Below the pieces are notes generated by a model. The model did not search any database. It saw nothing but the letters and a program-made list of their open reading frames with translations, and was not told where the DNA came from. The position numbers and the translations under genes are program-made. Of a stretch of DNA of 53,226 nucleotides, positions 1 to 53,226 are shown piece by piece. Origin of the DNA: Candidatus Brocadiia bacterium (GTDB taxonomy: Bacteria; Planctomycetota; Brocadiia; CAIUPP01); assembly GCA_050015075.1 (NCBI GenBank), contig JBEKCB010000035.1:1-53226 (forward strand), read 5' to 3'. How positions within the stretch are numbered: position 1 is the stretch's first letter; every line of letters begins with the position of its first letter.

Positions 1-83
1 AAGACGGGCCGGCAAACCTTGCTCGGAGTTCAAGGCCGCTCTCACGGCCGCTTGAGTGGAAAGAGGATATGCCCTTCACTCCA

Positions 84-109
84 ATTTACACACAAGAGTT
101 GACACTACC
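84..109. mobile_element. Probable right terminal inverted repeat of an IS256-family insertion sequence (rest of the element lies off the left edge)
   Basis: ATTTACACACAAGAGTTGACACTACC; its reverse complement GGTAGTGTCAACTCTTGTGTGTAAAT fits the GG.AGTGTCAA...TGTGTAAAT pattern of IS256-family ends. It lies at the window edge. Confidence 0.55.
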
Positions 110-208
110 CCCGGCGGCGTTCCGGCCTTGGAGGCGCCTATGCCGCCGAGCGAGGCGTCATTAAATTCACCCAGGTCGCCGCCGCTGCGGCAGCTACCAG
201 GGGTAAAA

Positions 209-286
209 ATGGTCGGGGCGGTCGGCCATGTACCCCGCAGATGGAGTTCAGCGCCAAGGACCTGGCGGTTCCCGGCGTAACGAACC
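209..286 (+). repeat. att/recombinase-tail-like repeat, copy 1 (homologous to 46838-46917)
   Basis: First 58 nt differ from 46838-46895 at 7 positions; both copies end in CGGCGTAACGAACC. It begins TGGTCGGGGCG, the reverse complement of a tRNA-Pro 3' end (CGCCCCGACCA). Confidence 0.8.
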
Positions 287-529
287 GCCGCCCTGCCACT
301 CCGCAATTTTTTCCTAACCTGCGATAGACGATTGCAAAAAACGCCCCGGGACAATTTTCGTTCCGTTTCAGCGGCGGCCGGCGTCTTGGAACCTGCTCTT
401 GACTGGCAGACCCGCAGAGAATTGCTTGACGGAGTTGACCCCAGCTATCAGAATACGACATCTGATGCCTGACCGCCGCGTGGAAGTCGGCCCTGGCCGG
501 TGAATCGTCCATTGCACAAGGCAAGAATC

Positions 530-1486
530 ATGGAACTGAACTTGATCTCGACGTTGAAGGGCTCGCTGCTGGAGAACTTCTTCCCGAAAGGGTGGGATCT
601 GGCGAAATTCGACCGCCTCTGTTCGCGCAAGCCATCGGACATCACTCAACGCGAAGTTTGGTGGAACCGGCGCTACCGGGCCGTGCCCTGCAGGTCGCTG
701 GCCGACTTCGATATGCTCATGGGTCGCGAGATCGCCAACGAGATCCGCAAGACGCGTAAGGCCGGGCGCAAGCTCGCCCTTATCCTGCCGGTCGGTCCGA
801 TGGGCATGTACCGCTGGATCGTGTCCTTCCTCAATGAGTGGAAAACTCCCTGCGACCACGTCTACGGGTTCAACATGGACGAATGGAGCGACCGCCGGGG
901 CAACACGCTTCCGCCGACCAACCCGGGCGCATTTCAATATGCGATGGAAAAGACGTTTTATCGTCCGCTCGGCAAGCTCACCATTCCGAAGAGCCGGCGG
1001 AACTTCGCGGTGCGCAACACCCTGCCGGGGTACACGGCCAAGATCCGCGACCTGAAGAGCCAGGGCGCCAGGCTCGTGGTCGTTTACGGCATCGGCCGTA
1101 TGCTGCACATCGCGTTCTGGGAACCGCACTTTGCCGCGGAGTTCCGGAGCGAGGCCGCCTGGAAGAAGCAGACCCATCGCCTGGGCGCTCGACTGCACCC
1201 GCTGACGATCGAGCAGAATGCCCTGACCTCGTTCAAGAGTCGCACGACCCTCGTCCCGGCGTTCGCCAACACCATCGGCCCGGGCCTCTTCCTGCAGGCG
1301 GACTACTGCATCGGCGGCGCGGACGGGACATTCGGGCGTGGAATGATGTGGCAAGGACTGTCGCTGTGGGTTGCGCTGCATCACGAGCCGGTCCCCTGCA
1401 TTCCGGCCAGCTACATGTCCACGATGCCGGGCAAGCTCTTCTTCATGAAAGAGCTCGCCGGCCCGCTCGTGGCGGAGTGCCACTGA
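530..1486 (+). CDS. Glucosamine-6-phosphate isomerase/deaminase (NagB-like) family protein
   Basis: [17 protein letters not shown] and [14 protein letters not shown] motifs; ATG at 530 preferred over GTG at 500. Confidence 0.75.
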
Positions 1487-1531
1487 TCCTGTGGACGAGA
1501 ACCGCCGGCCATCCGGGAATTCCCGGTTCGT

Positions 1532-2548
1532 TCATCTTTCCTGGACTAAGTCGCCGTAAATGCGCATCGCGTTTTTCAGGAAGAAATCCTCGCGCTCCGA
1601 CTTTCCCCAACCCTTGCGCCGTGCCGCGTAACGGAGGCACCGAAGGTTCTCGTAGGCCAGGAACGTCGGGCGGGCGGGCGTGTGCGGCGCGCCGAACGCC
1701 TGGGTATTGTCCTCATCCACGTGATACCACCCCAGGCCGAACGTCGCAATCCGCCCGCGCGCCAGGCCGGCCGGCGCATTGTCGGTGCCGAAAATGATCC
1801 GCTCCATCGGCCAGACGTCCAGCAGGATGTGGAACACCTCCGTTTCCGTCACCGCCGAGGTGTCTACGTGGACGTTCGGCAGGTCGGCGACCGTCGGCAG
1901 CCCTGCCTCGGCGATCTCCGGCGTGAAGCACCGGGCGCAGTGGGCCAGTTGCAACCGGGCGCGGGGATAGCGTTCGGCCAGCCGGCGGATGTCGCGCTGG
2001 TTAATCGGGTCCGCCATCGCGCGGTGCCGGCCCAGATGGAGCAATATGAGCAACCCCCGTTCGTGGGCGACCTTCCAGTACGGCTCCGGCAACATCTCCG
2101 GCACCGTGCTCTCAGCGGGGCGCGCGCTGCGGGAGAGGCACATGTACGGCTTGAAGCCGATGAACCCGCCGCGGTCCACCCGGCGCTCGATCTCGGCGGC
2201 GTTCCAATCCGGGCAGGCGAGCATGAGCGCGCGGGCAGTGCCCTTGCCCTTCACTTCGGCGGACATGAACTCCTCTTCCGCCTCGAAATTGCTGTGCGTC
2301 GTGGGAAAGAACGTCGTGAGATACCGGACTTGCCGGCCCGGAAAGAGCACGGCGGTGTAGCGTTCCAGGTCCGCCAATCGCACGCGCGGAAACCGCGCGA
2401 ACAGGGCGTGCGCCTTGACGTCCGCCTCCGGGATCAGCGCGGTGTCGTAAAGGTGCGCGTGCGCGTCAAAAATCGTTCCGGGGACGAAGTCGGCCAACTC
2501 GCCTTCCCAGATCGCGCGGTCATCTTCCCGGATGGCCAGGTTGTCCAT
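1532..2548 (-). CDS. Amidohydrolase family protein (Amidohydro_2)
   Basis: DAHAH metal motif, GFKPY, LLHLG, LAHCAR, VDTSA, IIFGTD. Confidence 0.85.
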   Translation of the reverse strand: MDNLAIREDDRAIWEGELADFVPGTIFDAHAHLYDTALIPEADVKAHALFARFPRVRLADLERYTAVLFPGRQVRYLTTFFPTTHSNFEAEEEFMSAEVKGKGTARALMLACPDWNAAEIERRVDRGGFIGFKPYMCLSRSARPAESTVPEMLPEPYWKVAHERGLLILLHLGRHRAMADPINQRDIRRLAERYPRARLQLAHCARCFTPEIAEAGLPTVADLPNVHVDTSAVTETEVFHILLDVWPMERIIFGTDNAPAGLARGRIATFGLGWYHVDEDNTQAFGAPHTPARPTFLAYENLRCLRYAARRKGWGKSEREDFFLKNAMRIYGDLVQER

Positions 2549-2560
2549 CGGCGTCTCCCC

Positions 2561-3877
2561 TCAGACCAGGCGTCTCCGGAACAGCGGCTTCGCCACGGGC
2601 ACTTCCAGCAAGCCCTCCGCGCTGCCGCGCTGCACCGCCTGCTTGAGGATCGGCGCAACCTCGCCGTACCGGCGGAGCACCTCGTCAATGATTTCCGGCG
2701 TGTGCGCGGCCATGATATAAACCCCGCTCATCGCGTGGACTCCCCGCTTCGCCATCTCCTGGGTGAACAGCGTCTGGAAGGGCGCCGGGTTCGGCAGCTC
2801 GAAGCCTGCCGAGAACACCGGCGGCCGGCCTTTAACGGCCAGCGGAAGACCGAAATCGCGCGCGATCTTCCGGATTCCCTCCTGATATCGTTTGCCCAGA
2901 TCCCAAACGCGATCAATGACCTTGTCCCGGCGGAGGATCTTCTGGATGGCGATGGCGGCGGCCATGCTGGCCGGCTCGCTCCAGTAGGAACTGCTGACGA
3001 AGCTGGACTCCACGGCGCGCATGACGTCTTTCTTCCCGACGACGGCGGCGATCGGGTAGCCGTTGCCGATGGCTTTACCGAACGTCGCCATATCCGGCGT
3101 GACGCCGAAATACTGCTGCGCGCCGCCGAGGGAGTAGCGGAAGCCGGTGACGATCTCGTCGAAGATCAGGACCGCGCTGTGAGCGGTGCACAGCTCGCGC
3201 ACCGTTTCCAGGTAGCCGGGGTTCGGCTGCGCGAAGCGCGCCGCCTCCATCATCACGGCAGCCACCTCGCCCCGGTTCGACTCCAGCTTTGTCTTGAGAT
3301 CGTTCACGTCATTGTAGGCGAAGGGAATGGCCGTGCCCGTCAGCCCCTTCGGCACGCCGGAGGCCGGCACGCCGGGCAGGAGGTGGGCGGACAGGCTGTC
3401 CTCATTGGACAAGTTCGCCGCAAGGTACCAGTCGCACCAGCCATGGTAGCCGCAGAAGAGCACCTTGTCGCGCCCGGTATAGGCGCGCGCGATGCGCACC
3501 GCTATCGCATCGGCATCCCCGCCGCCCTTGGCGTAGCGCACCATCTCCGCGCACGGAACGGCCTCTCGCAGCAACGCCGCCAGCTCCAGTTCGCGGGGGC
3601 TGTTGATGGCATACGCGATGCCCTTGTGAATCTGGGCGATGGCCGCCGCGTCCACCTCCGGGTGACAGTAGCCCAGAAAGATCACGCCCGTCCCGCCGAC
3701 CATGTCAATGAACTCGTTGCCGTCAACGTCCCAGAACCGGCATCCTTCGGCCCGCTCGGCGTAGATCGGGCTGACGCCGAACGCATGCAGGCGCGGATGC
3801 CGGCTCAGCAGTTGCGTCTGGCCGGCGATCTGCTCTTCCGCCAGCTTGTAAAGCTCAAGTGAATGAGTGATCTTCGT
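2561..3877 (-). CDS. Class III PLP aminotransferase (glutamate-1-semialdehyde aminomutase-like); apparent ACG start
   Basis: LIFDEIVTGFR and TFGKAIGNG motifs. The frame stays open upstream of the ATG at 3703 and encodes the family N-terminus (AERAEGCRFWDVDGNEFIDM). GAGGAGG lies 6 nt before ACG at 3877. Confidence 0.85.
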   Translation of the reverse strand, partial: TKITHSLELYKLAEEQIAGQTQLLSRHPRLHAFGVSPIYAERAEGCRFWDVDGNEFIDMVGGTGVIFLGYCHPEVDAAAIAQIHKGIAYAINSPRELELAALLREAVPCAEMVRYAKGGGDADAIAVRIARAYTGRDKVLFCGYHGWCDWYLAANLSNEDSLSAHLLPGVPASGVPKGLTGTAIPFAYNDVNDLKTKLESNRGEVAAVMMEAARFAQPNPGYLETVRELCTAHSAVLIFDEIVTGFRYSLGGAQQYFGVTPDMATFGKAIGNGYPIAAVVGKKDVMRAVESSFVSSSYWSEPASMAAAIAIQKILRRDKVIDRVWDLGKRYQEGIRKIARDFGLPLAVKGRPPVFSAGFELPNPAPFQTLFTQEMAKRGVHAMSGVYIMAAHTPEIIDEVLRRYGEVAPILKQAVQRGSAEGLLEVPVAKPLFRRRLV

Positions 3878-3937
3878 GACGAACCTCCTCTTCTTATGAT
3901 CTCAGCCGCGCCCCGTGGGAGAGCGCGGCGGCGCAGG

Positions 3938-4909
3938 TCAGTCCTCCCGGATTTCATCCAGGAGAACCTCTCGGCCGCCTTCGTCACGGCTGCGAATGCC
4001 GGCGATGAGAATTTTCATCAACTCCACCGTTTCCGACCAGGGGAAAGGGCGATTCCCGGTGCGCAGGAAATTGACGAACGCCATCATCTGTCCCTTGAAG
4101 GCGAAGAAGGTGTCCTCGCAGGCGGCGTTCAGCGTGTTCCGGGTGCCCATCGCCGTCAAGCGGCAGAATCCCCCATACATGTCCTTGCTGGCGACGAGAA
4201 TCACGTCGGCGCCGCATCGGTGCTTGCAGTGGACGATGTTGCGGTCGCTGCTGCCGGTATTGCGGACGGAAATATATCCGGGTCCGAGGATCGGGTACAA
4301 CCCTTCCGCGGCGTGAATGCCGTACCGCTCCCAGGACTTCGGCGTCGTGTTGACCAGGAAGCGCGGCTCGCCGATTTCGCTCAGCCGGCTCTTGACCGCC
4401 ATGAATTCCTTCGCGTACCGCATGCCGCTGGAGGTGAGGATGTTGCGGCCCTCCCGGACCCAGCGGTGAAAGGTCTTGAGGTCCGGCTCGCTGTCGCAGA
4501 GCGGTTTGTCAATGAAGACCGGCAGGCCGGCCTCGACGAACGGCCGCGCTCGCTCGACGTGCTCCCAGCCCTTGTCGGTCGCGATGAGCACCGCGTCCAC
4601 CGCGCCGATGACGTCAGCGGGCTTCTTCACCACGTTGGGAATCCGGGAGCACCTGGCCGCATGCTCGGCGGTGAAACCGCCGTCGCCGATGCAGCAGATG
4701 TGCGTGACCTGCGCGCCGGGGATGCCCAGGGCGTCCGGCGGCTGCCGGTTCAGATACTGAGGAATGGCCGCAAAGGGACATTCGCGGGTCATCAGGTCGC
4801 GGTCGTACCCGTTGAAAATGGCGCTCCAGGAATAGGGATGCCCATTGCCCTCCGTCATGCCCAACATCGCCAGTCGGATGTTGTCCGGTTTGGGAACCAG
4901 TGCGCCCAC
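3938..4909 (-). CDS. Gfo/Idh/MocA family oxidoreductase
   Basis: RLAMLG..GNGHPYSW, VDAVLIAT, PVFIDKP, SSGMRY; GTG start after GGGAG. Confidence 0.8.
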   Translation of the reverse strand: MGALVPKPDNIRLAMLGMTEGNGHPYSWSAIFNGYDRDLMTRECPFAAIPQYLNRQPPDALGIPGAQVTHICCIGDGGFTAEHAARCSRIPNVVKKPADVIGAVDAVLIATDKGWEHVERARPFVEAGLPVFIDKPLCDSEPDLKTFHRWVREGRNILTSSGMRYAKEFMAVKSRLSEIGEPRFLVNTTPKSWERYGIHAAEGLYPILGPGYISVRNTGSSDRNIVHCKHRCGADVILVASKDMYGGFCRLTAMGTRNTLNAACEDTFFAFKGQMMAFVNFLRTGNRPFPWSETVELMKILIAGIRSRDEGGREVLLDEIRED

Positions 4910-4937
4910 TATCGCTCCCTTCCTGCTCGTCCCGGTT

Positions 4938-5714
4938 TCACTTGGCCGTCAGTCCGCCGTCCACGGCGACCACCGCGCCGGTCACGTAGGCGCTGGCATC
5001 GCTGGCGAGGAATACGATGATTCCCTTGAGGTCCGTGTCATTGGCCATCCGGCCGAGGAAGACGCGCTGGACGTAGCGTTTGAGGAAGCGTTCGTCGTGG
5101 TTATTGAAGTAGCCTCCGGGATTGACGACATTGCACCGCACTCCGCGCGGGCCGTAATGGGCGGCGGCGAAGCGCGTGAAGTTCTGCATTCCGCCCTTGT
5201 TGAACCAGTAGTCCGGGGGCTGCGGCCAGCCGACTTCCTCATAAAGCCAGAAGTCCGGCCCGACCACGCCGTAGATCGAACCTACATTGATGATGCTCCC
5301 GCCTCCGGCCTCGGCCATTTTGTCGCCGAAGGCGCGCGTGATCAGGAAGAGTCCGGTCGCGTTCACCTGCAGGCTTTTTTCCCAGTGAGCGGCCGGGTCC
5401 GACCAGGATTTCATGGGCCGGAGGACCGAGTTGTTCACGAGAATATCAACGCGTCCGGCCTTGTCGCAGATCGTATCCCGCAGGGCGAGGATCGCCGTTT
5501 CGCTCGACTGATCGAAGGACAGCGCCTCGACATCGAGCCCGCGACGCCGCTCCTGCCCGGCGACCTTCTGCAACGCCTCCAGGTCGCGGGAGGCGATGAA
5601 AGTCTTTGCGCCGGCCTCGGCGAGCGCCGCGACGATTTGCCGGCCGTACAACCCGGCGCCGCCGGTCACCAGCGCCACGCGCCCCTTCAGCGAAAAGCTA
5701 TCGAGCACGCTCAT
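4938..5714 (-). CDS. SDR family oxidoreductase
   Basis: VALVTGGAGLYG, DILVNN, YxxxK (YWFNK), VDGG C-terminus; start MSVLDSF at 5714 with GGAGG. Confidence 0.88.
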   Translation of the reverse strand: MSVLDSFSLKGRVALVTGGAGLYGRQIVAALAEAGAKTFIASRDLEALQKVAGQERRRGLDVEALSFDQSSETAILALRDTICDKAGRVDILVNNSVLRPMKSWSDPAAHWEKSLQVNATGLFLITRAFGDKMAEAGGGSIINVGSIYGVVGPDFWLYEEVGWPQPPDYWFNKGGMQNFTRFAAAHYGPRGVRCNVVNPGGYFNNHDERFLKRYVQRVFLGRMANDTDLKGIIVFLASDASAYVTGAVVAVDGGLTAK

Positions 5715-5745
5715 GTGCGCCTCCGTGTTTTTCTTTCCATTCCTT

Positions 5746-6780
5746 TCACCCTCCCAAAACGTCCTCGCGACCCTCGACCGCGACCTCCATGCGGCGCCGT
5801 CCGCTTTCGGAGATGGCGAGGCAGACCTCAATCGTGTGGCGCGCTTCGGAGAGCGGGCACAGCAGTTCGCCTTTCCCTTCCGTCGCGTCGAGGAAGTTGT
5901 TGGCCTCGTGAATAAATGGGCCGTCCGTTTGCCCCTTGGAATCCGGCTTGTCCTTAAGGCCCTCGGTCCAGGTCCACCGGCCGTCGCGCAGCGCGACGCC
6001 GACGCGGCCTTCCCAGCCGTCGCAGTGGATGCTGCCCTTCGTCCCGGAGAGAATAAGCTGGTCCGTGCGCTGCGCCTGCCACGCGACGACATGGACCGTG
6101 CCCACCGCAGGACTGTTCCGGAAGCGCAGCAGGCAGGCGAGGGTGTCCTCCGCGTCAGTCCCTTCGATTTGCAGGTGTTCATAAACGGCCATGACGCTCC
6201 GGATCGGCCCCAGGTACCATTGGATCATGTTGATGGCGTGGCTGGAGACGTCGAAGATGGCGCCGCCTCCTTGCTCGCGATGGGCCCAGTAGGTGTCGCG
6301 GTAATCCGGGCGCGCGGTCCGGTGATCGTAACCGACGATGCAGGAGCAGGCCAGCACCTCGCCGATCTTCCCGGCGTCGAGTTCCCGCTTGACGGCCCGC
6401 ATCGCGGGCATGGCGCGCCGGACGTGCGCGACGCCGACGACGCGCCCTTTCTTTTTCGCCAGCCGGTCCAGGTCGTCGCAGCCGTCGAGGGAAAGGGAAA
6501 GCGGCTTCTCGATCAGCACGTGCGCGCCGGCCTCAACGACTCTGTTCGCCCAAGGCACGTGCAGGTCGGCGGGGACGCAGATCACCGCTGCATCGAACTC
6601 CGACAGGATGACCTGGTCGAAGTCCGCATAGACGCCGATGAGCGGATACGCCGCGGCAAGCTGCCGAAGCCGTTCGGGCCGGTTATCGCATAGCGCCACT
6701 TCCGCGCGCCCGGTCTTCAGGAAGCACCGGACATGCCGTTCGCCGATGCTGCCGCCGCCGACGATCAGAATTCGATGCAT
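5746..6780 (-). CDS. Gfo/Idh/MocA family oxidoreductase
   Basis: GGGSIGERH, HVLIEKP, GGGAIFDVSSH. Confidence 0.9.
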   Translation of the reverse strand: MHRILIVGGGSIGERHVRCFLKTGRAEVALCDNRPERLRQLAAAYPLIGVYADFDQVILSEFDAAVICVPADLHVPWANRVVEAGAHVLIEKPLSLSLDGCDDLDRLAKKKGRVVGVAHVRRAMPAMRAVKRELDAGKIGEVLACSCIVGYDHRTARPDYRDTYWAHREQGGGAIFDVSSHAINMIQWYLGPIRSVMAVYEHLQIEGTDAEDTLACLLRFRNSPAVGTVHVVAWQAQRTDQLILSGTKGSIHCDGWEGRVGVALRDGRWTWTEGLKDKPDSKGQTDGPFIHEANNFLDATEGKGELLCPLSEARHTIEVCLAISESGRRRMEVAVEGREDVLGG

Positions 6781-6834
6781 ACGGAGTCTCCGCGTTGGCG
6801 CGGGCCTTTTTGCGATTCAAGCACCTCGGCTTGT

Positions 6835-7899
6835 TCAAGACTTCATTCGAGGTTCGACGATCTTGCCTGTCCGCGCGGACCTGTACGCGGCTTCCATGAC
6901 GATGCAGTTCCACAGGCCGTCCTCGGCGGGCACCGGCGCGGGCCGGCCTTCGAGGATCGCCTGGGAGAACTCCTCGATTTCGCCGCGATAGGTGTTCTTC
7001 GGTTCGAGCGCCATCGGCTGGTAGGCAGCATGGTCCTGCGCCTGCTGTTGCGCGTCATAGCCTTTGCCCGCGCCGAGGATGCACTGGCGCAGGTCACCGC
7101 CCGGTCCCTGTCCGAGGCTGTACCTGCCTTTGACCGAGCCCTGCGAGCCGTAGACCTCGAGGACGAACTCGCTCGCCTCGTCCGGGATGGCGAAGCTCAC
7201 GTCCACCACGCCGGCGGCGCCGTTCTCGAACTCGATCAGCGCGACGCAGGTGTCCTCGACCGGATATCGGTGCACGCGGTTGAACGTGCGCGCGGTGATC
7301 TTCTTCGTGCGGCCGAAGAACATCTCCATCAGGTCCACCACGTGCGAACCCATATCCATCAACGGGCCGCCGCCGCCGAGTTCCGGCGCCTGGCGCCACG
7401 CGCCCGGGATCGGCGGATACCAGCACGTCATCTGTCCGCGCGCCATCACCGGCGTGCCCAGTGCGCCGGAGCGGATCATCTCCTGAATCTTGCGATGATA
7501 GACATTGAACCGCATCATGAACCCGACGCCGAGCAGCACCCGGGCCTTCTTGCAGGCGGCGATCATCTTGAGGATATCGCGGGACTTCAGAGCGAGCGGC
7601 TTCTCGCACAGGACGTGTCTGCCCGCCCTGGCCGCGGCGATGACGTGTCTCTTGTGCAGGTAGTTCGGCGTCGCGACGTAGACCGCCTGGACGCCGGCCG
7701 TGCGCAGCAATTCCCTCTCGGTCGCGCAGCACTTCGCGCCGAACTTCGTCGCCGCGTCCTGCGCGCCGGCCTGGTCCGCGTCCATCAGCGTCACCAACCG
7801 GGCGTTGGAAGCGGCCATGATTCCTTCCGGAATCGTTCGTCGTTTCGCGATCCCGCACGCGCCCAGGACACCCCAGCCGATCTTTCCCTCCGGCCGCAT
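6835..7899 (-). CDS. Gfo/Idh/MocA family oxidoreductase
   Basis: GVLGACGIA, YVATPNYLH, HVLCEKP, GGGPLMDMGSH; ATG at 7899 after GAGGA. Confidence 0.9.
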   Translation of the reverse strand: MRPEGKIGWGVLGACGIAKRRTIPEGIMAASNARLVTLMDADQAGAQDAATKFGAKCCATERELLRTAGVQAVYVATPNYLHKRHVIAAARAGRHVLCEKPLALKSRDILKMIAACKKARVLLGVGFMMRFNVYHRKIQEMIRSGALGTPVMARGQMTCWYPPIPGAWRQAPELGGGGPLMDMGSHVVDLMEMFFGRTKKITARTFNRVHRYPVEDTCVALIEFENGAAGVVDVSFAIPDEASEFVLEVYGSQGSVKGRYSLGQGPGGDLRQCILGAGKGYDAQQQAQDHAAYQPMALEPKNTYRGEIEEFSQAILEGRPAPVPAEDGLWNCIVMEAAYRSARTGKIVEPRMKS

Positions 7900-7960
7900 G
7901 GGTTCCTCGCTTGGAAAGGACAACAGGTTCCGGAACTTTTCGGCGGACTGAAATTTCCTT

Positions 7961-8041
7961 CGGCTGGATATATACAGCCGGGGAGCCGGCGCGTCAAGCC
8001 TCCGAGCGCTTGACGGCGAAGGTTGCGCAAGGGTATGTAAT
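7961..8041. promoter_or_regulatory. Back-to-back divergent sigma70-type promoters with a palindromic operator candidate
   Basis: Minus strand: TTGACG (7997-7992), 17 nt, TATATA (7974-7969). Plus strand: TTGACG (8010-8015), 18 nt, TATGTA. Inverted repeat CGGCTG-N8-CAGCCG (7961-7980) covers the minus-strand -10. Confidence 0.6.
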
Positions 8042-8118
8042 ACGCGGCTGCCGCGGTTCGGCGCCGCCGCTTTGCGCGAATTCGCGCTGTCCTCGAAGCC
8101 TTTTCAGGAGGCCCGGCG

Positions 8119-9429
8119 ATGACCGAGAGCCTGGCGATTGACGGTGGAAAGAAGACCATCCACGCGCCGCTTCCGGGCTGGCCGCATTACACGGAAGAGG
8201 CCATCCGGCGCGCGACGGTCCCGCTGCGGGAGAATGCGCCGAACTACTGGACCAACCGCAAAGGCAAGCTCAAGGGCGGCAAGGTCGGCTCGCATGGGAT
8301 GGAGTATGAAGAGAAGTTCGCCGCATGGGAAGGGACCCGGTTCGCCGTCTCTTCCGCCACCGGCACCGCGGCGCTGCACATCGCCCTCGGCGGCTTCCGC
8401 GTCGGGCCGGGCGACGAAGTCATCGTCCCGAGCTACACCTTCATCGCCTCGAGCATGTGCGTCCTCCAGGCCGGCGCCATCCCGGTCTTCGCCGACGTCA
8501 AGCCCGACGATCACTGCATTGATCCGAAGGCCATTGTGAAGTGCCTCACTCGGCGCACCAAGGCGATCATCCCCGTTCATCTCTATGGCTGCGTGTGCGA
8601 CATGGACGAGATCATGGCCATCGCCCGGAAGCACAAACTGATCGTGATCGAGGACTGCGCCGAGGCGCACGGCGGCGCGTACAAGGGCAGGAAGGTCGGC
8701 ACCATCGGCCACGCCGGCGCCTTCAGCTTCTGCCAGAGCAAGCACTGGACGACCGGCGGCGAGGGCGGCATGACGGTCACCGATGATGAGGACGCCGCCT
8801 GGATCATGCGCAGCTTCCGCGACCACGGCTATGATGTCGCCAAGCGCATGAGCCTGCTGGAACTCGAACGGCATTTGCCGTACATCCATCGCCGTCTCGG
8901 CTGGAACTACCGCATGACGGAGATGCAGAGCTGCCTGGGGATCTACGAGCTGGGCCGGTTCGAGAAGTGGAACAAGCCGCGCCGCCAGCGCAACCATCGC
9001 ATCCTGGCCGGCGAACTCGCCGGCTATCCCGGCATCAGGAACGTCGAGTACGAGAACAGGGATAAGGAGTGCTGCTTCTTCGTGTTCCCGATCATCCTCG
9101 ACATGAAGAAACTCACGTGCGACCTCGACCGGTTCGTCAAGGCCCTCGGCGCCGAAGGCGTGCCCTGCGGGCCGGTTTTCTGGCCGCAGAGCTACAAGGA
9201 AGACGTCTTCCGCGAAAACATCGGCCAGGGCGAAGCCAACTTCCCGTTCCACAGCAAGGAATATACCGACCCGAAGCAGGCGGCCAGGTACAAGACCCTG
9301 TCGCTCCCGAACGCGGTCGAGTATCAGAAGAATACGTTCATCACGCTGTGCCACCCGAGGCTCGAGCCGAAGCACATGAAGCTTATCGCCCGGGGCATCA
9401 AGAAGGTGCTCGACGCCTGCGCGAAATGA
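8119..9429 (+). CDS. DegT/DnrJ/EryC1/StrS family PLP aminotransferase
   Basis: TGTAALH, GDEVIVPSYTF, IEDCAEAHG, FSFCQSK, TGGEGG, GWNYRM; AGGAGG RBS. Confidence 0.92.
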   Translation: MTESLAIDGGKKTIHAPLPGWPHYTEEAIRRATVPLRENAPNYWTNRKGKLKGGKVGSHGMEYEEKFAAWEGTRFAVSSATGTAALHIALGGFRVGPGDEVIVPSYTFIASSMCVLQAGAIPVFADVKPDDHCIDPKAIVKCLTRRTKAIIPVHLYGCVCDMDEIMAIARKHKLIVIEDCAEAHGGAYKGRKVGTIGHAGAFSFCQSKHWTTGGEGGMTVTDDEDAAWIMRSFRDHGYDVAKRMSLLELERHLPYIHRRLGWNYRMTEMQSCLGIYELGRFEKWNKPRRQRNHRILAGELAGYPGIRNVEYENRDKECCFFVFPIILDMKKLTCDLDRFVKALGAEGVPCGPVFWPQSYKEDVFRENIGQGEANFPFHSKEYTDPKQAARYKTLSLPNAVEYQKNTFITLCHPRLEPKHMKLIARGIKKVLDACAK

Positions 9430-9461
9430 CCGTGAGTCCGCCGGGTTGGGCGGCGAGCATC

Positions 9462-10643
9462 TCAAGAGTGGTCGAGTTCCCAAACCGGAAAGTAGTATGG
9501 GAATACGTGCCGCAGGATCGCGCCGGCCTGTCCTGGAAGTTCAATCGCCTTCGCGGCAGGATGCGGCCCGAAGATCAACCGCGCAAGCTCCCGTCGCGTC
9601 AGGATGACCGGCTCCGCCGCCTCTTCGTCCGAGAATTCCACATCGCCCGCGCGAAACTTTATGGTGACCTGTTCGCCGGATTCCTTGCACGCCAGACGCA
9701 CAGTCCCATTCACCTCGGCCGAGCTTCTTCGCAGGTGATTCGCGATTCCGCGAAGCAATTTCTCCAGGCTGTTTACGCGAATCATCTGGTAGCCGACCCC
9801 GGCCGCCTGCTCGATGGGCCGCCCTGCGCCGCTCATCCTTTCCGCGAGGAGCGTTCCCAGGCTCGTCTGCGTCAAGGGGACGAGAGCTTGAACAGGGCTG
9901 TCGGAGCGCCGCTCTTCGAGCACGTGCCGGACGAGGTGCTCCAGGGCTTCCGGGCTGCCGCCGCCTTCGATGATCCCCGGCTTGTTCGTCCCCTGGCCCA
10001 ACATGAGGTAGGCGACCGTTTCTCGTCCCTCGTTCGCCAGAAAGGCAGTGATCCGCGGAAGGGAAAAGAGCGCCCGGTACTCGGCGGAGGTCCGAACGAT
10101 GCGGCAGCGCTCCGCGTCGTGGATTTTCATGACGGCGGCCAAAGCTTCGGTGTCCTGCGCCTCGTACCGCCTCACGGCGAACGACCTCTTCGCGAACAGT
10201 TCACGCTCTTCGGGCCGCAGATCATACACCCGCCCCTGCGAGGCAACCGCCTCCCAGTCGGCGTGCTGGTAGAACGGAAAGGTCCGCTCCAAAGTCCATA
10301 ATACGGACACCGGGCAATCTTCCTGCTCCATGACTCGAACGCAGTCTTGAAGGCAGGCCAGCGCATATCCTTTTCCGCGGCAGTCCGGGTGCGTGGCCGT
10401 TGCACTGACGATGCCGATCGTGAACCGGTCGCCGTGGGCGACGACCTCCCGAAGGAAGACCGGCACCTCCGAGACCACCTTGCCGCCGACCTTGATAATT
10501 CGCATGTGCCGGAGATTCGACTTGTCGAACACCAGCGGATAATCGCTGCGAATGTCCTGGCCTGTCCCTGCCCTGAACACGAGGTTGACGAGGGAGATCG
10601 CCTCGCCGAACTCGTCCTCCCGGCACGCTCGCGGACCGTCCAT
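9462..10643 (-). CDS. GNAT N-acetyltransferase, Eis-like architecture (GNAT plus SCP2-like C-terminus)
   Basis: TATHPDCRGKGYA acetyl-CoA motif, FYQHADW, C-terminal LARLIFG; start MDGPRAC at 10643 after GAGAGG. Confidence 0.7.
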   Translation of the reverse strand: MDGPRACREDEFGEAISLVNLVFRAGTGQDIRSDYPLVFDKSNLRHMRIIKVGGKVVSEVPVFLREVVAHGDRFTIGIVSATATHPDCRGKGYALACLQDCVRVMEQEDCPVSVLWTLERTFPFYQHADWEAVASQGRVYDLRPEERELFAKRSFAVRRYEAQDTEALAAVMKIHDAERCRIVRTSAEYRALFSLPRITAFLANEGRETVAYLMLGQGTNKPGIIEGGGSPEALEHLVRHVLEERRSDSPVQALVPLTQTSLGTLLAERMSGAGRPIEQAAGVGYQMIRVNSLEKLLRGIANHLRRSSAEVNGTVRLACKESGEQVTIKFRAGDVEFSDEEAAEPVILTRRELARLIFGPHPAAKAIELPGQAGAILRHVFPYYFPVWELDHS

Positions 10644-10770
10644 GCGATGTCCTCTCTCGTCGGATTCCCGGTGCCGAGCCGGCGGCCGGCGGCAGCCGAT
10701 TCCGCCGATGATTCTACCGTAATGCCGCGCGCATTCAAGCCTCGCCGCGAGCCGACGGCGGAGAGCCTGT

Positions 10771-10797
10771 TTGACTGCGGCAATTCGACCGTATAAT
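10771..10797 (+). promoter_or_regulatory. sigma70-like promoter
   Basis: TTGACT-N15-TATAAT; the spacer is slightly short. Confidence 0.5.
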
Positions 10798-10800
10798 CTC

Positions 10801-12216
10801 ATGTTCGAAAGCGGAACGTCTTTGGGAGGACGAGCAACGAAGACGGAGAACAGCCGCCCGTGCCGCGCGGGGTTCGGCCGGCGCGTGATCAATCCGAAAC
10901 GCGGAATCCCGCTGGCGGGATATTTCAATCCTCGGCCGAACACCGGCGTTCTGGACGACCTGCAGGTGAAGGTGTTGCTCATCGAGTGCGGAGGCGCGGT
11001 CGTGGGGCTGATCTCGTACGATCTGCTGATCGTGCCTCTCCTGCTCATTTCGAAAGTGCGCGCGGCGCTGAAACGGGAAAGATATCCTTTCGCGGAGACG
11101 ATTCCCCTGTGCGCTACGCACACGCACACCGGCCCGGACGTGGGCGAGATCTTCGACATGGCCCGCCGCCACGAGGCCTACCTGGATTTCATCGTTGAGG
11201 AGACTTCGGCCGCAGTAAGGGAAGCGTTGGCCGACCTGGCGCCGGCGGAGATCGCCGCCGGAGTTGCGGAGGAGAATCCCTTCGCCTTCAACCGCCGCTA
11301 CTGGATGAAGGACGGGAAGGTGGTCACCAATCCCGGCAAGATGAACCCCGATGTCATCAAGCCTGAAGGTCCGGTGGACCGCCATGTGGGTGTCCTGGAA
11401 TTTGGACGCAACGGGAAGATCGCCGGGCTGATTGTGAACATCTGCAACCACGCCGACACGACCGGCGGCGACCGGGTCTCAGCGGACTGGCCGGGCCACC
11501 TGGAACGTGCGGTCCAGGAACACCTTGGAAGCAGGGTCCCGGTGCTGACGCTGATCAGCCCGGCGGGAAACATCAACCACATTGACGTCAACGACCCGAG
11601 CCGGCCGGTGTACGGCTATGCGGCGTCCCGCGACATAGGCCGCGGATATGCCGAGATCGCCTGCCGCCTGCTGGGCGCGCTGCAGCCGGTGCGTTGCGAT
11701 AAGCCGGCGCTCAGCGTGAAGCCGGTGATTATCGGCAAACGAAGGTTTGCGGACGGCCAACTGCAGGCCGCCCGCGCTTTGATGCGGGAAGCGAAGGAAG
11801 TCGCGCCCGGGAACCTCACCGCCGAGGACCTGGCCCGAGGAGACCAGAGCGCGGAGCGGTTTTTCGCGGAACAGCTTGCAGCTTACGTGGAGCAGATGCC
11901 GGAGGCCGGGCGCCGGTTCGACTGCGCGGCGCTGAAGCTGTCGGACAAGGTCGCGATGGTTTTCCTGCCCGGGGAGAATTTCGCCGAAATCGGCATGGCG
12001 ATCAGGAAGGCATCTCCGTATCCGTTGACGTTCGTGGTCAGCTTGTCCAACGGCGACTGCGGATACGTGGCGCCCAGGGAATGTTTCGCGCATGGCGGAT
12101 ACGAGGTGCTCCCGGTGGTCGGCGGCGGGCCGCCGGAAGACACGGCCGACCTGCTGATCGCAACGGCAGGTGAACTCCTCAAAGGGCAGGCGGCTTTACG
12201 CTTCAAAGATCCATAA
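10801..12216 (+). CDS. Neutral/alkaline ceramidase-family hydrolase; true start may be ACG at 10837
   Basis: AGFGRRVINP, CATHTHTGP, FNRR, CNHAD, SADWPG, PGENF, SNGDCGY motifs. Confidence 0.75.
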   Translation: MFESGTSLGGRATKTENSRPCRAGFGRRVINPKRGIPLAGYFNPRPNTGVLDDLQVKVLLIECGGAVVGLISYDLLIVPLLLISKVRAALKRERYPFAETIPLCATHTHTGPDVGEIFDMARRHEAYLDFIVEETSAAVREALADLAPAEIAAGVAEENPFAFNRRYWMKDGKVVTNPGKMNPDVIKPEGPVDRHVGVLEFGRNGKIAGLIVNICNHADTTGGDRVSADWPGHLERAVQEHLGSRVPVLTLISPAGNINHIDVNDPSRPVYGYAASRDIGRGYAEIACRLLGALQPVRCDKPALSVKPVIIGKRRFADGQLQAARALMREAKEVAPGNLTAEDLARGDQSAERFFAEQLAAYVEQMPEAGRRFDCAALKLSDKVAMVFLPGENFAEIGMAIRKASPYPLTFVVSLSNGDCGYVAPRECFAHGGYEVLPVVGGGPPEDTADLLIATAGELLKGQAALRFKDP

Positions 12217-12235
12217 TCCCGAAGGAGAGGCGTTG

Positions 12236-13174
12236 ATGGCGAAAAAGACAGGCGTGAAAAGGAAGTCCGCGGACAAAACGATCTGGTCCGCCACGCCCAC
12301 TCCATTCCTGGCGGACGGCGCGCTCGACCTGGCTTCCCTGGATAAAGTGATAGACCAACACCTTCGCCTGGGCGTCACGGGCCTTTTCATGGCCGGCAGT
12401 TGCGGCGAAGGGCCGCTGATGCTCAACGCTCAGCGCGACGAACTCGTCCGGGCAACCCGGCGCCTGGCGGGGAAACGGCTGCACATTGCGGTGCAGGTTT
12501 CCGACACCTCCGCCGCGCGGGTGCGCGACAACATCGCCCGAGCCGAGGACGCCGGGGCTGACTCGGTGGTCATCGCCCCGCCATGGCTCATGCGCTTCGC
12601 CACGGAGGGATTCGTCCGGCGTTATTTCACCGAACCCATGGAAGCCGCGACGCTGCCGGTGGGCGTCTACGTCCTCAAGCAGCCCGCCGATTCCGTGCTC
12701 GACCTGGCGCTGTGGACCGAGATCGCGTCGCATCCGAAAGTCAGCTACATCAAGGATTCTTCCTCCACGCCGGAGTACAGGAAAGCGTTCGTGGCGCTTA
12801 AGACGAAGCGCCCCGCGCTTCTTCTGGAGACGGGGGACGAATTTGACGTGGTCAACTACGCGGCCTCCGGGTACGACGGGTGCCTCCTCGGCACGGGCAT
12901 TCTCATCGGCGGGCTGATCCGGCAGGCACTCGACGCCCTGGTCGCAGGCGATCGTCCCGCCGCCGACGCCTGGCAGAAGCGCTCCAATGAATTTCTCTGG
13001 GACCTCTTCGCCAGGGATATCAGCCTCTGGATGGGCGGCTTGAAATACGCCCTTCACCGTCTGGGCATCTTCAGAACCGAATTCATGCACTTGGATTATC
13101 CCATCACGACGGCGGACCGAAAACGCATTGACGCCGCCCTCGAACGCGAGCGCCCATACATCCGGCCTGAGTGA
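12236..13174 (+). CDS. Dihydrodipicolinate synthase / N-acetylneuraminate lyase family protein
   Basis: TPTPF, GSCGEG, GADSVVIAPP, YIKDSS Schiff-base lysine, TGDE. Confidence 0.85.
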   Translation: MAKKTGVKRKSADKTIWSATPTPFLADGALDLASLDKVIDQHLRLGVTGLFMAGSCGEGPLMLNAQRDELVRATRRLAGKRLHIAVQVSDTSAARVRDNIARAEDAGADSVVIAPPWLMRFATEGFVRRYFTEPMEAATLPVGVYVLKQPADSVLDLALWTEIASHPKVSYIKDSSSTPEYRKAFVALKTKRPALLLETGDEFDVVNYAASGYDGCLLGTGILIGGLIRQALDALVAGDRPAADAWQKRSNEFLWDLFARDISLWMGGLKYALHRLGIFRTEFMHLDYPITTADRKRIDAALERERPYIRPE

Positions 13175-13196
13175 GCCGGACGCAAGGAGAACCAGG

Positions 13197-13637
13197 ATGC
13201 GATACAAGGAAACCGGTGAAGTGCACATGGACTTCCATCGGACGACCAACGGAACCATTGCCTACCTCCGAAAGACATACGGCGAGAAGTTCCTCGACGA
13301 GGTCTTCCGCCGCACTGCGCAGGACGTGTACCGCTCGATACATGCCGATCTCCGGCGCGGCGACCCGGAGCAACTGGTCGAGCACTGGTCCCACTTCTTC
13401 GACCGCGAGAAAGGCGAGTACCTCATTGAACGGAAAGGCGAGGAAATCCGGATGACGGTCAAACGGTGTCCGGCGATCGCCTATCTCCAGACCCGCGGGA
13501 TCGAAATTGACCCCGCATTCTGCCGCCAGACCGTTGTGATCAACGCCGCCCTGGCCGAAGGCACTCCGTTCGACATCGTCACCGAGGTGCTGGGCGGCGG
13601 CCGGTGCGTTCAGACGATACGGAGGGTGAAGAAATGA
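13197..13637 (+). CDS. Small Cys-containing protein, possibly V4R / ATC-hydrolase-like fold
   Basis: AAGGAG RBS; KRCPAI, FCRQT and GRCVQ cysteine spacing typical of V4R-like folds. Confidence 0.55.
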   Translation: MRYKETGEVHMDFHRTTNGTIAYLRKTYGEKFLDEVFRRTAQDVYRSIHADLRRGDPEQLVEHWSHFFDREKGEYLIERKGEEIRMTVKRCPAIAYLQTRGIEIDPAFCRQTVVINAALAEGTPFDIVTEVLGGGRCVQTIRRVKK

Positions 13638-14161
13638 TCCCGAGCGACCATTTTGTCCGATTCTACAACGAGGTCTTCAAGGCGCTTGAAGCGAGGGGAC
13701 ATGAATGCCTCGTCGCCTACTGGCGGGAGCTTGGACGGTTGCAGTCGGTCGAGCTTGCGGACCGGTTCCGCGCGGGCGGGCTCAAGGCGGCGCTGGAGTA
13801 CTGGAAGCGGATCGTGATCGAAGAGAACTGCGAGAGTTCCATGGTGGACCACGGCGACTACTTCGAGTTCCACATGATCCGCTGCCCAAGCCTCTCTAAA
13901 GTGCTCGACAACGACGCCCGCCCCTGCGAGTTTTATTGCGACCACTGCATGGGCTGGGTGGAACCTGTCATGAAGGCCTCCGGCCTCTATGCCGTCATGG
14001 ACATGGAGTCGAGGACTGAGCCGCACTGCACCTTCCGCGTCTTCAGCGATAAAGCCAAGGCCATGGAGTTTGAGCGGAAAGCCCGGCTCCTCTCCAAGCC
14101 GTACGATGCAGCCGCCGCTCCGGCCGGCGAGTCCGGCTTCGCGAAACGCCGAAAAAGCTGA
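13634..14161 (+). CDS. Small Cys-containing protein, possibly V4R / ATC-hydrolase-like fold, coupled to the upstream gene
   Basis: ATGA overlap with the previous stop; RCPS, YCDHCMGW, HCTF. Confidence 0.55.
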   Translation: MIPSDHFVRFYNEVFKALEARGHECLVAYWRELGRLQSVELADRFRAGGLKAALEYWKRIVIEENCESSMVDHGDYFEFHMIRCPSLSKVLDNDARPCEFYCDHCMGWVEPVMKASGLYAVMDMESRTEPHCTFRVFSDKAKAMEFERKARLLSKPYDAAAAPAGESGFAKRRKS

Positions 14162-14359
14162 CTCGGCTCCCTCACGCGCGCCGAGGCGCATCTTCCAGTC
14201 GCGAACTCGCTTGCCGATACAGTCTTGCGGAACAAGGCTTGGTCTGTTGGGGCGGCCGCTTCGCTTGCTTTTGCGTTGGCGGAAGGTAAACTACGGCGGA
14301 AAGGTTCACGGCGGTCGTGAACGTCATATAGGAAATTCCGGTCCAAGGAGGTTGCGCAT

Positions 14360-15106
14360 ATGAAGAAGTTCCCGCTGGGCATTCAGCTCTTCACCGTACG
14401 CGACGAGTGCAAGAAGGACCTCAAGGGGACACTCACGGCTTTGGCGAAGCTGGGCTACCAGGGCGTCGAGTTCGCCCTGGAGTACGGCGGCATGACGCCG
14501 GAGCCACTGGCCGCCTTCCTGAAGCAACTCGGCCTTCGGTGTTGCGGAATTCATACCTCGCTCGCAGAACTCCTGGCGGAAGGCAGCGATTCCTACAAGT
14601 ACGCCAAGGCCATGCAATCGCCGTTCATTACGACGAGTTGCGCCGGCGAGGTCGCCAAGGACTGGAAGGGAACGATCGAGAAGCTCAAGCAGGCCGGCCG
14701 GGTCGCGCAGTCCGCCGGCGTCGCCTTCACCTACCACAACCACGCGCCGGAGTTTCAGATGGTAGATGGGCAGTACGCGCTCGACATGCTCTACGCCACC
14801 ACGGACCCGAAGACGGTCAAAGCCGAGCTGGACACGTACTGGATCAAGAAAGGCGGGGCGGACCCGGCGGCGTATATTCGGAAGTGCAAGGCCCGCGTGC
14901 CGCAGATTCACCTCAAAGATATGGACCCCGCCGACGGCAGCTTCACAGAGGTCGGTGCGGGACTTATTGACCTCGCCGCTGTCTTTCAGGCCTCTCAGGA
15001 GGCCGGCGCCCAGTGGATGATCTACGAGCAGGACAGGTGCAAGCGCCCGCCTCTTGAAAGCGCGAAAATCACAATCGAAAACCTGCGCAAAGCCAAACTT
15101 GTCTGA
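14360..15106 (+). CDS. Sugar phosphate isomerase/epimerase (xylose isomerase-like TIM barrel)
   Basis: GIQLFTVRD, GYQGVEF, YHNH..EF, ELDTYW, HLKD, YEQD; AAGGAGG RBS. Confidence 0.9.
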   Translation: MKKFPLGIQLFTVRDECKKDLKGTLTALAKLGYQGVEFALEYGGMTPEPLAAFLKQLGLRCCGIHTSLAELLAEGSDSYKYAKAMQSPFITTSCAGEVAKDWKGTIEKLKQAGRVAQSAGVAFTYHNHAPEFQMVDGQYALDMLYATTDPKTVKAELDTYWIKKGGADPAAYIRKCKARVPQIHLKDMDPADGSFTEVGAGLIDLAAVFQASQEAGAQWMIYEQDRCKRPPLESAKITIENLRKAKLV

Positions 15107-15237
15107 CAAGCCGCATGGGAATCTCAGCGGTGACGCATGCGATGGCGCGGGGCCCGAAGCAGGATCCCGGACGCACCAGCCCTCGTCGCCGCCTCGTGGA
15201 TCAATGAGCGGCGGGGATTCAGCCTCAGGATTGAGCC

Positions 15238-17727
15238 GTGATCACTTTCCATCTTATAGGTAACGCACATCTCGACCCCGTCTGGCTATGGGACTGGCGC
15301 GAGGGTTTGAACGAAGGCATCGCGACCTGCCGGGCGGTCCTGGACCTCATGGAGGAGTTTCCCGAACTCACCTTCTCCCGGGGCGAGGCGGCGATCTACG
15401 AGCACATCGAGCGTTACGACCCGAAGACCTTTCGGCGCATTCTCCGCCGGGTGCAGGAAGGGCGGTGGGAGGTGGTCGGCGGCACGTACGTCCAGCCGGA
15501 CACCAACCTGCCGGCGACCGAGCTGCTGCTGCGCCACTTCGAGGAAGGCTTATCCTACTTTGGGCGAGCGCTCGGCCGGAGGCCCACGGTAGCGTGGGCG
15601 CCCGATTCTTTCGGCCACAGCGCAGGGTGGCCCGAGATCTACAAGACCGCGGGGATGAACTCGTTCGTCTTTTCGCGGCCCTCCCAGGCGCAGCGACCCT
15701 TGCCCAAGCCGGCATTCTGGTGGGAAGGACGCAGCGGCGCGCGGGTCTTGGCCTATCGCATTCCCGTGGGCTGGTATGGCTGCGAGCGCGACGAGATGAA
15801 GCGGCGTCTGGATGGATACCTGGCCGAGGCGCACACGTGGGGGCTGGAGAATGTGGCCGTCTTTTACGGCCTGGGCAATCACGGCGGAGGCCCCAGCCGT
15901 CGTCACCTCCTGGACATACGCGCCTGGGCGGCGGCCCATCCCGAGGTGCCCCTGGTTCACTCCACCCTGCACCGCTTCTTTGCCGCCTTGCGCCGGGAGA
16001 TCGGCCGCAAGGGCCCGCGCTTCCTGCCGGTCCATCGAGGGGAACTGAATTTCTGCCTGCGCGGCTGCTATGCCTCGGTCGCCCGATTCAAGTTTGCGTA
16101 CCGCAGGACGGAATCGAAGCTGATCTCGGCGGAGCGCACCGGCGCCGTCATCCGGGCGGCTACCGGCGCCGCGGCTTCCGATTCGCGCCCGGCATGGAAG
16201 GCGGTGCTCTTCAACAGCTTCCACGACATCCTGCCCGGCTCGAGCATCGAGCGCGCCTATGACGACCAGTTGGCCTGGCTGGGCAGCGCCTGGCATGACA
16301 GCCAGCAGCGGGAACTCCAGGCGCTCAATGCGTTAGCCGCCCGTATTGACACCAGCGTGCGCCGTCCCCAAGGCGACAAACCCTGTGGCGTGCCGATCCT
16401 GGTCTGGAACCCTCATCCCGTTCCGTACCGAGGGCACGTGGAACTTGAGGCGAGCCTGGACTACCGGCCGATCTGGCGTTACCAGGGCCGGGTCAGCGAG
16501 TTGCCCGTCCGGATTCTCGGACCGAGCCGAAAGCCGCTGCAGTTTCAACGGGTTGCCACGGAGTCCGAGGCTTTTGCGAACCTGGCATGGCGCCAACGCG
16601 CAGTCGCGCGCCTGGAAATCCCGCCGCTGGGCTGGACGGTCGTCGAAATGGGTTATGAGGAAGGCTTCCGTCCGCCGCGCATCGCCTCGGCCGTGTCGGC
16701 CCCGAAGCGCGGAGTGATCACCAACGGCCTGTACACCATTCAGGCGCGCAAAGGGGCCAGGGGAATTGCCATTACGCACAAAGCGGGGCCGCTGCTCGCG
16801 TCGCCGGGGCTCACGGCTGTGACCGTGGAAGACCGCTACGGATCGTGGGGCGCGATGAATGAAGAGCCGGAGTCTCTGGATTTGTCGAACGTGCTCCACT
16901 CCTGGAAAATATCCGACGTGCGGACGGTGGAAGGCGGCCCCGAACGCGCCATGTTGTGGGTGCGTCTGCGCGGAGGCAACTCGCGGCTGGACCTTTGCAT
17001 GAGCCTCTGCCGCGAGCGCGACGCGGTGGACGTGGCCGCGCGCGTGCTCTGGGACGAGCGAGCCGCGCGTCTGAAGCTTGTCATGCCCGGCGCCGACCGA
17101 GCCGAGTTTGAAGTGCCCGGGGGAACGGTCAAACGCGGTCCCTGCGGAGAAGTGCCCGGCGGGCGCTGGGTGCGCACGGACGGCCGTCGCGGGAGCTTCG
17201 GCTTTGCCAGCGATGCTTTGTACTGCTTTGACCTGAAAGAAAACGCCCTGCGGGTTACCGTGGCGCGGGCCAGCCGGTATGCCAGCGACGCTCCCTCTCC
17301 GGCGAACGCAGAGCCTTGGCGTCCGACCGTGGACGCAGGGGAACTGCGATTTCGCTTCCTCTTGACACGAGACGTCAGGAGTCTGCCGAGACTGTCGGCC
17401 GAGTTGGAGCAGCCTCCCGTGACGCTGCTGTGCGCGAGCCATTCCGGCGCCCTGGCGCGCCGCGGATCATTGGCGTCCTTGTCGCCGGCGTCCCTGAAAC
17501 TCCTTGCCCTCGCGACCTCAGCCGACGGCAAGGCGTGGATTCTGCGCCTGCAGGAAACATCCGGACGCGCCGTAACGCCACACTGCACGTGGCTCGGTCA
17601 GCGGTTAAGACTCTCGCCCCTTGCGCCCTATGCCATAGGCGCCTGGCGCCTGACTTCAAGCAGGCGCGGGTGGAAGTCAACGTCTCTCCCGGGCGGACTT
17701 GATCTTGTCCCGCCTCGCGCTCGTTAG
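15238..17727 (+). CDS. Alpha-mannosidase, glycoside hydrolase family 38
   Basis: NAHLDPVWLW, WAPDSFGH, YGLGNHGGGP, FHDILPGSSI. Confidence 0.92.
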   Translation: MITFHLIGNAHLDPVWLWDWREGLNEGIATCRAVLDLMEEFPELTFSRGEAAIYEHIERYDPKTFRRILRRVQEGRWEVVGGTYVQPDTNLPATELLLRHFEEGLSYFGRALGRRPTVAWAPDSFGHSAGWPEIYKTAGMNSFVFSRPSQAQRPLPKPAFWWEGRSGARVLAYRIPVGWYGCERDEMKRRLDGYLAEAHTWGLENVAVFYGLGNHGGGPSRRHLLDIRAWAAAHPEVPLVHSTLHRFFAALRREIGRKGPRFLPVHRGELNFCLRGCYASVARFKFAYRRTESKLISAERTGAVIRAATGAAASDSRPAWKAVLFNSFHDILPGSSIERAYDDQLAWLGSAWHDSQQRELQALNALAARIDTSVRRPQGDKPCGVPILVWNPHPVPYRGHVELEASLDYRPIWRYQGRVSELPVRILGPSRKPLQFQRVATESEAFANLAWRQRAVARLEIPPLGWTVVEMGYEEGFRPPRIASAVSAPKRGVITNGLYTIQARKGARGIAITHKAGPLLASPGLTAVTVEDRYGSWGAMNEEPESLDLSNVLHSWKISDVRTVEGGPERAMLWVRLRGGNSRLDLCMSLCRERDAVDVAARVLWDERAARLKLVMPGADRAEFEVPGGTVKRGPCGEVPGGRWVRTDGRRGSFGFASDALYCFDLKENALRVTVARASRYASDAPSPANAEPWRPTVDAGELRFRFLLTRDVRSLPRLSAELEQPPVTLLCASHSGALARRGSLASLSPASLKLLALATSADGKAWILRLQETSGRAVTPHCTWLGQRLRLSPLAPYAIGAWRLTSSRRGWKSTSLPGGLDLVPPRAR

Positions 17728-17735
17728 AGCAAAGG

Positions 17736-17800
17736 CGGGGCAACTCACATTTGTTTGGACCGTCCGTCACCGTCATAGTGCCGTTTCTGGCCGTGTTCCT
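17736..17800 (+). repeat. Cassette left-flank motif, copy A (homologous to 45863-45927)
   Basis: 44/65 ungapped identity by manual alignment; translates RGNSHLFGPSVTVIVPFLAVFL versus RGNWRKFEPSATTVVPFVSLFL. Confidence 0.65.
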
Positions 17801-17815
17801 CGACGCGTATTCCGG

Positions 17816-18349
17816 CTAAACTTCAAGGTCACGGTCCTCTTCAAGATCCTTGATATAGCAATCCAGATTGCTGGAGATCTTCTCGAAGACCGCAGGCAAA
17901 TAGGGCGCCAGGTCTTGGAAGGACGGATGATCGCCAACAGGACCCCCGTGGTAGGAACGCATGTGCTCAAGAATCGCACGGCGTTCCTTTTCCGAAATCA
18001 TTTCCATCGGATCACGTTCCCGGTAATCATGGTAAGGTGACAGATGGATGAATGAACAACCGAAAAGGTAAACTGATCGCGTCCAGGATTGAAGCTCATT
18101 GGCCAAGTCAACCATTTCTTTGTCGGTTACGCGCCACTTGCGGCCTGCAACGCAATCCTCGATCAACTCATCCCGACGCTGACGATCCGAAATGGATAGC
18201 AGATAAATTACCCGCACCATCGAATCAAGTTCCTGCCGAAGGATGCTGACAATTTGGCCGTGAAGCCCTGAGAGGCGTTCCACTGCCTTACGGTGTTCGT
18301 CTGATCGCTGCCGCACTTGTCGGCAGAAAACCGCAACATGGTTCGCCAA
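17816..18349 (-). CDS. Hypothetical helical protein, HEPN/DUF5677-like; cassette cargo
   Basis: Lower GC than flanks; TTG start at 18349 behind GGGAGG; SILRQELDSMVRVIYL and YLFGCSFIH motifs. Confidence 0.6.
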   Translation of the reverse strand: MANHVAVFCRQVRQRSDEHRKAVERLSGLHGQIVSILRQELDSMVRVIYLLSISDRQRRDELIEDCVAGRKWRVTDKEMVDLANELQSWTRSVYLFGCSFIHLSPYHDYRERDPMEMISEKERRAILEHMRSYHGGPVGDHPSFQDLAPYLPAVFEKISSNLDCYIKDLEEDRDLEV

Positions 18350-18437
18350 TCCGCTCTCCTCCCGTGCAAGTTCGAACCGTTCGTCACGAACCGGCGAATT
18401 GTAACTCACTGTCTGGCATGAAGAAAGCCCTGTGCCT
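18347..18437 (-). promoter_or_regulatory. Shared cassette leader, copy A (promoter -10, SD and TTG start); homologous to 46721-46811
   Basis: 69/91 ungapped identity with the last 20 nt identical; minus strand carries TACAAT, GGGAGG and CGGATTG. Confidence 0.8.
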
Positions 18438-18530
18438 TGCAGGTGACGTCACCAGAAGTGCTTCGCCGCAAAGGCATGGCCGGAGCCGAATTTCAGGTAT
18501 CGCTCGAATGGACTCTGCGCGCGCGGAGTT

Positions 18531-18965
18531 TCACTCCGAAGTCCAACTGGTGATGTTATCATCCGCGCCATCCTGGCCGCTCGGCCCGAAGGAATGGAGG
18601 TCGAAGCCGTCCGTGTTGTGCGTGCCGGGGCAGGCGTAAACGTAAGGATTGCCCCAGGGGTCATTCCGGACGGCTTTCTGGACGTAAGGGCCATGCCACC
18701 CGGTCAGTCCGCCGGGAGCGACGCTCAGCGCGCCCAGTCCTTCGGCGGAGGTCGGGTAGCGGCCGTTGTCCACCTCGAAGGCGCTGAGCGCCGTGCCTAA
18801 TAGTGAGATGTCCGTCGTGGCCTGCACGAACTTGGCCTGCGTTGCGCGACGGGCGTACAGCGGCACCACCACCGACGCCAGCGCGGTGAGGATCACCAGC
18901 ACGAGCAGCAGCTCGATCAGCGTAAAGCCCTGTGCCGCGCGACGTCGAATCAAGCGAAGTTTCAT
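18531..18965 (-). CDS. gspG: Type II secretion major pseudopilin GspG (orphan)
   Basis: GFTLIELLLVL prepilin site, FEVDNGRYPT..GL.AL, W.GPY, DPWGNPYVY, SFGPSGQDG.DDNI. Confidence 0.9.
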   Translation of the reverse strand: MKLRLIRRRAAQGFTLIELLLVLVILTALASVVVPLYARRATQAKFVQATTDISLLGTALSAFEVDNGRYPTSAEGLGALSVAPGGLTGWHGPYVQKAVRNDPWGNPYVYACPGTHNTDGFDLHSFGPSGQDGADDNITSWTSE

Positions 18966-19464
18966 CGTTCTCCCTCCTCGTTATTCAGTGGCTCACCGCC
19001 GGGACCGGTTATCAACGTTATCCGCCCAAGCTGTTCGCCCGAATCTGCCGCTCCCGTGATCTTCAACTCCGGACCGCCCGGCGAAGCTTCGTAAGGCGCT
19101 CCACTTTTTATCTCCCTACAAATATAGTCCCGCAGCATTCCGACTTTCTTCCATGTGCTCCTTCGGAAAGTCAAAATTATCAAGAGCGGATATGCGGAGA
19201 TTTTTCGCAGCTTGAGACTCACGTGCGACACCGGAGCGTCAGGGGCGGGAATACGGGTAGCGTTCGCGCGAACCTGCGGTTGGGACACAAAACCTTCGTC
19301 GGCATCAACAAGCACTTCGAGGGATGTGCCCCTCTGACGGCGACGAGCTTCTTGAAGATGGTCGGTGGTCAGTAATAGTGTGTCGTGGCGACCGGGCGCG
19401 GTATCGGCTCATTGCCGACGAGTCGCTGAGTCGCCCGATTCACCGGCGACGAGCGCCATTCTCA

Positions 19465-19644
19465 CTACTTCCCGAAAACCTTTTTGACCTGACCGACCTT
19501 TTTCTGAATTTTGCCGGCTCTCTTTTCATCCCTGCCTTCGGCTTCCAACTTTGGATTATCACTGAGTGCCCCGGCAATCTCTTTGACCTTACCCTTTACT
19601 TTGTGAAACGTGCCTTCCGCCTTGTCCTGCCTCCCGGATTTCAT
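19465..19644 (-). CDS. CsbD family general stress protein (59 aa, below the ORF-track cutoff)
   Basis: Manual translation MKSGRQDKAEGTFHKVKGKVKEIAGALSDNPKLEAEGRDEKRAGKIQKKVGQVKKVFGK; GAGGAGGAG RBS. Confidence 0.88.
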   Translation of the reverse strand: MKSGRQDKAEGTFHKVKGKVKEIAGALSDNPKLEAEGRDEKRAGKIQKKVGQVKKVFGK

Positions 19645-20077
19645 GATACTCCTCCTCTATAAACCGAGATTTCCCATTTGACCGTCCCCCAAGGACAGTC
19701 GGCCTTCAAACCTGAGATTACACGGTCGAATTGCTCTCCGTCAAGTAGTTTTTGGCGGTCTGCCGGCCTTCAAAAGCGTTCCATGACCTTAGGCGAGGCT
19801 TGTAACAGGGCCGATGGCAACGTTCCAGAAAAACCTGCCCTCCGGCCTGACGTTATAATGGCGTTGGAGCATCGTGGCGTGGGTCAAATTCGAGGGGTAC
19901 TGAGGGCCCGACAACACCTGGCGCGGACCCGGGCCCAGGCGCGGGGGCAGTAGCAGAGCGACCGCAGATATCCTCTCCCAGCCGGAAAAGCTCACACTCT
20001 CTGATCAGCCGCAGAAGGACATCGCCAAGGCCGAACAGAGGCCGCCGAAACTGGCCACGCAGCAGGTTCCCTGTCGC

Positions 20078-21526
20078 CTATCTGCCGCGGTCTTCCTTCA
20101 GTCGCCCCAAGATCTCCAGCGACCGGGCGATAATGCGTTGCCCCGTCCACGGCCGGGCGCGGATGCTTCCCAGGGGCGCCCCCGGCGGGTCGCTCTCCGG
20201 TCCGGGGCCGCGCATCACCTCATACGAGCCCTGCTCGAAGGCGAGCGGCGGCGGGGCGTAGCCCTCGCGCGAGCCGTTGTAACCCATGAGAAACGTGTGG
20301 GCGAAGGGGCTCCGCGCGAGCAGGTCCAGGCCGAGCGAGACGAAGAGTTCCCCGGGCATGGACAGGAACGCGATGTCGCCCAGGGCGATGGCGTTGAGAA
20401 TCGTCAGGCGATAGCTGCCGGAGGTCTCCTGCGCCTCGGAGGAGTAGTACTCGCTGCGGAGTTCCGCCGGGCGCCGGAAGCCGGCCTTCGGAATCGCCGG
20501 GAGGACAGAGCGGATGAACCGGTCGCCCAGCAGTTCGGCGCTCTCCCGGAACCAGCCGACCTGCTGCGGCTCGTAGTCAGGCATGGGGTGGACACCGTGC
20601 AGGTCGTTGTCGCCGCCGGTGGAGTTGGCGTGCAAGGCGACGGCGCCGGGGCAGGCCGCCTCCATGCGCCGCTTGAGGGCCCCGGGGAATTCGCCGCTGA
20701 AGTAGGGCAGCTCGTACAGGTGCGGGTGGGTGGCGTAGCTGGTGAGGATGGCGAAGGGGGCCTTCTGCCCCACCTCGCGAACGGCGAGGATGTCCACCCG
20801 CGTGCTGTTCGGGCCGGCCGGGGCAACCGCCTTGTGGCCAAAGGGGATCATCGGCCCCGCGCCCCAGCAGTTCACGCACGTCCCGTTGGACAGGAGCATC
20901 CGGCGGTTCAGGCCGACGGGCTCGGCCAGGTGGACCGTCGAGGCGGCGATCTCGGCGGGGCGGAGCAAGGCCTGGGCTTTCGCGCAGGCCTCCGCGAAGC
21001 CGTCCAGGATCTTCTGGTTCGCCTTGCGGAGGGCCGCCTTGGCCTGAGGCGAGGAGTCGTACACATCGGGCGAACTGCAATGGTTGTGCACCGCGCTGAG
21101 GAGGATCCGATGCTCCGGGCAGCCGCAACGGCGGGCAATCTGCCGCTGAATCTCCTTCGCCCCGCCGCCGCCGGCCGGGAAGGTCCGCGGAGTGACCGAG
21201 TGGCCCGAGGGCCCGCTCTCTTCCGGGGCGCCCTGCTCCATCGGGATGGTTCGGAGATCGCTCGTCATGACGAAGGCCAGCTCGCCGCCCGCGGAGATCG
21301 CCATCGCCTCCACGCGCAGGGGGTCCAGCACGCCGCGAGTCCGCACGCGGCGGCCCATGCCCGTCGGCGTCAGAAGCTCCGGATGCGGTGGGGAGATGTC
21401 GGCCGTCCCCACGCCGATCAAGAGTGCCTGGGGCGCGCCGCCCGCGCGGTCCACGGACGATCGGCCTGCGGCGGAGCCGACCGCACCGCGCCGCTGACCG
21501 AGTTCTGCAAGGGCCTTGGGCTTCAT
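20078..21526 (-). CDS. Neutral/alkaline ceramidase-family hydrolase
   Basis: GVGTADISP, GVLDPL, SAVHNHCSSP, NRR, YATHP, SGEFPG, PGELF, GSYE; start MKPKA overlaps the upstream stop (ATGA). Confidence 0.72.
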   Translation of the reverse strand: MKPKALAELGQRRGAVGSAAGRSSVDRAGGAPQALLIGVGTADISPPHPELLTPTGMGRRVRTRGVLDPLRVEAMAISAGGELAFVMTSDLRTIPMEQGAPEESGPSGHSVTPRTFPAGGGGAKEIQRQIARRCGCPEHRILLSAVHNHCSSPDVYDSSPQAKAALRKANQKILDGFAEACAKAQALLRPAEIAASTVHLAEPVGLNRRMLLSNGTCVNCWGAGPMIPFGHKAVAPAGPNSTRVDILAVREVGQKAPFAILTSYATHPHLYELPYFSGEFPGALKRRMEAACPGAVALHANSTGGDNDLHGVHPMPDYEPQQVGWFRESAELLGDRFIRSVLPAIPKAGFRRPAELRSEYYSSEAQETSGSYRLTILNAIALGDIAFLSMPGELFVSLGLDLLARSPFAHTFLMGYNGSREGYAPPPLAFEQGSYEVMRGPGPESDPPGAPLGSIRARPWTGQRIIARSLEILGRLKEDRGR

Positions 21527-22539
21527 GCGCGCGCTCCTTCTCGGACGGCGAGGTACCTCGCCACGGACAATCGGACCCGCGGATTGCGGTCCTTCACGCA
21601 CTTGGCGACGGCCTTCGTGTCGCCGCCAAGCCGGTCCATCGCCTCGATCGCCGCCTGGCGGACGCAGGGGTCGGAGTGTCCCAGGCGTTTCCGGACAACC
21701 GGGGCGTGCTCGCGCCGGCCGGCCGCTCCCAGCGACTCCAGGGCGACGGCCAGGTCGAACGGGTTGCGAAGCTTCCCGCACGCGGCGGCGATCGGCTGGA
21801 TCCAGCCGATCTTCCCCGCCCGGGCCAGCGCCAGGGATGCCTTGATCTTCACGAAATCCGTCAGGTCCTTCCTGGCCATCTCCTTGACGAAGAGCACGTC
21901 CTCGTCCGGCGCCGCCTGGGCCAGGAGGCTGAGGGCGGCCTGGCCGCGAACGTAGCGGCTGGCGGATCTGGCCATGTCGCGCAGTCTCGGCCGAGCCTCG
22001 GCGGGCGGCAGCAGGCCCAGCGCCTCGGCGACCATGGCCGCGGTGCATGGGTTGGTGAAGCGAGTCGTGCCGGGCCCGACCTGAGCGAGGGTCTGGGCCG
22101 TGATGCGGCCCTTGAGTTCCCTGGCCGCGCGAGGCTTCTCCGGCAGGCGAAGAATGGCCGGGGCAAACCAGGCGAAGAAGACGTCGTCCTGCTTGTCAGC
22201 CAGTTCGGCGAGATAGGCGGCTCCCGTCTCGTCGCCGAGCGTCAGCAGGGCTACCGCCGCGGCGGCCCGCACGCTCCGATGACAGTACCAGTACCAGTCG
22301 TCGGGGACGTTGGGCCACTCCACCAGCCGCTGCAGGGCGGGGCAGGCGCTCGCGTCACGGATGCGAGCCAGCGCTTCTATGCCGGCCACCTTGGCGTAAT
22401 TGCGACACTCCACGACATACTTCACCAGAGGCGGGACGGCCTCGCGGCGGCCGATCTCTCCCAGGAAGCGGGCGGCGTCGGCCTGTTCGAGGCAGTCCTC
22501 GGACAGGAGCGCCGCGATCAGGGTGTCCATCGGTTGCAT
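21523..22539 (-). CDS. HEAT/PBS-lyase repeat protein
   Basis: Repeated AA..LGEIG..EAV..L, VRAAAAVAL, VRGQAALSL, DPCVRQAAIEAM and NPRVR units. Start uncertain (22581 or 22539). Confidence 0.8.
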   Translation of the reverse strand: MQPMDTLIAALLSEDCLEQADAARFLGEIGRREAVPPLVKYVVECRNYAKVAGIEALARIRDASACPALQRLVEWPNVPDDWYWYCHRSVRAAAAVALLTLGDETGAAYLAELADKQDDVFFAWFAPAILRLPEKPRAARELKGRITAQTLAQVGPGTTRFTNPCTAAMVAEALGLLPPAEARPRLRDMARSASRYVRGQAALSLLAQAAPDEDVLFVKEMARKDLTDFVKIKASLALARAGKIGWIQPIAAACGKLRNPFDLAVALESLGAAGRREHAPVVRKRLGHSDPCVRQAAIEAMDRLGGDTKAVAKCVKDRNPRVRLSVARYLAVREGARA

Positions 22540-22800
22540 GTCCAGCGTCGTGCTCCTTACCGGCGAGCCGGAGTTTCCCATTGGCCCGCGCTCTCAAGCG
22601 CCGCGCGCCCCAAGGAACGATATTGTACGCTCGAAATGGCCGGTGTCAATCTGCAACTGTCACCCTTCGTCGTTTCGCGCCCGAACGTGAAACGGCAGCG
22701 CAGCGATTGCGTTTCCTCTGACACCCGGTTATCGTGTTTCCTTAATCTGTTGGAGAGCACATTAGCCGCGCCGACGGCTGCGCGGCTGGTGCATCAATAG

Positions 22801-22825
22801 AAAATGCGCGCCGAGCGCGCATTTT
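22801..22825. terminator. Perfect 10-bp hairpin with A/T tails just upstream of the next gene
   Basis: AAAATGCGCG-CCGAG-CGCGCATTTT, ending a few nt before the AGGAG RBS of the gene at 22838. Confidence 0.45.
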
Positions 22826-22837
22826 CTTAGGAGACCC

Positions 22838-24562
22838 ATGAGAAACTTGCCGTTCTATTCCGTTGCTCTTTTCACTCTCGGTAGCGTCCTGGCATCCTGC
22901 GCATCCGGCGCCTCCCCACAGTCCCGGGCATCTTCGGAAGAGCTTGCGGCGGCGCTGAAGCCGCGCTTGAGGAAGTCCATGCAGTTCAACTTCCCGTCCC
23001 TCAAAAAGGACTTCCCCATCAACATCTACTTCGCGGACGAGACCACGGGCGCCGAGCCGCGGGAGGTCATCATCTATGTTAGGAACCGGGCCTGGGAACG
23101 GGTCGGCCAGGAAGGCGATCTCTCCATCCTGAAGGATTACATCGAGAAGAAGTTCATCGTCATGACGCTGGACTTCGGCGATGAGCCCAACGCCGTCTCC
23201 CCCTTTATTGACGACGACATCAATCTGGTCTACCGGGCCGCATTCGGGTATCAGACGCCGTCCGTCCTTCGGGCTATCAAGCTGGAGCCCAAGGCCGCCC
23301 GCTGCTTCATCCTGCCGGAGGGATACCGCGTCGCCACCGACCTGACCTACTGGGAGATCGACAAGCACGGCGTCTATGGCACGCTCGAGTACATCATGAA
23401 GACCTACAACGAGGAGATCGTCCCGAAGGTGCCCGGGATGAAGCCCGCCCGGAAGCCTTCCGACATGGTGGACCGCGACGGCAAGCCTTTCGATTACCGA
23501 ATCCAGATGGACATCATCTATCCCTCTCAGGCAAAGAGGAAGTGCCCCGCCTTCGTGTATTCGGAAACGGACGCCGGCCGCGACACGCACCACCGATACC
23601 TGTTCCAGATGCGCGGGTACGTGTACGTCGTCATGGGCCACTGCTTCAACCCCTGCGTGTTGCACTACGGGGATATCGGCCCGTTCACTCTCGATCACTG
23701 GAACGGCTTGGCCTGCTATACCGCCGCCATGCGGTACCTCTGCAAGTACGCCGACCAGTACAACATCAACACGGACCACGTCGGAATGATGGGGCTCTCC
23801 AAGGGCCAGTACGCCGTCACGCGGCTGTCCGACCCCAACAACGCGCTCACCAGGGAGGCGCACACGTTCAATGAGATCGAGGGGCTCGGGAAGTTCCCGG
23901 ACGGCACGTACGAGCCCCAGCCGTGGCAGGGCTACCCGTCGCGAATCCATTGCGGCTGGCAGGGGATGGGCGCGGGCCTGTGGTGCGGGCGGTACGTCAC
24001 CCCCGATTACGTGCCCACCATCCTGGCGTGCGGGGCGAACGACCGCGACGTCATCACGAAGGAAGGGACTCCGGCCTTCCTCAAGGCGCTCGACAAACTG
24101 GACGTGAACCACGTCTACCTCTTCATGGAGGGCCTGGGGCATTCGCTCTCCCTGGGATACGACAAGAGGCTGGGCGTGGACCGCTACCGGCTCGTGAACG
24201 ATTTCTTCGACCGATATCTCAAGGTCGAGGACAAGCTGCCGCCGGTCGTGCTGATCGCGACGCCGCGCGACGGCGCGGAAGGCGTGGAGCCGTCAGCCGA
24301 GATCTGGGTCCAGTTCGCGCCGGTGGTTGACGAGAAGACCATCCTCGCCGGCGAGGGCATCCGGGTCGTGAAGTTATCCGACGCTCAGGAAGTCAAAGGG
24401 ACATGGAAGGTGTCCCACGGCGGCACGATGTTCTCCTTTGTCCCGGACCAGCCGTTGGAGAAGGGCACGCAGTATGAGATCTCGGTCACGACGGCCGTGA
24501 AGGACAAGGCCGGGACCCCTCTGGCTACCGCCAGGAAGCCCCGCTTCAAGACGGCGGACTGA
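22838..24562 (+). CDS. Putative lipoprotein alpha/beta hydrolase with C-terminal Ig-like (Big_5) domain
   Basis: Signal peptide with LASC lipobox; GLSKG nucleophile elbow, GANDRD, GLGH; C-terminal P.DGAEGVE...F.P.QPLEKGTQY...F.T. Confidence 0.7.
   Translation: MRNLPFYSVALFTLGSVLASCASGASPQSRASSEELAAALKPRLRKSMQFNFPSLKKDFPINIYFADETTGAEPREVIIYVRNRAWERVGQEGDLSILKDYIEKKFIVMTLDFGDEPNAVSPFIDDDINLVYRAAFGYQTPSVLRAIKLEPKAARCFILPEGYRVATDLTYWEIDKHGVYGTLEYIMKTYNEEIVPKVPGMKPARKPSDMVDRDGKPFDYRIQMDIIYPSQAKRKCPAFVYSETDAGRDTHHRYLFQMRGYVYVVMGHCFNPCVLHYGDIGPFTLDHWNGLACYTAAMRYLCKYADQYNINTDHVGMMGLSKGQYAVTRLSDPNNALTREAHTFNEIEGLGKFPDGTYEPQPWQGYPSRIHCGWQGMGAGLWCGRYVTPDYVPTILACGANDRDVITKEGTPAFLKALDKLDVNHVYLFMEGLGHSLSLGYDKRLGVDRYRLVNDFFDRYLKVEDKLPPVVLIATPRDGAEGVEPSAEIWVQFAPVVDEKTILAGEGIRVVKLSDAQEVKGTWKVSHGGTMFSFVPDQPLEKGTQYEISVTTAVKDKAGTPLATARKPRFKTAD
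24210..24324 (+). repeat. 115-bp direct repeat, copy 1 (inside the hydrolase gene)
   Basis: 110/115 identical to 25667-25781. Confidence 0.95.
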
Positions 24563-24584
24563 GCGCATTCAGGAGGACAGGCAA

Positions 24585-25652
24585 ATGGCCAAGAAGAGCG
24601 CGAAGCGGCGGACTTCCGAAGTCAACACGTATCTGTCCCGCGCGACGGAGCAGCGGCCGAGGCAGACGGAGGCGTCGCTGCTGGCGTTTCCGGACGGTCG
24701 GCTGCTCGCGGCGTACTCGGACTTCTACGGCGGAGTGAACCTGGACGAGGCGCCGGCGCAGATCGTAGGCCGGTGGTCGAAGGATGAGGGCGAGACGTGG
24801 AGCGAACCGCAGGTCCTCCAGGAGAACATCGGCAGACTCAACTGCATGTCGGCCTCGATGCTGCAACTGCCGAGCGGCAGGATACTGCTCGCCTTCGGCC
24901 GCAAGGACGCCCAGCCGACGCTCCTGCACGCGATGGTCAAGTTCTCGGATGACGAGGGGAAGACCTGGAGCGCCCCCAAGGACATCACGCGCGGCGACCG
25001 GTACTGGTGCATCACGAACGACAGGCTCGTGCGGTTGTCTTCCGGGCGGATTCTCTACCCGCTGGAGTCAGGGCTGGAGTCGGAGTGCTCCGTCTGGTAC
25101 TCCGATGACGACGGCGGGAGCTGGCAAATGAGCGCAGGCAACATCACGGCTGCCAAGCCCCTCGCTTACGCCGAGCCGACGGTGGTGGAGTTGAAGAGGG
25201 GCCGCGTCGCCATGTATATCCGAACGACCAGCGGCAACATCCACATCGCACTGAGCGAGGACGGCGGGGTGAACTGGCGGATGCATAAGTCCGCGCCGCC
25301 GGACATGGCCGGCCGGCCGGATGCCGGTCCCAACGCCGCCTACTCGCCCTGCATGGTCAAGCGAATCCCCTCGACCGGCGACCTGCTGCTCGTATGGAAC
25401 AACAACCGCGTGCGGACGCCGCTGACGGCGGCCGTCAGCAGCGACGAGGGCGAGACGTGGCGGCACTTCCGCAACCTGGAGGAGATGGACGGCTGGCCGC
25501 CGAAACTCACCCACACCTACCCCTCGATCACCTTCTTCAAGGACAACGTCCACGTGACGTACTGGGAGGCGCACAAGCTCTCTCCGACGAAGTTCCTCAT
25601 GCACCTGAAGTACAGGCGGCTGGCCGTGGGGTGGTTCTACGAGAGGCCGTAG
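24585..25652 (+). CDS. Sialidase-like BNR/Asp-box beta-propeller protein
   Basis: Five Asp boxes: SKDEGETW, SDDEGKTW, SDDDGGSW, SEDGGVNW, SSDEGETW; AEP, RTPL and TYP motifs. Confidence 0.85.
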   Translation: MAKKSAKRRTSEVNTYLSRATEQRPRQTEASLLAFPDGRLLAAYSDFYGGVNLDEAPAQIVGRWSKDEGETWSEPQVLQENIGRLNCMSASMLQLPSGRILLAFGRKDAQPTLLHAMVKFSDDEGKTWSAPKDITRGDRYWCITNDRLVRLSSGRILYPLESGLESECSVWYSDDDGGSWQMSAGNITAAKPLAYAEPTVVELKRGRVAMYIRTTSGNIHIALSEDGGVNWRMHKSAPPDMAGRPDAGPNAAYSPCMVKRIPSTGDLLLVWNNNRVRTPLTAAVSSDEGETWRHFRNLEEMDGWPPKLTHTYPSITFFKDNVHVTYWEAHKLSPTKFLMHLKYRRLAVGWFYERP

Positions 25653-25666
25653 AGCAGGCGGTGCCC

Positions 25667-25781
25667 ACCGATATCTCAAGGTCGAGGACAAGCTCCCGCC
25701 GGTGTTGCTGATCGCGACGCCGCGCGACGGCGCGGAAGGCGTGGAACCGTCAGCCGAGATCTGGGTTCAGTTCGCGCCGGT
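25667..25781 (+). repeat. 115-bp direct repeat, copy 2 (intergenic gene fragment)
   Basis: 110/115 identical to 24210-24324. Confidence 0.95.
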
Positions 25782-26041
25782 AGCGGGAAAGCCAGTTGGA
25801 ACAGGCCCGCTGCGGATCCTTCTGTCTTCCACTGACGGCCACGGCTTTATGTCACGTATGGGCTTCAGGCGCTGCAAGTTCTAAAAATGGCATTGTCAAG
25901 GGGTTTGCCTGTCAGCCGCAGCATCTCAAACCAACTTCGCGTTTCAGCCCGGCCGTCCGCTCAATCCTGGCTTGCTCTAAATGCGGGGCGGCGGCCCTTA
26001 AGGGGATGGTGTGCGCGCCTTATGGTATTTGTTGCCCCAGG

Positions 26042-26854
26042 TCATTTCCATCTCATGATCCTGGCCAGGTTGCCGCCCAGGATCGCCTCGCGTTCCTTCT
26101 TGTCCGGGAAGGCGCGTTCCAGCACGTAGAAGAAATTTCCGTACAGGTTGCCGTGGTCCCGCGAGAAGTGGTCCGAGCCGAAAACGATCTTTTCCACCCC
26201 CACGTTCCGCGCCACGCCCCGCAGGTGCGCGTCGTCAATGGTGGTCATGGCCGTGTCGGCGTACAGGTTGGCGTGGCGTTTGAGCGGATCGTACGACGGG
26301 AAATAAAGGTTCTGGAACCCCGCGCCGTGGGCGATGATGATGGGCACGTCCGGATGCGCGGCCGCCAGCGTGCCGAACTGGTCGGGCATGCAGCCGATGG
26401 TGGTCATGCCGTGCGACAGGATGGGGATCTTCCGTTTCTTTTTTTTCTGCAGTCGGGAGAGCGTGCGCATGAACTCGCTGCCGGCCAGGCAATCAATCGG
26501 GAAGCAGTGGTTCTCCGGATGGAGCTTCAGCCCCTGCAGCCCCAGCTCGTCCACGCAGCGCACCAGTTCCTGGACGGAGATGTTGGGGATGCCCAGCTCC
26601 AGGTCGCCTGTGTAGCGCGGGTTGATGCACGCGAACCCGGTCAGGCGTTCCGGGTACTTGGCCTGCATGTCGGCGATGTAGTCGTTGGTATTGTAGTAAT
26701 TGTCCTTGCGCGGCAGGGTCCAGGCCCAGGGATGGTTGAAGATCACCGCCCGGTCCACCCCGGCTGCGTCCATCATTTTCAAAAGGTCCTCGGCCAGGCA
26801 GTACGAGCCGACGTGGCAGTGCGCGTCAACGACCGGAGCGGATGATCGTGGCAT
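26042..26854 (-). CDS. Amidohydrolase family protein (Amidohydro_2)
   Basis: VDAHCH, GLKLHP, IIAHG, YADTA, IVFGSD, ILGGN. Confidence 0.9.
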   Translation of the reverse strand: MPRSSAPVVDAHCHVGSYCLAEDLLKMMDAAGVDRAVIFNHPWAWTLPRKDNYYNTNDYIADMQAKYPERLTGFACINPRYTGDLELGIPNISVQELVRCVDELGLQGLKLHPENHCFPIDCLAGSEFMRTLSRLQKKKKRKIPILSHGMTTIGCMPDQFGTLAAAHPDVPIIIAHGAGFQNLYFPSYDPLKRHANLYADTAMTTIDDAHLRGVARNVGVEKIVFGSDHFSRDHGNLYGNFFYVLERAFPDKKEREAILGGNLARIMRWK

Positions 26855-26960
26855 GGTTATGCGCCTCCGTTTTTTCCCTGGTTCCGAGAAGCTGAAGCGG
26901 TCCTTGGCCAGGGTGTGCCGCAGGGTGTGCTCGAAGTGCTCCCGGAGCGTAGATGCGTCC

Positions 26961-27000
26961 TGGCCGGCAGGATTTGAACCTGCGCCCTTTGGGTTATGAG
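26961..27000 (-). mobile_element. Partial, degenerate tRNA-fMet 3' half; att-site remnant, not a functional tRNA
   Basis: Minus strand reads CTCATAACCCAAAGGGCGCAGGTTCAAATCCTGCCGGCCA: CAT anticodon loop and T-arm present, 5' half missing. Confidence 0.75.
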
Positions 27001-27455
27001 CGGCTTTCGCTCAATTCCCTGCGTCTCATCACACGTCAGAACTTACGTCAACGTCTCGACTTCCATCGAGAGCCTGCCACGTCTATATACATTAATTCGG
27101 CCATATTTTCAAGCTGGCAGGGTACAAAACAGGGAACAGTATTAGAGCCTGGCCAGGGCCTGCCATGAACATCGTGCTCAACCCCGGCGGATTGACTATG
27201 CCGACTGCGTAAGTCCCCTATGTTGCCCGGCTGAGGAACGAGGGCGGAAGCGGTGAGAGAGCGGCAGATTCCCAGGCTTGCCTTATTTTCACTGAAGTAT
27301 CAGAATATCCGCATGTCCTGGCTGGGATGAACATTTCGTTTGTTCTTGTGTGTCTGGAAGGTGTAGAATACCCACATGCGGGTTTGCGCTGGTCGCGAAT
27401 CGTCGGTCATCCGGGAAATCCGGAATTACTGAACTTGGATTGCAGCGGGGTCGGC

Positions 27456-27905
27456 ATGCCTGACGGAAGCCCTCGGTACAGGCCGAATACTCCCAAGGTC
27501 ATCTACGAGACCTACGACGACGAAGTCGTCCTCATCAATATGGACAGCGGAAACTACTACAGCCTGAACCGGTCGGCGGGGCGAGCGTGGGCGAGCATCG
27601 AGCGGCGCATCACGGCGCAGGAAATCGCGCAGGACTTGCGCCGCGACTATGCCTGTGACGGCGCCCAAGTCGAGGAGGAAGTCCTCCGCTTCGTCAAGGA
27701 ATTGTGTCAGGAAGGTCTCATCGTGCCGGATGAAGAGGCGGCTCCCGCCTCTGCGGCGTCCGCGGCTGCGCCCGCCGCGCAGAGGCTGCCCTTTGACCCG
27801 CCCGTCCTCCAGAAGTTCAGCGACATGGCCGACCTGCTCCTGCTGGATCCCATTCACGAGGTGGACGAAAACGGCTGGCCCCACCAGCCGCCGCCCGGGA
27901 ACTGA
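27456..27905 (+). CDS. PqqD-family RiPP recognition element (RRE) fused to a leader/precursor-like C-terminal peptide
   Basis: DDEVVLINMDSGNYYSLN..A..AW...V.RFV.EL..EGLI RRE signature, Ala-rich linker, then FDPPVLQKFSDMADLLLLDPIHEVDENGWP. Confidence 0.85.
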   Translation: MPDGSPRYRPNTPKVIYETYDDEVVLINMDSGNYYSLNRSAGRAWASIERRITAQEIAQDLRRDYACDGAQVEEEVLRFVKELCQEGLIVPDEEAAPASAASAAAPAAQRLPFDPPVLQKFSDMADLLLLDPIHEVDENGWPHQPPPGN

Positions 27906-27908
27906 TCT

Positions 27909-28994
27909 ATGTCCGGCCTTCGCGCGGATCCATACTCGTCCGCTCCGGCTGCGAGCGTCGTTCCCGAGTCATTCTTCGAGACTCTTCGCGACACGTTCGA
28001 GCAAGCGGGCGCGCGGGCGGGATCGTCGGAGCGCTGGTTCACCATCGGCGGCGAGACCGTGAGGCTGCGCTTCGCCGGTCCGGCGCTGCAACCGCTGATC
28101 GTGCCGGCCCTGGAGCACCTGGCCGCCGGCCCTGCGGATGCGCCGGCGCTGACGGTCTGCTTCTGGGACAGCGCCTCGACGGACACACGCATGCCGGCCC
28201 CGCCGTGGCCGACCACGGCTTACGGCCAGCGCGGCGAGATCGCCGGCTACAATACGGAGCGCTTCCGCACCGTCTATCAGCACGGCGTCAACGCGCTCCA
28301 CATGTTCGATGCGCGCAGGCGCACCGCGCTCTACTGGGTGGCCAGGCCCGGCCAGATACCGTACTGGGAGCGCAGTTTCCCCATGCGCACGATCCTGCAC
28401 TGGTGGACGCAGGGGCGGGCGCTGCAGTTGATGCACGCCGGCGCGGTCGGCGGACCGTCGGGCGGAGCGCTGATCGCCGGCAAGAGCGGTTCGGGGAAGT
28501 CCACGACCACGCTCGCCTGCCTCGATGCCGGGATGATGTACGCCGGGGACGACTACGTCCTCGCTCGTGTTGAGCCCGAGCCGCTGGTCCATAGCCTCTA
28601 CGGCACGGCCAAACTCGCGCCGGACAACCTGCGCCGCTTCCCGCATCTACGGCGGTTCGTGAGCAATCCCGACAACCTGGAAAAAGAGAAGGCGATGATC
28701 TTTCTGAAGGACGTCTGCCCCGCGCAGTTGGCGCGGGGCTTTCCCATCCGCGCCCTCCTGCTCCCGCGCGTCACCGGCCTTCGCGACACGACGCTTCGGT
28801 GCGCCACGCCTATCGCCTGTCTCGAAGCCCTCGCCCCGACCACGATCCTACATCTTCCCGGCGCCAGCCATGACGCCTTCGGGAAAATATCCCTGCTTTC
28901 CAGGAGCGTCCCGGGATATATTCTCGATGCCGGCACGGACTTGGAGCAGATACCGCAGGTCATCCGGAGGCTTCTCGAAGAGGGACCGTCATGA
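27909..28994 (+). CDS. HPr kinase-related serine kinase
   Basis: MHAGAV, Walker A GKSGSGKST, GDDYV. Confidence 0.8.
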   Translation: MSGLRADPYSSAPAASVVPESFFETLRDTFEQAGARAGSSERWFTIGGETVRLRFAGPALQPLIVPALEHLAAGPADAPALTVCFWDSASTDTRMPAPPWPTTAYGQRGEIAGYNTERFRTVYQHGVNALHMFDARRRTALYWVARPGQIPYWERSFPMRTILHWWTQGRALQLMHAGAVGGPSGGALIAGKSGSGKSTTTLACLDAGMMYAGDDYVLARVEPEPLVHSLYGTAKLAPDNLRRFPHLRRFVSNPDNLEKEKAMIFLKDVCPAQLARGFPIRALLLPRVTGLRDTTLRCATPIACLEALAPTTILHLPGASHDAFGKISLLSRSVPGYILDAGTDLEQIPQVIRRLLEEGPS

Positions 28995-30412
28995 GCGCCG
29001 GCAAACCGCTGGTCAGCGTCATTATCCCCGCTTACAATGCGGCGCAATTTCTGCGCGAGGCGGTCGCCAGCGTCCGCGCTCAGGGATACGGCCCCATCGA
29101 GATCGTCATCGTGGATGACGGCTCGACCGACAACACCGCCGAAACGATCCAATCACTCGGCGAGGGCATCTGCTATGTCCGGCAGGCCAATGCCGGCCCG
29201 GCCGCGGCGCGCAACCGCGGCCTGGCCGAGGCGCGCGGGGAGTGGATCGCGTTCCTCGACGCCGACGATCTCTGGCCCATGGATAAACTGAGGGTGCAGG
29301 CAGCGCGGCTGGAGGCCGATCCCTTGCTGGAGGTGGTGCTGGGCCGGGTTCAGTACCGTCACGAACCGGGTGTGGCGAAGGCCGACCTCCGATATGAAGG
29401 GCCGGATGACACCCTCGTCAATGTTCACCTCGGCAGCGGCTTGTACCGGCGGACGGTGTTCGACAGGGTCGGACTCTTCAACCCGACCCTGCGGTTCAGC
29501 GAGGACCACGATTGGTTCCTCCGCGCGCGAGAGCTCGCTGTGCGCATGACGATTCTGCCCCAGGTCACACTCCTCTACCGATTGCACGGGAAGAACATGA
29601 CCCGCACTGAGCCGACGGGAGACTACAACCTCCTCAAAGTGCTCAAGGCGTCGCTCGACCGCCGCCGCGCGGCGGGAGGAGGCCAGGTTTGCCCGGTGCC
29701 TCGCTTCGCCGATTGCGACGAGGCCAACCGCAACCTGGTCAGTTGCATCGTCCCCGTGTGGAACGGCGGGAAGTATATCGCCACAGCCCTGCAGAGCATC
29801 CTGGATCAAACCTGGACGCGGAATGAGATTATCGTCATTGACGACGGCTCGACCGACGACAGCGTTCAGGCCGCGCGCCGCGCCGCGCCGCAGGCGGCGG
29901 TCTATTCCCAGCCGAATGCCGGTCCGGGCGCGGCGCGTAACCGGGGCGTCGAACTGGCCAAAGGGGCGTTCCTGGCCTTTCTGGACGCCGATGATCTCTG
30001 GTCCCCTGAAACGCTCAGCCGACAGATGTCGGCCTTTGAAAAAGAACCGACGCTCGACATGGTGTTCGGCCAGGTGGAACAGTTCTGCAGCCCGGAGTTG
30101 ACCGCCGCCGAGAAGGCGAAATGGGGCAACGTCGGGGGCGTCATGCGGGCGCACCACGTCGGCGCGATGCTCATCCGCCGCGAGTCCTTCCTTCGCGTCG
30201 GGCCCTTTCCCGCCCAGCGACGCGTGGGTGAATTCGTCGAGTGGTACGCGCTGGCGCGCGACACGGGCCTGCGCGAGGTGATGCTGTCCGACGTGTCCCT
30301 GCGGCGCCGCGTACACGGCGGGAACTCCGTCCTCCGAGAACGCGCCAGCCATTCCGACTACGTCCATATCGTCAAGAGCGCCCTCGATCGCCGGCGGAAA
30401 GCGGCGCCGTGA
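28991..30412 (+). CDS. Tandem double-domain GT2 glycosyltransferase
   Basis: Two copies of VS.I.P..N / DDGSTD / N.G..AARNRG / AFLDADDLW; ATGA coupling to the kinase. Confidence 0.92.
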   Translation: MSAGKPLVSVIIPAYNAAQFLREAVASVRAQGYGPIEIVIVDDGSTDNTAETIQSLGEGICYVRQANAGPAAARNRGLAEARGEWIAFLDADDLWPMDKLRVQAARLEADPLLEVVLGRVQYRHEPGVAKADLRYEGPDDTLVNVHLGSGLYRRTVFDRVGLFNPTLRFSEDHDWFLRARELAVRMTILPQVTLLYRLHGKNMTRTEPTGDYNLLKVLKASLDRRRAAGGGQVCPVPRFADCDEANRNLVSCIVPVWNGGKYIATALQSILDQTWTRNEIIVIDDGSTDDSVQAARRAAPQAAVYSQPNAGPGAARNRGVELAKGAFLAFLDADDLWSPETLSRQMSAFEKEPTLDMVFGQVEQFCSPELTAAEKAKWGNVGGVMRAHHVGAMLIRRESFLRVGPFPAQRRVGEFVEWYALARDTGLREVMLSDVSLRRRVHGGNSVLRERASHSDYVHIVKSALDRRRKAAP

Positions 30413-30500
30413 TGGCGAGCGTGCCCGCCGCGGACATTCGCCGGGACCGAGCGGCTTGTCCAGGACCGACGTGAGCGGATTGCAGAGGCGATCCGAGAGA

Positions 30501-32144
30501 ATGGAAAAGGTCATGGATCATCGCAGGTGGCTCGAATGGGACAAAGCTTGCTGCTGGGTCATGGCGGGAATCGTCGCGTTCGCACTCAGCATTCGCCTGA
30601 TGGGTTTGAGCAAGGGGATATGGCTTGACGAGGCGGCATTGCTGCGCGGGATACTCGGGAGGAGCGTCTTGGGGACACTTCGCGCCCTGAGAGGCTATCC
30701 CCAGCCGCCGCTGATGTTCGTATTGCTGAACCTGTGGTCCCGGATGGGGACTTCCGAAGCCTTCTTGAGGCTCCCCGCGGTGATCTTCGGCGTCGGCACG
30801 GTGGCTGCGGTGGTGGTCTGGATGAAATCCTACTCGCGGGCGGCGGGCATCCTGGCGGGAATCTGCGCCGCGGCGACGCCGATATTCCTTCGATACTCGC
30901 AGGAGATACACGGTTACCCGCTCCTCCTGTTTGCCACGGCGCTGGCCTTCCTCTTCGCTTCACGCGTGGCCAGCCGGCCTGAGCAGGCGTACGGATACGT
31001 CGGCATCGCGTTCAGTCTGGCGCTGGCCGTCTCCACGCATCTGGCCGGGATCATGCTCATCCCGCCGCTCTGCGTATTCATCGCGCTGACGACCCCGGAC
31101 CGGAAGTCCGTTCGTTGGGGCGGCGCTCTTCTGGCCATCGTCGTGCCGTGCCTGATCTTCGCCTTTATTTGGTTTGTTTACCTCCACAAGATTGGTGACG
31201 TGAAGCGGACGTGGTGGATGCCGCCGGTTTCCATGGAGCTGGTGGCAACCATGTCGCGATCTCTCTTTGGCGTGGCGGTGTTGTCGTGGATTTCGACGCC
31301 CTTCCAGGACCGCATGCCCGCCCTGGCTTTCTGCGTTGAGCTCTCTGCGAAGTGTCTGCTGCTCGCGTGGCTTGCCGTCCTGGTCGCGCGCGGCGATTGG
31401 CGACGCACCTTCCCCTTCCTGGTGGCTGCCGCCATCTATTGGGCGGAGATCATTGGCTATTCCATCCTGGACACACCGATCTTCTGGGACCGGATACTCT
31501 TGCCGAGCATGGTGCCGCTCATCGGGTTCATCGCCTTGCAGATCGTGACGATTCGAGAGGCGCCGCTCAAAACAGCCTCGACAGTCGTTCTCGTCCTGCT
31601 GGCTTTGGCCTTCACGGCAAAGTGGGTCGCCGTAGATGCTCACAAGCCCCATGAGGGATGGAGAGAGGCCGGTGCGGCGTTGGCGTCCCAGCGCCGGCCG
31701 AATGACTTGGTCGTTTTCTATCCCTCTTATGCGGGTATCCCGATCAGGTTCTACGTTCCCGACTTGTCGGCGCGGGCGACGATGGAGATTCCGATCGGCG
31801 ACGATCCCGACGCACTGGCGTCCAAAATCCATGATAAGCTCGCCGCCTTGGATGAGGACGGAAAGCCCGCTGCCGTATTCCTGGTCCTCCGCCCGGACTT
31901 GAATACTTTCCGGGATCAGGTTACCTATCACCGGCTATTGTCCGTCCTGGCCGCCCGTCGCACGAGGCTGTCCCGCCCGGAAAAGGTCATCGCCGTGTGG
32001 GGGCTGGCGCCCAAGGGAAGGGCCGGAGGAGTGTACCGGGAGGAGCTGACGCCTTTGTTGGAATCTGAATTCGGGCATCCTGCTTCAGCGCTGGACCGGG
32101 AGATGTTTACGATGTTCGAATATGGGCCTCGCGGCAACGAGTAG
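30501..32144 (+). CDS. GT-C fold membrane glycosyltransferase (PMT/ArnT-like, GT39/83)
   Basis: GIWLDE, QPPL, LRLP, YSQE..YP motifs and many hydrophobic helices. Start uncertain (30456 or 30501). Confidence 0.75.
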   Translation: MEKVMDHRRWLEWDKACCWVMAGIVAFALSIRLMGLSKGIWLDEAALLRGILGRSVLGTLRALRGYPQPPLMFVLLNLWSRMGTSEAFLRLPAVIFGVGTVAAVVVWMKSYSRAAGILAGICAAATPIFLRYSQEIHGYPLLLFATALAFLFASRVASRPEQAYGYVGIAFSLALAVSTHLAGIMLIPPLCVFIALTTPDRKSVRWGGALLAIVVPCLIFAFIWFVYLHKIGDVKRTWWMPPVSMELVATMSRSLFGVAVLSWISTPFQDRMPALAFCVELSAKCLLLAWLAVLVARGDWRRTFPFLVAAAIYWAEIIGYSILDTPIFWDRILLPSMVPLIGFIALQIVTIREAPLKTASTVVLVLLALAFTAKWVAVDAHKPHEGWREAGAALASQRRPNDLVVFYPSYAGIPIRFYVPDLSARATMEIPIGDDPDALASKIHDKLAALDEDGKPAAVFLVLRPDLNTFRDQVTYHRLLSVLAARRTRLSRPEKVIAVWGLAPKGRAGGVYREELTPLLESEFGHPASALDREMFTMFEYGPRGNE

Positions 32145-32168
32145 GCGGCCATTCGGGGAAGCGAAGAA

Positions 32169-33320
32169 ATGGGGAGTCCTCCCACCTTGGCGGGCGATTT
32201 CCGGCCCACACCGACGCAGGAGTTGCTCCTGCGCGCCGCGTTGCTTTCCGGAACCGAGGCCGCCGGCGCATGGAGACAGTGGCGCGCTTGCGCCGACCTG
32301 GACCATCTTGATCCGGGTTCCTTTCGCCTTCTGCCGCTGCTGTACCACAATCTGAAGGCGCAAGGCATCAGCGACCCGCTGATGAACAAACTGAAGGGCA
32401 TTCATCGCATGGCCTGGTGCAGGAACCAGGACCTGCTCGAACGGTTCGCATTGCTGCTCAACGCCTTGCACGAGGAGCGCATCGGCACCATGGTTCTCAA
32501 AGGCGCGGCGGTAACGCTGCTTCACTACCGCGACCACGGCCTGCGCCCGATGCAGGACCTGGACATCCTCGTTCGCCCCGAAGCGGCGCCCGCGGCCACC
32601 GCGCTGCTGGAGCGGCTGGGCTGGAAGCCGCAGCAGGCGCTGCCCGAGGGCGGACGCGCGAGCTTCTTCCAAATGGTCCACTCCATTTCCTTCGCCGATG
32701 CCGCCCGCCGCGAGTGCGACCTGCACTGGCATGTGCTGACCGAGTGTTGCTACCCGCGGGCCGACGACGACTTCTGGGAAGCGTCAGCGCCCCTCGATGT
32801 GCACGGCGCGCAAACGCGGGCGCTCTGCCCGGCGGACCAGTTGCTGCACGTCTGCGTTCATGGCGCCCGGTGGAACGCGATCGTGCCGATCCGCTGGGTG
32901 GCCGATGCGATGGTCATCCTGCGCACGTCGCCTGAACTCGACTGGCATCGTCTCGTCGCGCAGGCTCGCGAGCGGCGCATCGTCCTGCCGCTGCGCGAAA
33001 CGCTGCAATACTTGCGGGACCATCTCAACGCGCCCCTGCCGGCAGGAACCATGCAGGAGTTGGCATCGCTTTCGGTGCGGCCTGTCGAGCGCTTGGAATA
33101 CCGCGCCCGCATCCGCCGGCCGGGAAGGCTCGGATTCCTGCCTGAGGCGTGCCTTCGACACCTGGCCTACGGCCGCTCTCTCGGCCGGGGCAGTGTTGTC
33201 GCCAACTTCCTCACGCTGCCCCGCGCGCTGCAGCACTTCTGGCAGGCAGACCACCTGTGGCAGGTGCCGTATTGCGCCGTCGCCAAGAGTTTGAAGAGAG
33301 TAGCGCCGCGCAAGTTCTGA
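32169..33320 (+). CDS. Uncharacterised nucleotidyltransferase (NTP_transf_5 family)
   Basis: VLKGAA, RPMQDLDILV, DLHW, LLHVCVH, RWVAD. Confidence 0.85.
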   Translation: MGSPPTLAGDFRPTPTQELLLRAALLSGTEAAGAWRQWRACADLDHLDPGSFRLLPLLYHNLKAQGISDPLMNKLKGIHRMAWCRNQDLLERFALLLNALHEERIGTMVLKGAAVTLLHYRDHGLRPMQDLDILVRPEAAPAATALLERLGWKPQQALPEGGRASFFQMVHSISFADAARRECDLHWHVLTECCYPRADDDFWEASAPLDVHGAQTRALCPADQLLHVCVHGARWNAIVPIRWVADAMVILRTSPELDWHRLVAQARERRIVLPLRETLQYLRDHLNAPLPAGTMQELASLSVRPVERLEYRARIRRPGRLGFLPEACLRHLAYGRSLGRGSVVANFLTLPRALQHFWQADHLWQVPYCAVAKSLKRVAPRKF

Positions 33321-33394
33321 AAGGTTTACGAACGGCAGCCTTTAGGATGAACGGCTGCGGCAAGGGAGCGCGCTATAATCTGAGATTTGCCATT

Positions 33395-34618
33395 TCATAT
33401 TCTGGAGACGCGAACCTTCCGACTGTGTGCGTCCGAGGACTTTCTGCCGCCCTGGCCGGCGCATATCTTTCGCAGCACTTCCACAAAGCGTTGGGCAACC
33501 TTGTCAGGAGAAACTTCAGTCATGCAATGCGCGATTTCAGCGCTGCGGTCCTCGTTGAACTTCGCAGGGGCCTCCGCCATTGCCCGAGGGAGCGCTTCCG
33601 CGTCAGCAGGATCGTAGAGGGTCGCTGCAAAGCCGTCGCTGACTGAGGCGGGCGCGCAGTTGCGCGACGCAATTACCGGCCGGCCGAATGAGAGCGCGAT
33701 CATTGTTGCGCCTGATGTGTATTGACCTTTCCCGGCTGAGACGACTACGTCGCTCGCTTTCATGAGAGTGGCCAGGTCATCTTCAGGAATCTTGCGAAAG
33801 TCACATATTATTTGCGGGTCAGCCGCGATCAACTCCTGAATTCTCCGCGCATACTCTTCGTCGAAGGGCCAGCCGGCGACGATGAGTCGGTCAGAGGGCC
33901 TCCTCATCCGCCTGAAGGCGGCGATCACAGTGTCAATTCCTTTGTACGGACGAATAAGCCCGAAGACCAGAAAAACGAACGCCCCGGAAGGAATGCCCAG
34001 GCGTAAGCGCGCGTCGTCCTTCCTGATGGTATCCCGATACACGCCCACGTAGCTCATATGCGGAACCACGTAGGCGGGGCGCCGCAAACGGAATTCATGT
34101 TTTACGGCATCCAGCATCCGTTGATCGTGCGCAATGACTGCGTTTGCGAAAGCGAGGGTGACAACACGACCCAGCCATTCAAGGCGCCGGTACTTCATAT
34201 CGTGGGGATACAGGTTGTGCGCCATCCACACTATCTTTGTTCGACGCAGGCGAACCAGCAGCAGGAACAAGGAGTAGCGCGCGAGGCTTTTCAGAAAACG
34301 CCAGCGCGAGGCGCCTCCGTAGTGGTAGCTCGGCCAGCCCAAGTGAAGAATATCATCCCTAATGGCTCGGCGCATAAGCCATAGCGGTCGAACGCCGGGC
34401 CACTCTTCGACTTGAAGCCGGCCCCATTTCCGAGCCCCGAACAATAAATCCAAATATGGATGCACGACAGGGGACCGGTCGGTGAAAATCGCCATGCGGA
34501 TGGGAACGTCGGAGATCTGAGACCCCGCTCGATCGTCAGAACCAGTGCGCAAGGATACAGCGTTTCCTTCCGGCTTTGGCAGGCCCGGCTGTTCAGGCTG
34601 ATGAATAGAGCTGGTCAC
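33395..34618 (-). CDS. GT4 glycosyltransferase
   Basis: HNLYPHD, FGLIRPYKG, ASDVVV, TSG...ALSFGRPVIA; lower GC than neighbours. Confidence 0.85.
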   Translation of the reverse strand: MTSSIHQPEQPGLPKPEGNAVSLRTGSDDRAGSQISDVPIRMAIFTDRSPVVHPYLDLLFGARKWGRLQVEEWPGVRPLWLMRRAIRDDILHLGWPSYHYGGASRWRFLKSLARYSLFLLLVRLRRTKIVWMAHNLYPHDMKYRRLEWLGRVVTLAFANAVIAHDQRMLDAVKHEFRLRRPAYVVPHMSYVGVYRDTIRKDDARLRLGIPSGAFVFLVFGLIRPYKGIDTVIAAFRRMRRPSDRLIVAGWPFDEEYARRIQELIAADPQIICDFRKIPEDDLATLMKASDVVVSAGKGQYTSGATMIALSFGRPVIASRNCAPASVSDGFAATLYDPADAEALPRAMAEAPAKFNEDRSAEIAHCMTEVSPDKVAQRFVEVLRKICAGQGGRKSSDAHSRKVRVSRI

Positions 34619-34877
34619 CGCTTACTGCTTTCCCTCGGTGTCTTCCACGAGAGCTGCGACAAATCTTACACTTACCCACAGACAGCCGCAAGAGGGCGAC
34701 ACAACGACCGTAACGGTGGTTCGGGATGCCGCCGGTCCGGTTGACTTGACGCATCGTGAATTGTTTAATGCGACGAGCAACTGAGAGGTTTTTGCGAGGC
34801 GGGCTGGCGGTTCCCAGTGCGATACCGGATCGAGGTGGGCATCTCGATTTCCCGGTTTTCCGTAGGAGAGGCCACAC

Positions 34878-35687
34878 TTGTCCGACGTCATTCGCCCTCC
34901 GCAGGCTCCCTGTTACCCCGACCTCAAAGGCAAGAGCGCGCTCGTAACGGGCGGCGGCAGCGGCATCGGACGCGGCATTTGCCTGCGCCTGGGCGCCGAA
35001 GGGATGCGCGTGTTCTTATGCGGCCGGACCGAGAAGACCATTCAAGAAACCGCCGAGTTGGTGCGCGCCGAAGGAGGCGAGGCCGTGCCCTTCGTCGCGG
35101 ACCTGTCGCAACCGGAGCAGATCGAGCGCCTGTTCGAGCAACTCTACGTTGTGTGCGAATCGCTCGACGTGCTTGTCCACAATGCCGCCAGAAAGGGCGG
35201 CGGCCCGCTGCAAACGCTCAACCTGGACTTGTGGCGGGCGTTCATGACGACCAACCTCGACAGCGCCTTTCTTCTGACGAAGAAGGCGTGCGAGACGATG
35301 ATCCCGCGCAAGTCCGGGAGCATCATCTTCATATCCACCATCGGCGGGTTGCGCCCGCATTACCACATGGTCCCTTACGACACCAGTAAATCGGGCATGG
35401 ACGGGTTCACGCGCGCGGCGGCCATCGAGTTGGCGGAACACGGCATACGAGTGAACGCCGTCGCACCCGGGGCGATTGCGACGGGCGGCCCGGTCTTCAA
35501 AAAAGAGATTCCTTCGAGCCACCTCGCACACGCCCATGTACCATTGAGGCGCAGGGGAGTTCCGGCGGAAATTGCAGCGTGCGTAGCCTTCCTGGCCAGC
35601 GCGCAGGCCGAATACATCGTCGGGCAGACGGTCTATGTGGATGGCGGCGCAACGGTTCAGCTGCACCCGCGCAGCAGCCCTATATGA
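34878..35687 (+). CDS. SDR family oxidoreductase (FabG-like)
   Basis: TGGGSGIG, HNAA, YDTSK, IRVNAVAPG, VDGG; TTG start after AGGAGAGG. Confidence 0.9.
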   Translation: MSDVIRPPQAPCYPDLKGKSALVTGGGSGIGRGICLRLGAEGMRVFLCGRTEKTIQETAELVRAEGGEAVPFVADLSQPEQIERLFEQLYVVCESLDVLVHNAARKGGGPLQTLNLDLWRAFMTTNLDSAFLLTKKACETMIPRKSGSIIFISTIGGLRPHYHMVPYDTSKSGMDGFTRAAAIELAEHGIRVNAVAPGAIATGGPVFKKEIPSSHLAHAHVPLRRRGVPAEIAACVAFLASAQAEYIVGQTVYVDGGATVQLHPRSSPI

Positions 35688-35700
35688 CGTGCCTTTCGAT

Positions 35701-36828
35701 TCAGTGTGGGCGGCGAGCCGGCGGCGTCTTGCCGTCGAACGCGCGAATGTAGCAGATGCAGTTCAGGAAGAGCGCGCGCCCCGCAGCGGTCATCTGCGAG
35801 GGTGGCGACGAGTAGCCCCACTGCAGGAAGTTCGCATCTCGTCCGATGCCCACGTCGCCGAACTGCTTGCCGGTATTGTACCCTTGCGCCAGCACTTCGG
35901 TGTCGGGCGAATTGGCGTAACCGCTGCCGCGGGACAACACGCTGCCAAAAGTCTTCCCGCTGTCCTGCACGCGCCAGACTTTTATCTGCTCAGGCAGGTC
36001 CCTGCCGGCCGGCGAGCGGCGGTAGTTTTTCGGGGTCGGCCACATCTCGAAGACCGGCTGAACGGGGAAGGGCTTCTGGAACACCTCATGATTGATCGGC
36101 TCAAACTGAGCCGCGTCGCTCATGCAGTTTCACTCATACCCCGTCTTGAGTCGAAGCTGGCTGCAGATCATCGCCCCGGCCACGCCAACGGTCACGGTCG
36201 CGCGGGCATAGTTTTGCGGCAGCTTCGGTCGCGGGAAGCTGAAGGCGTCCTTGCCGCCGCCGTCATAATCCAGGATCGCCACGTCGAACCCGTTGGCGCT
36301 CTTGTCGCTGAAAGTCGCCAGGTCGCCGGTCTCGACTTGCGTAAAATACTTGCCCAGGAAGGCGACGAAATCCTTCTCGCGATCCGAGTCGGGATGCCCG
36401 GCATAGAGGATGCGCATGGGGATCTTCGCAAGCGGCGCCGGTTGCCCCTGCTTCGGCTCCGGACGAACCGGCTCGGGCGGCAACTGCTGCGGGTTCGCGC
36501 CCTGATCCTCTATCCTTTTCATACCTGCCGGCCGCAAGTCCACCTCAGAAACTATCCCATCAGAGAGGCAAATCTCGGCGCGCTCATAGATCAGAGTCTC
36601 ACGATGCGCCGACCCGACCTGTCCCTGCGGCGGCCCAAGAAGTTCGATTACCTTTTCCCTCGGGTCTCCAGGCTTGATCTCCGGCGCGGTAGTAGTTGCC
36701 GTCGGACTGTTTGTCGCCGCAGGAGAGCCGCCAATGGCCTGCGCCGAGGCCGCTCCGGCCCCGAGCAACGCCATCGCCGTAACGCTCGCCGTCACGACGA
36801 TCAGCCGCCTGCCGCAGGTCCGCAACAT
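35701..36828 (-). CDS. Secreted hypothetical protein, candidate selenoprotein with in-frame UGA at 36132-36130 (otherwise two ORFs: 36130-36828 and 35701-36123)
   Basis: The two ORFs share a frame and are separated only by TGA-AAC-TGC, giving GYE-U-N-C-M. N-terminal signal peptide; SECIS-like hairpin directly downstream of the UGA. Confidence 0.65.
36088..36123 (-). promoter_or_regulatory. Candidate bacterial SECIS element
   Basis: ATGA-GCGACG-CGGCTCA-GTT-TGAGCCG-ATCAA-TCAT: 7-bp upper stem, apical loop starting GU, 23 nt after the UGA. Confidence 0.55.
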
Positions 36829-37132
36829 GGCTTTGCCTCCCGGCGCCGGCCTCTGGATAGAGTATCACTGGGCACCTTGATTATCGGTCCGGCAGGGCGC
36901 AAGTTTAGGTTCCGTGCATCTGGTCTAATCCCACCGGCTTTCGGCCGGTTGACTTTCAGTAGGCCGTTTCTTTCTGCGCTCATTTCTTCCGGAAGGGTTG
37001 AGCTGACTGCTCGTCATGCTGTTATCGAGTTCCAGACCGTCATGCTCGGCTTTCCATCCGGCCTGGTTTCTGGTAAATGTTAAACCGTCGCCGGCCGCGT
37101 GGAGGGCGTTCCTGTGAGGGAGAGGGAACGGA

Positions 37133-40039
37133 ATGACGGTCGCCGAGTTCATCTCTATCTGGCAGAAAGCCGACCTGACTGAGCGTTCCGGTTGCCAGCA
37201 GCATTTCTGCGGCCTCTGCCGACTCCTCGGCCACCCGGAGCCGGCCGAAATGGACCCGAAGGGCGAGTTTTTCACCTTCGAGCGCGGGGCGGAGAAGAAC
37301 ACCGGCGGCGACGGTTTTGCCGATGTCTGGAAGAAGGGATGTTTCGGCTGGGAGTACAAGGGCAGGCACAAGAACCTCGACGCCGCGTACCAGCAGCTTC
37401 TGACCTACCGCGAGGACCTGGAAAACCCGCCTCTCCTCGTCGTCTGCGACATGGAGCGGATCGTCATCCGCACGAACTTCACCAACACCCCCATGGTGAC
37501 GCACGAGATTGCGCTGGCCGACCTCTCCAAACCCGAGAGCCTGGCACTGCTGCGCAACGTCTTTTTCGAGCCGGAAAAGCTCAAGCCGGGCGTCACGATC
37601 CAGTCCATCACCACCGAGGCGGCGCGGCGCCTGGGGGAGATTGCCCAGTCCATGCGCAAGCGCGGCCTGCCGGCGCTCGACGTGGCCCACTTCCTGGACC
37701 GGATGATTTTCTGCCTCTTCGCCGAAGACGTGGGATTGTTGCCGAAGGGCCTTTTCAGCAAAGTCCTGAAAAACTCCGAGGGCGATCCGGCGCGCTTCCG
37801 CAAGACCGTCGCGCAACTTTTCGAGGCGATGGCCGATGGCGGTCTTTTCGGGGCCGACAAGATTCTTCACTTTAACGGCAACCTCTTCGCCGACGCCACC
37901 GTGCTCGACATGGAAGCCGAAGAGATCGAGCGGATCGCGGAGATTTCCACCCTCGACTGGAGCGCCGTGGACCCCAGCATCTTCGGCACCCTGTTCGAAC
38001 GCGGACTGGACCCGGACAAACGCTCGCAATTGGGCGCACATTACACCAGCCGAGAGGACATCGAAGTCCTCGTCGAGCCGGTCGTCATGCAGCCCCTGCG
38101 CCGGGAGTGGCAGGAGATTCGGCAGACCTGCGACAACCTCCTGTCCACCGGCAAGAAGGACCCGGCGCCTGAGGATGCCGGGAAGAAGCTCTCGCCGGCG
38201 GTTCGCAGCAAGGCCGCCAAGCAGGCCAAGGCGATGATCGGGCAGTTTCTCCACATGAGCCTGCCTTCCCTCAAGGTGCTCGACCCCGCCTGCGGATCGG
38301 GCAATTTTCTCTACGTCACCCTACAGAAGCTCAAGGACCTGGAAAAGGAAGTCGTCCTCTACGGCGCGCGCAACGGCATGGGCGGGTTCCTGCCGATGGT
38401 CGGGCCGTGGCAGCTCTACGGCATTGAGATCAACCCCTACGCCTATGAGCTGGCACAGATGACCGTCTGGATCGGCTACCTGCAATGGGTCCGCGACAAC
38501 GGCCTCGGCAACGTCGGCGAACCCGTCCTTCGCAAGCTCGACAACTTCAAGTGCATGGACGCCATCATTGACCTGCGCGACCCGAACACTCCGAAGGAGC
38601 CGGAGTGGCCGAAAGTGGATTACATCATCGGAAATCCACCGTTCTTGGGCGGGAAGATGCTGCGCCGGGAACTGGGCGACGAGTACGTTGACCGCATGTT
38701 GGCGCTCTGGCGGGAACGAGTGCCCGCCGAGGCGGACCTGTGCTGCTACTGGTTTGAGAAGGCGCGGAGCCAGATCGAAAAGGGCCTGTGCAAACGCGCC
38801 GGCCTTCTCTCGACGCAGGGCATCCGCGGCGGCGCAAACCGGGAAGTGCTCAAACGCATCCAGATGACCGGCGGCATTTTCTTCGCCGAGAGCGACCGCG
38901 CGTGGGTCCTGGACGGGGCGAATGTTCACATCTCCATGATCGGGTTCGACTCAGGCGACGAAAAGGTACGGACGCTTGATAGCCTGAAGGTGACCACTAT
39001 CAACCCGAACCTCTCTGCACAAGCGGACATCAGCCTGGCAAAACGTCAGGCTGCAAATCTCGATATCGGATTCATGGGCGACACCAAAGTAGGCCCCTTC
39101 GAAATCGCGGAGGAAAAAGCTCTCGCAATGCTTTCGTCGCCAAACCCGCGCGCAAGCCCCAACAGCGATGTTGTGCGACCTTGGGTGAATGGCTTGGACG
39201 TTACGCGGCGACCTCAGAACATCTGGATCGTGGACTTTCCGCCCACTACCACCGAGGACGACGCCGCGTTTTATGAGGCTCCTTATGAATACGTAAAAAC
39301 GAATGTGAAGCCGATGCGGGCGACCGCACGCAGCGGAGACCGTACCGGGGTATCATGGTGGATTCACCAGCGACCGCGCCCTGACATGCGCCACGCTATA
39401 GAGAAACTCCCGCGATTCCTGTGCACTGCCCGAGTTTCCAAACACAGGCTGTTCGTGTGGCTCGAACCCTTTTCGCTACCAGACTGCCAGGTCATCGTCT
39501 TCGCCCGTTCCGACGACTACTTCTTCGGCGTCCTGCACTCGCGGCTGCAGGAGGTGTGGGCGCTGAAATTGGGAACGCGGCTTGAGACGCGGCCCCGCTA
39601 CACGCCGACCACCTGCTTCGAGACCTTCCCGCTGCCGAAGCCCACACCGGACCAGGAGAAGGCCATCGCCGATGCGGCGAAGGAACTGAACGCGCTCCGC
39701 AACAACTGGCTCAATCCGGCTGACTGGATGAAGGAGGAGATTCTGGAATTCCCAGGCTCGGTCAACGGTCCCTGGGCGCGATATGTGGTGAACCCGAACG
39801 ACAAGGGCATCGGCACCGTGCGCTACTGCCGGCTGGTTCCGAAGGATGAAGCCAACGCGAAGCTCCTCGCCAAGCGCACGCTGACGAACCTCTACAACAC
39901 CCGCCCCGACTGGCTCAAGCTGGCGCACCAGAAGCTCGACGAGGCCGTCTTCGCCGCCTACGGCTGGAGTCTCACTCTGACCGACGAACAGCTTCTGGAA
40001 TCTCTCCTCGCCCTCAATCAGCAGCGTGCGGGGCAATAA
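37133..40039 (+). CDS. MmeI-like type IIL/IIG restriction-modification enzyme (fused endonuclease, m6A methyltransferase and TRD)
   Basis: GFADVWKKGCFGWEYK (PD-ExK-like), IFGTLFE, LGAHYT, LDPACGSGNFL, GNPPF, PRYTPTTCFETFP, AHQKLDEAVFAAYGW. Confidence 0.9.
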   Translation: MTVAEFISIWQKADLTERSGCQQHFCGLCRLLGHPEPAEMDPKGEFFTFERGAEKNTGGDGFADVWKKGCFGWEYKGRHKNLDAAYQQLLTYREDLENPPLLVVCDMERIVIRTNFTNTPMVTHEIALADLSKPESLALLRNVFFEPEKLKPGVTIQSITTEAARRLGEIAQSMRKRGLPALDVAHFLDRMIFCLFAEDVGLLPKGLFSKVLKNSEGDPARFRKTVAQLFEAMADGGLFGADKILHFNGNLFADATVLDMEAEEIERIAEISTLDWSAVDPSIFGTLFERGLDPDKRSQLGAHYTSREDIEVLVEPVVMQPLRREWQEIRQTCDNLLSTGKKDPAPEDAGKKLSPAVRSKAAKQAKAMIGQFLHMSLPSLKVLDPACGSGNFLYVTLQKLKDLEKEVVLYGARNGMGGFLPMVGPWQLYGIEINPYAYELAQMTVWIGYLQWVRDNGLGNVGEPVLRKLDNFKCMDAIIDLRDPNTPKEPEWPKVDYIIGNPPFLGGKMLRRELGDEYVDRMLALWRERVPAEADLCCYWFEKARSQIEKGLCKRAGLLSTQGIRGGANREVLKRIQMTGGIFFAESDRAWVLDGANVHISMIGFDSGDEKVRTLDSLKVTTINPNLSAQADISLAKRQAANLDIGFMGDTKVGPFEIAEEKALAMLSSPNPRASPNSDVVRPWVNGLDVTRRPQNIWIVDFPPTTTEDDAAFYEAPYEYVKTNVKPMRATARSGDRTGVSWWIHQRPRPDMRHAIEKLPRFLCTARVSKHRLFVWLEPFSLPDCQVIVFARSDDYFFGVLHSRLQEVWALKLGTRLETRPRYTPTTCFETFPLPKPTPDQEKAIADAAKELNALRNNWLNPADWMKEEILEFPGSVNGPWARYVVNPNDKGIGTVRYCRLVPKDEANAKLLAKRTLTNLYNTRPDWLKLAHQKLDEAVFAAYGWSLTLTDEQLLESLLALNQQRAGQ

Positions 40040-40092
40040 ACGGCGCCTGCGAATGCTCGCCGCTGGAGGCCGGCCTCCTTCCGATCCTGCCC

Positions 40093-42636
40093 TTACTTGG
40101 CCACGTTGATGGTGAACCGCTGCGTGTCGCTGCCCACGCGCTCGGTGCTGGTGCTGACGACCTTTTCCGCGCCCCAGCCGGCACTGGCCGGGTCGAGGTT
40201 GCGCACCTCCCGGTCGGTGGTCACGGTGACGACCACCTCCGCCTGGCCCGCCGCGTCCGGTGTGCCGGACAGGAGCCCCGTCGCGGCGTCTAGCTTGAGC
40301 CACGCCGGCCCTTTCTCCAGCGCGCAGGCGGGGTGCTCGACGTCCCAGTAGCCGGCCGCGTAGTCGCCGCGCGCCAGGCGGTCCCTCAGATCGCCGATGG
40401 AGCGGACGACGCCGACCTGATAACGGTACGCCTCGCCTGCCCGGGCCGTCGTCGCCGGGGCGCTGTAGATGATGGGACGCGGCGCGGAGGCATAGTCGGA
40501 AGGACCGCTCCGCTTCCCCTGGGCGTCAACCGCCACCACGCGATAATAGGCCTTGTTGGCCGTCGGCAGGCTGACGCCAGGACCCAGGATGGGCAGCTCG
40601 GTCGCAGTGGTCTCTGTAATGAAGTTCGCGGGGAAGGGCGATCTCACTTCCTTGCTCGCGCCGACCTGCACGGCGCAGGGCGCGTCGCTGACCGAGAAGC
40701 CCTTCTCATCGCTCCCGTAGACGCGGTACTTGGCGGGCGGACGGCCCACGGGGTTCGGCTTCCAGTTCAGTACGCCCCGGTGCGCGGCCGCATCATAGGC
40801 CATCGTCACCTCCAGCGGATAGGCCGGCCCGTCTGCCGTGAAGCTCCACCTGCTGCTCCAGGGTCCCCAGACGCCCTCCGCGTCCTTCGCCCGCACGCGC
40901 CAGTAGTAAGTCGTGCCCGGCGTCAGCAGGCCGGCGGACCGCAGCGTGTACTGCGCCTTGCCATTGTCCCCGGTCCGCGAGATGAGCCGGTAGAAGTTGG
41001 TCGAGAGCGGCCAGCGGATGTCCGCGTAACTGGACAGTACGAACTCGTAGTCCGTGATGGCATGCCCGTCCGGATCAGTGGCAGGCTGCCAGCGGAAGAC
41101 GATGTCCGTGCCGTCCGACCGGCCCTCGTCGGCGGGGTAAACAGCCGCGGCGGACGCCGGCGGGGGCTTGGAGGAAGAGCGCTCGACCCACACGTGCGTT
41201 ATGCTCACGCGGCGGCCGCTCGGGGAATCGTCGGTGTAGAGGAACTTGTTCTCTCCGGCGCCCATTTCGGGCATGGCCAGCGGCGCCATCTCCAGGTCGT
41301 TGACGATGCGCAGCGCCTTGAGCCGGGCATCGCCTTGCAGTTGACAGCGCAGGCGGTATTCATACCACGGTCCCCCTTCGCACGGTAACACATTGTCGAG
41401 GCTGCCGTTCGAGACGTCCGCCCATCTCTTGTTGTCCGTGGAGAATTCGAACTTTGCGCCCGAGCCCTGGGCCTGGAAGCGGCCGCCCACTAAGGGGTAC
41501 GGGCTGCGCATCAGCCAGACGATCGTGCCGGTCTTGTCCGGCTCGGCGGCCAAGCCCTCCGGCGCAGTCTGCACGGCGTCGGCGCTCTCCGCGCCGGGGC
41601 GCCAGATATCCTTCGTGAAATCCGGCTGGTATTCCCATAACCCGTTGCAGAGGGTGTTCAAGTATCGGGGGCTGGAAGAGCCGTGGTACCTGGGCGGGCT
41701 GAGATGGCCCCAGCGCCAGGTGAAGGATTCCCCGGGGCGCAGCACCATGTCCATCGTCGTACCGTGCTTGCCGTCGCGCGGGCCGCTGACCACGCCTTCG
41801 TGCGCGTAGCAGGCGGCCCAGTTCTCGTCGATCTGACGGTAATCGCCGAGCAACATGCCGCCCGTGTGCGCGCGCTTCACCAAGTCATGGTCGCGCACCA
41901 GGTCCTGGTCGTTGGCCACCGTCGCGTTGTCGCGCAGCAGGAAGACACAGTGCTGGTCGCCGTCCAGGTAGCGCCAGCCGCCGTCGAAGAAGACGCGCGA
42001 GGTCGTGTGGCCGAGCGTCCCGGCCGAGGGGGCGACCTTCAGCCCGGCCTCGCGCCAGAGCGCGACCAACTCGGTGGCATTCGAGCCGCACTCGTAGCAG
42101 CCGTAGACGTTGTAGATCCTCACGGGGTCCATGCCGTCGTCACCTTGGGCATCGCCGTGGTAGTGGTGGCGGCAGTCCTGCCACCAGATGGCCCACGCCT
42201 TCTCGGCGTCGGTCATGCCGGGCTTGACGGCCGACTCGACGATCTGCTTCACCGTGCGGAAGTCGTTGTGCCCGTTGGAGAGCCAGGGGTTGATCACGTT
42301 CGTGTCGCCGACGTTCTCTATGCGCACGGCCCGGTTCGACTCCCACGTCTGTTCCAGAGCGCCCTCCATGTTCATGCCCACGCCCATGGGAGAGCGGCAG
42401 CTCCGGCCATCTATCGTGCCTCGCTGCACGACGGTGTAGGCATCGCGGCCGTCGGTGATCAGTTCCACTTGGTCCTTGACGACGTCGCCGGGCTTTGCCT
42501 GGCTCGCCCAGGGCGCTTGGGCCGCAGCCCAGGGCGCGCGGGTCGGGTCAACGTTCTCACTCTCCTGGCCGGCGCCGGCCGTTGCCGCCAACGCCCACAC
42601 AACACATGCGCTCAGGGCCAGGCAGTTCGCGTTCAT
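40093..42636 (-). CDS. Secreted multidomain protein: transglutaminase-like core, FN3-like and Ig-like domains
   Basis: Signal peptide; YGCYECG...GHT...GGWRYLDGD Cys-His-Asp spacing; LTPGTTYYWRVRA..GPWS; GPAWL.LD..TG.LSGTP. Confidence 0.65.
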   Translation of the reverse strand: MNANCLALSACVVWALAATAGAGQESENVDPTRAPWAAAQAPWASQAKPGDVVKDQVELITDGRDAYTVVQRGTIDGRSCRSPMGVGMNMEGALEQTWESNRAVRIENVGDTNVINPWLSNGHNDFRTVKQIVESAVKPGMTDAEKAWAIWWQDCRHHYHGDAQGDDGMDPVRIYNVYGCYECGSNATELVALWREAGLKVAPSAGTLGHTTSRVFFDGGWRYLDGDQHCVFLLRDNATVANDQDLVRDHDLVKRAHTGGMLLGDYRQIDENWAACYAHEGVVSGPRDGKHGTTMDMVLRPGESFTWRWGHLSPPRYHGSSSPRYLNTLCNGLWEYQPDFTKDIWRPGAESADAVQTAPEGLAAEPDKTGTIVWLMRSPYPLVGGRFQAQGSGAKFEFSTDNKRWADVSNGSLDNVLPCEGGPWYEYRLRCQLQGDARLKALRIVNDLEMAPLAMPEMGAGENKFLYTDDSPSGRRVSITHVWVERSSSKPPPASAAAVYPADEGRSDGTDIVFRWQPATDPDGHAITDYEFVLSSYADIRWPLSTNFYRLISRTGDNGKAQYTLRSAGLLTPGTTYYWRVRAKDAEGVWGPWSSRWSFTADGPAYPLEVTMAYDAAAHRGVLNWKPNPVGRPPAKYRVYGSDEKGFSVSDAPCAVQVGASKEVRSPFPANFITETTATELPILGPGVSLPTANKAYYRVVAVDAQGKRSGPSDYASAPRPIIYSAPATTARAGEAYRYQVGVVRSIGDLRDRLARGDYAAGYWDVEHPACALEKGPAWLKLDAATGLLSGTPDAAGQAEVVVTVTTDREVRNLDPASAGWGAEKVVSTSTERVGSDTQRFTINVAK

Positions 42637-42827
42637 GGCTCCTCGCTCCAGGTAACAGAAGGTAGTAGTCTTGTACGACGCCGCGAAGCGGTTGTCAATG
42701 AAGGACGGGGTTCCTCTTGACTCAGTTCCGTCTTTAAACGCGCTGCTGGACATTGCACGGTGCGCAGGTTACAGTACCGGAATCGGTCGCTGAGAGCTTG
42801 GTCAATTCAGGATAGGAGCGCAGGCAC

Positions 42828-44387
42828 ATGAAAACGACTCTGGGGTCGGTGGGCGTGACTTTGGCGGCGGTGACGGGGCTGGCGGCCGTGCTCGGGACGG
42901 GTTCTGCGGCGTTGGCGCAGGAAGAGCGCACGCCGGACGCCCTCTTCCAGCAGATCGTCCGCGAAACCACTGCGACCATCGCCAAGGACGGCGCCGGCGA
43001 GCTGTTCGGCTGGAACGTCAGCTACTACGCCGGCGGCTTCGTGGCGGGCTACCAGCGCACGAAGGACACCGCGTGGCTCGATGGCGCGCAGAAGGTCTCC
43101 GAGTACTGCATCAGCAAGATGCGCGCCGGCCCTGACGGCTACAAGGGGTGGGTCGGCGAGGACCAGACCGACCGCGGCACCTGGGCGGACACGCACGTGG
43201 GCGATGCGATCATCGTCGCCCACATGCTGAGTTTTTCCGAACTCGTCCTGAAAGACCCCGAGCTGAAGAAGAAGTACGGCGACGCCGCCCAGAAGTACGT
43301 GGACCTGGCCAGGCGCGAGCTGTTCGAGAAGTGGGAAAAGCGCGGCACGTGGAAGGAAGATCGCGCCTGGGGTTGCTACGTCGCCTGGGACATGAACTGC
43401 ACGCAGGCCCATCCCGATGTCTGGAAGAAGGACACGATGCCGTGCATCAACCTGCCCTTCAATAAGAACAACAGCCTGGGCGTCTGCGCCCTTCGCCTCT
43501 ACCGCATCACCGGCGACGACAAATGGCGCGACCACGCCTTCAAGATCTTCGCGTTCACCAAGAGCCGCTTCCAGCTCGTGGACGAAGCCGGCTTCAGCTA
43601 CTACAACTGGGACTACTGGGAAGCCTTCGGCCCCGAGAGCGTGGACCTGGCCAAGCACGACACGCGCCACTGGATGAACGTACACCCCGGCCGGCCCTAC
43701 GCCGCGGGCGAGGTCGGCCAGATGGTCGAGGCCTACAACACCGGCGTCGTGTTCGACAAGACCGACATCGAGCGGTTCATCAATACCAATCTCAAGATCA
43801 TGTGGAACGGCGACAAGGCCAACCCCCACTACTCGAACTCCAACTGGAAGCTCCCCATGCCGCTCGGGCCCGATGGCAAGCCGCTCCCGCCCGAGGTCAA
43901 CAGCGCCGCCGCTCGGCTTTGGACCGGCCTGTCGCAGTTCAGCCAGGAGATCCGGGATTTAGAGGGCGGCCGCGGCGGACGCGGACGCCGCCCGGCGGCC
44001 GATCGCCCCATCACCTTCGACCGCCTCTATTGTGCCGAGAAGGATGCGAAAATTTTCGACTGGCCCTACTATCATTCCTGCAAGAGCCTGACGGTCGCTG
44101 CCGTCCTGCCCAGTATCGTCAAGAAAGGCAACTCGGCCATCCTCCTGTGCAAGGCGCGCACCCCGCAGGACCCCTTCGAGATCGCCCTCTACAGCGCGGA
44201 CGGCAAGGAGAAGATCCTGGTCATCCATCAGGGCAAGATTGACGGCGGCCTGGATGGTCACGCGGGCATCTTCATCCTCCCGTGGGATCCGGCCTCCAAC
44301 AAGGACACGCCGCTGAAGGGCGACTATCGGGTCCGCTGGACGGGCGTGGACGGCTTCCGAGAGTTCCCCCTTACGATCACGGAGTAG
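42828..44387 (+). CDS. Secreted hypothetical protein, possibly an (alpha/alpha) toroid carbohydrate-active fold
   Basis: Long high-GC3 ORF with AGGAG RBS and signal peptide; YQRTKDTAWLD and LYRITGDDKW helical-hairpin motifs. Confidence 0.6.
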   Translation: MKTTLGSVGVTLAAVTGLAAVLGTGSAALAQEERTPDALFQQIVRETTATIAKDGAGELFGWNVSYYAGGFVAGYQRTKDTAWLDGAQKVSEYCISKMRAGPDGYKGWVGEDQTDRGTWADTHVGDAIIVAHMLSFSELVLKDPELKKKYGDAAQKYVDLARRELFEKWEKRGTWKEDRAWGCYVAWDMNCTQAHPDVWKKDTMPCINLPFNKNNSLGVCALRLYRITGDDKWRDHAFKIFAFTKSRFQLVDEAGFSYYNWDYWEAFGPESVDLAKHDTRHWMNVHPGRPYAAGEVGQMVEAYNTGVVFDKTDIERFINTNLKIMWNGDKANPHYSNSNWKLPMPLGPDGKPLPPEVNSAAARLWTGLSQFSQEIRDLEGGRGGRGRRPAADRPITFDRLYCAEKDAKIFDWPYYHSCKSLTVAAVLPSIVKKGNSAILLCKARTPQDPFEIALYSADGKEKILVIHQGKIDGGLDGHAGIFILPWDPASNKDTPLKGDYRVRWTGVDGFREFPLTITE

Positions 44388-44397
44388 GAGGTCACGC

Positions 44398-45810
44398 ATG
44401 CCGAAGACCGAGTTCCCCAAGTCTTTCCTGTTCGGCGCGGCCACTGCGGCCTATCAGATCGAAGGCGCCGTTCATGAGGACGGCCGGGGAGAGTCCATCT
44501 GGGACCGCTTCTCCCACAAGAGCGGGACCATCAAGAACGGCGACACCGGCGATGTGGCCTGCGACAGCTACCACCGCGTTGACGAAGACATCGCCCTGAT
44601 GAAGAACACGGGCCTTCAGGCCTACCGGTTCAGCATCGCCTGGCCGCGGGTTGTCCCCGACGGCGACGGCGCGGTGAATCCCAAAGGCCTGGACTGGTAC
44701 TCGCGCTTCGTGGACAAGCTGCTGGCCGCCGGAATCCGGCCCTTCGCCACGCTGTATCACTGGGACCTGCCGCAGGCGCTGGAGGATAAGTACGGCGGCT
44801 GGCGCAGCCGCAAGACAAGCGAGGCCTTCGGGCGATACTCCGAAGCCGTCGTCCGACGACTGGGCGACCGCGTCAAGGACTGGATGCCGATCAACGAGAT
44901 GCCCGCCGTCATCGTCGCCGGCTATGGCTGGGGCCGTCACGCGCCCGGCATTGTCGAGACCCGCGCCGGCCTCAACCGCATCCAGCACAACGTTCTGCTT
45001 GCCCACGGCTACGGCGTCCGCGCCGTCCGCGAGTCCGGGCGGCGCGGCTGCCGGGTCGGCACCGCGATCAACCCGCGCTGCTATGTTCCCCTGTGCGACA
45101 GCAAGCCCGACCATGTCGAAGCCGCCGCCAAGGCCTTCGCCCACTTCAACGGCCCCATCCTCGACAGCATCACGTTCGGCCGCTACCCCGAGAAGTGGAT
45201 CGCCGGACTCGGCGCCGATGCTCCGGCCGTCGAACCGGGCGACATGGAACTGATCTCCTCCCAGTGCGACTTCATCGGCCTGAACATCTACAGCGGCTCC
45301 TACGTCCGCCCGCCGTCGGAAGCTCCCGGCGCGAAGGCCATCCCGCCAGGCAACCTGGGGATTCCGAGCCTCGCCCTCGACCCGACGCCGGCCGATGGAT
45401 TCCTCGAAATCGCAATGCCCGCAGGCTATCCCAAGGCCGGCGGCATTAACATGCTTCCCCAGGCCATTTACTGGGGCGTGCGACACGCCGTGCAGGTCTA
45501 CGGCTATAAGAAGGTCTACATCACCGAGAACGGCTGCCCCTTGCAGGATCAGTTGGTCAACGGCGAAGTCCAGGACCTGGAACGCGTCCTGTACTATCGC
45601 CTGCATCTCCAGTCCGCGGCGCGGGCCGTGGCGGAGAAACTGCCGCTCAAGGGCTACTTCATCTGGTCGCTGCTGGACAACTTCGAATGGAGCGTGGGCT
45701 ACAGCGAGCGGTGCGGCTTCCACTACGTGGACTACGCCACCCAGAAGCGCACCCCGAAATTCAGCGCCGGATACTACGCCGCCTGTATCGCCGCGCGGCG
45801 AGTGGTGTAG
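44398..45810 (+). CDS. Beta-glucosidase, glycoside hydrolase family 1
   Basis: FLFGAATAAYQIEG, YRFSIAWPR, TLYHWDLP, INE acid/base, ITENG nucleophile, WSLLDNFEW. Confidence 0.95.
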   Translation: MPKTEFPKSFLFGAATAAYQIEGAVHEDGRGESIWDRFSHKSGTIKNGDTGDVACDSYHRVDEDIALMKNTGLQAYRFSIAWPRVVPDGDGAVNPKGLDWYSRFVDKLLAAGIRPFATLYHWDLPQALEDKYGGWRSRKTSEAFGRYSEAVVRRLGDRVKDWMPINEMPAVIVAGYGWGRHAPGIVETRAGLNRIQHNVLLAHGYGVRAVRESGRRGCRVGTAINPRCYVPLCDSKPDHVEAAAKAFAHFNGPILDSITFGRYPEKWIAGLGADAPAVEPGDMELISSQCDFIGLNIYSGSYVRPPSEAPGAKAIPPGNLGIPSLALDPTPADGFLEIAMPAGYPKAGGINMLPQAIYWGVRHAVQVYGYKKVYITENGCPLQDQLVNGEVQDLERVLYYRLHLQSAARAVAEKLPLKGYFIWSLLDNFEWSVGYSERCGFHYVDYATQKRTPKFSAGYYAACIAARRVV

Positions 45811-45858
45811 AGGGGCAGCGGCGGATTGCAAGCTAATGAGTTGCAAGCCGTTTCAAGC

Positions 45859-45927
45859 TGGTCGGGGCAACTGGCGCAAGTTTGAACCGTCTGCCACAAC
45901 CGTTGTGCCGTTCGTATCTCTATTCCT
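45859..45927 (+). repeat. Cassette left-flank motif, copy B (tRNA-Pro-like att core plus recombinase-tail-like codons)
   Basis: TGGTCGGGGCAACTGG...TTTGAACC resembles the reverse complement of a tRNA-Pro acceptor/T-arm; homologous to 17736-17800. Confidence 0.65.
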
Positions 45928-45934
45928 GCTGCCA

Positions 45935-46723
45935 TCAGGGCCGAACATCCAGCTGGGGTGGTAATTCGTCCTGCAACTCCTCCGCGCGACTGCGCGCGGC
46001 AAGAGCTTGTAGTTGGATTATCATGAGCCATTCGCAGAGCCACTTGAGAAATCCAGGAGTTGCAACAATCACGCCGCCTTCGTCATCACGAAAAGCAATA
46101 CCCGCGATAGACATGGAGAACGTACCGTGGGAAAGCGCATTCCTGATCCGGCGCACATAATCAGCATTCAGGAGTTTCCGGATGCGACCACAGCACGGCT
46201 TGCGAGCCGCTGCACCTTGCGCAATCAAGCTCGATAAAGGACCCTCGCGCATGTAAACTAACGCCAAGTAGAGTCGCAGCACCAAGGACCCCACCATTGT
46301 AATGCGAACCCGTACCGGAAGCGGGAGGTCCATCGCTGCGTCGAAAGGTGTGCGTGGTAGTCCGTTCCGGCGCTGATCGAGCGAGGCCGCCAAACTAAAC
46401 CAGAAAACTCCGTTTGCAAGGTCATCGAAATCATCGAATCGCGCCGCTGGCGAAGTAGTTAACTCTCGCAACAATTCTTCTGAAGTGAGGCGACTTGTGA
46501 GATCGTCAAGAATCTCACGGCAAACCCCGAATTGCCTGCGCACCTCTAAGTCATCGAGAACAGCGTGCAGATCGTTGATATCCTGAACAGGGACGATCAG
46601 ATTTGCAGGGAGAACACCTGCGTCGAAGCCCTCGGACGGCCCCTCATCGGCAACGCCATATGTGGAATAGAACCGTCGGAGGAGGTCGACAACATCTCTG
46701 ACTTCGGCGTCTCCGTTTGTCAA
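45935..46723 (-). CDS. HEPN-domain-like protein; cassette cargo
   Basis: C-terminal RRIRNALSHG (RxxxxH); lower GC; TTG start behind GGGGAGG. Confidence 0.65.
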   Translation of the reverse strand: MTNGDAEVRDVVDLLRRFYSTYGVADEGPSEGFDAGVLPANLIVPVQDINDLHAVLDDLEVRRQFGVCREILDDLTSRLTSEELLRELTTSPAARFDDFDDLANGVFWFSLAASLDQRRNGLPRTPFDAAMDLPLPVRVRITMVGSLVLRLYLALVYMREGPLSSLIAQGAAARKPCCGRIRKLLNADYVRRIRNALSHGTFSMSIAGIAFRDDEGGVIVATPGFLKWLCEWLMIIQLQALAARSRAEELQDELPPQLDVRP

Positions 46724-46811
46724 TCCGGTTGCCTCCCCTGCAAGTTTGAACGGTTCTGCTTTGACGGACGCATTGTAACCCGCTTGCAGAAATGAAGAAA
46801 GCCCTGTGCCT
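46721..46811 (-). promoter_or_regulatory. Shared cassette leader, copy B
   Basis: 69/91 identical to 18347-18437; TACAAT, GGGAGG, TTG. Confidence 0.8.
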
Positions 46812-46827
46812 CATCGGCACAGGGCTT
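46799..46827. terminator. 12-bp perfect hairpin between the cassette leader and the att-like core
   Basis: AAGCCCTGTGCC-TCATC-GGCACAGGGCTT. Confidence 0.65.
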
Positions 46828-46837
46828 CTGATGCAAC

Positions 46838-46917
46838 ATGGTCGGGGCGGGCGGGCATGTAGCCTACAGGTGGAGTTCACCGCCAAGGACCTGGCCCGCT
46901 TCGCGGCGTAACGAACC
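46838..46917 (+). repeat. att/recombinase-tail-like repeat, copy 2 (homologous to 209-286)
   Basis: Matches 209-286; translates GRGGRACSLQVEFTAKDLARFAA-stop with no upstream gene body. Confidence 0.8.
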
Positions 46918-47361
46918 ATCGGTCTACCCTCCGGAAGTATCGGTTGACCCATCAAGGATGGTCCCAGAATACCAGTGACGCTTTAGCGACCTCTTTCGCG
47001 GGAAGAACGCTGGGAGGAATATGGATATTTAGCCTGTCGGAGAGGGAGAAAGAGAGAGCGAGGAACGGTGCGAAGAACCGTGCGGAGACCATATTTTCCG
47101 CAACACGGCGCCAGATCGAGAGGCGGAGCTTCCGGGCGCGTCTTGCATTTCCTTTTTACGTAAGAGGTCTCAAAAGATCGGGAAGGTCTGTAATTCAATA
47201 TTCTCGGAAACGCTCAGTGCGGGGCTTTCAGCCGCGATGAGTAGAGGGGTACGTGGTGGTTTCGCCGAGGGGGCTGGTTCCGCCGGCGGCGCTGGGGCAG
47301 AAAAAACGAGCGGTTCGACTTCGCGGAGAGAGAAAACTCGGCGCCCATCGCGCGTACGAAA

Positions 47362-47745
47362 CTACTTTCGTCGCAGGTGGTCAAGCTGAACCCACTCGCC
47401 GGCCGCATCTTTGAATTGCCAAAACGTCCAGCCATTAACATGCCGCCCGATGGCCGCCTTGCCGGCCCACGACGGGGAGGTATAGATGGTGCCGTTGAAG
47501 TATGCCCTGCCGTCGCCGCGAACTTATGCGTTGCCCGAATCTTGAACCACTTCTTGACGTAGGGTGCCAGTGTGGGTTCGCGCGACGTGTTTTTCTCAGC
47601 GGTCCTTCTGGTTGCCTGGCGGCGCTGGCGCACGCGATGGTCACGCCCACCGAGGGCGTTGCGCCGTTCTGCGTCTTGTGCTCGTTTCACCGCCGCGTCC
47701 AGTCGCGCCCACAGGTCGAAGGCATGAGGTAGTCTGCCCGTTGAG
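47362..47745 (-). pseudogene. Frameshifted remnant of a RAMA/DUF4357-like domain gene
   Basis: EPTLAPYVKKWFKIRATHK in one frame continues in another as RGDGRAYFNGTIYTSPSWAGKAAIGRHVNGWTFWQFKDAAGEWVQLDHLRRK-stop (SPS..A / NGW.FW / L..LR signature). 5' end uncertain. Confidence 0.6.
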
Positions 47746-48065
47746 GCGTTCTAGAGGCCGTTTTCGGCCCCGAAATCACACGAAAAGCTCCCACAACAGG
47801 GAATTCTCCAAAAAATTAGACCCCAGTAATCATTGGGGTTTGTGAAAATTTGGAAAAAATCCGCGTCCGTGCCTTTGCTCGTCCCCCGAGAAAAAACCCC
47901 AGCAAAACCGCTACATATGAAAAACGCCCCCGCGAAAACCCGCGTAAACATTGGCTGAAATATATGTTGAACGCGCCTTGAACTTTGCCCCAGGGGTATG
48001 GGGGTGGAGTTACGAGGCGAGCGCCTCATTCCGCCCCCGAGAGCATTCCTGTAGGAGGGCGTCGG

Positions 48066-48656
48066 ATGAGTGAGAACCTGGTCGTACCGGAGCGGCACGT
48101 CACCGCTCCGGAGGCAGGCGTCGGGCAGGGCGCGGCTGTGGATGTTCAGGCCGCTGCCGTGGCAGACTCGCTGGCGTCGAGCGCTGCCGCGAAAGCTCCT
48201 GGCGAGCCGTCCGCGAGATCGGAGAGGCGCTCTAACCGTGACTGGTTCCGCGCGTTGACCGGGCGTGAGGCGGACGCTGCCAAGCCGGTGGGCGTCGTGT
48301 TGGTCATCGATTCCAACGACAGCGACGACAGTGATGACAACGATGACAACGACGACAGCGATAACACTGGCGCAGTCAGCGAATTCCATACCCTTTGCGA
48401 TACTGAATGGGGTGACAAAGAGGTTCTCGACCTCCATACGGCGTCGGACGCCCAGCGGGCTGCGTGGCAAGAATTCCTCAAACGTTTTGAAGGCACGGAG
48501 TACATTTCGTTCCCCGCTGTCGCGGCTCTCTTGTTCGGCCACCTCGGCTGTTACCTGTGGGACGCGAACACGGATGAGCACATTTATAGCAATGTTGAAC
48601 TAGCTGACGTATTGATGATTGGTTTCAGCTGGGGCCGGGCGGCTGCAGGTGCGTGA
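48066..48656 (+). CDS. Hypothetical protein with an Asp-rich low-complexity insert; probably mobile-element derived
   Basis: ATG at 48066 after AGGAGG; DSNDSDDSDDNDDNDDSDN tract. Confidence 0.5.
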   Translation: MSENLVVPERHVTAPEAGVGQGAAVDVQAAAVADSLASSAAAKAPGEPSARSERRSNRDWFRALTGREADAAKPVGVVLVIDSNDSDDSDDNDDNDDSDNTGAVSEFHTLCDTEWGDKEVLDLHTASDAQRAAWQEFLKRFEGTEYISFPAVAALLFGHLGCYLWDANTDEHIYSNVELADVLMIGFSWGRAAAGA

Positions 48657-48879
48657 TTGCTGGACCAAGGCCGGCGCGGTGTGCGTTTCCCGCGTCCGGC
48701 CGGCGGTCGGCGGCAAGCGCCATCTGAACCCGTGACGGAGGTGCAAGACGCAGAGCACGGCTCGTCCCCGACGGCGTGAGACTCCCCCATGGACATGGAT
48801 ATGGACACGGTCGCACCGGGACGGAGGATGCTCCTGCGTCCACGAGAGCTATCATTAACTAATGTGGAGCGAGCGCGCC

Positions 48880-49599
48880 ATGTCGAAAAGTAATCCCCCT
48901 GATGATGCGCGAGATGAACCCGCTGCGTTGAACACAATCACCGACCAACGAGTCCAGCCCGTCACGGTGCAGGAAGTCCAACCCACGGCCGACGAAGCTG
49001 AATCAAGGGCCGGTAACGAACGACTTGAAGCCCAGTCGCTCGCCGGCGGGTCTCTGGACTTAAACGCGCTGCGACTGCCGCAGAACTTCAACCAGATGGC
49101 CGGCGTCAGGAAGGTTCTTCAAACGGTGCCGGTGAGGAAACCCCACCGACAGGAATGGGTCTGGGTTCGACCCGACGAGGGCTGGCGCTTGGCGACAGCC
49201 ATAGTCGAAAACCACGATGACCACGAGGTATACTTGGTTCTGCCGAACATGTTGGAGACCCTGCTCGCGGAATGGGTGCCATGCCTGCTGGTGACGACGC
49301 AGACGCGCGGCGGGACGGTTTTCCTTTGGCCAGTCCGCCTGCCCAACGACGATAAGCGCCCCAACGCCTGGAACCAGAGCGCGCTTGAGATCGTGCAGGG
49401 GCACGCTGGCCGCTGGATTCGCGTCGCCTCCAACATGGAACTCGGCGCCTACGAACTCTCCCTACCCCAGGGCGAAATTCCACCCCCGGTCTGGCCGGAC
49501 GTGGATTTCCAAACGCTGGTTAACCTCGCCTTCAAGGGCAAAATCATCGGCTCGCCGAACCATCCGGTCGTGAAGCGCCTGCGTGGGCTGGGGGCGTAA
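48880..49599 (+). CDS. Conserved hypothetical protein of prophage/integrative-element type
   Basis: LRLPQNF..VRKVL..VPVRKP...FLWPVRLP...NAW..SA...WIRV.SNM..GAYE...P.WP...HPVVKRLRG resembles a family recalled from phage-like replication modules; not verified. Confidence 0.65.
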   Translation: MSKSNPPDDARDEPAALNTITDQRVQPVTVQEVQPTADEAESRAGNERLEAQSLAGGSLDLNALRLPQNFNQMAGVRKVLQTVPVRKPHRQEWVWVRPDEGWRLATAIVENHDDHEVYLVLPNMLETLLAEWVPCLLVTTQTRGGTVFLWPVRLPNDDKRPNAWNQSALEIVQGHAGRWIRVASNMELGAYELSLPQGEIPPPVWPDVDFQTLVNLAFKGKIIGSPNHPVVKRLRGLGA

Positions 49600-49824
49600 A
49601 CCGGTGTTGCGGGCAACGGGGGACTTGGGGACTCGGAGAGGACGGCCTCTCGCCTTTCCCGTCTTGCGCCCCGTGACTTCTTCGCGGCGTTCAAGAATAC
49701 CGGCAAATGCGCCGTCTTCGTCCACCTGTAGTGCGTAAGGCACGGGTTTCTCCTCGAACGCGGCGTCGGCCAACGCGTCGGCAAGATAGGTGTCGGCGTA
49801 GGCGGCTAACGCTTGCACGAGCAT
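49600..49824 (-). pseudogene. cas8c: Truncated cas8c (csd1): only about 75 N-terminal codons remain
   Basis: MLVQALAAYAD...FEEKPVPYALQVDEDGAF...LRVPKS..RNTG overlaps the cas5 stop, with a GAGGAGG RBS. Beyond about 49600 the frame runs antisense through the + strand gene and stops at 49462. Confidence 0.8.
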
Positions 49825-50516
49825 AGCAACACCTCCTCTCGCTGGACCGGGTCGGACAACACGCGTTCGGGGGTCGTGTCGAGCACGCCGGTCTCCAACC
49901 GTGCGGCGAAGAACACCGGCTGATTGCCGACGTTGCCCGGTCGGAACGTCACGTCGTACAGCATCAACCCAAGATCGCGCGTTTCAGTGATCGGATGCTC
50001 CGAATCGTCCGGCGGGGCGAAGGAGCAGGCGAACTCGCGGCAGCCGAGGTACGGCCGGTGAAAGCACTGGCCTTTTTCGACTCGTCGCTGGAACATTTCC
50101 CGGTATTTGATCGGGCTGTTCTGGCCGTTCGGCTGATAGACGTGTGGCTCGGCCTCGATGACATAGGCCACGTCGCGCAGCGCCAGGGTATTGCGCGGAG
50201 TCGCCTCCTCGCTGCCAGCGCCAGCAGGAAACGGTTTGTAGGTTGAGGGGGCGCTGATCCACCCGTTGACGCTTCTTGGGGCAATCTTGCTCTGTACCTC
50301 GTTGCGTCGCACAGCGGCGAAGCGGACCGGTCTCAACACCTCAATGCGACGCACGACCCAGCGTATCTCGGGATGCCAGAGGATCGCTTCAAGCAACCCG
50401 CGCGCCGCCGAGGGCGTCATCACCTCATACGAGACGCGCTCTACCTTCATCTCCGGCCGGCTGAAACAGGCGTACGGACCGGCCACCCGCACACGAACGC
50501 AATCTCGGCCTGACAT
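49806..50516 (-). CDS. cas5: Type I-C CRISPR-associated Cas5 (Cas5d/Cas5c)
   Basis: GPYACFSRPEMKVERVSYEVMTPSAARG, RRNEV, LRDVAY, GQCFHRPYLGCREF, DLGLMLYD. Confidence 0.95.
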   Translation of the reverse strand: MSGRDCVRVRVAGPYACFSRPEMKVERVSYEVMTPSAARGLLEAILWHPEIRWVVRRIEVLRPVRFAAVRRNEVQSKIAPRSVNGWISAPSTYKPFPAGAGSEEATPRNTLALRDVAYVIEAEPHVYQPNGQNSPIKYREMFQRRVEKGQCFHRPYLGCREFACSFAPPDDSEHPITETRDLGLMLYDVTFRPGNVGNQPVFFAARLETGVLDTTPERVLSDPVQREEVLLCSCKR

Positions 50517-50540
50517 AACAGCGCCTCCTTTCCTCGAAAA

Positions 50541-52844
50541 CTAGACCATCAACGGCCCCGCCGGCGACAAGGCTAATCCAAGTTTCCGATCATAGCTGTT
50601 TTCCTGGGCGATCCAGACACCGGAACCCTGGGTGAGTTCGTAAACTGCACCGGTCGTCAACGCCCGCCGCAACTCCCAAGGTCGCAGTCCAACGCGATAA
50701 CGCTGAAGATGGCGCAGCAGCAGCATGTTTGGATGTCCCTCGTTGCGGAGTCTGGCGAGTAGCGCGCGGGCTTCATCGTCATAAGGGACGAGGACATCGT
50801 CCGTGGCGTCATCAATCAAGCGAAAGCGGTCCGCCACGGCAGGAAAGTTGAGTTGTCTACGAAGCGGCTGAACATCCCGTTCGTCCAAATCTGCCTGATA
50901 ATACCGATTGAAGTAGCCTCGCATCAGCGCGGGATCATTGAGCGACAACCGGTCATTGGAGAGCATAGCACGTGTGACATCTGTGGCCTCAGTGTAGGCG
51001 CCTGGCGGCGTAAACGGGACACCCTGCGGCAGGTCTGGTTCGAACACAATCACACGGCCTGCCGGTTTACCGGCCTGCGCCGTGGCAATCCCTTCACGGT
51101 CACATCGGCCTGCGGCCTGCACCAGACTGTCCAGCGGACCCAGGGCGCGAAAAACTACAGGGAAGTCAATGTCCACACCGGCCTCGACAACTTGCGTCGC
51201 CACCAGTCGACAAGGCCCGCCCGGCTTCGCCAAGGCGGACATCACAGCCTGAAGGGTGTCCAAGCGATGCTGAGGACACATGCGAGCGGACAGATGCCAT
51301 AGGTGATCCTGGTCCACGGCACCATGCCGGCGCAACTGCTCAAAGACGATGGCGGCATGTTCCTTGAGGTTCAGAATGCAAAGGGCGCGAGATTCGTCCG
51401 CGATGCGATGGGCCAAATGTTCCCATGTCCAAGGGCGGGAACCGGCTCGGTCGCTCGGCCATGACACCATGACGCGCTGGAGACGGGCAAAGAGCGCGGG
51501 CGGGTCGGCAACGATCTCACGCACTGTGCCCTTGGGCCAGCGCGGGTCCGTGGGCGGGGCTTCAGAATGTTTTTCAAACGCGGGCTGCGTGGCGGTGCAG
51601 AGAAGGAAAGTCGTGCTCCAGTCATCGGCCAGCGCGCGCATCATGGAGAGGATCGCAGCTAGGAGATGCCGAGGCAGGGTTTGGACCTCGTCCAAAATAA
51701 CGACAGAGCGTGCGATGTTGTGGAGTCGGCGGAGATCAGAAGGACGATTCGAGAAGAGGCTTTCAAAGAAGCGCACTGAAGTCGTCATAATGACCGGGGC
51801 ATTCCAATTCTCAACAGCCGCCTGCCAGCGACGTTCTTCTTCGCTTGGCGAGTCGTTGTCTCGCAAGCAACCCAAGGCCCCGGAATGATGCTCGACCACG
51901 CTGTTGTCCCCCATGGATCGAGCATATACCTGTGCGTTCTGTTCGATGATTGATAGGTAAGGCACGACAACGATGACGCGTCGCACCAGGTCCGGGTGAA
52001 GCGCCGCTCTGCGGAGGGCGAAGGCTAAGGAGGCCAGCGTCTTGCCGCCTCCCGTGGGCACAGTCAGCGACAGCAACTTCTCTGGCCAGACAGCAGCGTC
52101 CAGACAGCGTTCGAGGACCTGCCTTCGCACTTCCAGCACTGCGCATGTCATCCGGTCCGTCGGCAGGCTTTGCACATAGCGAAGCAGCCTTTGCAGCCGT
52201 TCCGTTGCATCGGCAAGAACAGCCGAATCAGGTGTTGAGTTGCTTGCGTCAAGCCGATCAGCGTCCACAAGGCAGCTTGCCAGCATGCGTACTATCAGGT
52301 CGAAGGCAATCGGATCCACCCCCCGAGGAACCGGTGGGGGAGCGCCGTCCAGACGAGGCAGGCCATCAACACTACCGTCAGAGCGGGCAAGCCTTAGCAG
52401 GGTCTCAGCAGCTTGAGCGTTCCGCTGGACGCGCTCGTGAAGGCTGCTCGCTCCACCCCGTGGCAATGTCAGGCCACTATGATGCCCCGCGACCGCGAAC
52501 GCGATATCGAGTGCATCTTGTTTGAACGCGTATGCGGAGCCTTGACCGGAGTGCTCAACTCTTGCATACTCCGCAAGATCACCTCCAGCACGAGAGCGAA
52601 GAAGGCGCTGGAAGTCCTCCGAGTATTTGCCTAGATCGTGCAATAGCCCAGCCCAGAGGGCGGCGCTGTGGAAACGGTTCCGCTCCGCACGCAACGGCTC
52701 CACGTCTGTCGGTTGCACAGGCTGGGATTCCCTGGCCAATCGTTGCGCCAACCCGCCAACGCACGCCAGGTGGTCTCTCAACAGTTGCCCGTCGGCAAGG
52801 GTTCCGCTCGGACCCGGACGCGCATAATATGAAACGCTCCCCAC
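50541..52844 (-). CDS. cas3: CRISPR-associated HD nuclease/helicase Cas3
   Basis: L.DHL, LLHDLGKY, AGHH.GL, SCLVDADRLD, PTGGGKT, DEVQ, TATQP, TQVVEAGVDIDF, QAAGRCDREG. Confidence 0.96.
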   Translation of the reverse strand: MGSVSYYARPGPSGTLADGQLLRDHLACVGGLAQRLARESQPVQPTDVEPLRAERNRFHSAALWAGLLHDLGKYSEDFQRLLRSRAGGDLAEYARVEHSGQGSAYAFKQDALDIAFAVAGHHSGLTLPRGGASSLHERVQRNAQAAETLLRLARSDGSVDGLPRLDGAPPPVPRGVDPIAFDLIVRMLASCLVDADRLDASNSTPDSAVLADATERLQRLLRYVQSLPTDRMTCAVLEVRRQVLERCLDAAVWPEKLLSLTVPTGGGKTLASLAFALRRAALHPDLVRRVIVVVPYLSIIEQNAQVYARSMGDNSVVEHHSGALGCLRDNDSPSEEERRWQAAVENWNAPVIMTTSVRFFESLFSNRPSDLRRLHNIARSVVILDEVQTLPRHLLAAILSMMRALADDWSTTFLLCTATQPAFEKHSEAPPTDPRWPKGTVREIVADPPALFARLQRVMVSWPSDRAGSRPWTWEHLAHRIADESRALCILNLKEHAAIVFEQLRRHGAVDQDHLWHLSARMCPQHRLDTLQAVMSALAKPGGPCRLVATQVVEAGVDIDFPVVFRALGPLDSLVQAAGRCDREGIATAQAGKPAGRVIVFEPDLPQGVPFTPPGAYTEATDVTRAMLSNDRLSLNDPALMRGYFNRYYQADLDERDVQPLRRQLNFPAVADRFRLIDDATDDVLVPYDDEARALLARLRNEGHPNMLLLRHLQRYRVGLRPWELRRALTTGAVYELTQGSGVWIAQENSYDRKLGLALSPAGPLMV

Positions 52845-53226
52845 GGCCTATGCCTCCACCTCGCGTGGGATCAAACCCCCTGAAGCGATAACATCAGTCG
52901 CCATGAGGGCGAAAGGCGCAACTCTGTTTCTGTTCACTTGGCACCCCGTCATCCCCCCTGATGAACGTCGGAATGCTGCCATGCCCCGGGCGATACTTTA
53001 CCAGAACGGACTGACAAACGGGTGACATTTTCGTCTCGAAAAGCGACTGCTATTCGGTGCTGGGCTGTTTACAAGGAGCGGACTGATTGTGGCGTCGCGG
53101 CAGCGAGCCACAATCCGTGGGATGCTGCTTCTGGGGATGCGGAAATGCAATACGGACGACGTTCCGCCCTTATAGCCGCCGTGCCAACATGATACGTACG
53201 TCGCCCCCCCCCCCCCCCCCCCCCCC

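What the first reader, a model, noticed from the sequence alone, without database searches (positions are those of the whole stretch)
27456..33320. RiPP-like operon: RRE fused to its own leader/core peptide, with kinase, glycosyltransferases and nucleotidyltransferase but no lasso cyclase or peptidase
Seen: a PqqD/RRE domain, Ala-rich linker and FDPPVLQKFSDMADLLLLDPIHEVDENGWPHQPPPGN, followed co-directionally by an HprK-like kinase, double GT2, GT-C membrane transferase and NTP_transf_5 protein. Known: (Y/W/F)xxPxL is the RRE-binding motif of lasso leaders, and HprK-like kinases and nucleotidyltransferases tailor paeninodin- and pseudomycoidin-type lasso peptides. Inference: the RRE carries its substrate or an autoinhibitory leader in cis. 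The pathway may make a phospho-glycosylated peptide, or use the protein as a scaffold for surface-glycan assembly. No asparagine-synthetase-like cyclase or B2 protease is present in the cluster.
Basis: partly seen in the sequence, partly recalled or inferred. Interest (0 to 1): 0.75.

Follow-up and report, generated by a model that had tools for sequence, protein, structure and literature searches.

The report
Peptide-binding protein carrying its own peptide
A small bacterial protein that normally grips a separate peptide for chemical tailoring here carries that peptide as its own tail, and it sits with a kinase and sugar-adding enzymes in hundreds of genomes, pointing to an undescribed way of building phosphate-linked sugar chains.

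Summary
A lasso-type RRE (PqqD domain) is joined by a variable linker to a tail more conserved than the RRE: a leader-like FxxPxL followed by DP[IV]H and GWP. The tail profile finds 3,081 clusters at 50% identity, and 542 genome loci were confirmed. In 33 well-covered loci the neighbours are an HprK/PEPCK-fold kinase (32), GT2s (32, three orthogroups) and NTP_transf_5 (29). An MsbA-like exporter occurs in 22 of 80 loci but not in the window. No lasso cyclase, B2 or signal-peptidase-type protease belongs to the cassette. The GT-C is accessory. A complex model supports kinase binding (0.82; best control 0.01), with the tail reaching the P-loop. Closest known: linear polyphosphorylated peptides (LPP, 2026) and pseudomycoidin. 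Differences: fused precursor, no protease, no Ser3 or C-terminal Ser, no invariant hydroxyl. Best reading (0.45): the uncleaved tail is a scaffold on which a phospho-linked oligosaccharide is built. Main rival (0.27): a tethered leader that activates the kinase on another acceptor. No chemistry is shown.

The parts
27456..27905 (+). RRE-tail fusion protein (149 aa), no separate precursor gene needed
   Evidence: start supported by L001
27474..27731 (+). Lasso-B1-type RRE domain (residues 7-92); the Asp that binds the leader Tyr in LppB/TbiB1 (position 75) is Asp in only 4 of 201 relatives
   Evidence: PMC13381572 section 8
27732..27791 (+). Variable linker (residues 93-112; 16-30 residues between positions 89 and 113 in 201 relatives)
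27792..27842 (+). Leader-like segment F113-L129 (FxxPxL, then S/T122 and a short predicted helix 124-127); S122 at 27819-27821 is the only hydroxyl residue from F113 to the end of this copy
27843..27881 (+). Core-like conserved segment L130-P142 with invariant D131, P132, H134 and near-invariant GWP; predicted to lie on the kinase
27909..28994 (+). HprK-related kinase with two-domain PEPCK-like fold and intact catalytic residues; predicted partner of the RRE-tail
28991..30412 (+). Fusion of two GT2 domains, one from each of the two commonest GT2 orthogroups of the cassette
30456..32144 (+). PMT_2 (GT-C) membrane glycosyltransferase; accessory (TTG 30456 or ATG 30501 start)
   Evidence: window 30414-31929 has no counterpart in L001
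32169..33320 (+). NTP_transf_5 (PsmN/LppN-type) transferase with LKG and R-x-x-x-D-x-D motifs
33395..34618 (-). Convergent GT4 glycosyltransferase, shared with L001 only; possibly accessory

Best explanation
The protein is a self-loaded RRE that acts as a reusable or retained scaffold. (1, modelled) The tail's FxxPxL folds back into its own RRE pocket as a fourth strand. (2, modelled) The loaded RRE docks by its beta-sheet on the kinase's C-terminal helices and lays residues 121-144 along the kinase's N-terminal domain up to the P-loop. (3, inferred from BsfK, PsmK, LppK) The kinase phosphorylates the tail. (4, inferred from PsmN) The NTP_transf_5 protein puts a sugar on that phosphate. (5, inferred from three GT2 orthogroups) Two or three GT2s extend it, and locus-specific GT4, GT10, methyl- and sulfotransferases decorate it. 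(6, inferred) With no protease, the tail stays attached; the glycan or glycoprotein is handed on or exported by the MsbA-like ABC where present. The acceptor residue is unresolved. S122 is the only hydroxyl in this copy's tail, but it behaves like a helix N-cap, so the invariant D131 or H134 are the alternatives.
For: Kinase is the next gene in 60 of 80 loci; kinase 32, GT2 32 and NTP5 29 of 33 loci with at least 9 kb on both sides. Complex score 0.82, best of 3 controls 0.01; that mark was reached by 116 of 157 solved and 2 of 215 mismatched pairs (counts hold only roughly with my alignments); runs share at least 81% of contacts, partner pLDDT at least 77; tail residues 121-144 and kinase 192-193 (P-loop) are in the interface. 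Kinase catalytic residues are kept in 66 of 69. GT2 domains fall into three clades: 48 in 42 loci, 47 in 44, 24 in 22, of 124 domains. No second copy of the tail motif in any locus and no convincing separate precursor. Precedent: PsmN needed for hexose on phospho-Ser (PMC6993621, passages); BsfB1 boosts BsfK (PMC10368454, passages); cyclase-free LPP clusters with RRE, kinase, NTP transferase and MsbA-like exporter (PMC13381572).
Against: No invariant hydroxyl: position 122 is S/T in 188 of 199 (N 7, D 3, V 1) and 138 of 150. Of 338 unique tails, 8 lack S/T at both 122 and the residue before GWP, and 3 have none from position 119 on. Four loci without S/T122 keep an intact kinase motif. Residues 122 and 131 are not among the confidently placed contacts (not evidence of absence). 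All characterised kinases of this type that I read about phosphorylate Ser (or Thr), not Asp or His. The window lacks the exporter. The kinase has a PEPCK-like fold, which does not exclude a small-molecule substrate. No step of chemistry was observed.
Confidence: 0.45

Rival explanations
1. The tail is never modified. It is a permanently tethered leader and pseudo-substrate that keeps the RRE folded and switches on or positions the kinase, a natural counterpart of engineered ConFusion enzymes. Kinase, NTP transferase and GT2s then act on another acceptor (sugar, lipid-linked glycan or leaderless proteins) in surface-glycan synthesis.
For: No invariant hydroxyl while kinases stay intact. Tail pairwise identity 0.74 against 0.40 for the RRE and 0.41 for the kinase in 68 loci (inflated by motif-based selection), single copy, no protease: unlike a diversifying core. 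Invariant D131 falls 18 residues after F113, the register of the phosphorylated Ser3 of LPP (Y-16 to S3), as a phospho-mimic would. Seven of 80 loci have ~600-aa kinase ORFs; the one scanned is kinase plus GT2. Neighbours are glycan genes: flippases, epimerases, GT4/10/25, sulfotransferases. LppB is insoluble without its leader (PMC13381572 section 9). ConFusion concept: PMC11002830 passage.
Against: Every characterised lasso-type kinase in the papers read acts on the RRE-delivered peptide. The model brings the tail to the P-loop, which fits a substrate as well as an inhibitor. No alternative acceptor gene is conserved.
Confidence: 0.27
2. It is an LPP-like or cofactor-like RiPP precursor. The tail is phospho-glycosylated and then cut off by an unlinked housekeeping protease, releasing a small conserved glyco-phosphopeptide for export.
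For: Gene set matches LPP apart from the protease. MsbA-like exporter in 22 of 80 loci. Strongly conserved cores and unlinked proteases are known from PQQ and microcin B17 (recalled, no call).
Against: No recurring protease family among the neighbours scanned; M16, M17, M20, M28, M29, M41, M48, S8 and S9 appear only in scattered loci. No Thr(-2) or LPP FET motif. Two relatives carry a 6-residue insertion before DP[V/I]H, breaking a fixed cleavage register. Each product would cost a whole RRE. Exporter absent in the window and in most loci.
Confidence: 0.18
3. It is a lasso-peptide precursor (core starting near L130, ring closed on D137/E138) matured by cyclase and B2 encoded elsewhere in the genome.
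For: FxxPxL in -17/-14/-12 register (numbering) and an acidic residue at core position 8-9. One locus (L023) has a B2 gene 10 kb away.
Against: Three real cyclases hit only one AsnB with a glutaminase domain (L054) and B2 hits only L023, among 80 loci. Position -2 is Leu in 193 of 199, never Thr. Lasso enzymes are normally clustered with the precursor (established knowledge). The rest of the genome was not available.
Confidence: 0.04
4. The tail is a decaying remnant of an ancient RRE-precursor read-through with no current role.
For: Two RRE-selected relatives have a diverged tail.
Against: The tail is more conserved than the RRE, with free synonymous change; 3,081 clusters; predicted kinase interface.
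Confidence: 0.02

Closest known systems
Linear polyphosphorylated peptides (LPP; Paenibacillus alginolyticus lpp; PMC13381572, 2026)
   Same: No cyclase; lasso-type RRE (LppB structure matched at E 2e-6); HprK-like kinase; uncharacterised NTP transferase; MsbA-like exporter; YxxP-type motif; glycan-rich surroundings.
   Different: LPP has a discrete RRE and 1-3 separate precursors with variable cores, an SpI-type leader peptidase and Ser3 as acceptor, and is mostly Bacillota. Here the peptide is fused to the RRE, single-copy and near-invariant; no SpI was found; Asp sits at the Ser3 register; GT2s are core genes; many phyla.
Pseudomycoidin/paeninodin-type phosphorylated, glycosylated lasso peptides (PsmK, PsmN; PMC6993621)
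   Same: Kinase plus NTP_transf_5 pairing; a paeninodin-like cluster's NTP transferase hits 52 of the sequence sources searched, the window included; lasso-B1-type RRE.
   Different: No cyclase or B2, no C-terminal Ser (15 of 199), no Thr(-2); dedicated GT2s present; kinase only distantly related (best E about 1e-4 to 1e-7 with control kinases).
Bsf lasso cluster (Bradymonas; PMC10368454)
   Same: RRE-dependent kinase acting inside the peptide; hydrophobic residue at -2; nucleotidyltransferase in the cluster.
   Different: Bsf has cyclase, B2 and Ser3; here position +3 is an invariant Pro.
Pearlin scaffold peptides and engineered ConFusion enzymes (PMC11002830, passages)
   Same: Conceptual analogues: a peptide used as a reusable scaffold; a leader attached to the machinery.
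   Different: No PEARL ligase or recycling protease; here the leader is fused to a stand-alone RRE, and the chemistry is phosphate and sugar transfer.
HPr-rel-A/B and SynChlorMet cassettes (TIGR04352/3/5, TIGR04248)
   Same: PqqD-family protein with HprK-related kinase, function unknown.
   Different: All models score far below cut-off; those RRE models are 74-84 aa with no tail.

Membership tests
Lasso peptide BGC | RRE of the B1/PqqD type | tested here: met
   PF05402; TbiB1 E 7e-17 and TM 0.89 on target
Lasso peptide BGC | [Y/W/F]xxPxL leader motif | tested here: met
   F113 191, P116 196, L118 189 of 199; no NCBIfam leader model matched the isolated tail at E up to 10
Lasso peptide BGC | Clustered asparagine-synthetase-like cyclase | tested here: not met
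   Three control cyclases: no hit in the window, 1 of 80 loci (an AsnB with GATase domain)
Lasso peptide BGC | Clustered B2 transglutaminase-like peptidase | tested here: not met
   None in the window; 1 of 80 loci, 10 kb away on the other strand
Lasso peptide BGC | Thr (rarely Ile/Val) at leader position -2 | tested here: not met
   L128 is Leu 193, Ile 5, Met 1 of 199; L127 has no Thr either
Lasso peptide BGC | Cyclase or B2 elsewhere in the genome | not testable with these tools
   Only the 53-kb window and loci of up to 20 kb were available
LPP (linear polyphosphorylated peptides) | RRE + HprK-like kinase + NTP transferase, no cyclase | tested here: met
LPP (linear polyphosphorylated peptides) | SpI-type leader peptidase | tested here: not met
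   No S24/S26 family in 73 window ORFs or among 65 cluster representatives and 284 of 330 singleton neighbours; recalled catalytic-Ser motif gave no convincing hit in 5,632 ORFs. No SpI control sequence was used, and my gene caller missed some genes.
LPP (linear polyphosphorylated peptides) | Discrete precursor with YxxPxVLxHQxIxFETxxS and Ser3 | tested here: not met
   Peptide is fused; the residue at the Ser3 register is D131 (199 of 199)
LPP (linear polyphosphorylated peptides) | MsbA-like exporter in the cluster | tested here: inconclusive
   Absent in the window; 22 of 80 loci, many of which are truncated contigs
LPP (linear polyphosphorylated peptides) | Polyphosphorylation of the peptide | not testable with these tools
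   Needs mass spectrometry
HPr-rel-A/B, SynChlorMet cassettes | Members reach TIGR04352/04353/04355/04248 cut-offs | tested here: not met
   27.8 of 35, 34.6 of 100, 25.9 of 200, 13.3 of 200 bits
Pearlin-type scaffold pathway | PEARL (short LanB) ligase in the cluster | tested here: not met
   No LanB-type family among the ORFs scanned

The most novel reading that the evidence does not exclude
The RRE-tail is a protein carrier for glycan assembly, working like an acyl-carrier protein and derived from RiPP parts. It is never cleaved. A PEPCK/HprK-fold kinase primes it on the invariant Asp131 or His134 rather than on Ser, and a phospho-linked oligosaccharide is built on it and then passed on or exported. 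This would be a non-RiPP use of the RRE-leader pair, with new acceptor chemistry, spread over many bacterial phyla.
Probability: 0.15. Interest if true: 0.92.

Novelty: new variant of a known kind. Interest (0 to 1): 0.72.

Why it matters
Because enzyme-recognition element and candidate substrate are one 149-aa protein, it makes two open questions directly testable with four genes: what NTP_transf_5 enzymes transfer (unresolved for PsmN and LppN) and what the link is between phosphorylated RiPP clusters and surface glycans. If the tail is an uncleaved scaffold or a natural tethered activator, it would extend RRE function beyond making released peptides and offer a leader-independent kinase/glycosylation tool.

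Tried and rejected
Standalone precursors: a search for 30-80 aa proteins with the tail found no candidate (weak, since the profile search did return short fragments). Of the top 150 tail-profile hits, 108 have a full RRE, 21 a partial RRE, and 21 none; these 21 mostly start within helix 3 or the linker and look truncated, one looks chimeric. Their genomic context was not checked. A motif scan for short leader-bearing ORFs gave 99 hits, none recurring except internal starts of the fusion itself. An RRE-only search meant to remove tail bias returned just 10 proteins; of the 3 new ones, 2 have a diverged tail and 1 is frameshifted. C-terminal Ser phosphorylation (paeninodin mode) was rejected (Ser last in 15 of 199). 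GT-C as a core gene was rejected. The tail as an RNA/DNA element was rejected (synonymous variation; no Rfam match). NCBIfam and ESM Atlas gave no family for the isolated tail. No phage match; one plasmid locus, in Crinalium. Promoter/terminator scan was at chance level. Pocket covariation is only suggestive: D or E at position 75 in 3 of 6 Tyr-tails against 18 of 193 Phe-tails, and two of the three are close relatives. RRE-kinase distance correlation was modest (rho 0.39; tail-kinase 0.21) and not used. Asp-Pro self-cleavage as a substitute protease (by recalled analogy to GDPH motifs) could not be tested and is left at about 0.03. Literature: ten searches and the LPP supplements showed no description of this fusion; the supplement of PMC12710340 could not be read, one LPP supplement was too large, and most subscription papers are outside the library. 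The metagenome and viral contig collections were not searched, so gene context there is unchecked.
Full report
Observation. The five co-directional genes are present at the stated coordinates. The first encodes 149 aa with PqqD at residues 23-89, a linker and the quoted tail. The next four are an HprK-related kinase, a double GT2, a PMT_2 GT-C and an NTP_transf_5 protein. The start at 27456 is shared with the nearest relative, L001, a MAG titled Candidatus Brocadiia, about 90% identical in DNA over window 27240-35694 except 30414-31929. No cyclase or B2 is in the window: three cyclases and a B2 from annotated or paeninodin-like plasmid clusters hit none of its ORFs. A Pfam scan of 65 further window ORFs, chosen from 158 of 100 aa or more after dropping Arg-rich shadow frames and the cluster itself, found no leader peptidase family.

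The fusion is a family. A protein search gave 632 relatives among 1,177 candidates of 81-261 aa. A 35-position tail profile found 3,081 representatives at E up to 0.001. Among its best 150, 108 have a full RRE, 21 a partial one, and 21 none; the last look like truncated calls, but their contigs were not seen. In 199 unique tails, F113 is kept in 191, P116 in 196, L118 in 189, D123 in 197, M124 in 198, D131, P132 and H134 in all, and G140-W141-P142 in about 186, the rest shifted by one residue. Mean top-residue frequency is 0.84 in the tail, 0.55 in the RRE and 0.30 in the linker. These figures are inflated because the searches used tail words. An RRE-only search gave only three new proteins: two with a diverged tail carrying a 6-residue insertion, and one frameshifted. 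Synonymous codons vary at invariant residues, so the constraint is on protein.

Does the tail bind its own RRE? Not shown, but three lines agree. The RRE is closest to lasso B1 proteins and LppB. F113, P116 and L118 match the Y(-17), P(-14), L(-12) spacing of BsfA (PMC10368454, passages). AlphaFold2 gives a strand at 118-121 with block pLDDT 86 (coordinates not inspected, and RRE-leader complexes are in the PDB, so memory may contribute). The Asp that hydrogen-bonds the leader Tyr in LppB (D70, four residues before F74; PMC13381572 section 8) aligns with position 75, which is Asp in 4 of 201 and Ala, Ser or Gly in 158, fitting a Phe ligand. The linker is never shorter than 16 residues.

Neighbourhood. 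Of 80 loci, 72 have the kinase, 68 GT2 and 54 NTP5; of the 33 with at least 9 kb on both sides, 32, 32 and 29. The kinase is the next gene in 60 of 80 and NTP5 in 9. An MsbA-like exporter occurs in 22 of 80 and not in the window. Of 124 extracted GT2 domains, 119 fall in three clades, mostly one per locus; the window's two domains belong to the two larger clades (FastTree, midpoint root, support 0.85-0.95). Accessory genes are GT4, GT10, GT25, AGE-family epimerases, SDRs, methyl- and sulfotransferases and flippases (65 cluster representatives and 284 of 330 singletons scanned; my gene caller missed genes in GC-rich loci). The window's GT-C has only a 68-aa remnant in L001 and one 22% match in the other loci. 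The only cyclase-like hit is an AsnB with a glutaminase domain in L054; the only B2 is 10 kb from the RRE in L023. The annotated Crinalium plasmid locus shows the same set under generic names.

Kinase. It folds confidently (pLDDT 94) into a two-domain PEPCK-like structure (Foldseek E 2e-11; Z 17.2, rmsd 4.9, 303 aligned; HprK Z 14.1, rmsd 2.6, 134 aligned). The residues shown to matter in BsfK (His, P-loop Lys-Ser, Asp-Asp) are intact in 66 of 69. The complex prediction of kinase with RRE-tail scored 0.82 against a best control of 0.01. The mark was reached by 116 of 157 solved and 2 of 215 mismatched pairs, counts that hold only roughly with my alignments; runs agree in at least 81% of contacts and partner pLDDT is at least 77. 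The RRE sheet (13-36) packs on kinase helices 300-332; tail residues 121-144 touch kinase 94-149 and P-loop residues 192-193. My sequence search of the PDB found no close kinase relative, so recall of a like complex is less likely but not excluded. Interface residues are no more conserved than the kinase average (0.53 against 0.55). The model supports binding; it does not show it.

The acceptor problem. Known relatives phosphorylate a C-terminal Ser (Psm) or Ser3 (Bsf, LPP). Here the last residue is Ser in 15 of 199, and the Ser3 register holds D131 or P132. S122 is this copy's only hydroxyl from F113 on. Position 122 is S/T in 188 of 199, but its substitutes are mainly Asn and Asp and it precedes a predicted helix, the pattern of a helix N-cap (inference from established knowledge). 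Four loci lacking it keep intact kinases; 8 of 338 tails lack S/T at both candidate sites. So either S/T122 is the usual but not universal site, or the invariant D131 or H134 is the acceptor, or the tail is not modified.

Mechanism and rivals. I favour an uncleaved scaffold: cis loading (modelled), kinase docking (modelled), phosphorylation, PsmN-like sugar transfer and GT2 extension (all inferred by analogy), 0.45. A tethered activator acting on another acceptor gets 0.27; an LPP-like released peptide cut by an unlinked protease 0.18; a lasso made in trans 0.04; a remnant 0.02.

Comparison and novelty. It works most like LPP (PMC13381572; outline, sections 6-9 and 12, passages read, six supplements searched for five terms) and pseudomycoidin (PMC6993621, nine passages). 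It fails membership of both: no SpI or discrete Ser3 precursor, no cyclase, B2 or Thr(-2). The RRE-Finder papers (PMC7470986, abstract and twelve passages; PMC12710340, passages and sections 6-7, supplement unreadable) do not mention this fusion in what I read, though the second notes that 21% of PF05402 proteins are longer than a discrete RRE with no other domain. Ten literature searches found no description; subscription papers and unread supplements could hold one. Verdict: real, widespread, apparently undescribed architecture within a known kind of kinase/NTP-transferase RiPP-like system; new variant, interest 0.72, with about 0.15 chance of being a categorically new glycan-carrier protein.

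Noticed in passing
window 26961-27001 (- strand): By eye resembles the 3' half of a tRNA (CAT anticodon, T-arm, CCA end), single copy in the window, about 240 bp before homology with L001 begins (27240). ARAGORN and Rfam found nothing. Could be an attachment-site remnant marking the cassette's edge.
   Followed up: partly
window 49462-52844 (- strand): Partial type I-C CRISPR-Cas: Cas3 (50541-52844), Cas5d (49806-50516) and only a 120-aa ORF with a weak Cas8c/Csd1 match; no array among repeats in 44000-53226.
   Followed up: partly
window 37133-40039 (+): MmeI-like type IIL restriction-modification protein, 968 aa.
   Followed up: no
window 48309-48366: Five copies of a 9-bp unit encoding an Asp/Ser/Asn-rich stretch in a lower-GC region.
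   Followed up: no
L023:2-433 (-), Oscillatoria sp. PCC 10802: A lasso B2 (Transglut_core3) gene 10 kb upstream of the RRE-tail cassette, probably a separate lasso cluster beside it, as described for LPP and paeninodin.
   Followed up: no
L082:5292-12544 (Paenibacillus cellulosilyticus plasmid record, unannotated there): Complete paeninodin-like lasso cluster (NTP transferase, cyclase, precursor at 8729-8914, kinase, RRE, B2, ABC); used as control.
   Followed up: partly
L016:28-4296 and L018:9180-10715: NRPS/AMP-binding genes lie next to the RRE-tail cassette in a few loci; no evidence of linkage.
   Followed up: no
L005, L007, L017, L021, L027, L049, L058: Kinase ORFs of about 600 aa; L017:6042-7868 is a kinase-GT2 fusion. 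L015 has a triple GT2 fusion.
   Followed up: partly

Follow-up and report, generated by a model that had tools for sequence, protein, structure and literature searches.

The locus examined here raises a simple question: does the TGA between two adjacent open reading frames (ORFs) end a protein, or is it read as selenocysteine (Sec) within a single longer one? The ORFs lie on the minus strand of a 53,226-nucleotide stretch of a Candidatus Brocadiia genome (contig JBEKCB010000035.1), referred to below as the window. The sequence and the ORF list confirm what a preliminary description had reported, namely that the ORFs at 36828..36130 (232 aa, with its terminal TGA at 36132..36130) and 36123..35701 (140 aa) occupy the same frame and that the spacer between them consists only of TGA AAC TGC, followed by the ATG of the 140-aa ORF. 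On translation, 36828..35704 forms a single 375-codon frame whose sole interruption is this TGA. Read-through yields 375 residues, ...LRLKTGYE-U-N-C-MSDAAQFEP... (junction peptide ...TGYE-U-NCMSDAAQFEPINHEVFQK), and translation is terminated at a second TGA. The view that the locus encodes one 375-aa protein with a UNC motif is upheld by this translation and by the homologues that span the junction. The features are as follows:

35701..36828, minus strand: whole gene of the predicted selenoprotein, comprising 375 codons (36828..35704) and the terminal TGA stop (35703..35701), assigned from the frame, the translation and the congener orthologue; the product is laid out as a signal peptide, a poorly modelled N-terminal region and a class I glutamine amidotransferase (GATase1)-like U-x-C domain.
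36739..36828, minus strand: signal-peptide-like N-terminus (MLRTCGRRLIVVTASVTAMALLGAGAASA, then QA), read off the translation from its basic n-region, hydrophobic core and A-x-A.
36430..36738, minus strand: N-terminal region, approximately residues 31-133, with a Pro/Gln-rich linker; low-confidence model (pLDDT 30-60).
35734..36429, minus strand: predicted class I glutamine-amidotransferase-like domain, approximately residues 134-365, modelled by AF2 at pLDDT > 90 and holding U233 and C235.
36130..36132, minus strand: in-frame UGA, read as selenocysteine (U233) on the evidence of aligned TGA codons and Cys homologues.
36124..36126, minus strand: TGC, encoding Cys235, which partners U233 in the U-x-C motif; Cys in all 32 Sec-form loci aligned.
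36097..36113, minus strand: candidate SECIS upper stem-loop, CGGCUCA-GUU-UGAGCCG, assigned from its fold, a model test and conservation in the clade.
36079..36131, minus strand: extended predicted SECIS, with a lower stem (CAUGA/UCAUG) and flanks; centroid fold of -20.3 kcal/mol.

We examined the RNA downstream of the UGA for a signal that could direct Sec insertion. The two strands of the hairpin, CGGCTCA (36113..36107) and TGAGCCG (36103..36097), enclose the loop GTT (36106..36104), which starts 23 nt past the UGA; the SECIS hairpin with a G-first loop that had been claimed for this position is thus present. Its stem of 7 perfect base pairs has a score of -9.8 kcal/mol. The 60-nt stretch around it folds at -20.5 kcal/mol (z = -2.39), and 2 of 200 dinucleotide-shuffled sequences fold as well. 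A search with Rfam at gathering thresholds gave no match in the window.

The published bacterial SECIS (bSECIS) model specifies an apical loop of 3-9 nt, an upper stem of at least 4 bp, a G in one of the first two loop positions, a distance of 16-37 nt from the UGA and a minimum free energy of -7.5 kcal/mol or lower (PMC13188914). We coded these constraints, and the hairpin in the window agrees with every one of them (7 bp, loop GUU, spacing of 23 nt, best window of -19.7 kcal/mol). Across the family, the model is satisfied by 49 of 54 genes with UGA at this site (Sec forms), as opposed to 2 of 56 genes with a Cys codon there (Cys forms); since the relatives are not independent, these counts are descriptive, overstate significance and should not be taken as probabilities. 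A spacing of 23-24 nt is found in 41 of the 49 passing Sec forms, and the five that fail the strict coding have a 3-bp upper stem before a bulge. The model test replaced a search for perfect-stem hairpins, which had flagged 34 of 50 genes and under-counted bulged SECIS stems.

Base pairing is maintained in the relatives while the sequence changes. In the gapless alignment A3 (27 Sec forms), 72% of the cells of an 8-bp helix are paired, compared with 57% in shuffled alignments (none of 500 reaches the observed value) and 27-48% when the partner strand is slid, figures that are likewise descriptive for a set of related sequences. Six of the eight pairs in this helix show changes on both sides, and the compensation is visible in the protein, where A-H-G-M-R (GCGCA/UGCGC) becomes A-Y-G-L-R (GCGUA/UACGC). 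The clade of the window gene (alignment A5, 8 sequences) has 96.9% of cells paired versus 34-41% when slid, again as a descriptive comparison. Covariation is slight in this clade: there is one compensation of U-A to C-G and three changes from G-C to G-U, and five of eight pairs never vary. The residues encoded by the hairpin do vary, from A-Q-F-E-P to A-H-V-G-S or A-H-G-E-S. Because the hairpin arrangement recurs in homologues, it is more than a chance occurrence.

We next asked what homologues carry at the position of the UGA. In six-frame searches conducted through stop codons, the genome of the window contains three paralogues (the window gene, C7:144748-146085 and C54:1737-2426) and a congener genome contains two, each with exactly one TGA, at the site. 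The congener orthologue of the window gene is 86% identical over residues 1-374 and keeps its single TGA. Matches were found in 32 of 401 sampled genomes of the phylum, nearly every junction-spanning match having one TGA. When 34 genome loci were excised and aligned, the TGA fell in a single column, with the motif U-x-C-[L/M], in 32 of them, at identities of 24-86%; of the two exceptions, L041 reads G-P-P-T-A-G, devoid of U and of C, and L053 leaves the column uncovered. Three named metagenome-assembled genome (MAG) loci, from Pirellulales, Phycisphaerales and an unclassified member of Planctomycetota, have the same arrangement, and a fourth MAG record, L057 ('Candidatus Brocadiia'), has apparently been included before, as the congener locus L003.

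Beyond the sampled genomes, a HMMER search retrieved 1284 representative proteins (clusters) at E <= 1e-3. Among the matches listed, 73 of 78 database proteins that span the junction have Cys at the Sec column, in the motif C-x-C-[L/M]; the other five have Ser (four) or Arg (one) at this column and are missing both cysteines. Eighty metagenome loci, which were fetched with the Cys-form profile, divide into 56 with Cys, 19 with TGA (U), two with Ser, two with Ala and one with Glu. Five of the 78 database relatives and five of the 80 metagenome loci are devoid of both cysteines, which implies that part of the family works without this centre. At the level of sequence, the distribution of U and C at the column is that of a classical Sec/Cys pair, with C-x-C forms making up most of this large family.

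The machinery for reading UGA as Sec is encoded by the same genome. Contig C13 carries selD (364.8 bits), selA (448.3 bits) and selB (340.5 bits), all above curated cut-offs, together with a tRNA-Sec that was identified by aragorn and by Rfam (60.9 bits, also above the curated cut-off). Each of the 31 other genomes in the phylum sample that bear the family has SelA, versus 290 of the 401 sampled genomes overall. In the Pirellulales and Phycisphaerales loci (L058 and L059), selB is directly downstream of the family gene, and in the Pirellulales locus selA is as well. A Sec-type formate dehydrogenase was not found in the window's genome. In a separate observation, a second lineage-restricted candidate family, characterized by a U-x-G-P-C motif, is expanded beside the tRNA-Sec (candidates on C13 and C3).

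The UGA and its aligned Cys codons, the hairpin and the machinery make it very probable, on comparative grounds, that the window gene is a selenoprotein gene in which the in-frame UGA encodes Sec. The mechanism of decoding is conventional: the UGA at 36132..36130 would be decoded by the genome's own SelA, SelB, SelD and tRNA-Sec, and the canonical bacterial SECIS hairpin, with its G-first loop 23 nt downstream, would direct the insertion.

The AF2 model of the window protein has pLDDT > 90 at approximately residues 130-365 and < 50 at the N-terminal residues 24-112, and that of a full-length paralogue has a mean pLDDT of 92. By structure comparison, the fold of the paralogue over residues 67-297 resembles that of class I glutamine amidotransferases (Z 10-12.3); the matches include ThuA-like 4jqs (Z 12.3), HisH (11.9), the GuaA glutaminase (11.9), 1t0b (11.8) and 3rht (11.6), and Foldseek on the same model gave E values of 6e-5 to 3e-3 with a probability of 1.00. 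In the model, the UGA sits midway in one compact, confidently predicted domain. The nucleophile elbow appears to read T-V-G-V-A-G-G and to be devoid of the classical GATase nucleophile; the strand-helix junction, which has no Cys, was located at residues 214/215 of the window protein and 145/146 of the paralogue by secondary-structure order rather than by superposition. By the same ordering, U233 would be the first residue of the strand that follows the elbow. Nearly invariant columns of the family are H247, P253, E311, G316, R330, W337, G338, P343 and N356, the conserved His being 14 residues after the Sec.

Profile searches linked the domain to no Pfam or NCBIfam family. For the window protein, Pfam yielded neither PF00117 nor ThuA, and NCBIfam gave no family at E <= 1. 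The only Pfam match at E <= 1, to a BamE-like domain, is sub-threshold (residues 50-81, E = 0.24) and gains no confirmation from the AF2 model, whose pLDDT is < 50 in that region. The core domain of 35 relatives matched no Pfam or NCBIfam model, with PF00117 tested at E <= 0.01, and when PDB sequences were searched with a profile, DsbD-alpha matched the C-terminal extension that Cys forms carry and nothing matched the core domain. The protein would be exported, in that its N-terminus resembles a Sec-type signal peptide ending in A-S-A. The C7 paralogue begins differently, with a prepilin-like helix and weak GspG/ComGC matches.

What the U-x-C motif might do is suggested by the company that the Cys forms keep. 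A C-terminal DsbD_N domain (PF11412, DsbD-alpha) is found in 13 of 35 relatives and an N-terminal TlpA-like thioredoxin in two of 35; the Cys-form extensions retain the DsbD-alpha Cys pair and match PDB DsbD-alpha at E ~2e-5. Of 30 loci scanned, at least 10 (L085, L094, L099, L100, L103, L109, L111, L112, L119 and L123) have genes for DUF4369/TlpA-like thioredoxins flanking the Cys form, and SusC/SusD genes are upstream in most of these. A literature search for SusD/TlpA/DsbD_N operons gave nothing relevant, and the clusters returned by the ESM Atlas for a Cys-form relative were named only 'hypothetical protein' or after the DsbD_N domain. The window protein itself has no DsbD_N domain according to Pfam, and no thioredoxin or DsbD-type neighbours were found at the window locus or at the two other paralogue loci of the genome, where the neighbours of the three copies include an MmeI-type restriction-modification enzyme, a short-chain dehydrogenase, a glycosyltransferase, a B12-binding protein and a kinase.

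From the DsbD-alpha fusions and TlpA-like neighbours of the Cys forms, we infer a periplasmic selenol/thiol redox centre. This U-x-C centre would consist of Sec233 and Cys235 and lie where a beta-strand of the single domain begins; it may cycle between the selenol/thiol and selenenylsulfide states on a substrate, and the architectures of the Cys forms suggest thioredoxin-fold (TlpA-like) or DsbD-alpha-type partners that would regenerate it. The earlier characterization of the motif as redox-like thus gains from the fusions and neighbours of the Cys forms but not from the genome of the window, which offers no redox neighbours, and we consider the case for a redox mechanism to be evenly balanced.

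The main rival to the redox reading accepts the gene as a selenoprotein gene and assigns the U-x-C motif and the invariant His to a metal site (e.g., for Cu(I), Zn or Ni) serving periplasmic metal handling. The connection of TlpA and DsbD/ScsB-type systems with copper tolerance and the assembly of copper sites fits such a role, as do the nearly invariant His 14 residues after the Sec and the invariant Glu and Arg in the same domain. In the table of a recent review, one family of Cu/Zn efflux transporters has a U-x-C motif, and several metal-binding selenoproteins are listed (PMC13188914). However, the DsbD-alpha and TlpA-like fusions and the thioredoxin neighbours point first to dithiol-disulfide exchange, and no metal-transport genes were present among the neighbours scanned. 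We regard a metal site as unlikely.

Could the window copy be a decaying, truncated and perhaps non-functional paralogue within a genuine selenoprotein family? The protein ends ...FDGKTPPARRPH and is devoid of the C-terminal helical domain of about 140 residues with which most relatives continue, and its N-terminal residues 24-112 are poorly modelled. Nevertheless, the confident model (pLDDT > 90) implies that the GATase1-like domain is complete, and the SECIS is intact. The congener orthologue, 86% identical over residues 1-374 and with the TGA in place, is just as short, which argues for a natural short form. A second pair of short paralogues exists (G000:C54 and G001:C87), and homologues of the N-terminal part are present on other contigs at 73-80% identity. 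We therefore find decay improbable.

Less probable still, to the point of being very hard to sustain, is an arrangement of two translationally coupled genes, with termination at the TGA, a restart at the ATG 6 nt later and an incidental hairpin. Gene callers do split the locus everywhere: a word-indexed protein search returned 110 matches, all of them half-proteins, either N-terminal parts ending in ...KTGYE or C-terminal parts starting with MSDAAQ or MGDAAH. In the window's clade, an ATG does follow U-N-C. Yet most aligned Sec forms read W-L-U-L-C-L: the codon that follows U-x-C is CTN, for Leu, and a start codon past the TGA is lacking. The preliminary description's remark that the second ORF has no clear Shine-Dalgarno site loses its relevance with this Leu, which stands in place of Met in most homologues. 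In alignment A3, the codon for the Cys two positions beyond the UGA alternates between the synonyms TGC and TGT. The lack of a start codon and the synonymous variation imply that the ribosome reads on through the UGA, which defeats the two-gene reading; the split of 110 of 110 matches then reflects gene callers cutting the family at the UGA. In addition, the Cys forms are continuous proteins, the junction is inside one compact domain, and the stop in the 54 Sec-form loci is always TGA, with neither TAA nor TAG at the Sec position; no homologue terminates there with either of these codons.

A nonsense mutation or sequencing error, or a genome-wide reassignment of UGA to Trp or Gly, has the bare presence of an in-frame TGA in its favour and can be dismissed, given that dozens of independent assemblies have the TGA aligned in one column (the N-terminal ORF of the window gene was found on nine contigs), that selA, selB and selD of the same genome have no in-frame stops and the window gene itself terminates at TGA, and that the aligned residue in relatives is Cys rather than Trp or Gly. 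Taken as a whole, the account of a single exported Sec-containing protein, SECIS-directed and built as a GATase1-like U-x-C protein, is the best explanation of the locus and one that we hold to be highly likely, if slightly less so than the decoding of the UGA as Sec.

How does this protein compare with known systems? ThuA-like proteins (4jqs, 1t0b and 4e5v) and the GATase1-like protein 3rht of Planctomyces limnophilus have the same overall fold over about 230 residues, but sequence identity is only 8-15% (11% for 4jqs) and the family has no Pfam match to GATase or ThuA. GATases carry an H-P-E motif, at the position of which the family of the window protein has W-G-[FY]; and in contrast to GATases, the conserved reactive pair of the family is U/C-x-C, located about 17 residues past the predicted elbow. 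Among catalogued selenoproteins, the CTP-synthase-related one (NF004836) is the only one on a GATase-type scaffold. Its motif is GxUxG as opposed to U-x-C, NF004836 matches neither the window protein nor the 35 relatives, and the window protein differs from it further in being, as judged from its N-terminus, exported.

The known U-x-C/UGC families (DUF1573/OS_HP2, UGC-TlpA, thioredoxin-like Sec.2 and SO_0444) have a Sec/Cys motif with the same spacing on different folds, and several of the known U-x-C families are extracytoplasmic thiol-redox or metal-binding proteins. DsbD-alpha and TlpA-like thioredoxins, being fused to or located beside Cys-form relatives, suggest participation in the same periplasmic dithiol relay; the window protein, however, contains neither domain, and its U-x-C domain does not have a thioredoxin fold.

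A 2026 review of prokaryotic selenoproteomes lists 119 families and subfamilies in its Table 1, every entry being tied to a domain model (PMC13188914). None of the Pfam or NCBIfam models of these entries matches the window protein or the core of the 35 relatives, entries with only cd or PTHR models lying outside this comparison. The statement that the protein matches no classical selenoprotein family agrees with that table and with the absence of Pfam and NCBIfam matches. Table S9 of a 2016 paper on Planctomycetes genomes contains a single Sec candidate that goes by no name other than 'hypothetical' and has a Cys homologue in Rhodopirellula sallentina; the IMG genes concerned are 2643311185 and 2643311186 (PMC4807772). 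As a candidate for an earlier report, 'Hypothetical protein GOS_A' was rejected: the GOS supplement gives an unrelated sequence for it, and none of the strings ULCL, UNCM, UMCL and UTCL occurs in two GOS supplementary files. A literature search combining selenoprotein, UxC, SECIS and Planctomycetes found no description of the family. This is probably an undescribed selenoprotein family, as set apart by Pfam and NCBIfam models rather than cd or PTHR ones; what is new is the family itself and its GATase1-like scaffold with a U-x-C centre.

As a tentative joint reading, which we advance as possible rather than probable, the family may be an unrecognized class of periplasmic oxidoreductase that has a C-x-C/U-x-C active site on a repurposed GATase-like scaffold and stands at the end of a DsbD-alpha/TlpA electron relay. 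Its substrate in Bacteroidota could be imported by dedicated SusC/SusD transporters; in Planctomycetota, the enzyme could have acquired selenocysteine as an upgrade and, in some cases, a place within the locus for the Sec machinery. It is conceivable on the same reading that this family and the U-x-G-P-C candidates, rather than formate dehydrogenase, maintain the Sec trait in the lineage.

Annotation routinely breaks a selenoprotein gene into two hypothetical genes, and all 110 matches of the word-indexed search with this one are split at the UGA. If our interpretation is correct, the family would represent a selenoprotein on a fold that is not otherwise used in this way. Its conserved reactive C-x-C/U-x-C centre would then provide a functional handle on a large uncharacterized family (1284 clusters), which is common in the SusCD/thioredoxin operons of Bacteroidota, and the finding would bear on what sustains the use of selenocysteine in Planctomycetota, where SelA is encoded by 290 of the 401 genomes sampled.

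Two Sec-form genes of the family of GATase1-like, putatively exported proteins, with TGA at the motif column, lie beside Sec machinery:

L058, 4699-7262 (Pirellulales MAG): Sec-form gene and Sec machinery, directly adjoining selB and selA
L059, 4759-6678 (Phycisphaerales MAG): Sec-form gene and Sec machinery, directly adjoining selB

In both, the selenoprotein gene is embedded within the Sec-machinery locus. SelA was detected in 290 of the 401 Planctomycetota genomes sampled. Upstream of the selenoprotein gene of the window, and divergent from it, is a gene that encodes an MmeI-type enzyme:

37133-40039, plus strand: MmeI-type (type IIL) restriction-modification enzyme, 968 aa, with all five MmeI domains

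Family genes with Cys in the motif column are flanked by DUF4369+TlpA-like thioredoxin genes in at least ten metagenome loci (L085, L094, L099, L100, L103, L109, L111, L112, L119, and L123), where a DsbD_N domain is either fused to the family protein or encoded by a separate ORF and, in most cases, the upstream genes include a SusC/SusD pair. At L123, the next genes after the Cys-form operon are EgtB-like (FGE-sulfatase domain) and EgtD-like (Methyltransf_33). In a minority of the family (5 of 78 among the database matches listed and 5 of 80 metagenome loci), the two cysteines of the C-x-C motif have both been lost and the domain is otherwise retained, with replacements such as S-L-D-L, S-H-T-L, A-A-T-E, and G-P-P-T. 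One example is the following:

L041 (G319, a genome of the phylum sample), contig C93, 4637-5833: cysteine-less family member

In the genome of the window (G000), selD codes for a fusion of the AIRS domains with a carboxymuconolactone-decarboxylase/AhpD-like domain (PF02627) at the C-terminus. The same genome holds five paralogous lipoprotein-like ORFs with a U-x-G-P-C motif (42 to 63% mutual identity; loci cut out for these candidates, L149-L154), which look like a second candidate selenoprotein family:

C13, 3410-5035 (L149): selD, 542 aa, without an in-frame stop
C13, 5120-5872, plus strand: U-x-G-P-C ORF, lipoprotein-like, one in-frame TGA
C13, 6285-7088, plus strand: the same
C13, 7186-7965, plus strand: the same
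C13, 8060-8824, plus strand: the same
C3, 112633-113385, plus strand: the same

Four of the five form a tandem array between selD and tRNA-Sec. In all five, the TGA sits within a conserved ...DFGFS-U-x-G-P-C-YSV... segment, and ~38 codons remain 3' of it. A genome of the same genus, whose window-gene orthologue is 86% identical, has three copies with one TGA each, and a genome of the same taxonomic family has a single copy with two TGAs. A search of 300 further genomes from the phylum sample yielded no copy of these ORFs, and a Pfam scan of two copies returned no match.

A search of G000 for formate dehydrogenase alpha gave no match above the cutoff and none with an in-frame stop; other selenoproteins may thus be what maintains the Sec trait in this organism.

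Follow-up and report, generated by a model that had tools for sequence, protein, structure and literature searches.

Single-gene units in a shared tRNA-Pro-like frame: candidate miniature integrative cassettes in a Brocadiia bacterium

Within a 53,226-nt stretch of DNA from a Candidatus Brocadiia bacterium (henceforth the window; contig C35 of the source genome G000, which measures 4.64 Mb and is 93.6% complete), two unrelated genes on the minus strand are enclosed by a common 5′ module of ~130 nt and a common 3′ module of ~67 nt. These modules recur around no fewer than 12 different cargo ORFs, in 14 distinct units found in this genome (4 units), in two sister MAGs, in a MAG from another family and on contigs of peat metagenomes. 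We give about even odds (a probability of roughly 0.5) to the reading that these genes are the cargo of lineage-restricted, miniature integrative cassettes that dock at tRNA-Pro 3′ ends; judged from sequence, such cassettes would best be read as recombinase-less and moved in trans.

The likeness between the two window units (referred to as the 46k and 18k units) is clearest in their leaders. The 94 nt upstream of the TTG starts of genes 45935-46723 and 17816-18349 are identical at 69 positions without gaps, the 46k leader used as a BLAST query retrieved the 18k leader at E 2.3e-12, and the 20-mer ATGAAGAAAGCCCTGTGCCT has two exact copies in the window vs. 0 expected. The 3′ flanks, anchored on the cores GTTCAAAC and GTCCAAAC, are identical at 45 of 67 positions, also ungapped; this likeness is weaker by itself because a short-word BLAST of the 46k tail against the 18k tail gave no match at E ≤ 1, and both tails fit the alignment of 13 family tails. 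The two encoded proteins, P0001 and P0002, are unrelated (BLASTP E 2.5), and the GC content of their genes is 0.551 and 0.517, respectively, vs. 0.633 in the window. Homologous flanks around two unrelated, low-GC genes, as proposed by an earlier, sequence-only reading of this DNA, are thus confirmed. So is its placement of GCAAGTTYGAACSGT at both ends of the 46k unit and at 18366: exactly three exact sites occur in the window (18366, 45876 and 46740) vs. 0.35 expected, and none of 100 shuffles reached three. The 10-mer TGGTCGGGGC is found exactly at 45859 and 46839, and also at 210 and 28833; given that it has 14 window sites with one mismatch vs. 7.8 expected, it is not significant alone. It becomes meaningful by context, because the stretch at 46839-46856 matches the tRNA-Pro genes of this genome over 16 nt at their 3′ end and the copy at 45859 is the end of a tail. 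The features of the 46k unit are as follows.

46839-46856, minus strand: tRNA-Pro 3′-end fragment, ..CCGCCCGCCCCGACCA, which opens the unit; att-like direct repeat partner of 45859-45868
46798-46828, minus strand: terminator hairpin with T-rich tail, first part of the 5′ module (terminator scan, 13 pairs)
46772-46777, minus strand: putative -10-like box TACAAT within GGGTTACAAT (conserved sequence)
46740-46751, minus strand: T-loop-like leader core GTTCAAACTTGC, a direct repeat of the tail core (same 12 nt at 45876-45887)
46715-46739, minus strand: leader right arm, with GGGGAGG, CAACC and GGATTG (start) ACAAAC (conserved pattern)
45935-46723, minus strand: cargo 1, P0001, 262 aa, from a widespread unnamed family in which an R..RNxxxH motif is invariant
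45859-45927, minus strand: 46k tail, with a ~40-nt left arm, core GTTCAAAC (45880-45887), TTGCGCCA and GTTGCCCCGACCA (13-tail alignment)

Those of the 18k unit and of the window start are as follows.

18452-18547, minus strand: GIY-YIG nuclease gene remnant, C-terminal ~32 codons, with its stop abutting the junction (tblastn)
18418-18437, minus strand: 3′ half of the terminator hairpin and U-tract, an exact 20-mer common to 46792-46811
18398-18403, minus strand: putative -10-like box TACAAT (leader alignment)
18347-18381, minus strand: leader core GTTCGAACTTGC, CGGGAGG and GGATTG (start) (leader alignment)
17816-18349, minus strand: cargo 2, P0002, 177 aa, another widespread unnamed family
17734-17800, minus strand: 18k tail, with core GTCCAAAC at 17753-17760 and end GTTGCCCCGCC (tail alignment)
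209-306, minus strand: second copy (82%) of a ~100-nt element at 46836-46936, ending ..CCGCCCCGACCA, tRNA-Pro 3′-end-like

The last of these elements is followed by the relic of a serine-recombinase gene end. On the minus strand, the 5′ module of both units comprises a terminator hairpin or U-tract, GTTACAAT, the GTTCRAAC core, GGGAGG and GGATTG, and the 3′ module, ending in ..GTTGCCCCGACCA, mimics the T-loop and acceptor end of tRNA-Pro. The opening fragment of the 46k unit has 16 nt in common with the 3′ end of tRNA-Pro(TGG) on contig C40 and 14 nt with that of tRNA-Pro(CGG) on contig C23, in agreement with the earlier suggestion that the TGGTCGGGGC(G) ends are copies of a tRNA-Pro 3′ end; the position of this fragment is taken by intact tRNA-Pro genes in C23 and in G031:C52. 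The last 13 nt of the 46k tail equal the 3′ end of a tRNA-Pro(GGG) half-gene in the congener (G001:C81), and the 18k tail shares 85% identity with the first C23 tail across 55 nt. The 13-bp terminator hairpin called at 46828-46798 is homologous to the hairpin after tRNA-Pro(CGG) on C23 and conserved in the junction alignment; its 18k copy retains the 3′ half only. A full sigma-70 scan called no promoter in either window unit, the -10-like TACAAT being the only such element present. No tRNA gene was found in the window, Rfam gave no match at gathering score over the whole window, and its E-value mode returned only implausible, weak rows for 45800-47300 and 1-600.

Read in the sense of the cargo, each unit (0.6-1.1 kb long) starts with the terminator hairpin, followed by the -10-like GTTACAAT, ~20 nt, the T-loop-like core GTTCRAAC(TTGC) and the right arm GGGGAGGCAACCGGATTGnCnAAC, after which come one variable ORF, the ~40-nt left arm, the core repeat and TTGCGCCA-GTTGCCCCGACCA, a copy of the tRNA-Pro acceptor 3′ strand with CCA. 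Because CCA directly precedes the terminator of the next unit, successive units are arranged head to tail. In 13 of the 14 units (the exception being L021) GTTACAAT was present, either as such or in a variant form (ACTACAAT, ATTACAAT, GTTATGAT or TTTATAAT), the 18-mer GGGGAGGCAACCGGATTG was identical in 9 of 14, and the T-loop-like core stood on both sides of the ORF in all nine cassettes with both ends. Leaders did not match their own tails significantly better than other tails (permutation p = 0.145; 9 cassettes).

A junction HMM detected four units in this genome (C35 46846-46713, C35 18468-18340, C23 2039-1919 and C13 100874-101003). Searching with the leader by BLAST at E ≤ 0.01 matched 8 of 61 relatives, with full units in G001, G002 and G031; in G013, G037, G049 and G059 the match comprised little beyond the tRNA end and hairpin. 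As a pattern, the leader occurred in 4 genomes among the 132 of the class, and controls gave 0 matches. A scan of reference genomes yielded three stretches in two MAGs, and a metagenome scan yielded 11 stretches, corresponding to six distinct new units (L018, L021, two in L023, L027 and L028) after exclusion of one false match (L022), three stretches equal to the window, one equal to the G002 locus and one within L023.

Upstream of the 14 junctions we found an intact tRNA-Pro gene in two cases, a tRNA-Pro 3′ fragment in five and a previous tail in three (10 of 14 altogether); the stop codon of a GIY-YIG gene preceded three others (one of them 180 nt after tRNA-Pro), and one had none of these contexts. 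Copy number was 1-4 per genome and arrays held at most three tails, the longest tandem consisting of two full cassettes plus the preceding tail. Specifically, L023 reads tail, cassette, tail, cassette, tail; G001:C81 reads tRNA-Pro(GGG) 3′ half, cassette, tail and a second junction interrupted by an IS630-type transposase gene; and C23 reads tRNA-Pro(CGG), cassette, second ORF, tail and a further tRNA-end repeat. The second ORF of C23 is junction-less: it stands at the tail core without the terminator-promoter module and retains, out of frame, only a ..GATTG.. motif. Longer units, too, end in tails: a three-gene unit in L018 and ~5 kb of lower-GC DNA in L023. A 21-nt tRNA-end repeat closes an island in G001:C108. 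A TATAAT with GGTCAAAC before the L018 three-gene unit was considered as a junction and rejected, having nothing else in common with the family. In metagenome contigs, the 33-nt tail stretch 45859-45891 was joined to other sequence on both sides in three runs, and the junction, with breaks at 46770 and 46828, was joined to other sequence in single contigs of two runs.

The repeated framework that the sequence-only reading had seen around unrelated genes is also present in relatives and metagenomes, where it encloses other cargo, forms tandems and lies beside tRNA-Pro genes or their fragments. Its notion of a fixed expression platform is not supported: terminator, promoter-like box and leader come with each cassette and not from one chromosomal location, and the module repeats between the L023 cassettes. 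Nor does GGGAGG..TTG serve in every unit as ribosome-binding site and start of the cargo, because in 4 of 14 the ORF begins downstream of it, at a start codon of its own. Given these exceptions and the out-of-frame copy in C23, conservation of the motif must have a further reason. The possibility of a leader riboswitch or uORF (a GGGGA...TCCCC pairing option exists in extended leaders) was dropped because the pairing is absent in L017 and L020.

Comparison with the congener showed that orthologous sites differ in content. G000:C23 and G001:C108 share 2.8 kb that include xer and tRNA-Pro(CGG), at 87% identity, and the likeness ends 4 nt past the tRNA gene. After lon, tRNA-Pro(TGG) is followed by a serine-recombinase gene in G000, whereas the same site in G001 holds a tRNA duplication, two GIY-YIG genes and a junction. 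In G001:C96 the two 18k flanks are retained (93% and 89%) and enclose 1.3 kb of unrelated sequence, and the G000-specific block ends ~10 nt past the 18k tail, where synteny resumes. The 46k unit stands at a synteny breakpoint and shows no clean insertion: in G001 the ortholog of the gene ending at window position 45810 (presumably a beta-glucosidase (GH1)-like gene, from its C-terminal motif) leads directly into a hydrolase gene, the ortholog of which lies here inside contig C11. On account of this breakpoint we rejected the 46k site as empty-site evidence.

The cargo is diverse and mostly without assigned function. A Pfam scan of 12 cargo proteins gave a family for four (two GNAT, one HNH and one HNH_repeat) and none for the other eight; no recombinase was among the 12, and PADLOC matched 1 of 10 cargo proteins, via a generic HNH region resembling PtuB, which does not establish the possibly anti-phage cargo of the sequence-only reading. 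Neither window cargo was found in the sampled relatives (P0001 occurred in the source genome only among 401 genomes of the phylum, and P0002 in the source genome only among 132 genomes of the class), and both have 55-75% identical homologs in other phyla. Both genes had been called HEPN-like. For the 262-aa P0001 this is plausible: R194, N195 and H199 (and R191) are invariant in 43 sequences, in agreement with an Rx4-6H motif. Its structure model (pLDDT 92.6) had no Foldseek match in the PDB at E ≤ 0.001; a wide VIA-align search gave two chains titled HEPN toxin (8xdj_A, Z 5.4; 7ae2_A, Z 4.9) and six further chains that we take to have the HEPN fold (5yep_B, Z 4.8; 1jog_A, Z 5.1; four Las1 chains, Z 4.9-5.3). 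All eight chains were in the top 50 and aligned over residues ~90-255, and every Z was below 8, which is rated common for helical bundles. For the 177-aa P0002 the label is unsupported: H129 is at least 90% conserved in 29 sequences, R123 is a majority residue only and R124 is variable, the invariant residues lie elsewhere (R38, D42, R46, H102 and H134), and the Atlas lead was DUF6988/DUF5677, not HEPN.

We conclude that these arrays are not an integron, because they have no IntI, no attC-like hairpin and a promoter-like box in each cassette. The best match of the integron-integrase model TIGR02249 in the whole genome scored 85 bits vs. a cut-off of 265, and a protein on contig C61 matched the model in two pieces, skipping model positions 178-240. 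RNAalifold on 13 tails gave -1.4 and no conserved helix, and no RYYYAAC...GTTRRRY pair was seen in the tails by eye, a limited test for attC. Promoterless cassettes under a common Pc were not what we found, as a terminator and GTTACAAT box precede each L023 cassette. The arrays, in keeping with the non-integron label of the sequence-only reading, nevertheless resemble integrons in consisting of small (0.5-1 kb), mostly single-ORF cassettes with conserved, recombination-site-like repeats between them, in a cargo of mostly small proteins without known function plus GNAT acetyltransferases, and in having one primary anchor site; they differ in that a terminator and promoter-like box per cassette replace the shared Pc and the anchor is a tRNA-Pro gene end.

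Other known systems offer partial parallels. Acinetobacter plasmid dif modules resemble the units in being site-specific modules with short conserved repeats at their ends and in swapping single functions; they are Xer-dependent, and their sites (28-bp XerC/D) and enzymes differ from those considered here. CIMEs are described, in the part of the source available, as elements flanked by tRNA 3′-end att repeats, without an integrase, which accumulate in tandem via a resident att site (PMC5704250). The units likewise have tRNA-end direct repeats at their bounds (46839-46856 with 45859-45868; also C23, G031:C52 and, with 21 nt, G001:C108) and hold one ORF with no integration or transfer genes inside, so that the parallel with tandem accretion of the ICESt1/ICESt3 type, as far as that source portrays it, covers the tRNA-derived repeats, the lack of an own integrase and the tandem stacking. 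CIMEs are, however, decayed ICEs or IMEs of kilobases to tens of kilobases, whereas here single genes stand in a uniform, apparently purpose-built frame. We know of no parent ICE or IME of these cassettes. Prochlorococcus tycheposons, according to the accessible portion of the preprint, integrate at tRNA genes and form tandem islands split by partial tRNAs, with remnants and accessory or defence cargo (10.1101/2020.12.28.424599). With these the arrays share, on the same partial basis, tRNA-gene docking, tandem elements, partial tRNAs and remnants; unlike the cassettes, tycheposons have tyrosine recombinases and replication modules and are much larger. The term tRNA-Pro has 0 occurrences in that portion of the preprint, which describes no uniform promoter-leader module. 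Dehalococcoides tmRNA-gene islands, in the excerpts available (PMC3146451), are similar in their site-specific modules, short conserved repeats and single-function exchange, and dissimilar in their site (the ssrA 3′ end) and enzymes. The abstracts and excerpts available on tycheposons, CIME accretion, integron-like cassettes, Planctomycetes integrons and GIY-YIG/tRNA-Pro integration do not contain this cassette architecture.

As already stated in the sequence-only reading, no recombinase gene was detected in the window: Xer-like and serine-recombinase queries and the integron-integrase model had no match on its contig. Across the arrays, tblastn with the Xer-like protein of C23 and the serine recombinase of C40 gave no match in any other array locus, and the only tyrosine-recombinase gene within or next to an array was the Xer-like one that precedes tRNA-Pro(CGG). 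The latter is probably housekeeping, because it is syntenic in G001 whatever stands downstream of the tRNA, and was rejected as the cassette enzyme. The C40 serine recombinase, the gene of which has an in-frame stop at C40:28786, was not found in G001, G003 or G037, has relatives only 25-36% identical in G002 and G031, and was set aside given the negative search of G001; a tyrosine recombinase on C61 was set aside as its 3.4-kb contig gives no context. The GIY-YIG gene survives in the source genome as a remnant only (56% identical over 32 aa to an intact G001 gene by tblastn at 18452-18547), and intact genes occupy the equivalent junction position in G001:C133 and L028. We also looked for movement in four (X11, X14, X19 and X24) of the 24 runs (peat, soil and wetland) that contain the stretch. 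In their contigs, a form of data in which circles and rare empty sites are invisible, no excision or empty-site joint across the 46k cassette was found. A contig end at 45813, after the stop of the GH1-like gene (X11 and X19), was rejected as an empty site, being a 43-nt match only. The one RNA run covers only a conserved part of the GH1-like gene, and parts without coverage are uninformative. The earlier claim of recombinase-driven exchange thus gained neither an array-linked recombinase nor such a joint from these searches, and remains an inference.

If the units are indeed cassettes moved in trans, a circular or linear cassette would be joined to a tRNA-Pro end or a resident tail by a site-specific enzyme supplied from elsewhere, and new arrivals would land beside the tRNA, much as elements accrete in tandem at att sites. 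Two places come into question for the crossover: the ..GCCCCGACCA repeat, which would make the unit extend from the terminator through CCA, and the GTTCAAAC core on either side of each ORF, which would make it the ORF with its right and left arms. The second ORF of C23, which has no junction, favours the core for at least some events. Each cassette would be transcribed from its own promoter, ending at the next hairpin. Candidate enzymes are the tRNA-Pro-linked large serine recombinase (C40; relic at the window start), the small GIY-YIG nuclease and a tyrosine recombinase. Counting against the cassette reading are the failure to find an array-linked recombinase or a joint in the contigs of four runs, the breakpoint at the 46k unit, the low copy numbers and short arrays, the longer units closed by tails, the non-significant match of leaders to their own tails and the missing call of a full sigma-70 promoter. 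A more far-reaching proposal, which we advance tentatively, is that of an undescribed gene-capture system, analogous and unrelated to integrons, in which promoter-bearing cassettes recombine at the tRNA-Pro T-loop mimic GTTCAAAC; dedicated arms would flank the ORF, tRNA-Pro would be the primary dock, and a serine or tyrosine recombinase or the GIY-YIG nuclease would drive the exchange.

Alternatively, nothing may move as a cassette, and the units may be static relics of larger integrase-bearing islands, all of one family, that repeatedly entered tRNA-Pro genes, decayed and were shuffled by rearrangement; the modules would then be no more than conserved att-proximal ends, one with the terminator and first promoter and the other with attR, and the single genes leftovers. 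We regard this as rather doubtful, even though tRNA-targeting elements are described, in the accessible parts of the sources, with tandem islands, partial tRNAs and decayed remnants (10.1101/2020.12.28.424599; PMC5704250). The tail-closed longer units of L018 and L023, the classic 21-nt repeat of the G001:C108 island, the rearrangement breakpoint at the 46k unit, the truncated GIY-YIG gene in the 18k unit, the interruption of two units by IS elements and the lack of an array-linked recombinase would all fit such decay. By contrast, independent decay would not yield the same 130-nt front and ~67-nt back tight around a single ORF for at least 12 unrelated cargos, with conservation ending a few bases from the ORF, nor would it be expected to repeat the core on both sides in 9 of 9 two-ended cassettes or to leave the second C23 ORF at a tail core without the terminator-promoter module.

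Spread by nuclease homing or by plain homologous recombination, with no site-specific recombinase involved, seems unlikely to us. A small GIY-YIG (or HNH) enzyme would here cut T-loop-like sites of tRNA-Pro, and repair would copy the adjacent cassette with its front and back modules as homology arms. This idea draws on the GIY-YIG genes that abut 3 of 14 junctions (the 18k remnant, L028 and G001:C133), among which L028 has them on both sides of its cassette and G001:C133 has one between two tRNA-Pro(TGG) copies with the break at the T-arm start; on another directly 3′ of tRNA-Pro(CGG) in G001:C108; on the HNH-type cargo (2 of 12); and on arms of 130 nt and 67 nt, which we infer to be long enough for recombination. 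Yet 11 of 14 junctions have no adjoining GIY-YIG gene, an intact copy is lacking in the source genome, there is no known cleavage site, and small stand-alone GIY-YIG proteins of such size are common and of housekeeping type. Chance likeness of the flanks, or the simple local duplication of a single gene region, would suit the non-significance of TGGTCGGGGC alone and the failure of the tails to find each other by short-word BLAST; it is refuted by the unrelated cargos, the E-value of the leader match and the recurrence of the framework elsewhere with other cargo. Two of the findings named beforehand as fatal to the cassette idea were not made: the motifs are not confined to the window, and its two cargo proteins are not homologous.

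To our knowledge, single-gene capture and expression is well understood in integrons alone, and the mobile elements of Planctomycetota are poorly known. Were the units only relics, they would represent a tRNA-linked island hotspot of the ordinary kind in which the repeats are unusually tidy. If the gene-capture proposal is true, they would be a second, unrelated solution, built on a tRNA-end mimic with expression signals carried by each cassette, meaning that single-gene capture evolved more than once, here in Planctomycetota. A planctomycete lineage could then sample the accessory genes of other phyla singly, and the front and back modules would provide a signature with which to fish accessory genes without known function, such as the two widespread unnamed protein families found here (one with a HEPN-type motif), from peat and soil metagenomes.

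The two low-GC minus-strand genes for which the sequence-only reading had proposed homologous flanks are genuine ORFs of 262 and 177 codons (products P0001 and P0002), located in the 53-kb contig C35, which makes up the entire window, of a 4.64-Mb, 66-contig genome (G000) from a Planctomycetota lineage known from MAGs. Their GC contents are 0.551 (P0001) and 0.517 (P0002) in a window of 0.633, and protein comparison found no relationship between their products. The flanks are indeed homologous: 69 of the 94 nt upstream of both genes are identical without gaps, as are 45 of the ~67 nt downstream. The 15-mer GCAAGTTYGAACSGT occurs three times in the window, as had been claimed, against 0.35 copies expected; the proposed 10-mer repeats, TGGTCGGGGC, do have a tRNA-Pro 3'-end context but are not significant by themselves (four exact copies in the window). 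The parts of the unit carrying P0001 (46k unit) are as follows.

46856-46839, minus strand: tRNA-Pro-end-like sequence ..CCGCCCGCCCCGACCA, opening the unit
46828-46798, minus strand: 13-bp terminator hairpin with a T-rich tail
46777-46772, minus strand: TACAAT
46751-46740, minus strand: leader core GTTCAAACTTGC
TTG start at 46723, minus strand: GGGGAGG, CAACC and GGATTG, followed by the ORF
45927-45859, minus strand: 69-nt tail ending in GGTTCAAACTTGCGCCAGTTGCCCCGACCA

The order of parts is the same in the unit carrying P0002 (18k unit), where the final ~32 codons of a small GIY-YIG nuclease gene stand in place of the hairpin's 5' half and the tail is more diverged. Directly upstream of the 46k unit (in gene sense) lie ~2 kb without a convincing ORF (46860-48900; GC 0.55-0.57), and the contig terminates in a poly-C run (53200-53226), probably an assembly artefact.

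ARAGORN placed tRNA-Pro(CGG) on contig C23 and tRNA-Pro(TGG) on C40 of the same genome. Immediately after the former lie that hairpin, GTTACAAT and GTTCAAACTTGC; a 102-codon ORF comes next, with a weak tail behind it. Beyond this are a second ORF that lacks the terminator-promoter module, a good tail, and one more tRNA-end repeat of 14 nt. A fourth G000 unit, on C13, is opened by a 30-nt 3' fragment of tRNA-Pro(TGG). Given that tRNA-Pro genes or fragments head the units on C23 and C13, TGGTCGGGGCG is a copy of the tRNA-Pro 3' end, as first read. The tail mimics the T-loop and acceptor strand of tRNA-Pro; its final 13 nt are identical to those of the 3' end of a tRNA-Pro(GGG) half-gene in the congener G001 (contig C81), and the T-loop-like core is present a second time, in the leader. 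The window also holds two direct repeats of ~100 nt (209-306 and 46836-46936; 82% identical, 46.6 kb apart), both ending, on the minus strand, in tRNA-Pro 3'-end-like sequence, with no tRNA call by ARAGORN and no Rfam match. These are the only two copies in the G000 genome; G001 has an 89% copy (C133:30432-30504).

The proposed motif scan of this genome and its relatives yielded units with other cargo. A 135-nt HMM of the junction, i.e., the shared 5' module, found four units in G000, and BLAST with the 46k junction matched 8 of 61 relatives, with full units in G001, in G002 (same family) and in G031 (another family); four genomes (G013, G037, G049 and G059) match little beyond the tRNA end and hairpin. 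A strict leader pattern occurred in 4 of 132 genomes of the class (reversed control pattern, 0). A similar pattern gave three stretches in two reference MAGs and 11 in a metagenome collection, the latter including an unrelated AT-rich match (L022), three instances of the window, one of the G002 locus and one inside locus L023. In total, we counted 14 distinct junction-leader units.

The TTG of GGATTG is the start codon of the ORF in 5 of these 14 (46k, 18k, G001:C81, L027 and the second L023 cassette), and the L020/L023-1 ORF may also start there, in frame. In four others (G002:C109, L028, the first C23 cassette and G031:C52) the cargo starts further downstream with its own start codon. G002:C109 and L028 have an additional ~50-nt leader, so that the conserved GGGAGG..TTG heads a short ORF or nothing there; G001:C133 and L018 have an extended leader of the same kind with no clear cargo ORF behind it. 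Extended leaders at four loci contain GAGTCGTGCGTCCCC and, behind it, a CCGGAA-type word in 2-3 short tandem repeats; the repeats vary from locus to locus and could be protein-binding (arm-type) sites.

L018: 11575-11620
L013: 1590-1660
L028: ~2290-2320, minus strand
L029: ~740-790, minus strand

The second, junction-less ORF on C23 retains the ..GATTGGACACAAGG motif out of frame, which argues that the right arm (GGGAGG..GGATTG) is conserved for a reason beyond translation. The conserved tail starts ~40 nt before its core, past the stop codon, and since the core lies in both leader and tail, each ORF is bracketed by direct core copies, while whole units are bracketed by copies of ..GCCCCGACCA. 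The second C23 ORF favours a crossover at the core rather than at the ..GCCCCGACCA pair in some events.

Units also occur in arrays. Locus L023 reads tail, cassette, tail, cassette, tail, each cassette having GNAT cargo and its own hairpin and ATTACAAT or GTTACAAT box; G001:C81 reads tRNA-Pro(GGG) 3' half, HNH-protein cassette, tail, second junction; and G031:C52 reads intact tRNA-Pro(GGG), one cassette, tail, hairpin. IS630-type transposase genes cut the second junction of G001:C81 (L002 1-545) and interrupt the L027 cassette with HNH_repeat cargo (440-1620). Tails close multi-gene units too: a perfect one terminates a unit of three genes at L018 (7132-11450), which encode an AAA_21/AAA_23 ATPase, a HATPase_c protein and a response-regulator receiver protein.

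A Pfam family was found in 4 of 12 scanned cargo proteins (two GNAT, one HNH, one IS-truncated HNH_repeat) and none in the other 8; PADLOC matched 1 of 10, via a generic HNH region. P0001 and P0002 each belong to a large unnamed family whose members, 55-75% identical to it, stem from MAGs that carry the labels of several other phyla; P0001 appeared in no other genome among 401 sampled of the phylum and P0002 in no other among 132 of the class, a pattern that fits horizontally acquired accessory genes. Both had been proposed as HEPN-like. For P0001 this is plausible: R191, R194, N195 and H199 are invariant in 43 homologs, and its predicted structure (pLDDT 92.6), with no Foldseek match in the PDB at E <= 0.001, retrieved in a wide VIA search several HEPN-fold chains within the top 50, including the HEPN toxins 8xdj and 7ae2 (the others we take to be HEPN-fold), every match having Z < 8, rated by the tool as common for helical bundles. 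For P0002, the arginine of the proposed motif is a majority residue only and the invariant residues lie elsewhere; Atlas gave DUF6988/DUF5677 as a lead.

All compared G000/G001 sites vary in content, with no clean single-cassette indel among them. The xer and tRNA-Pro(CGG) stretch is 87% identical over 2.8 kb (G000:C23 and G001:C108) until 4 nt after the tRNA, where G001 continues with inverted repeats, an intact GIY-YIG gene, other DNA, then a tail and a 21-nt tRNA-end repeat. The 18k unit's two neighbours are both kept in G001:C96 (93% and 89%), with an unrelated 1.3 kb between them; sequence specific to G000 begins inside the GIY-YIG remnant and stops ~10 nt past the tail. The replacing segment carries a REP/MITE-like inverted repeat of GGATTCCCGC..GCGGGAATCC type (L069, 4200-4300). 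The gene adjoining the 46k unit, which from its C-terminal motif we take to be beta-glucosidase (GH1)-like, is directly followed in G001:C71 by a hydrolase gene whose G000 ortholog lies inside contig C11, placing the 46k unit at a synteny breakpoint. At the tRNA-Pro(TGG) after lon, G000 (C40) has a convergent large serine recombinase gene with an in-frame stop; in G001 the tRNA is duplicated and accompanied by two GIY-YIG genes and a junction. There (L043, G001:C133), one GIY-YIG gene lies between the two tRNA-Pro(TGG) copies (6976-7860) and the second after copy 2, abutting the junction; copy 1 matches copy 2 over its first 50 nt and differs from it in the T-arm and 3' end.

As for a recombinase beside the arrays, tblastn with the Xer-like and serine recombinases gave no match beside the other arrays, and no copy of the C40 serine recombinase turned up in G001. 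At its locus (G000:C40:27784-29577) the ORF reads across the tRNA 3' end (in-frame stop at 28786), and window positions 147-225 share 81% identity with the sequence immediately 3' of that tRNA, including the last ~20 codons of the ORF. A GIY-YIG gene lies directly against the junction in 3 of the 14 units, G000 retaining only a remnant. The window stretch was present, as contigs in every case, in 24 peat, soil and wetland runs. The search for empty-site junctions was negative, no contig joining across the cassette in 4 of these 24 runs. In three of the 4 runs, contigs carry 33 nt of the tail (45859-45891) with different sequence at either end, and single contigs of two runs link the junction to other sequence, which is consistent with additional cassettes in these communities and silent on excision.

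The array organisation works like that of integrons, but three tested integron features are absent, in line with the non-integron nature first proposed: an integrase (model search of the G000 genome), attC-like tails (no conserved helix in an alignment of 13), and promoterless cassettes on a shared promoter. The integron-integrase model did match, in two pieces and without the IntI-specific middle part, a tyrosine recombinase on a 3.4-kb contig that offers no usable context (G000:C61:835-1638). As cis-mobilizable elements (CIMEs) are defined in the available text of PMC5704250, the units share their structure (flanked by att sites, lacking an integrase and built up by accretion at the end of a tRNA gene), and they resemble tycheposons, as far as these are described in the available part of 10.1101/2020.12.28.424599, in forming tandem islands separated by partial tRNAs. 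They differ from both in their single-gene size, uniform expression module and core on both sides of the ORF. Searches of the literature on tycheposons, tRNA-linked accretion, integron-like cassettes, Planctomycetes integrons and GIY-YIG proteins at tRNA-Pro gave no description of this architecture. The observation behind the sequence-only reading is confirmed and extended and its interpretation supported in part, and we rate the units as putative tRNA-targeted integrative elements with an integron-like organisation.
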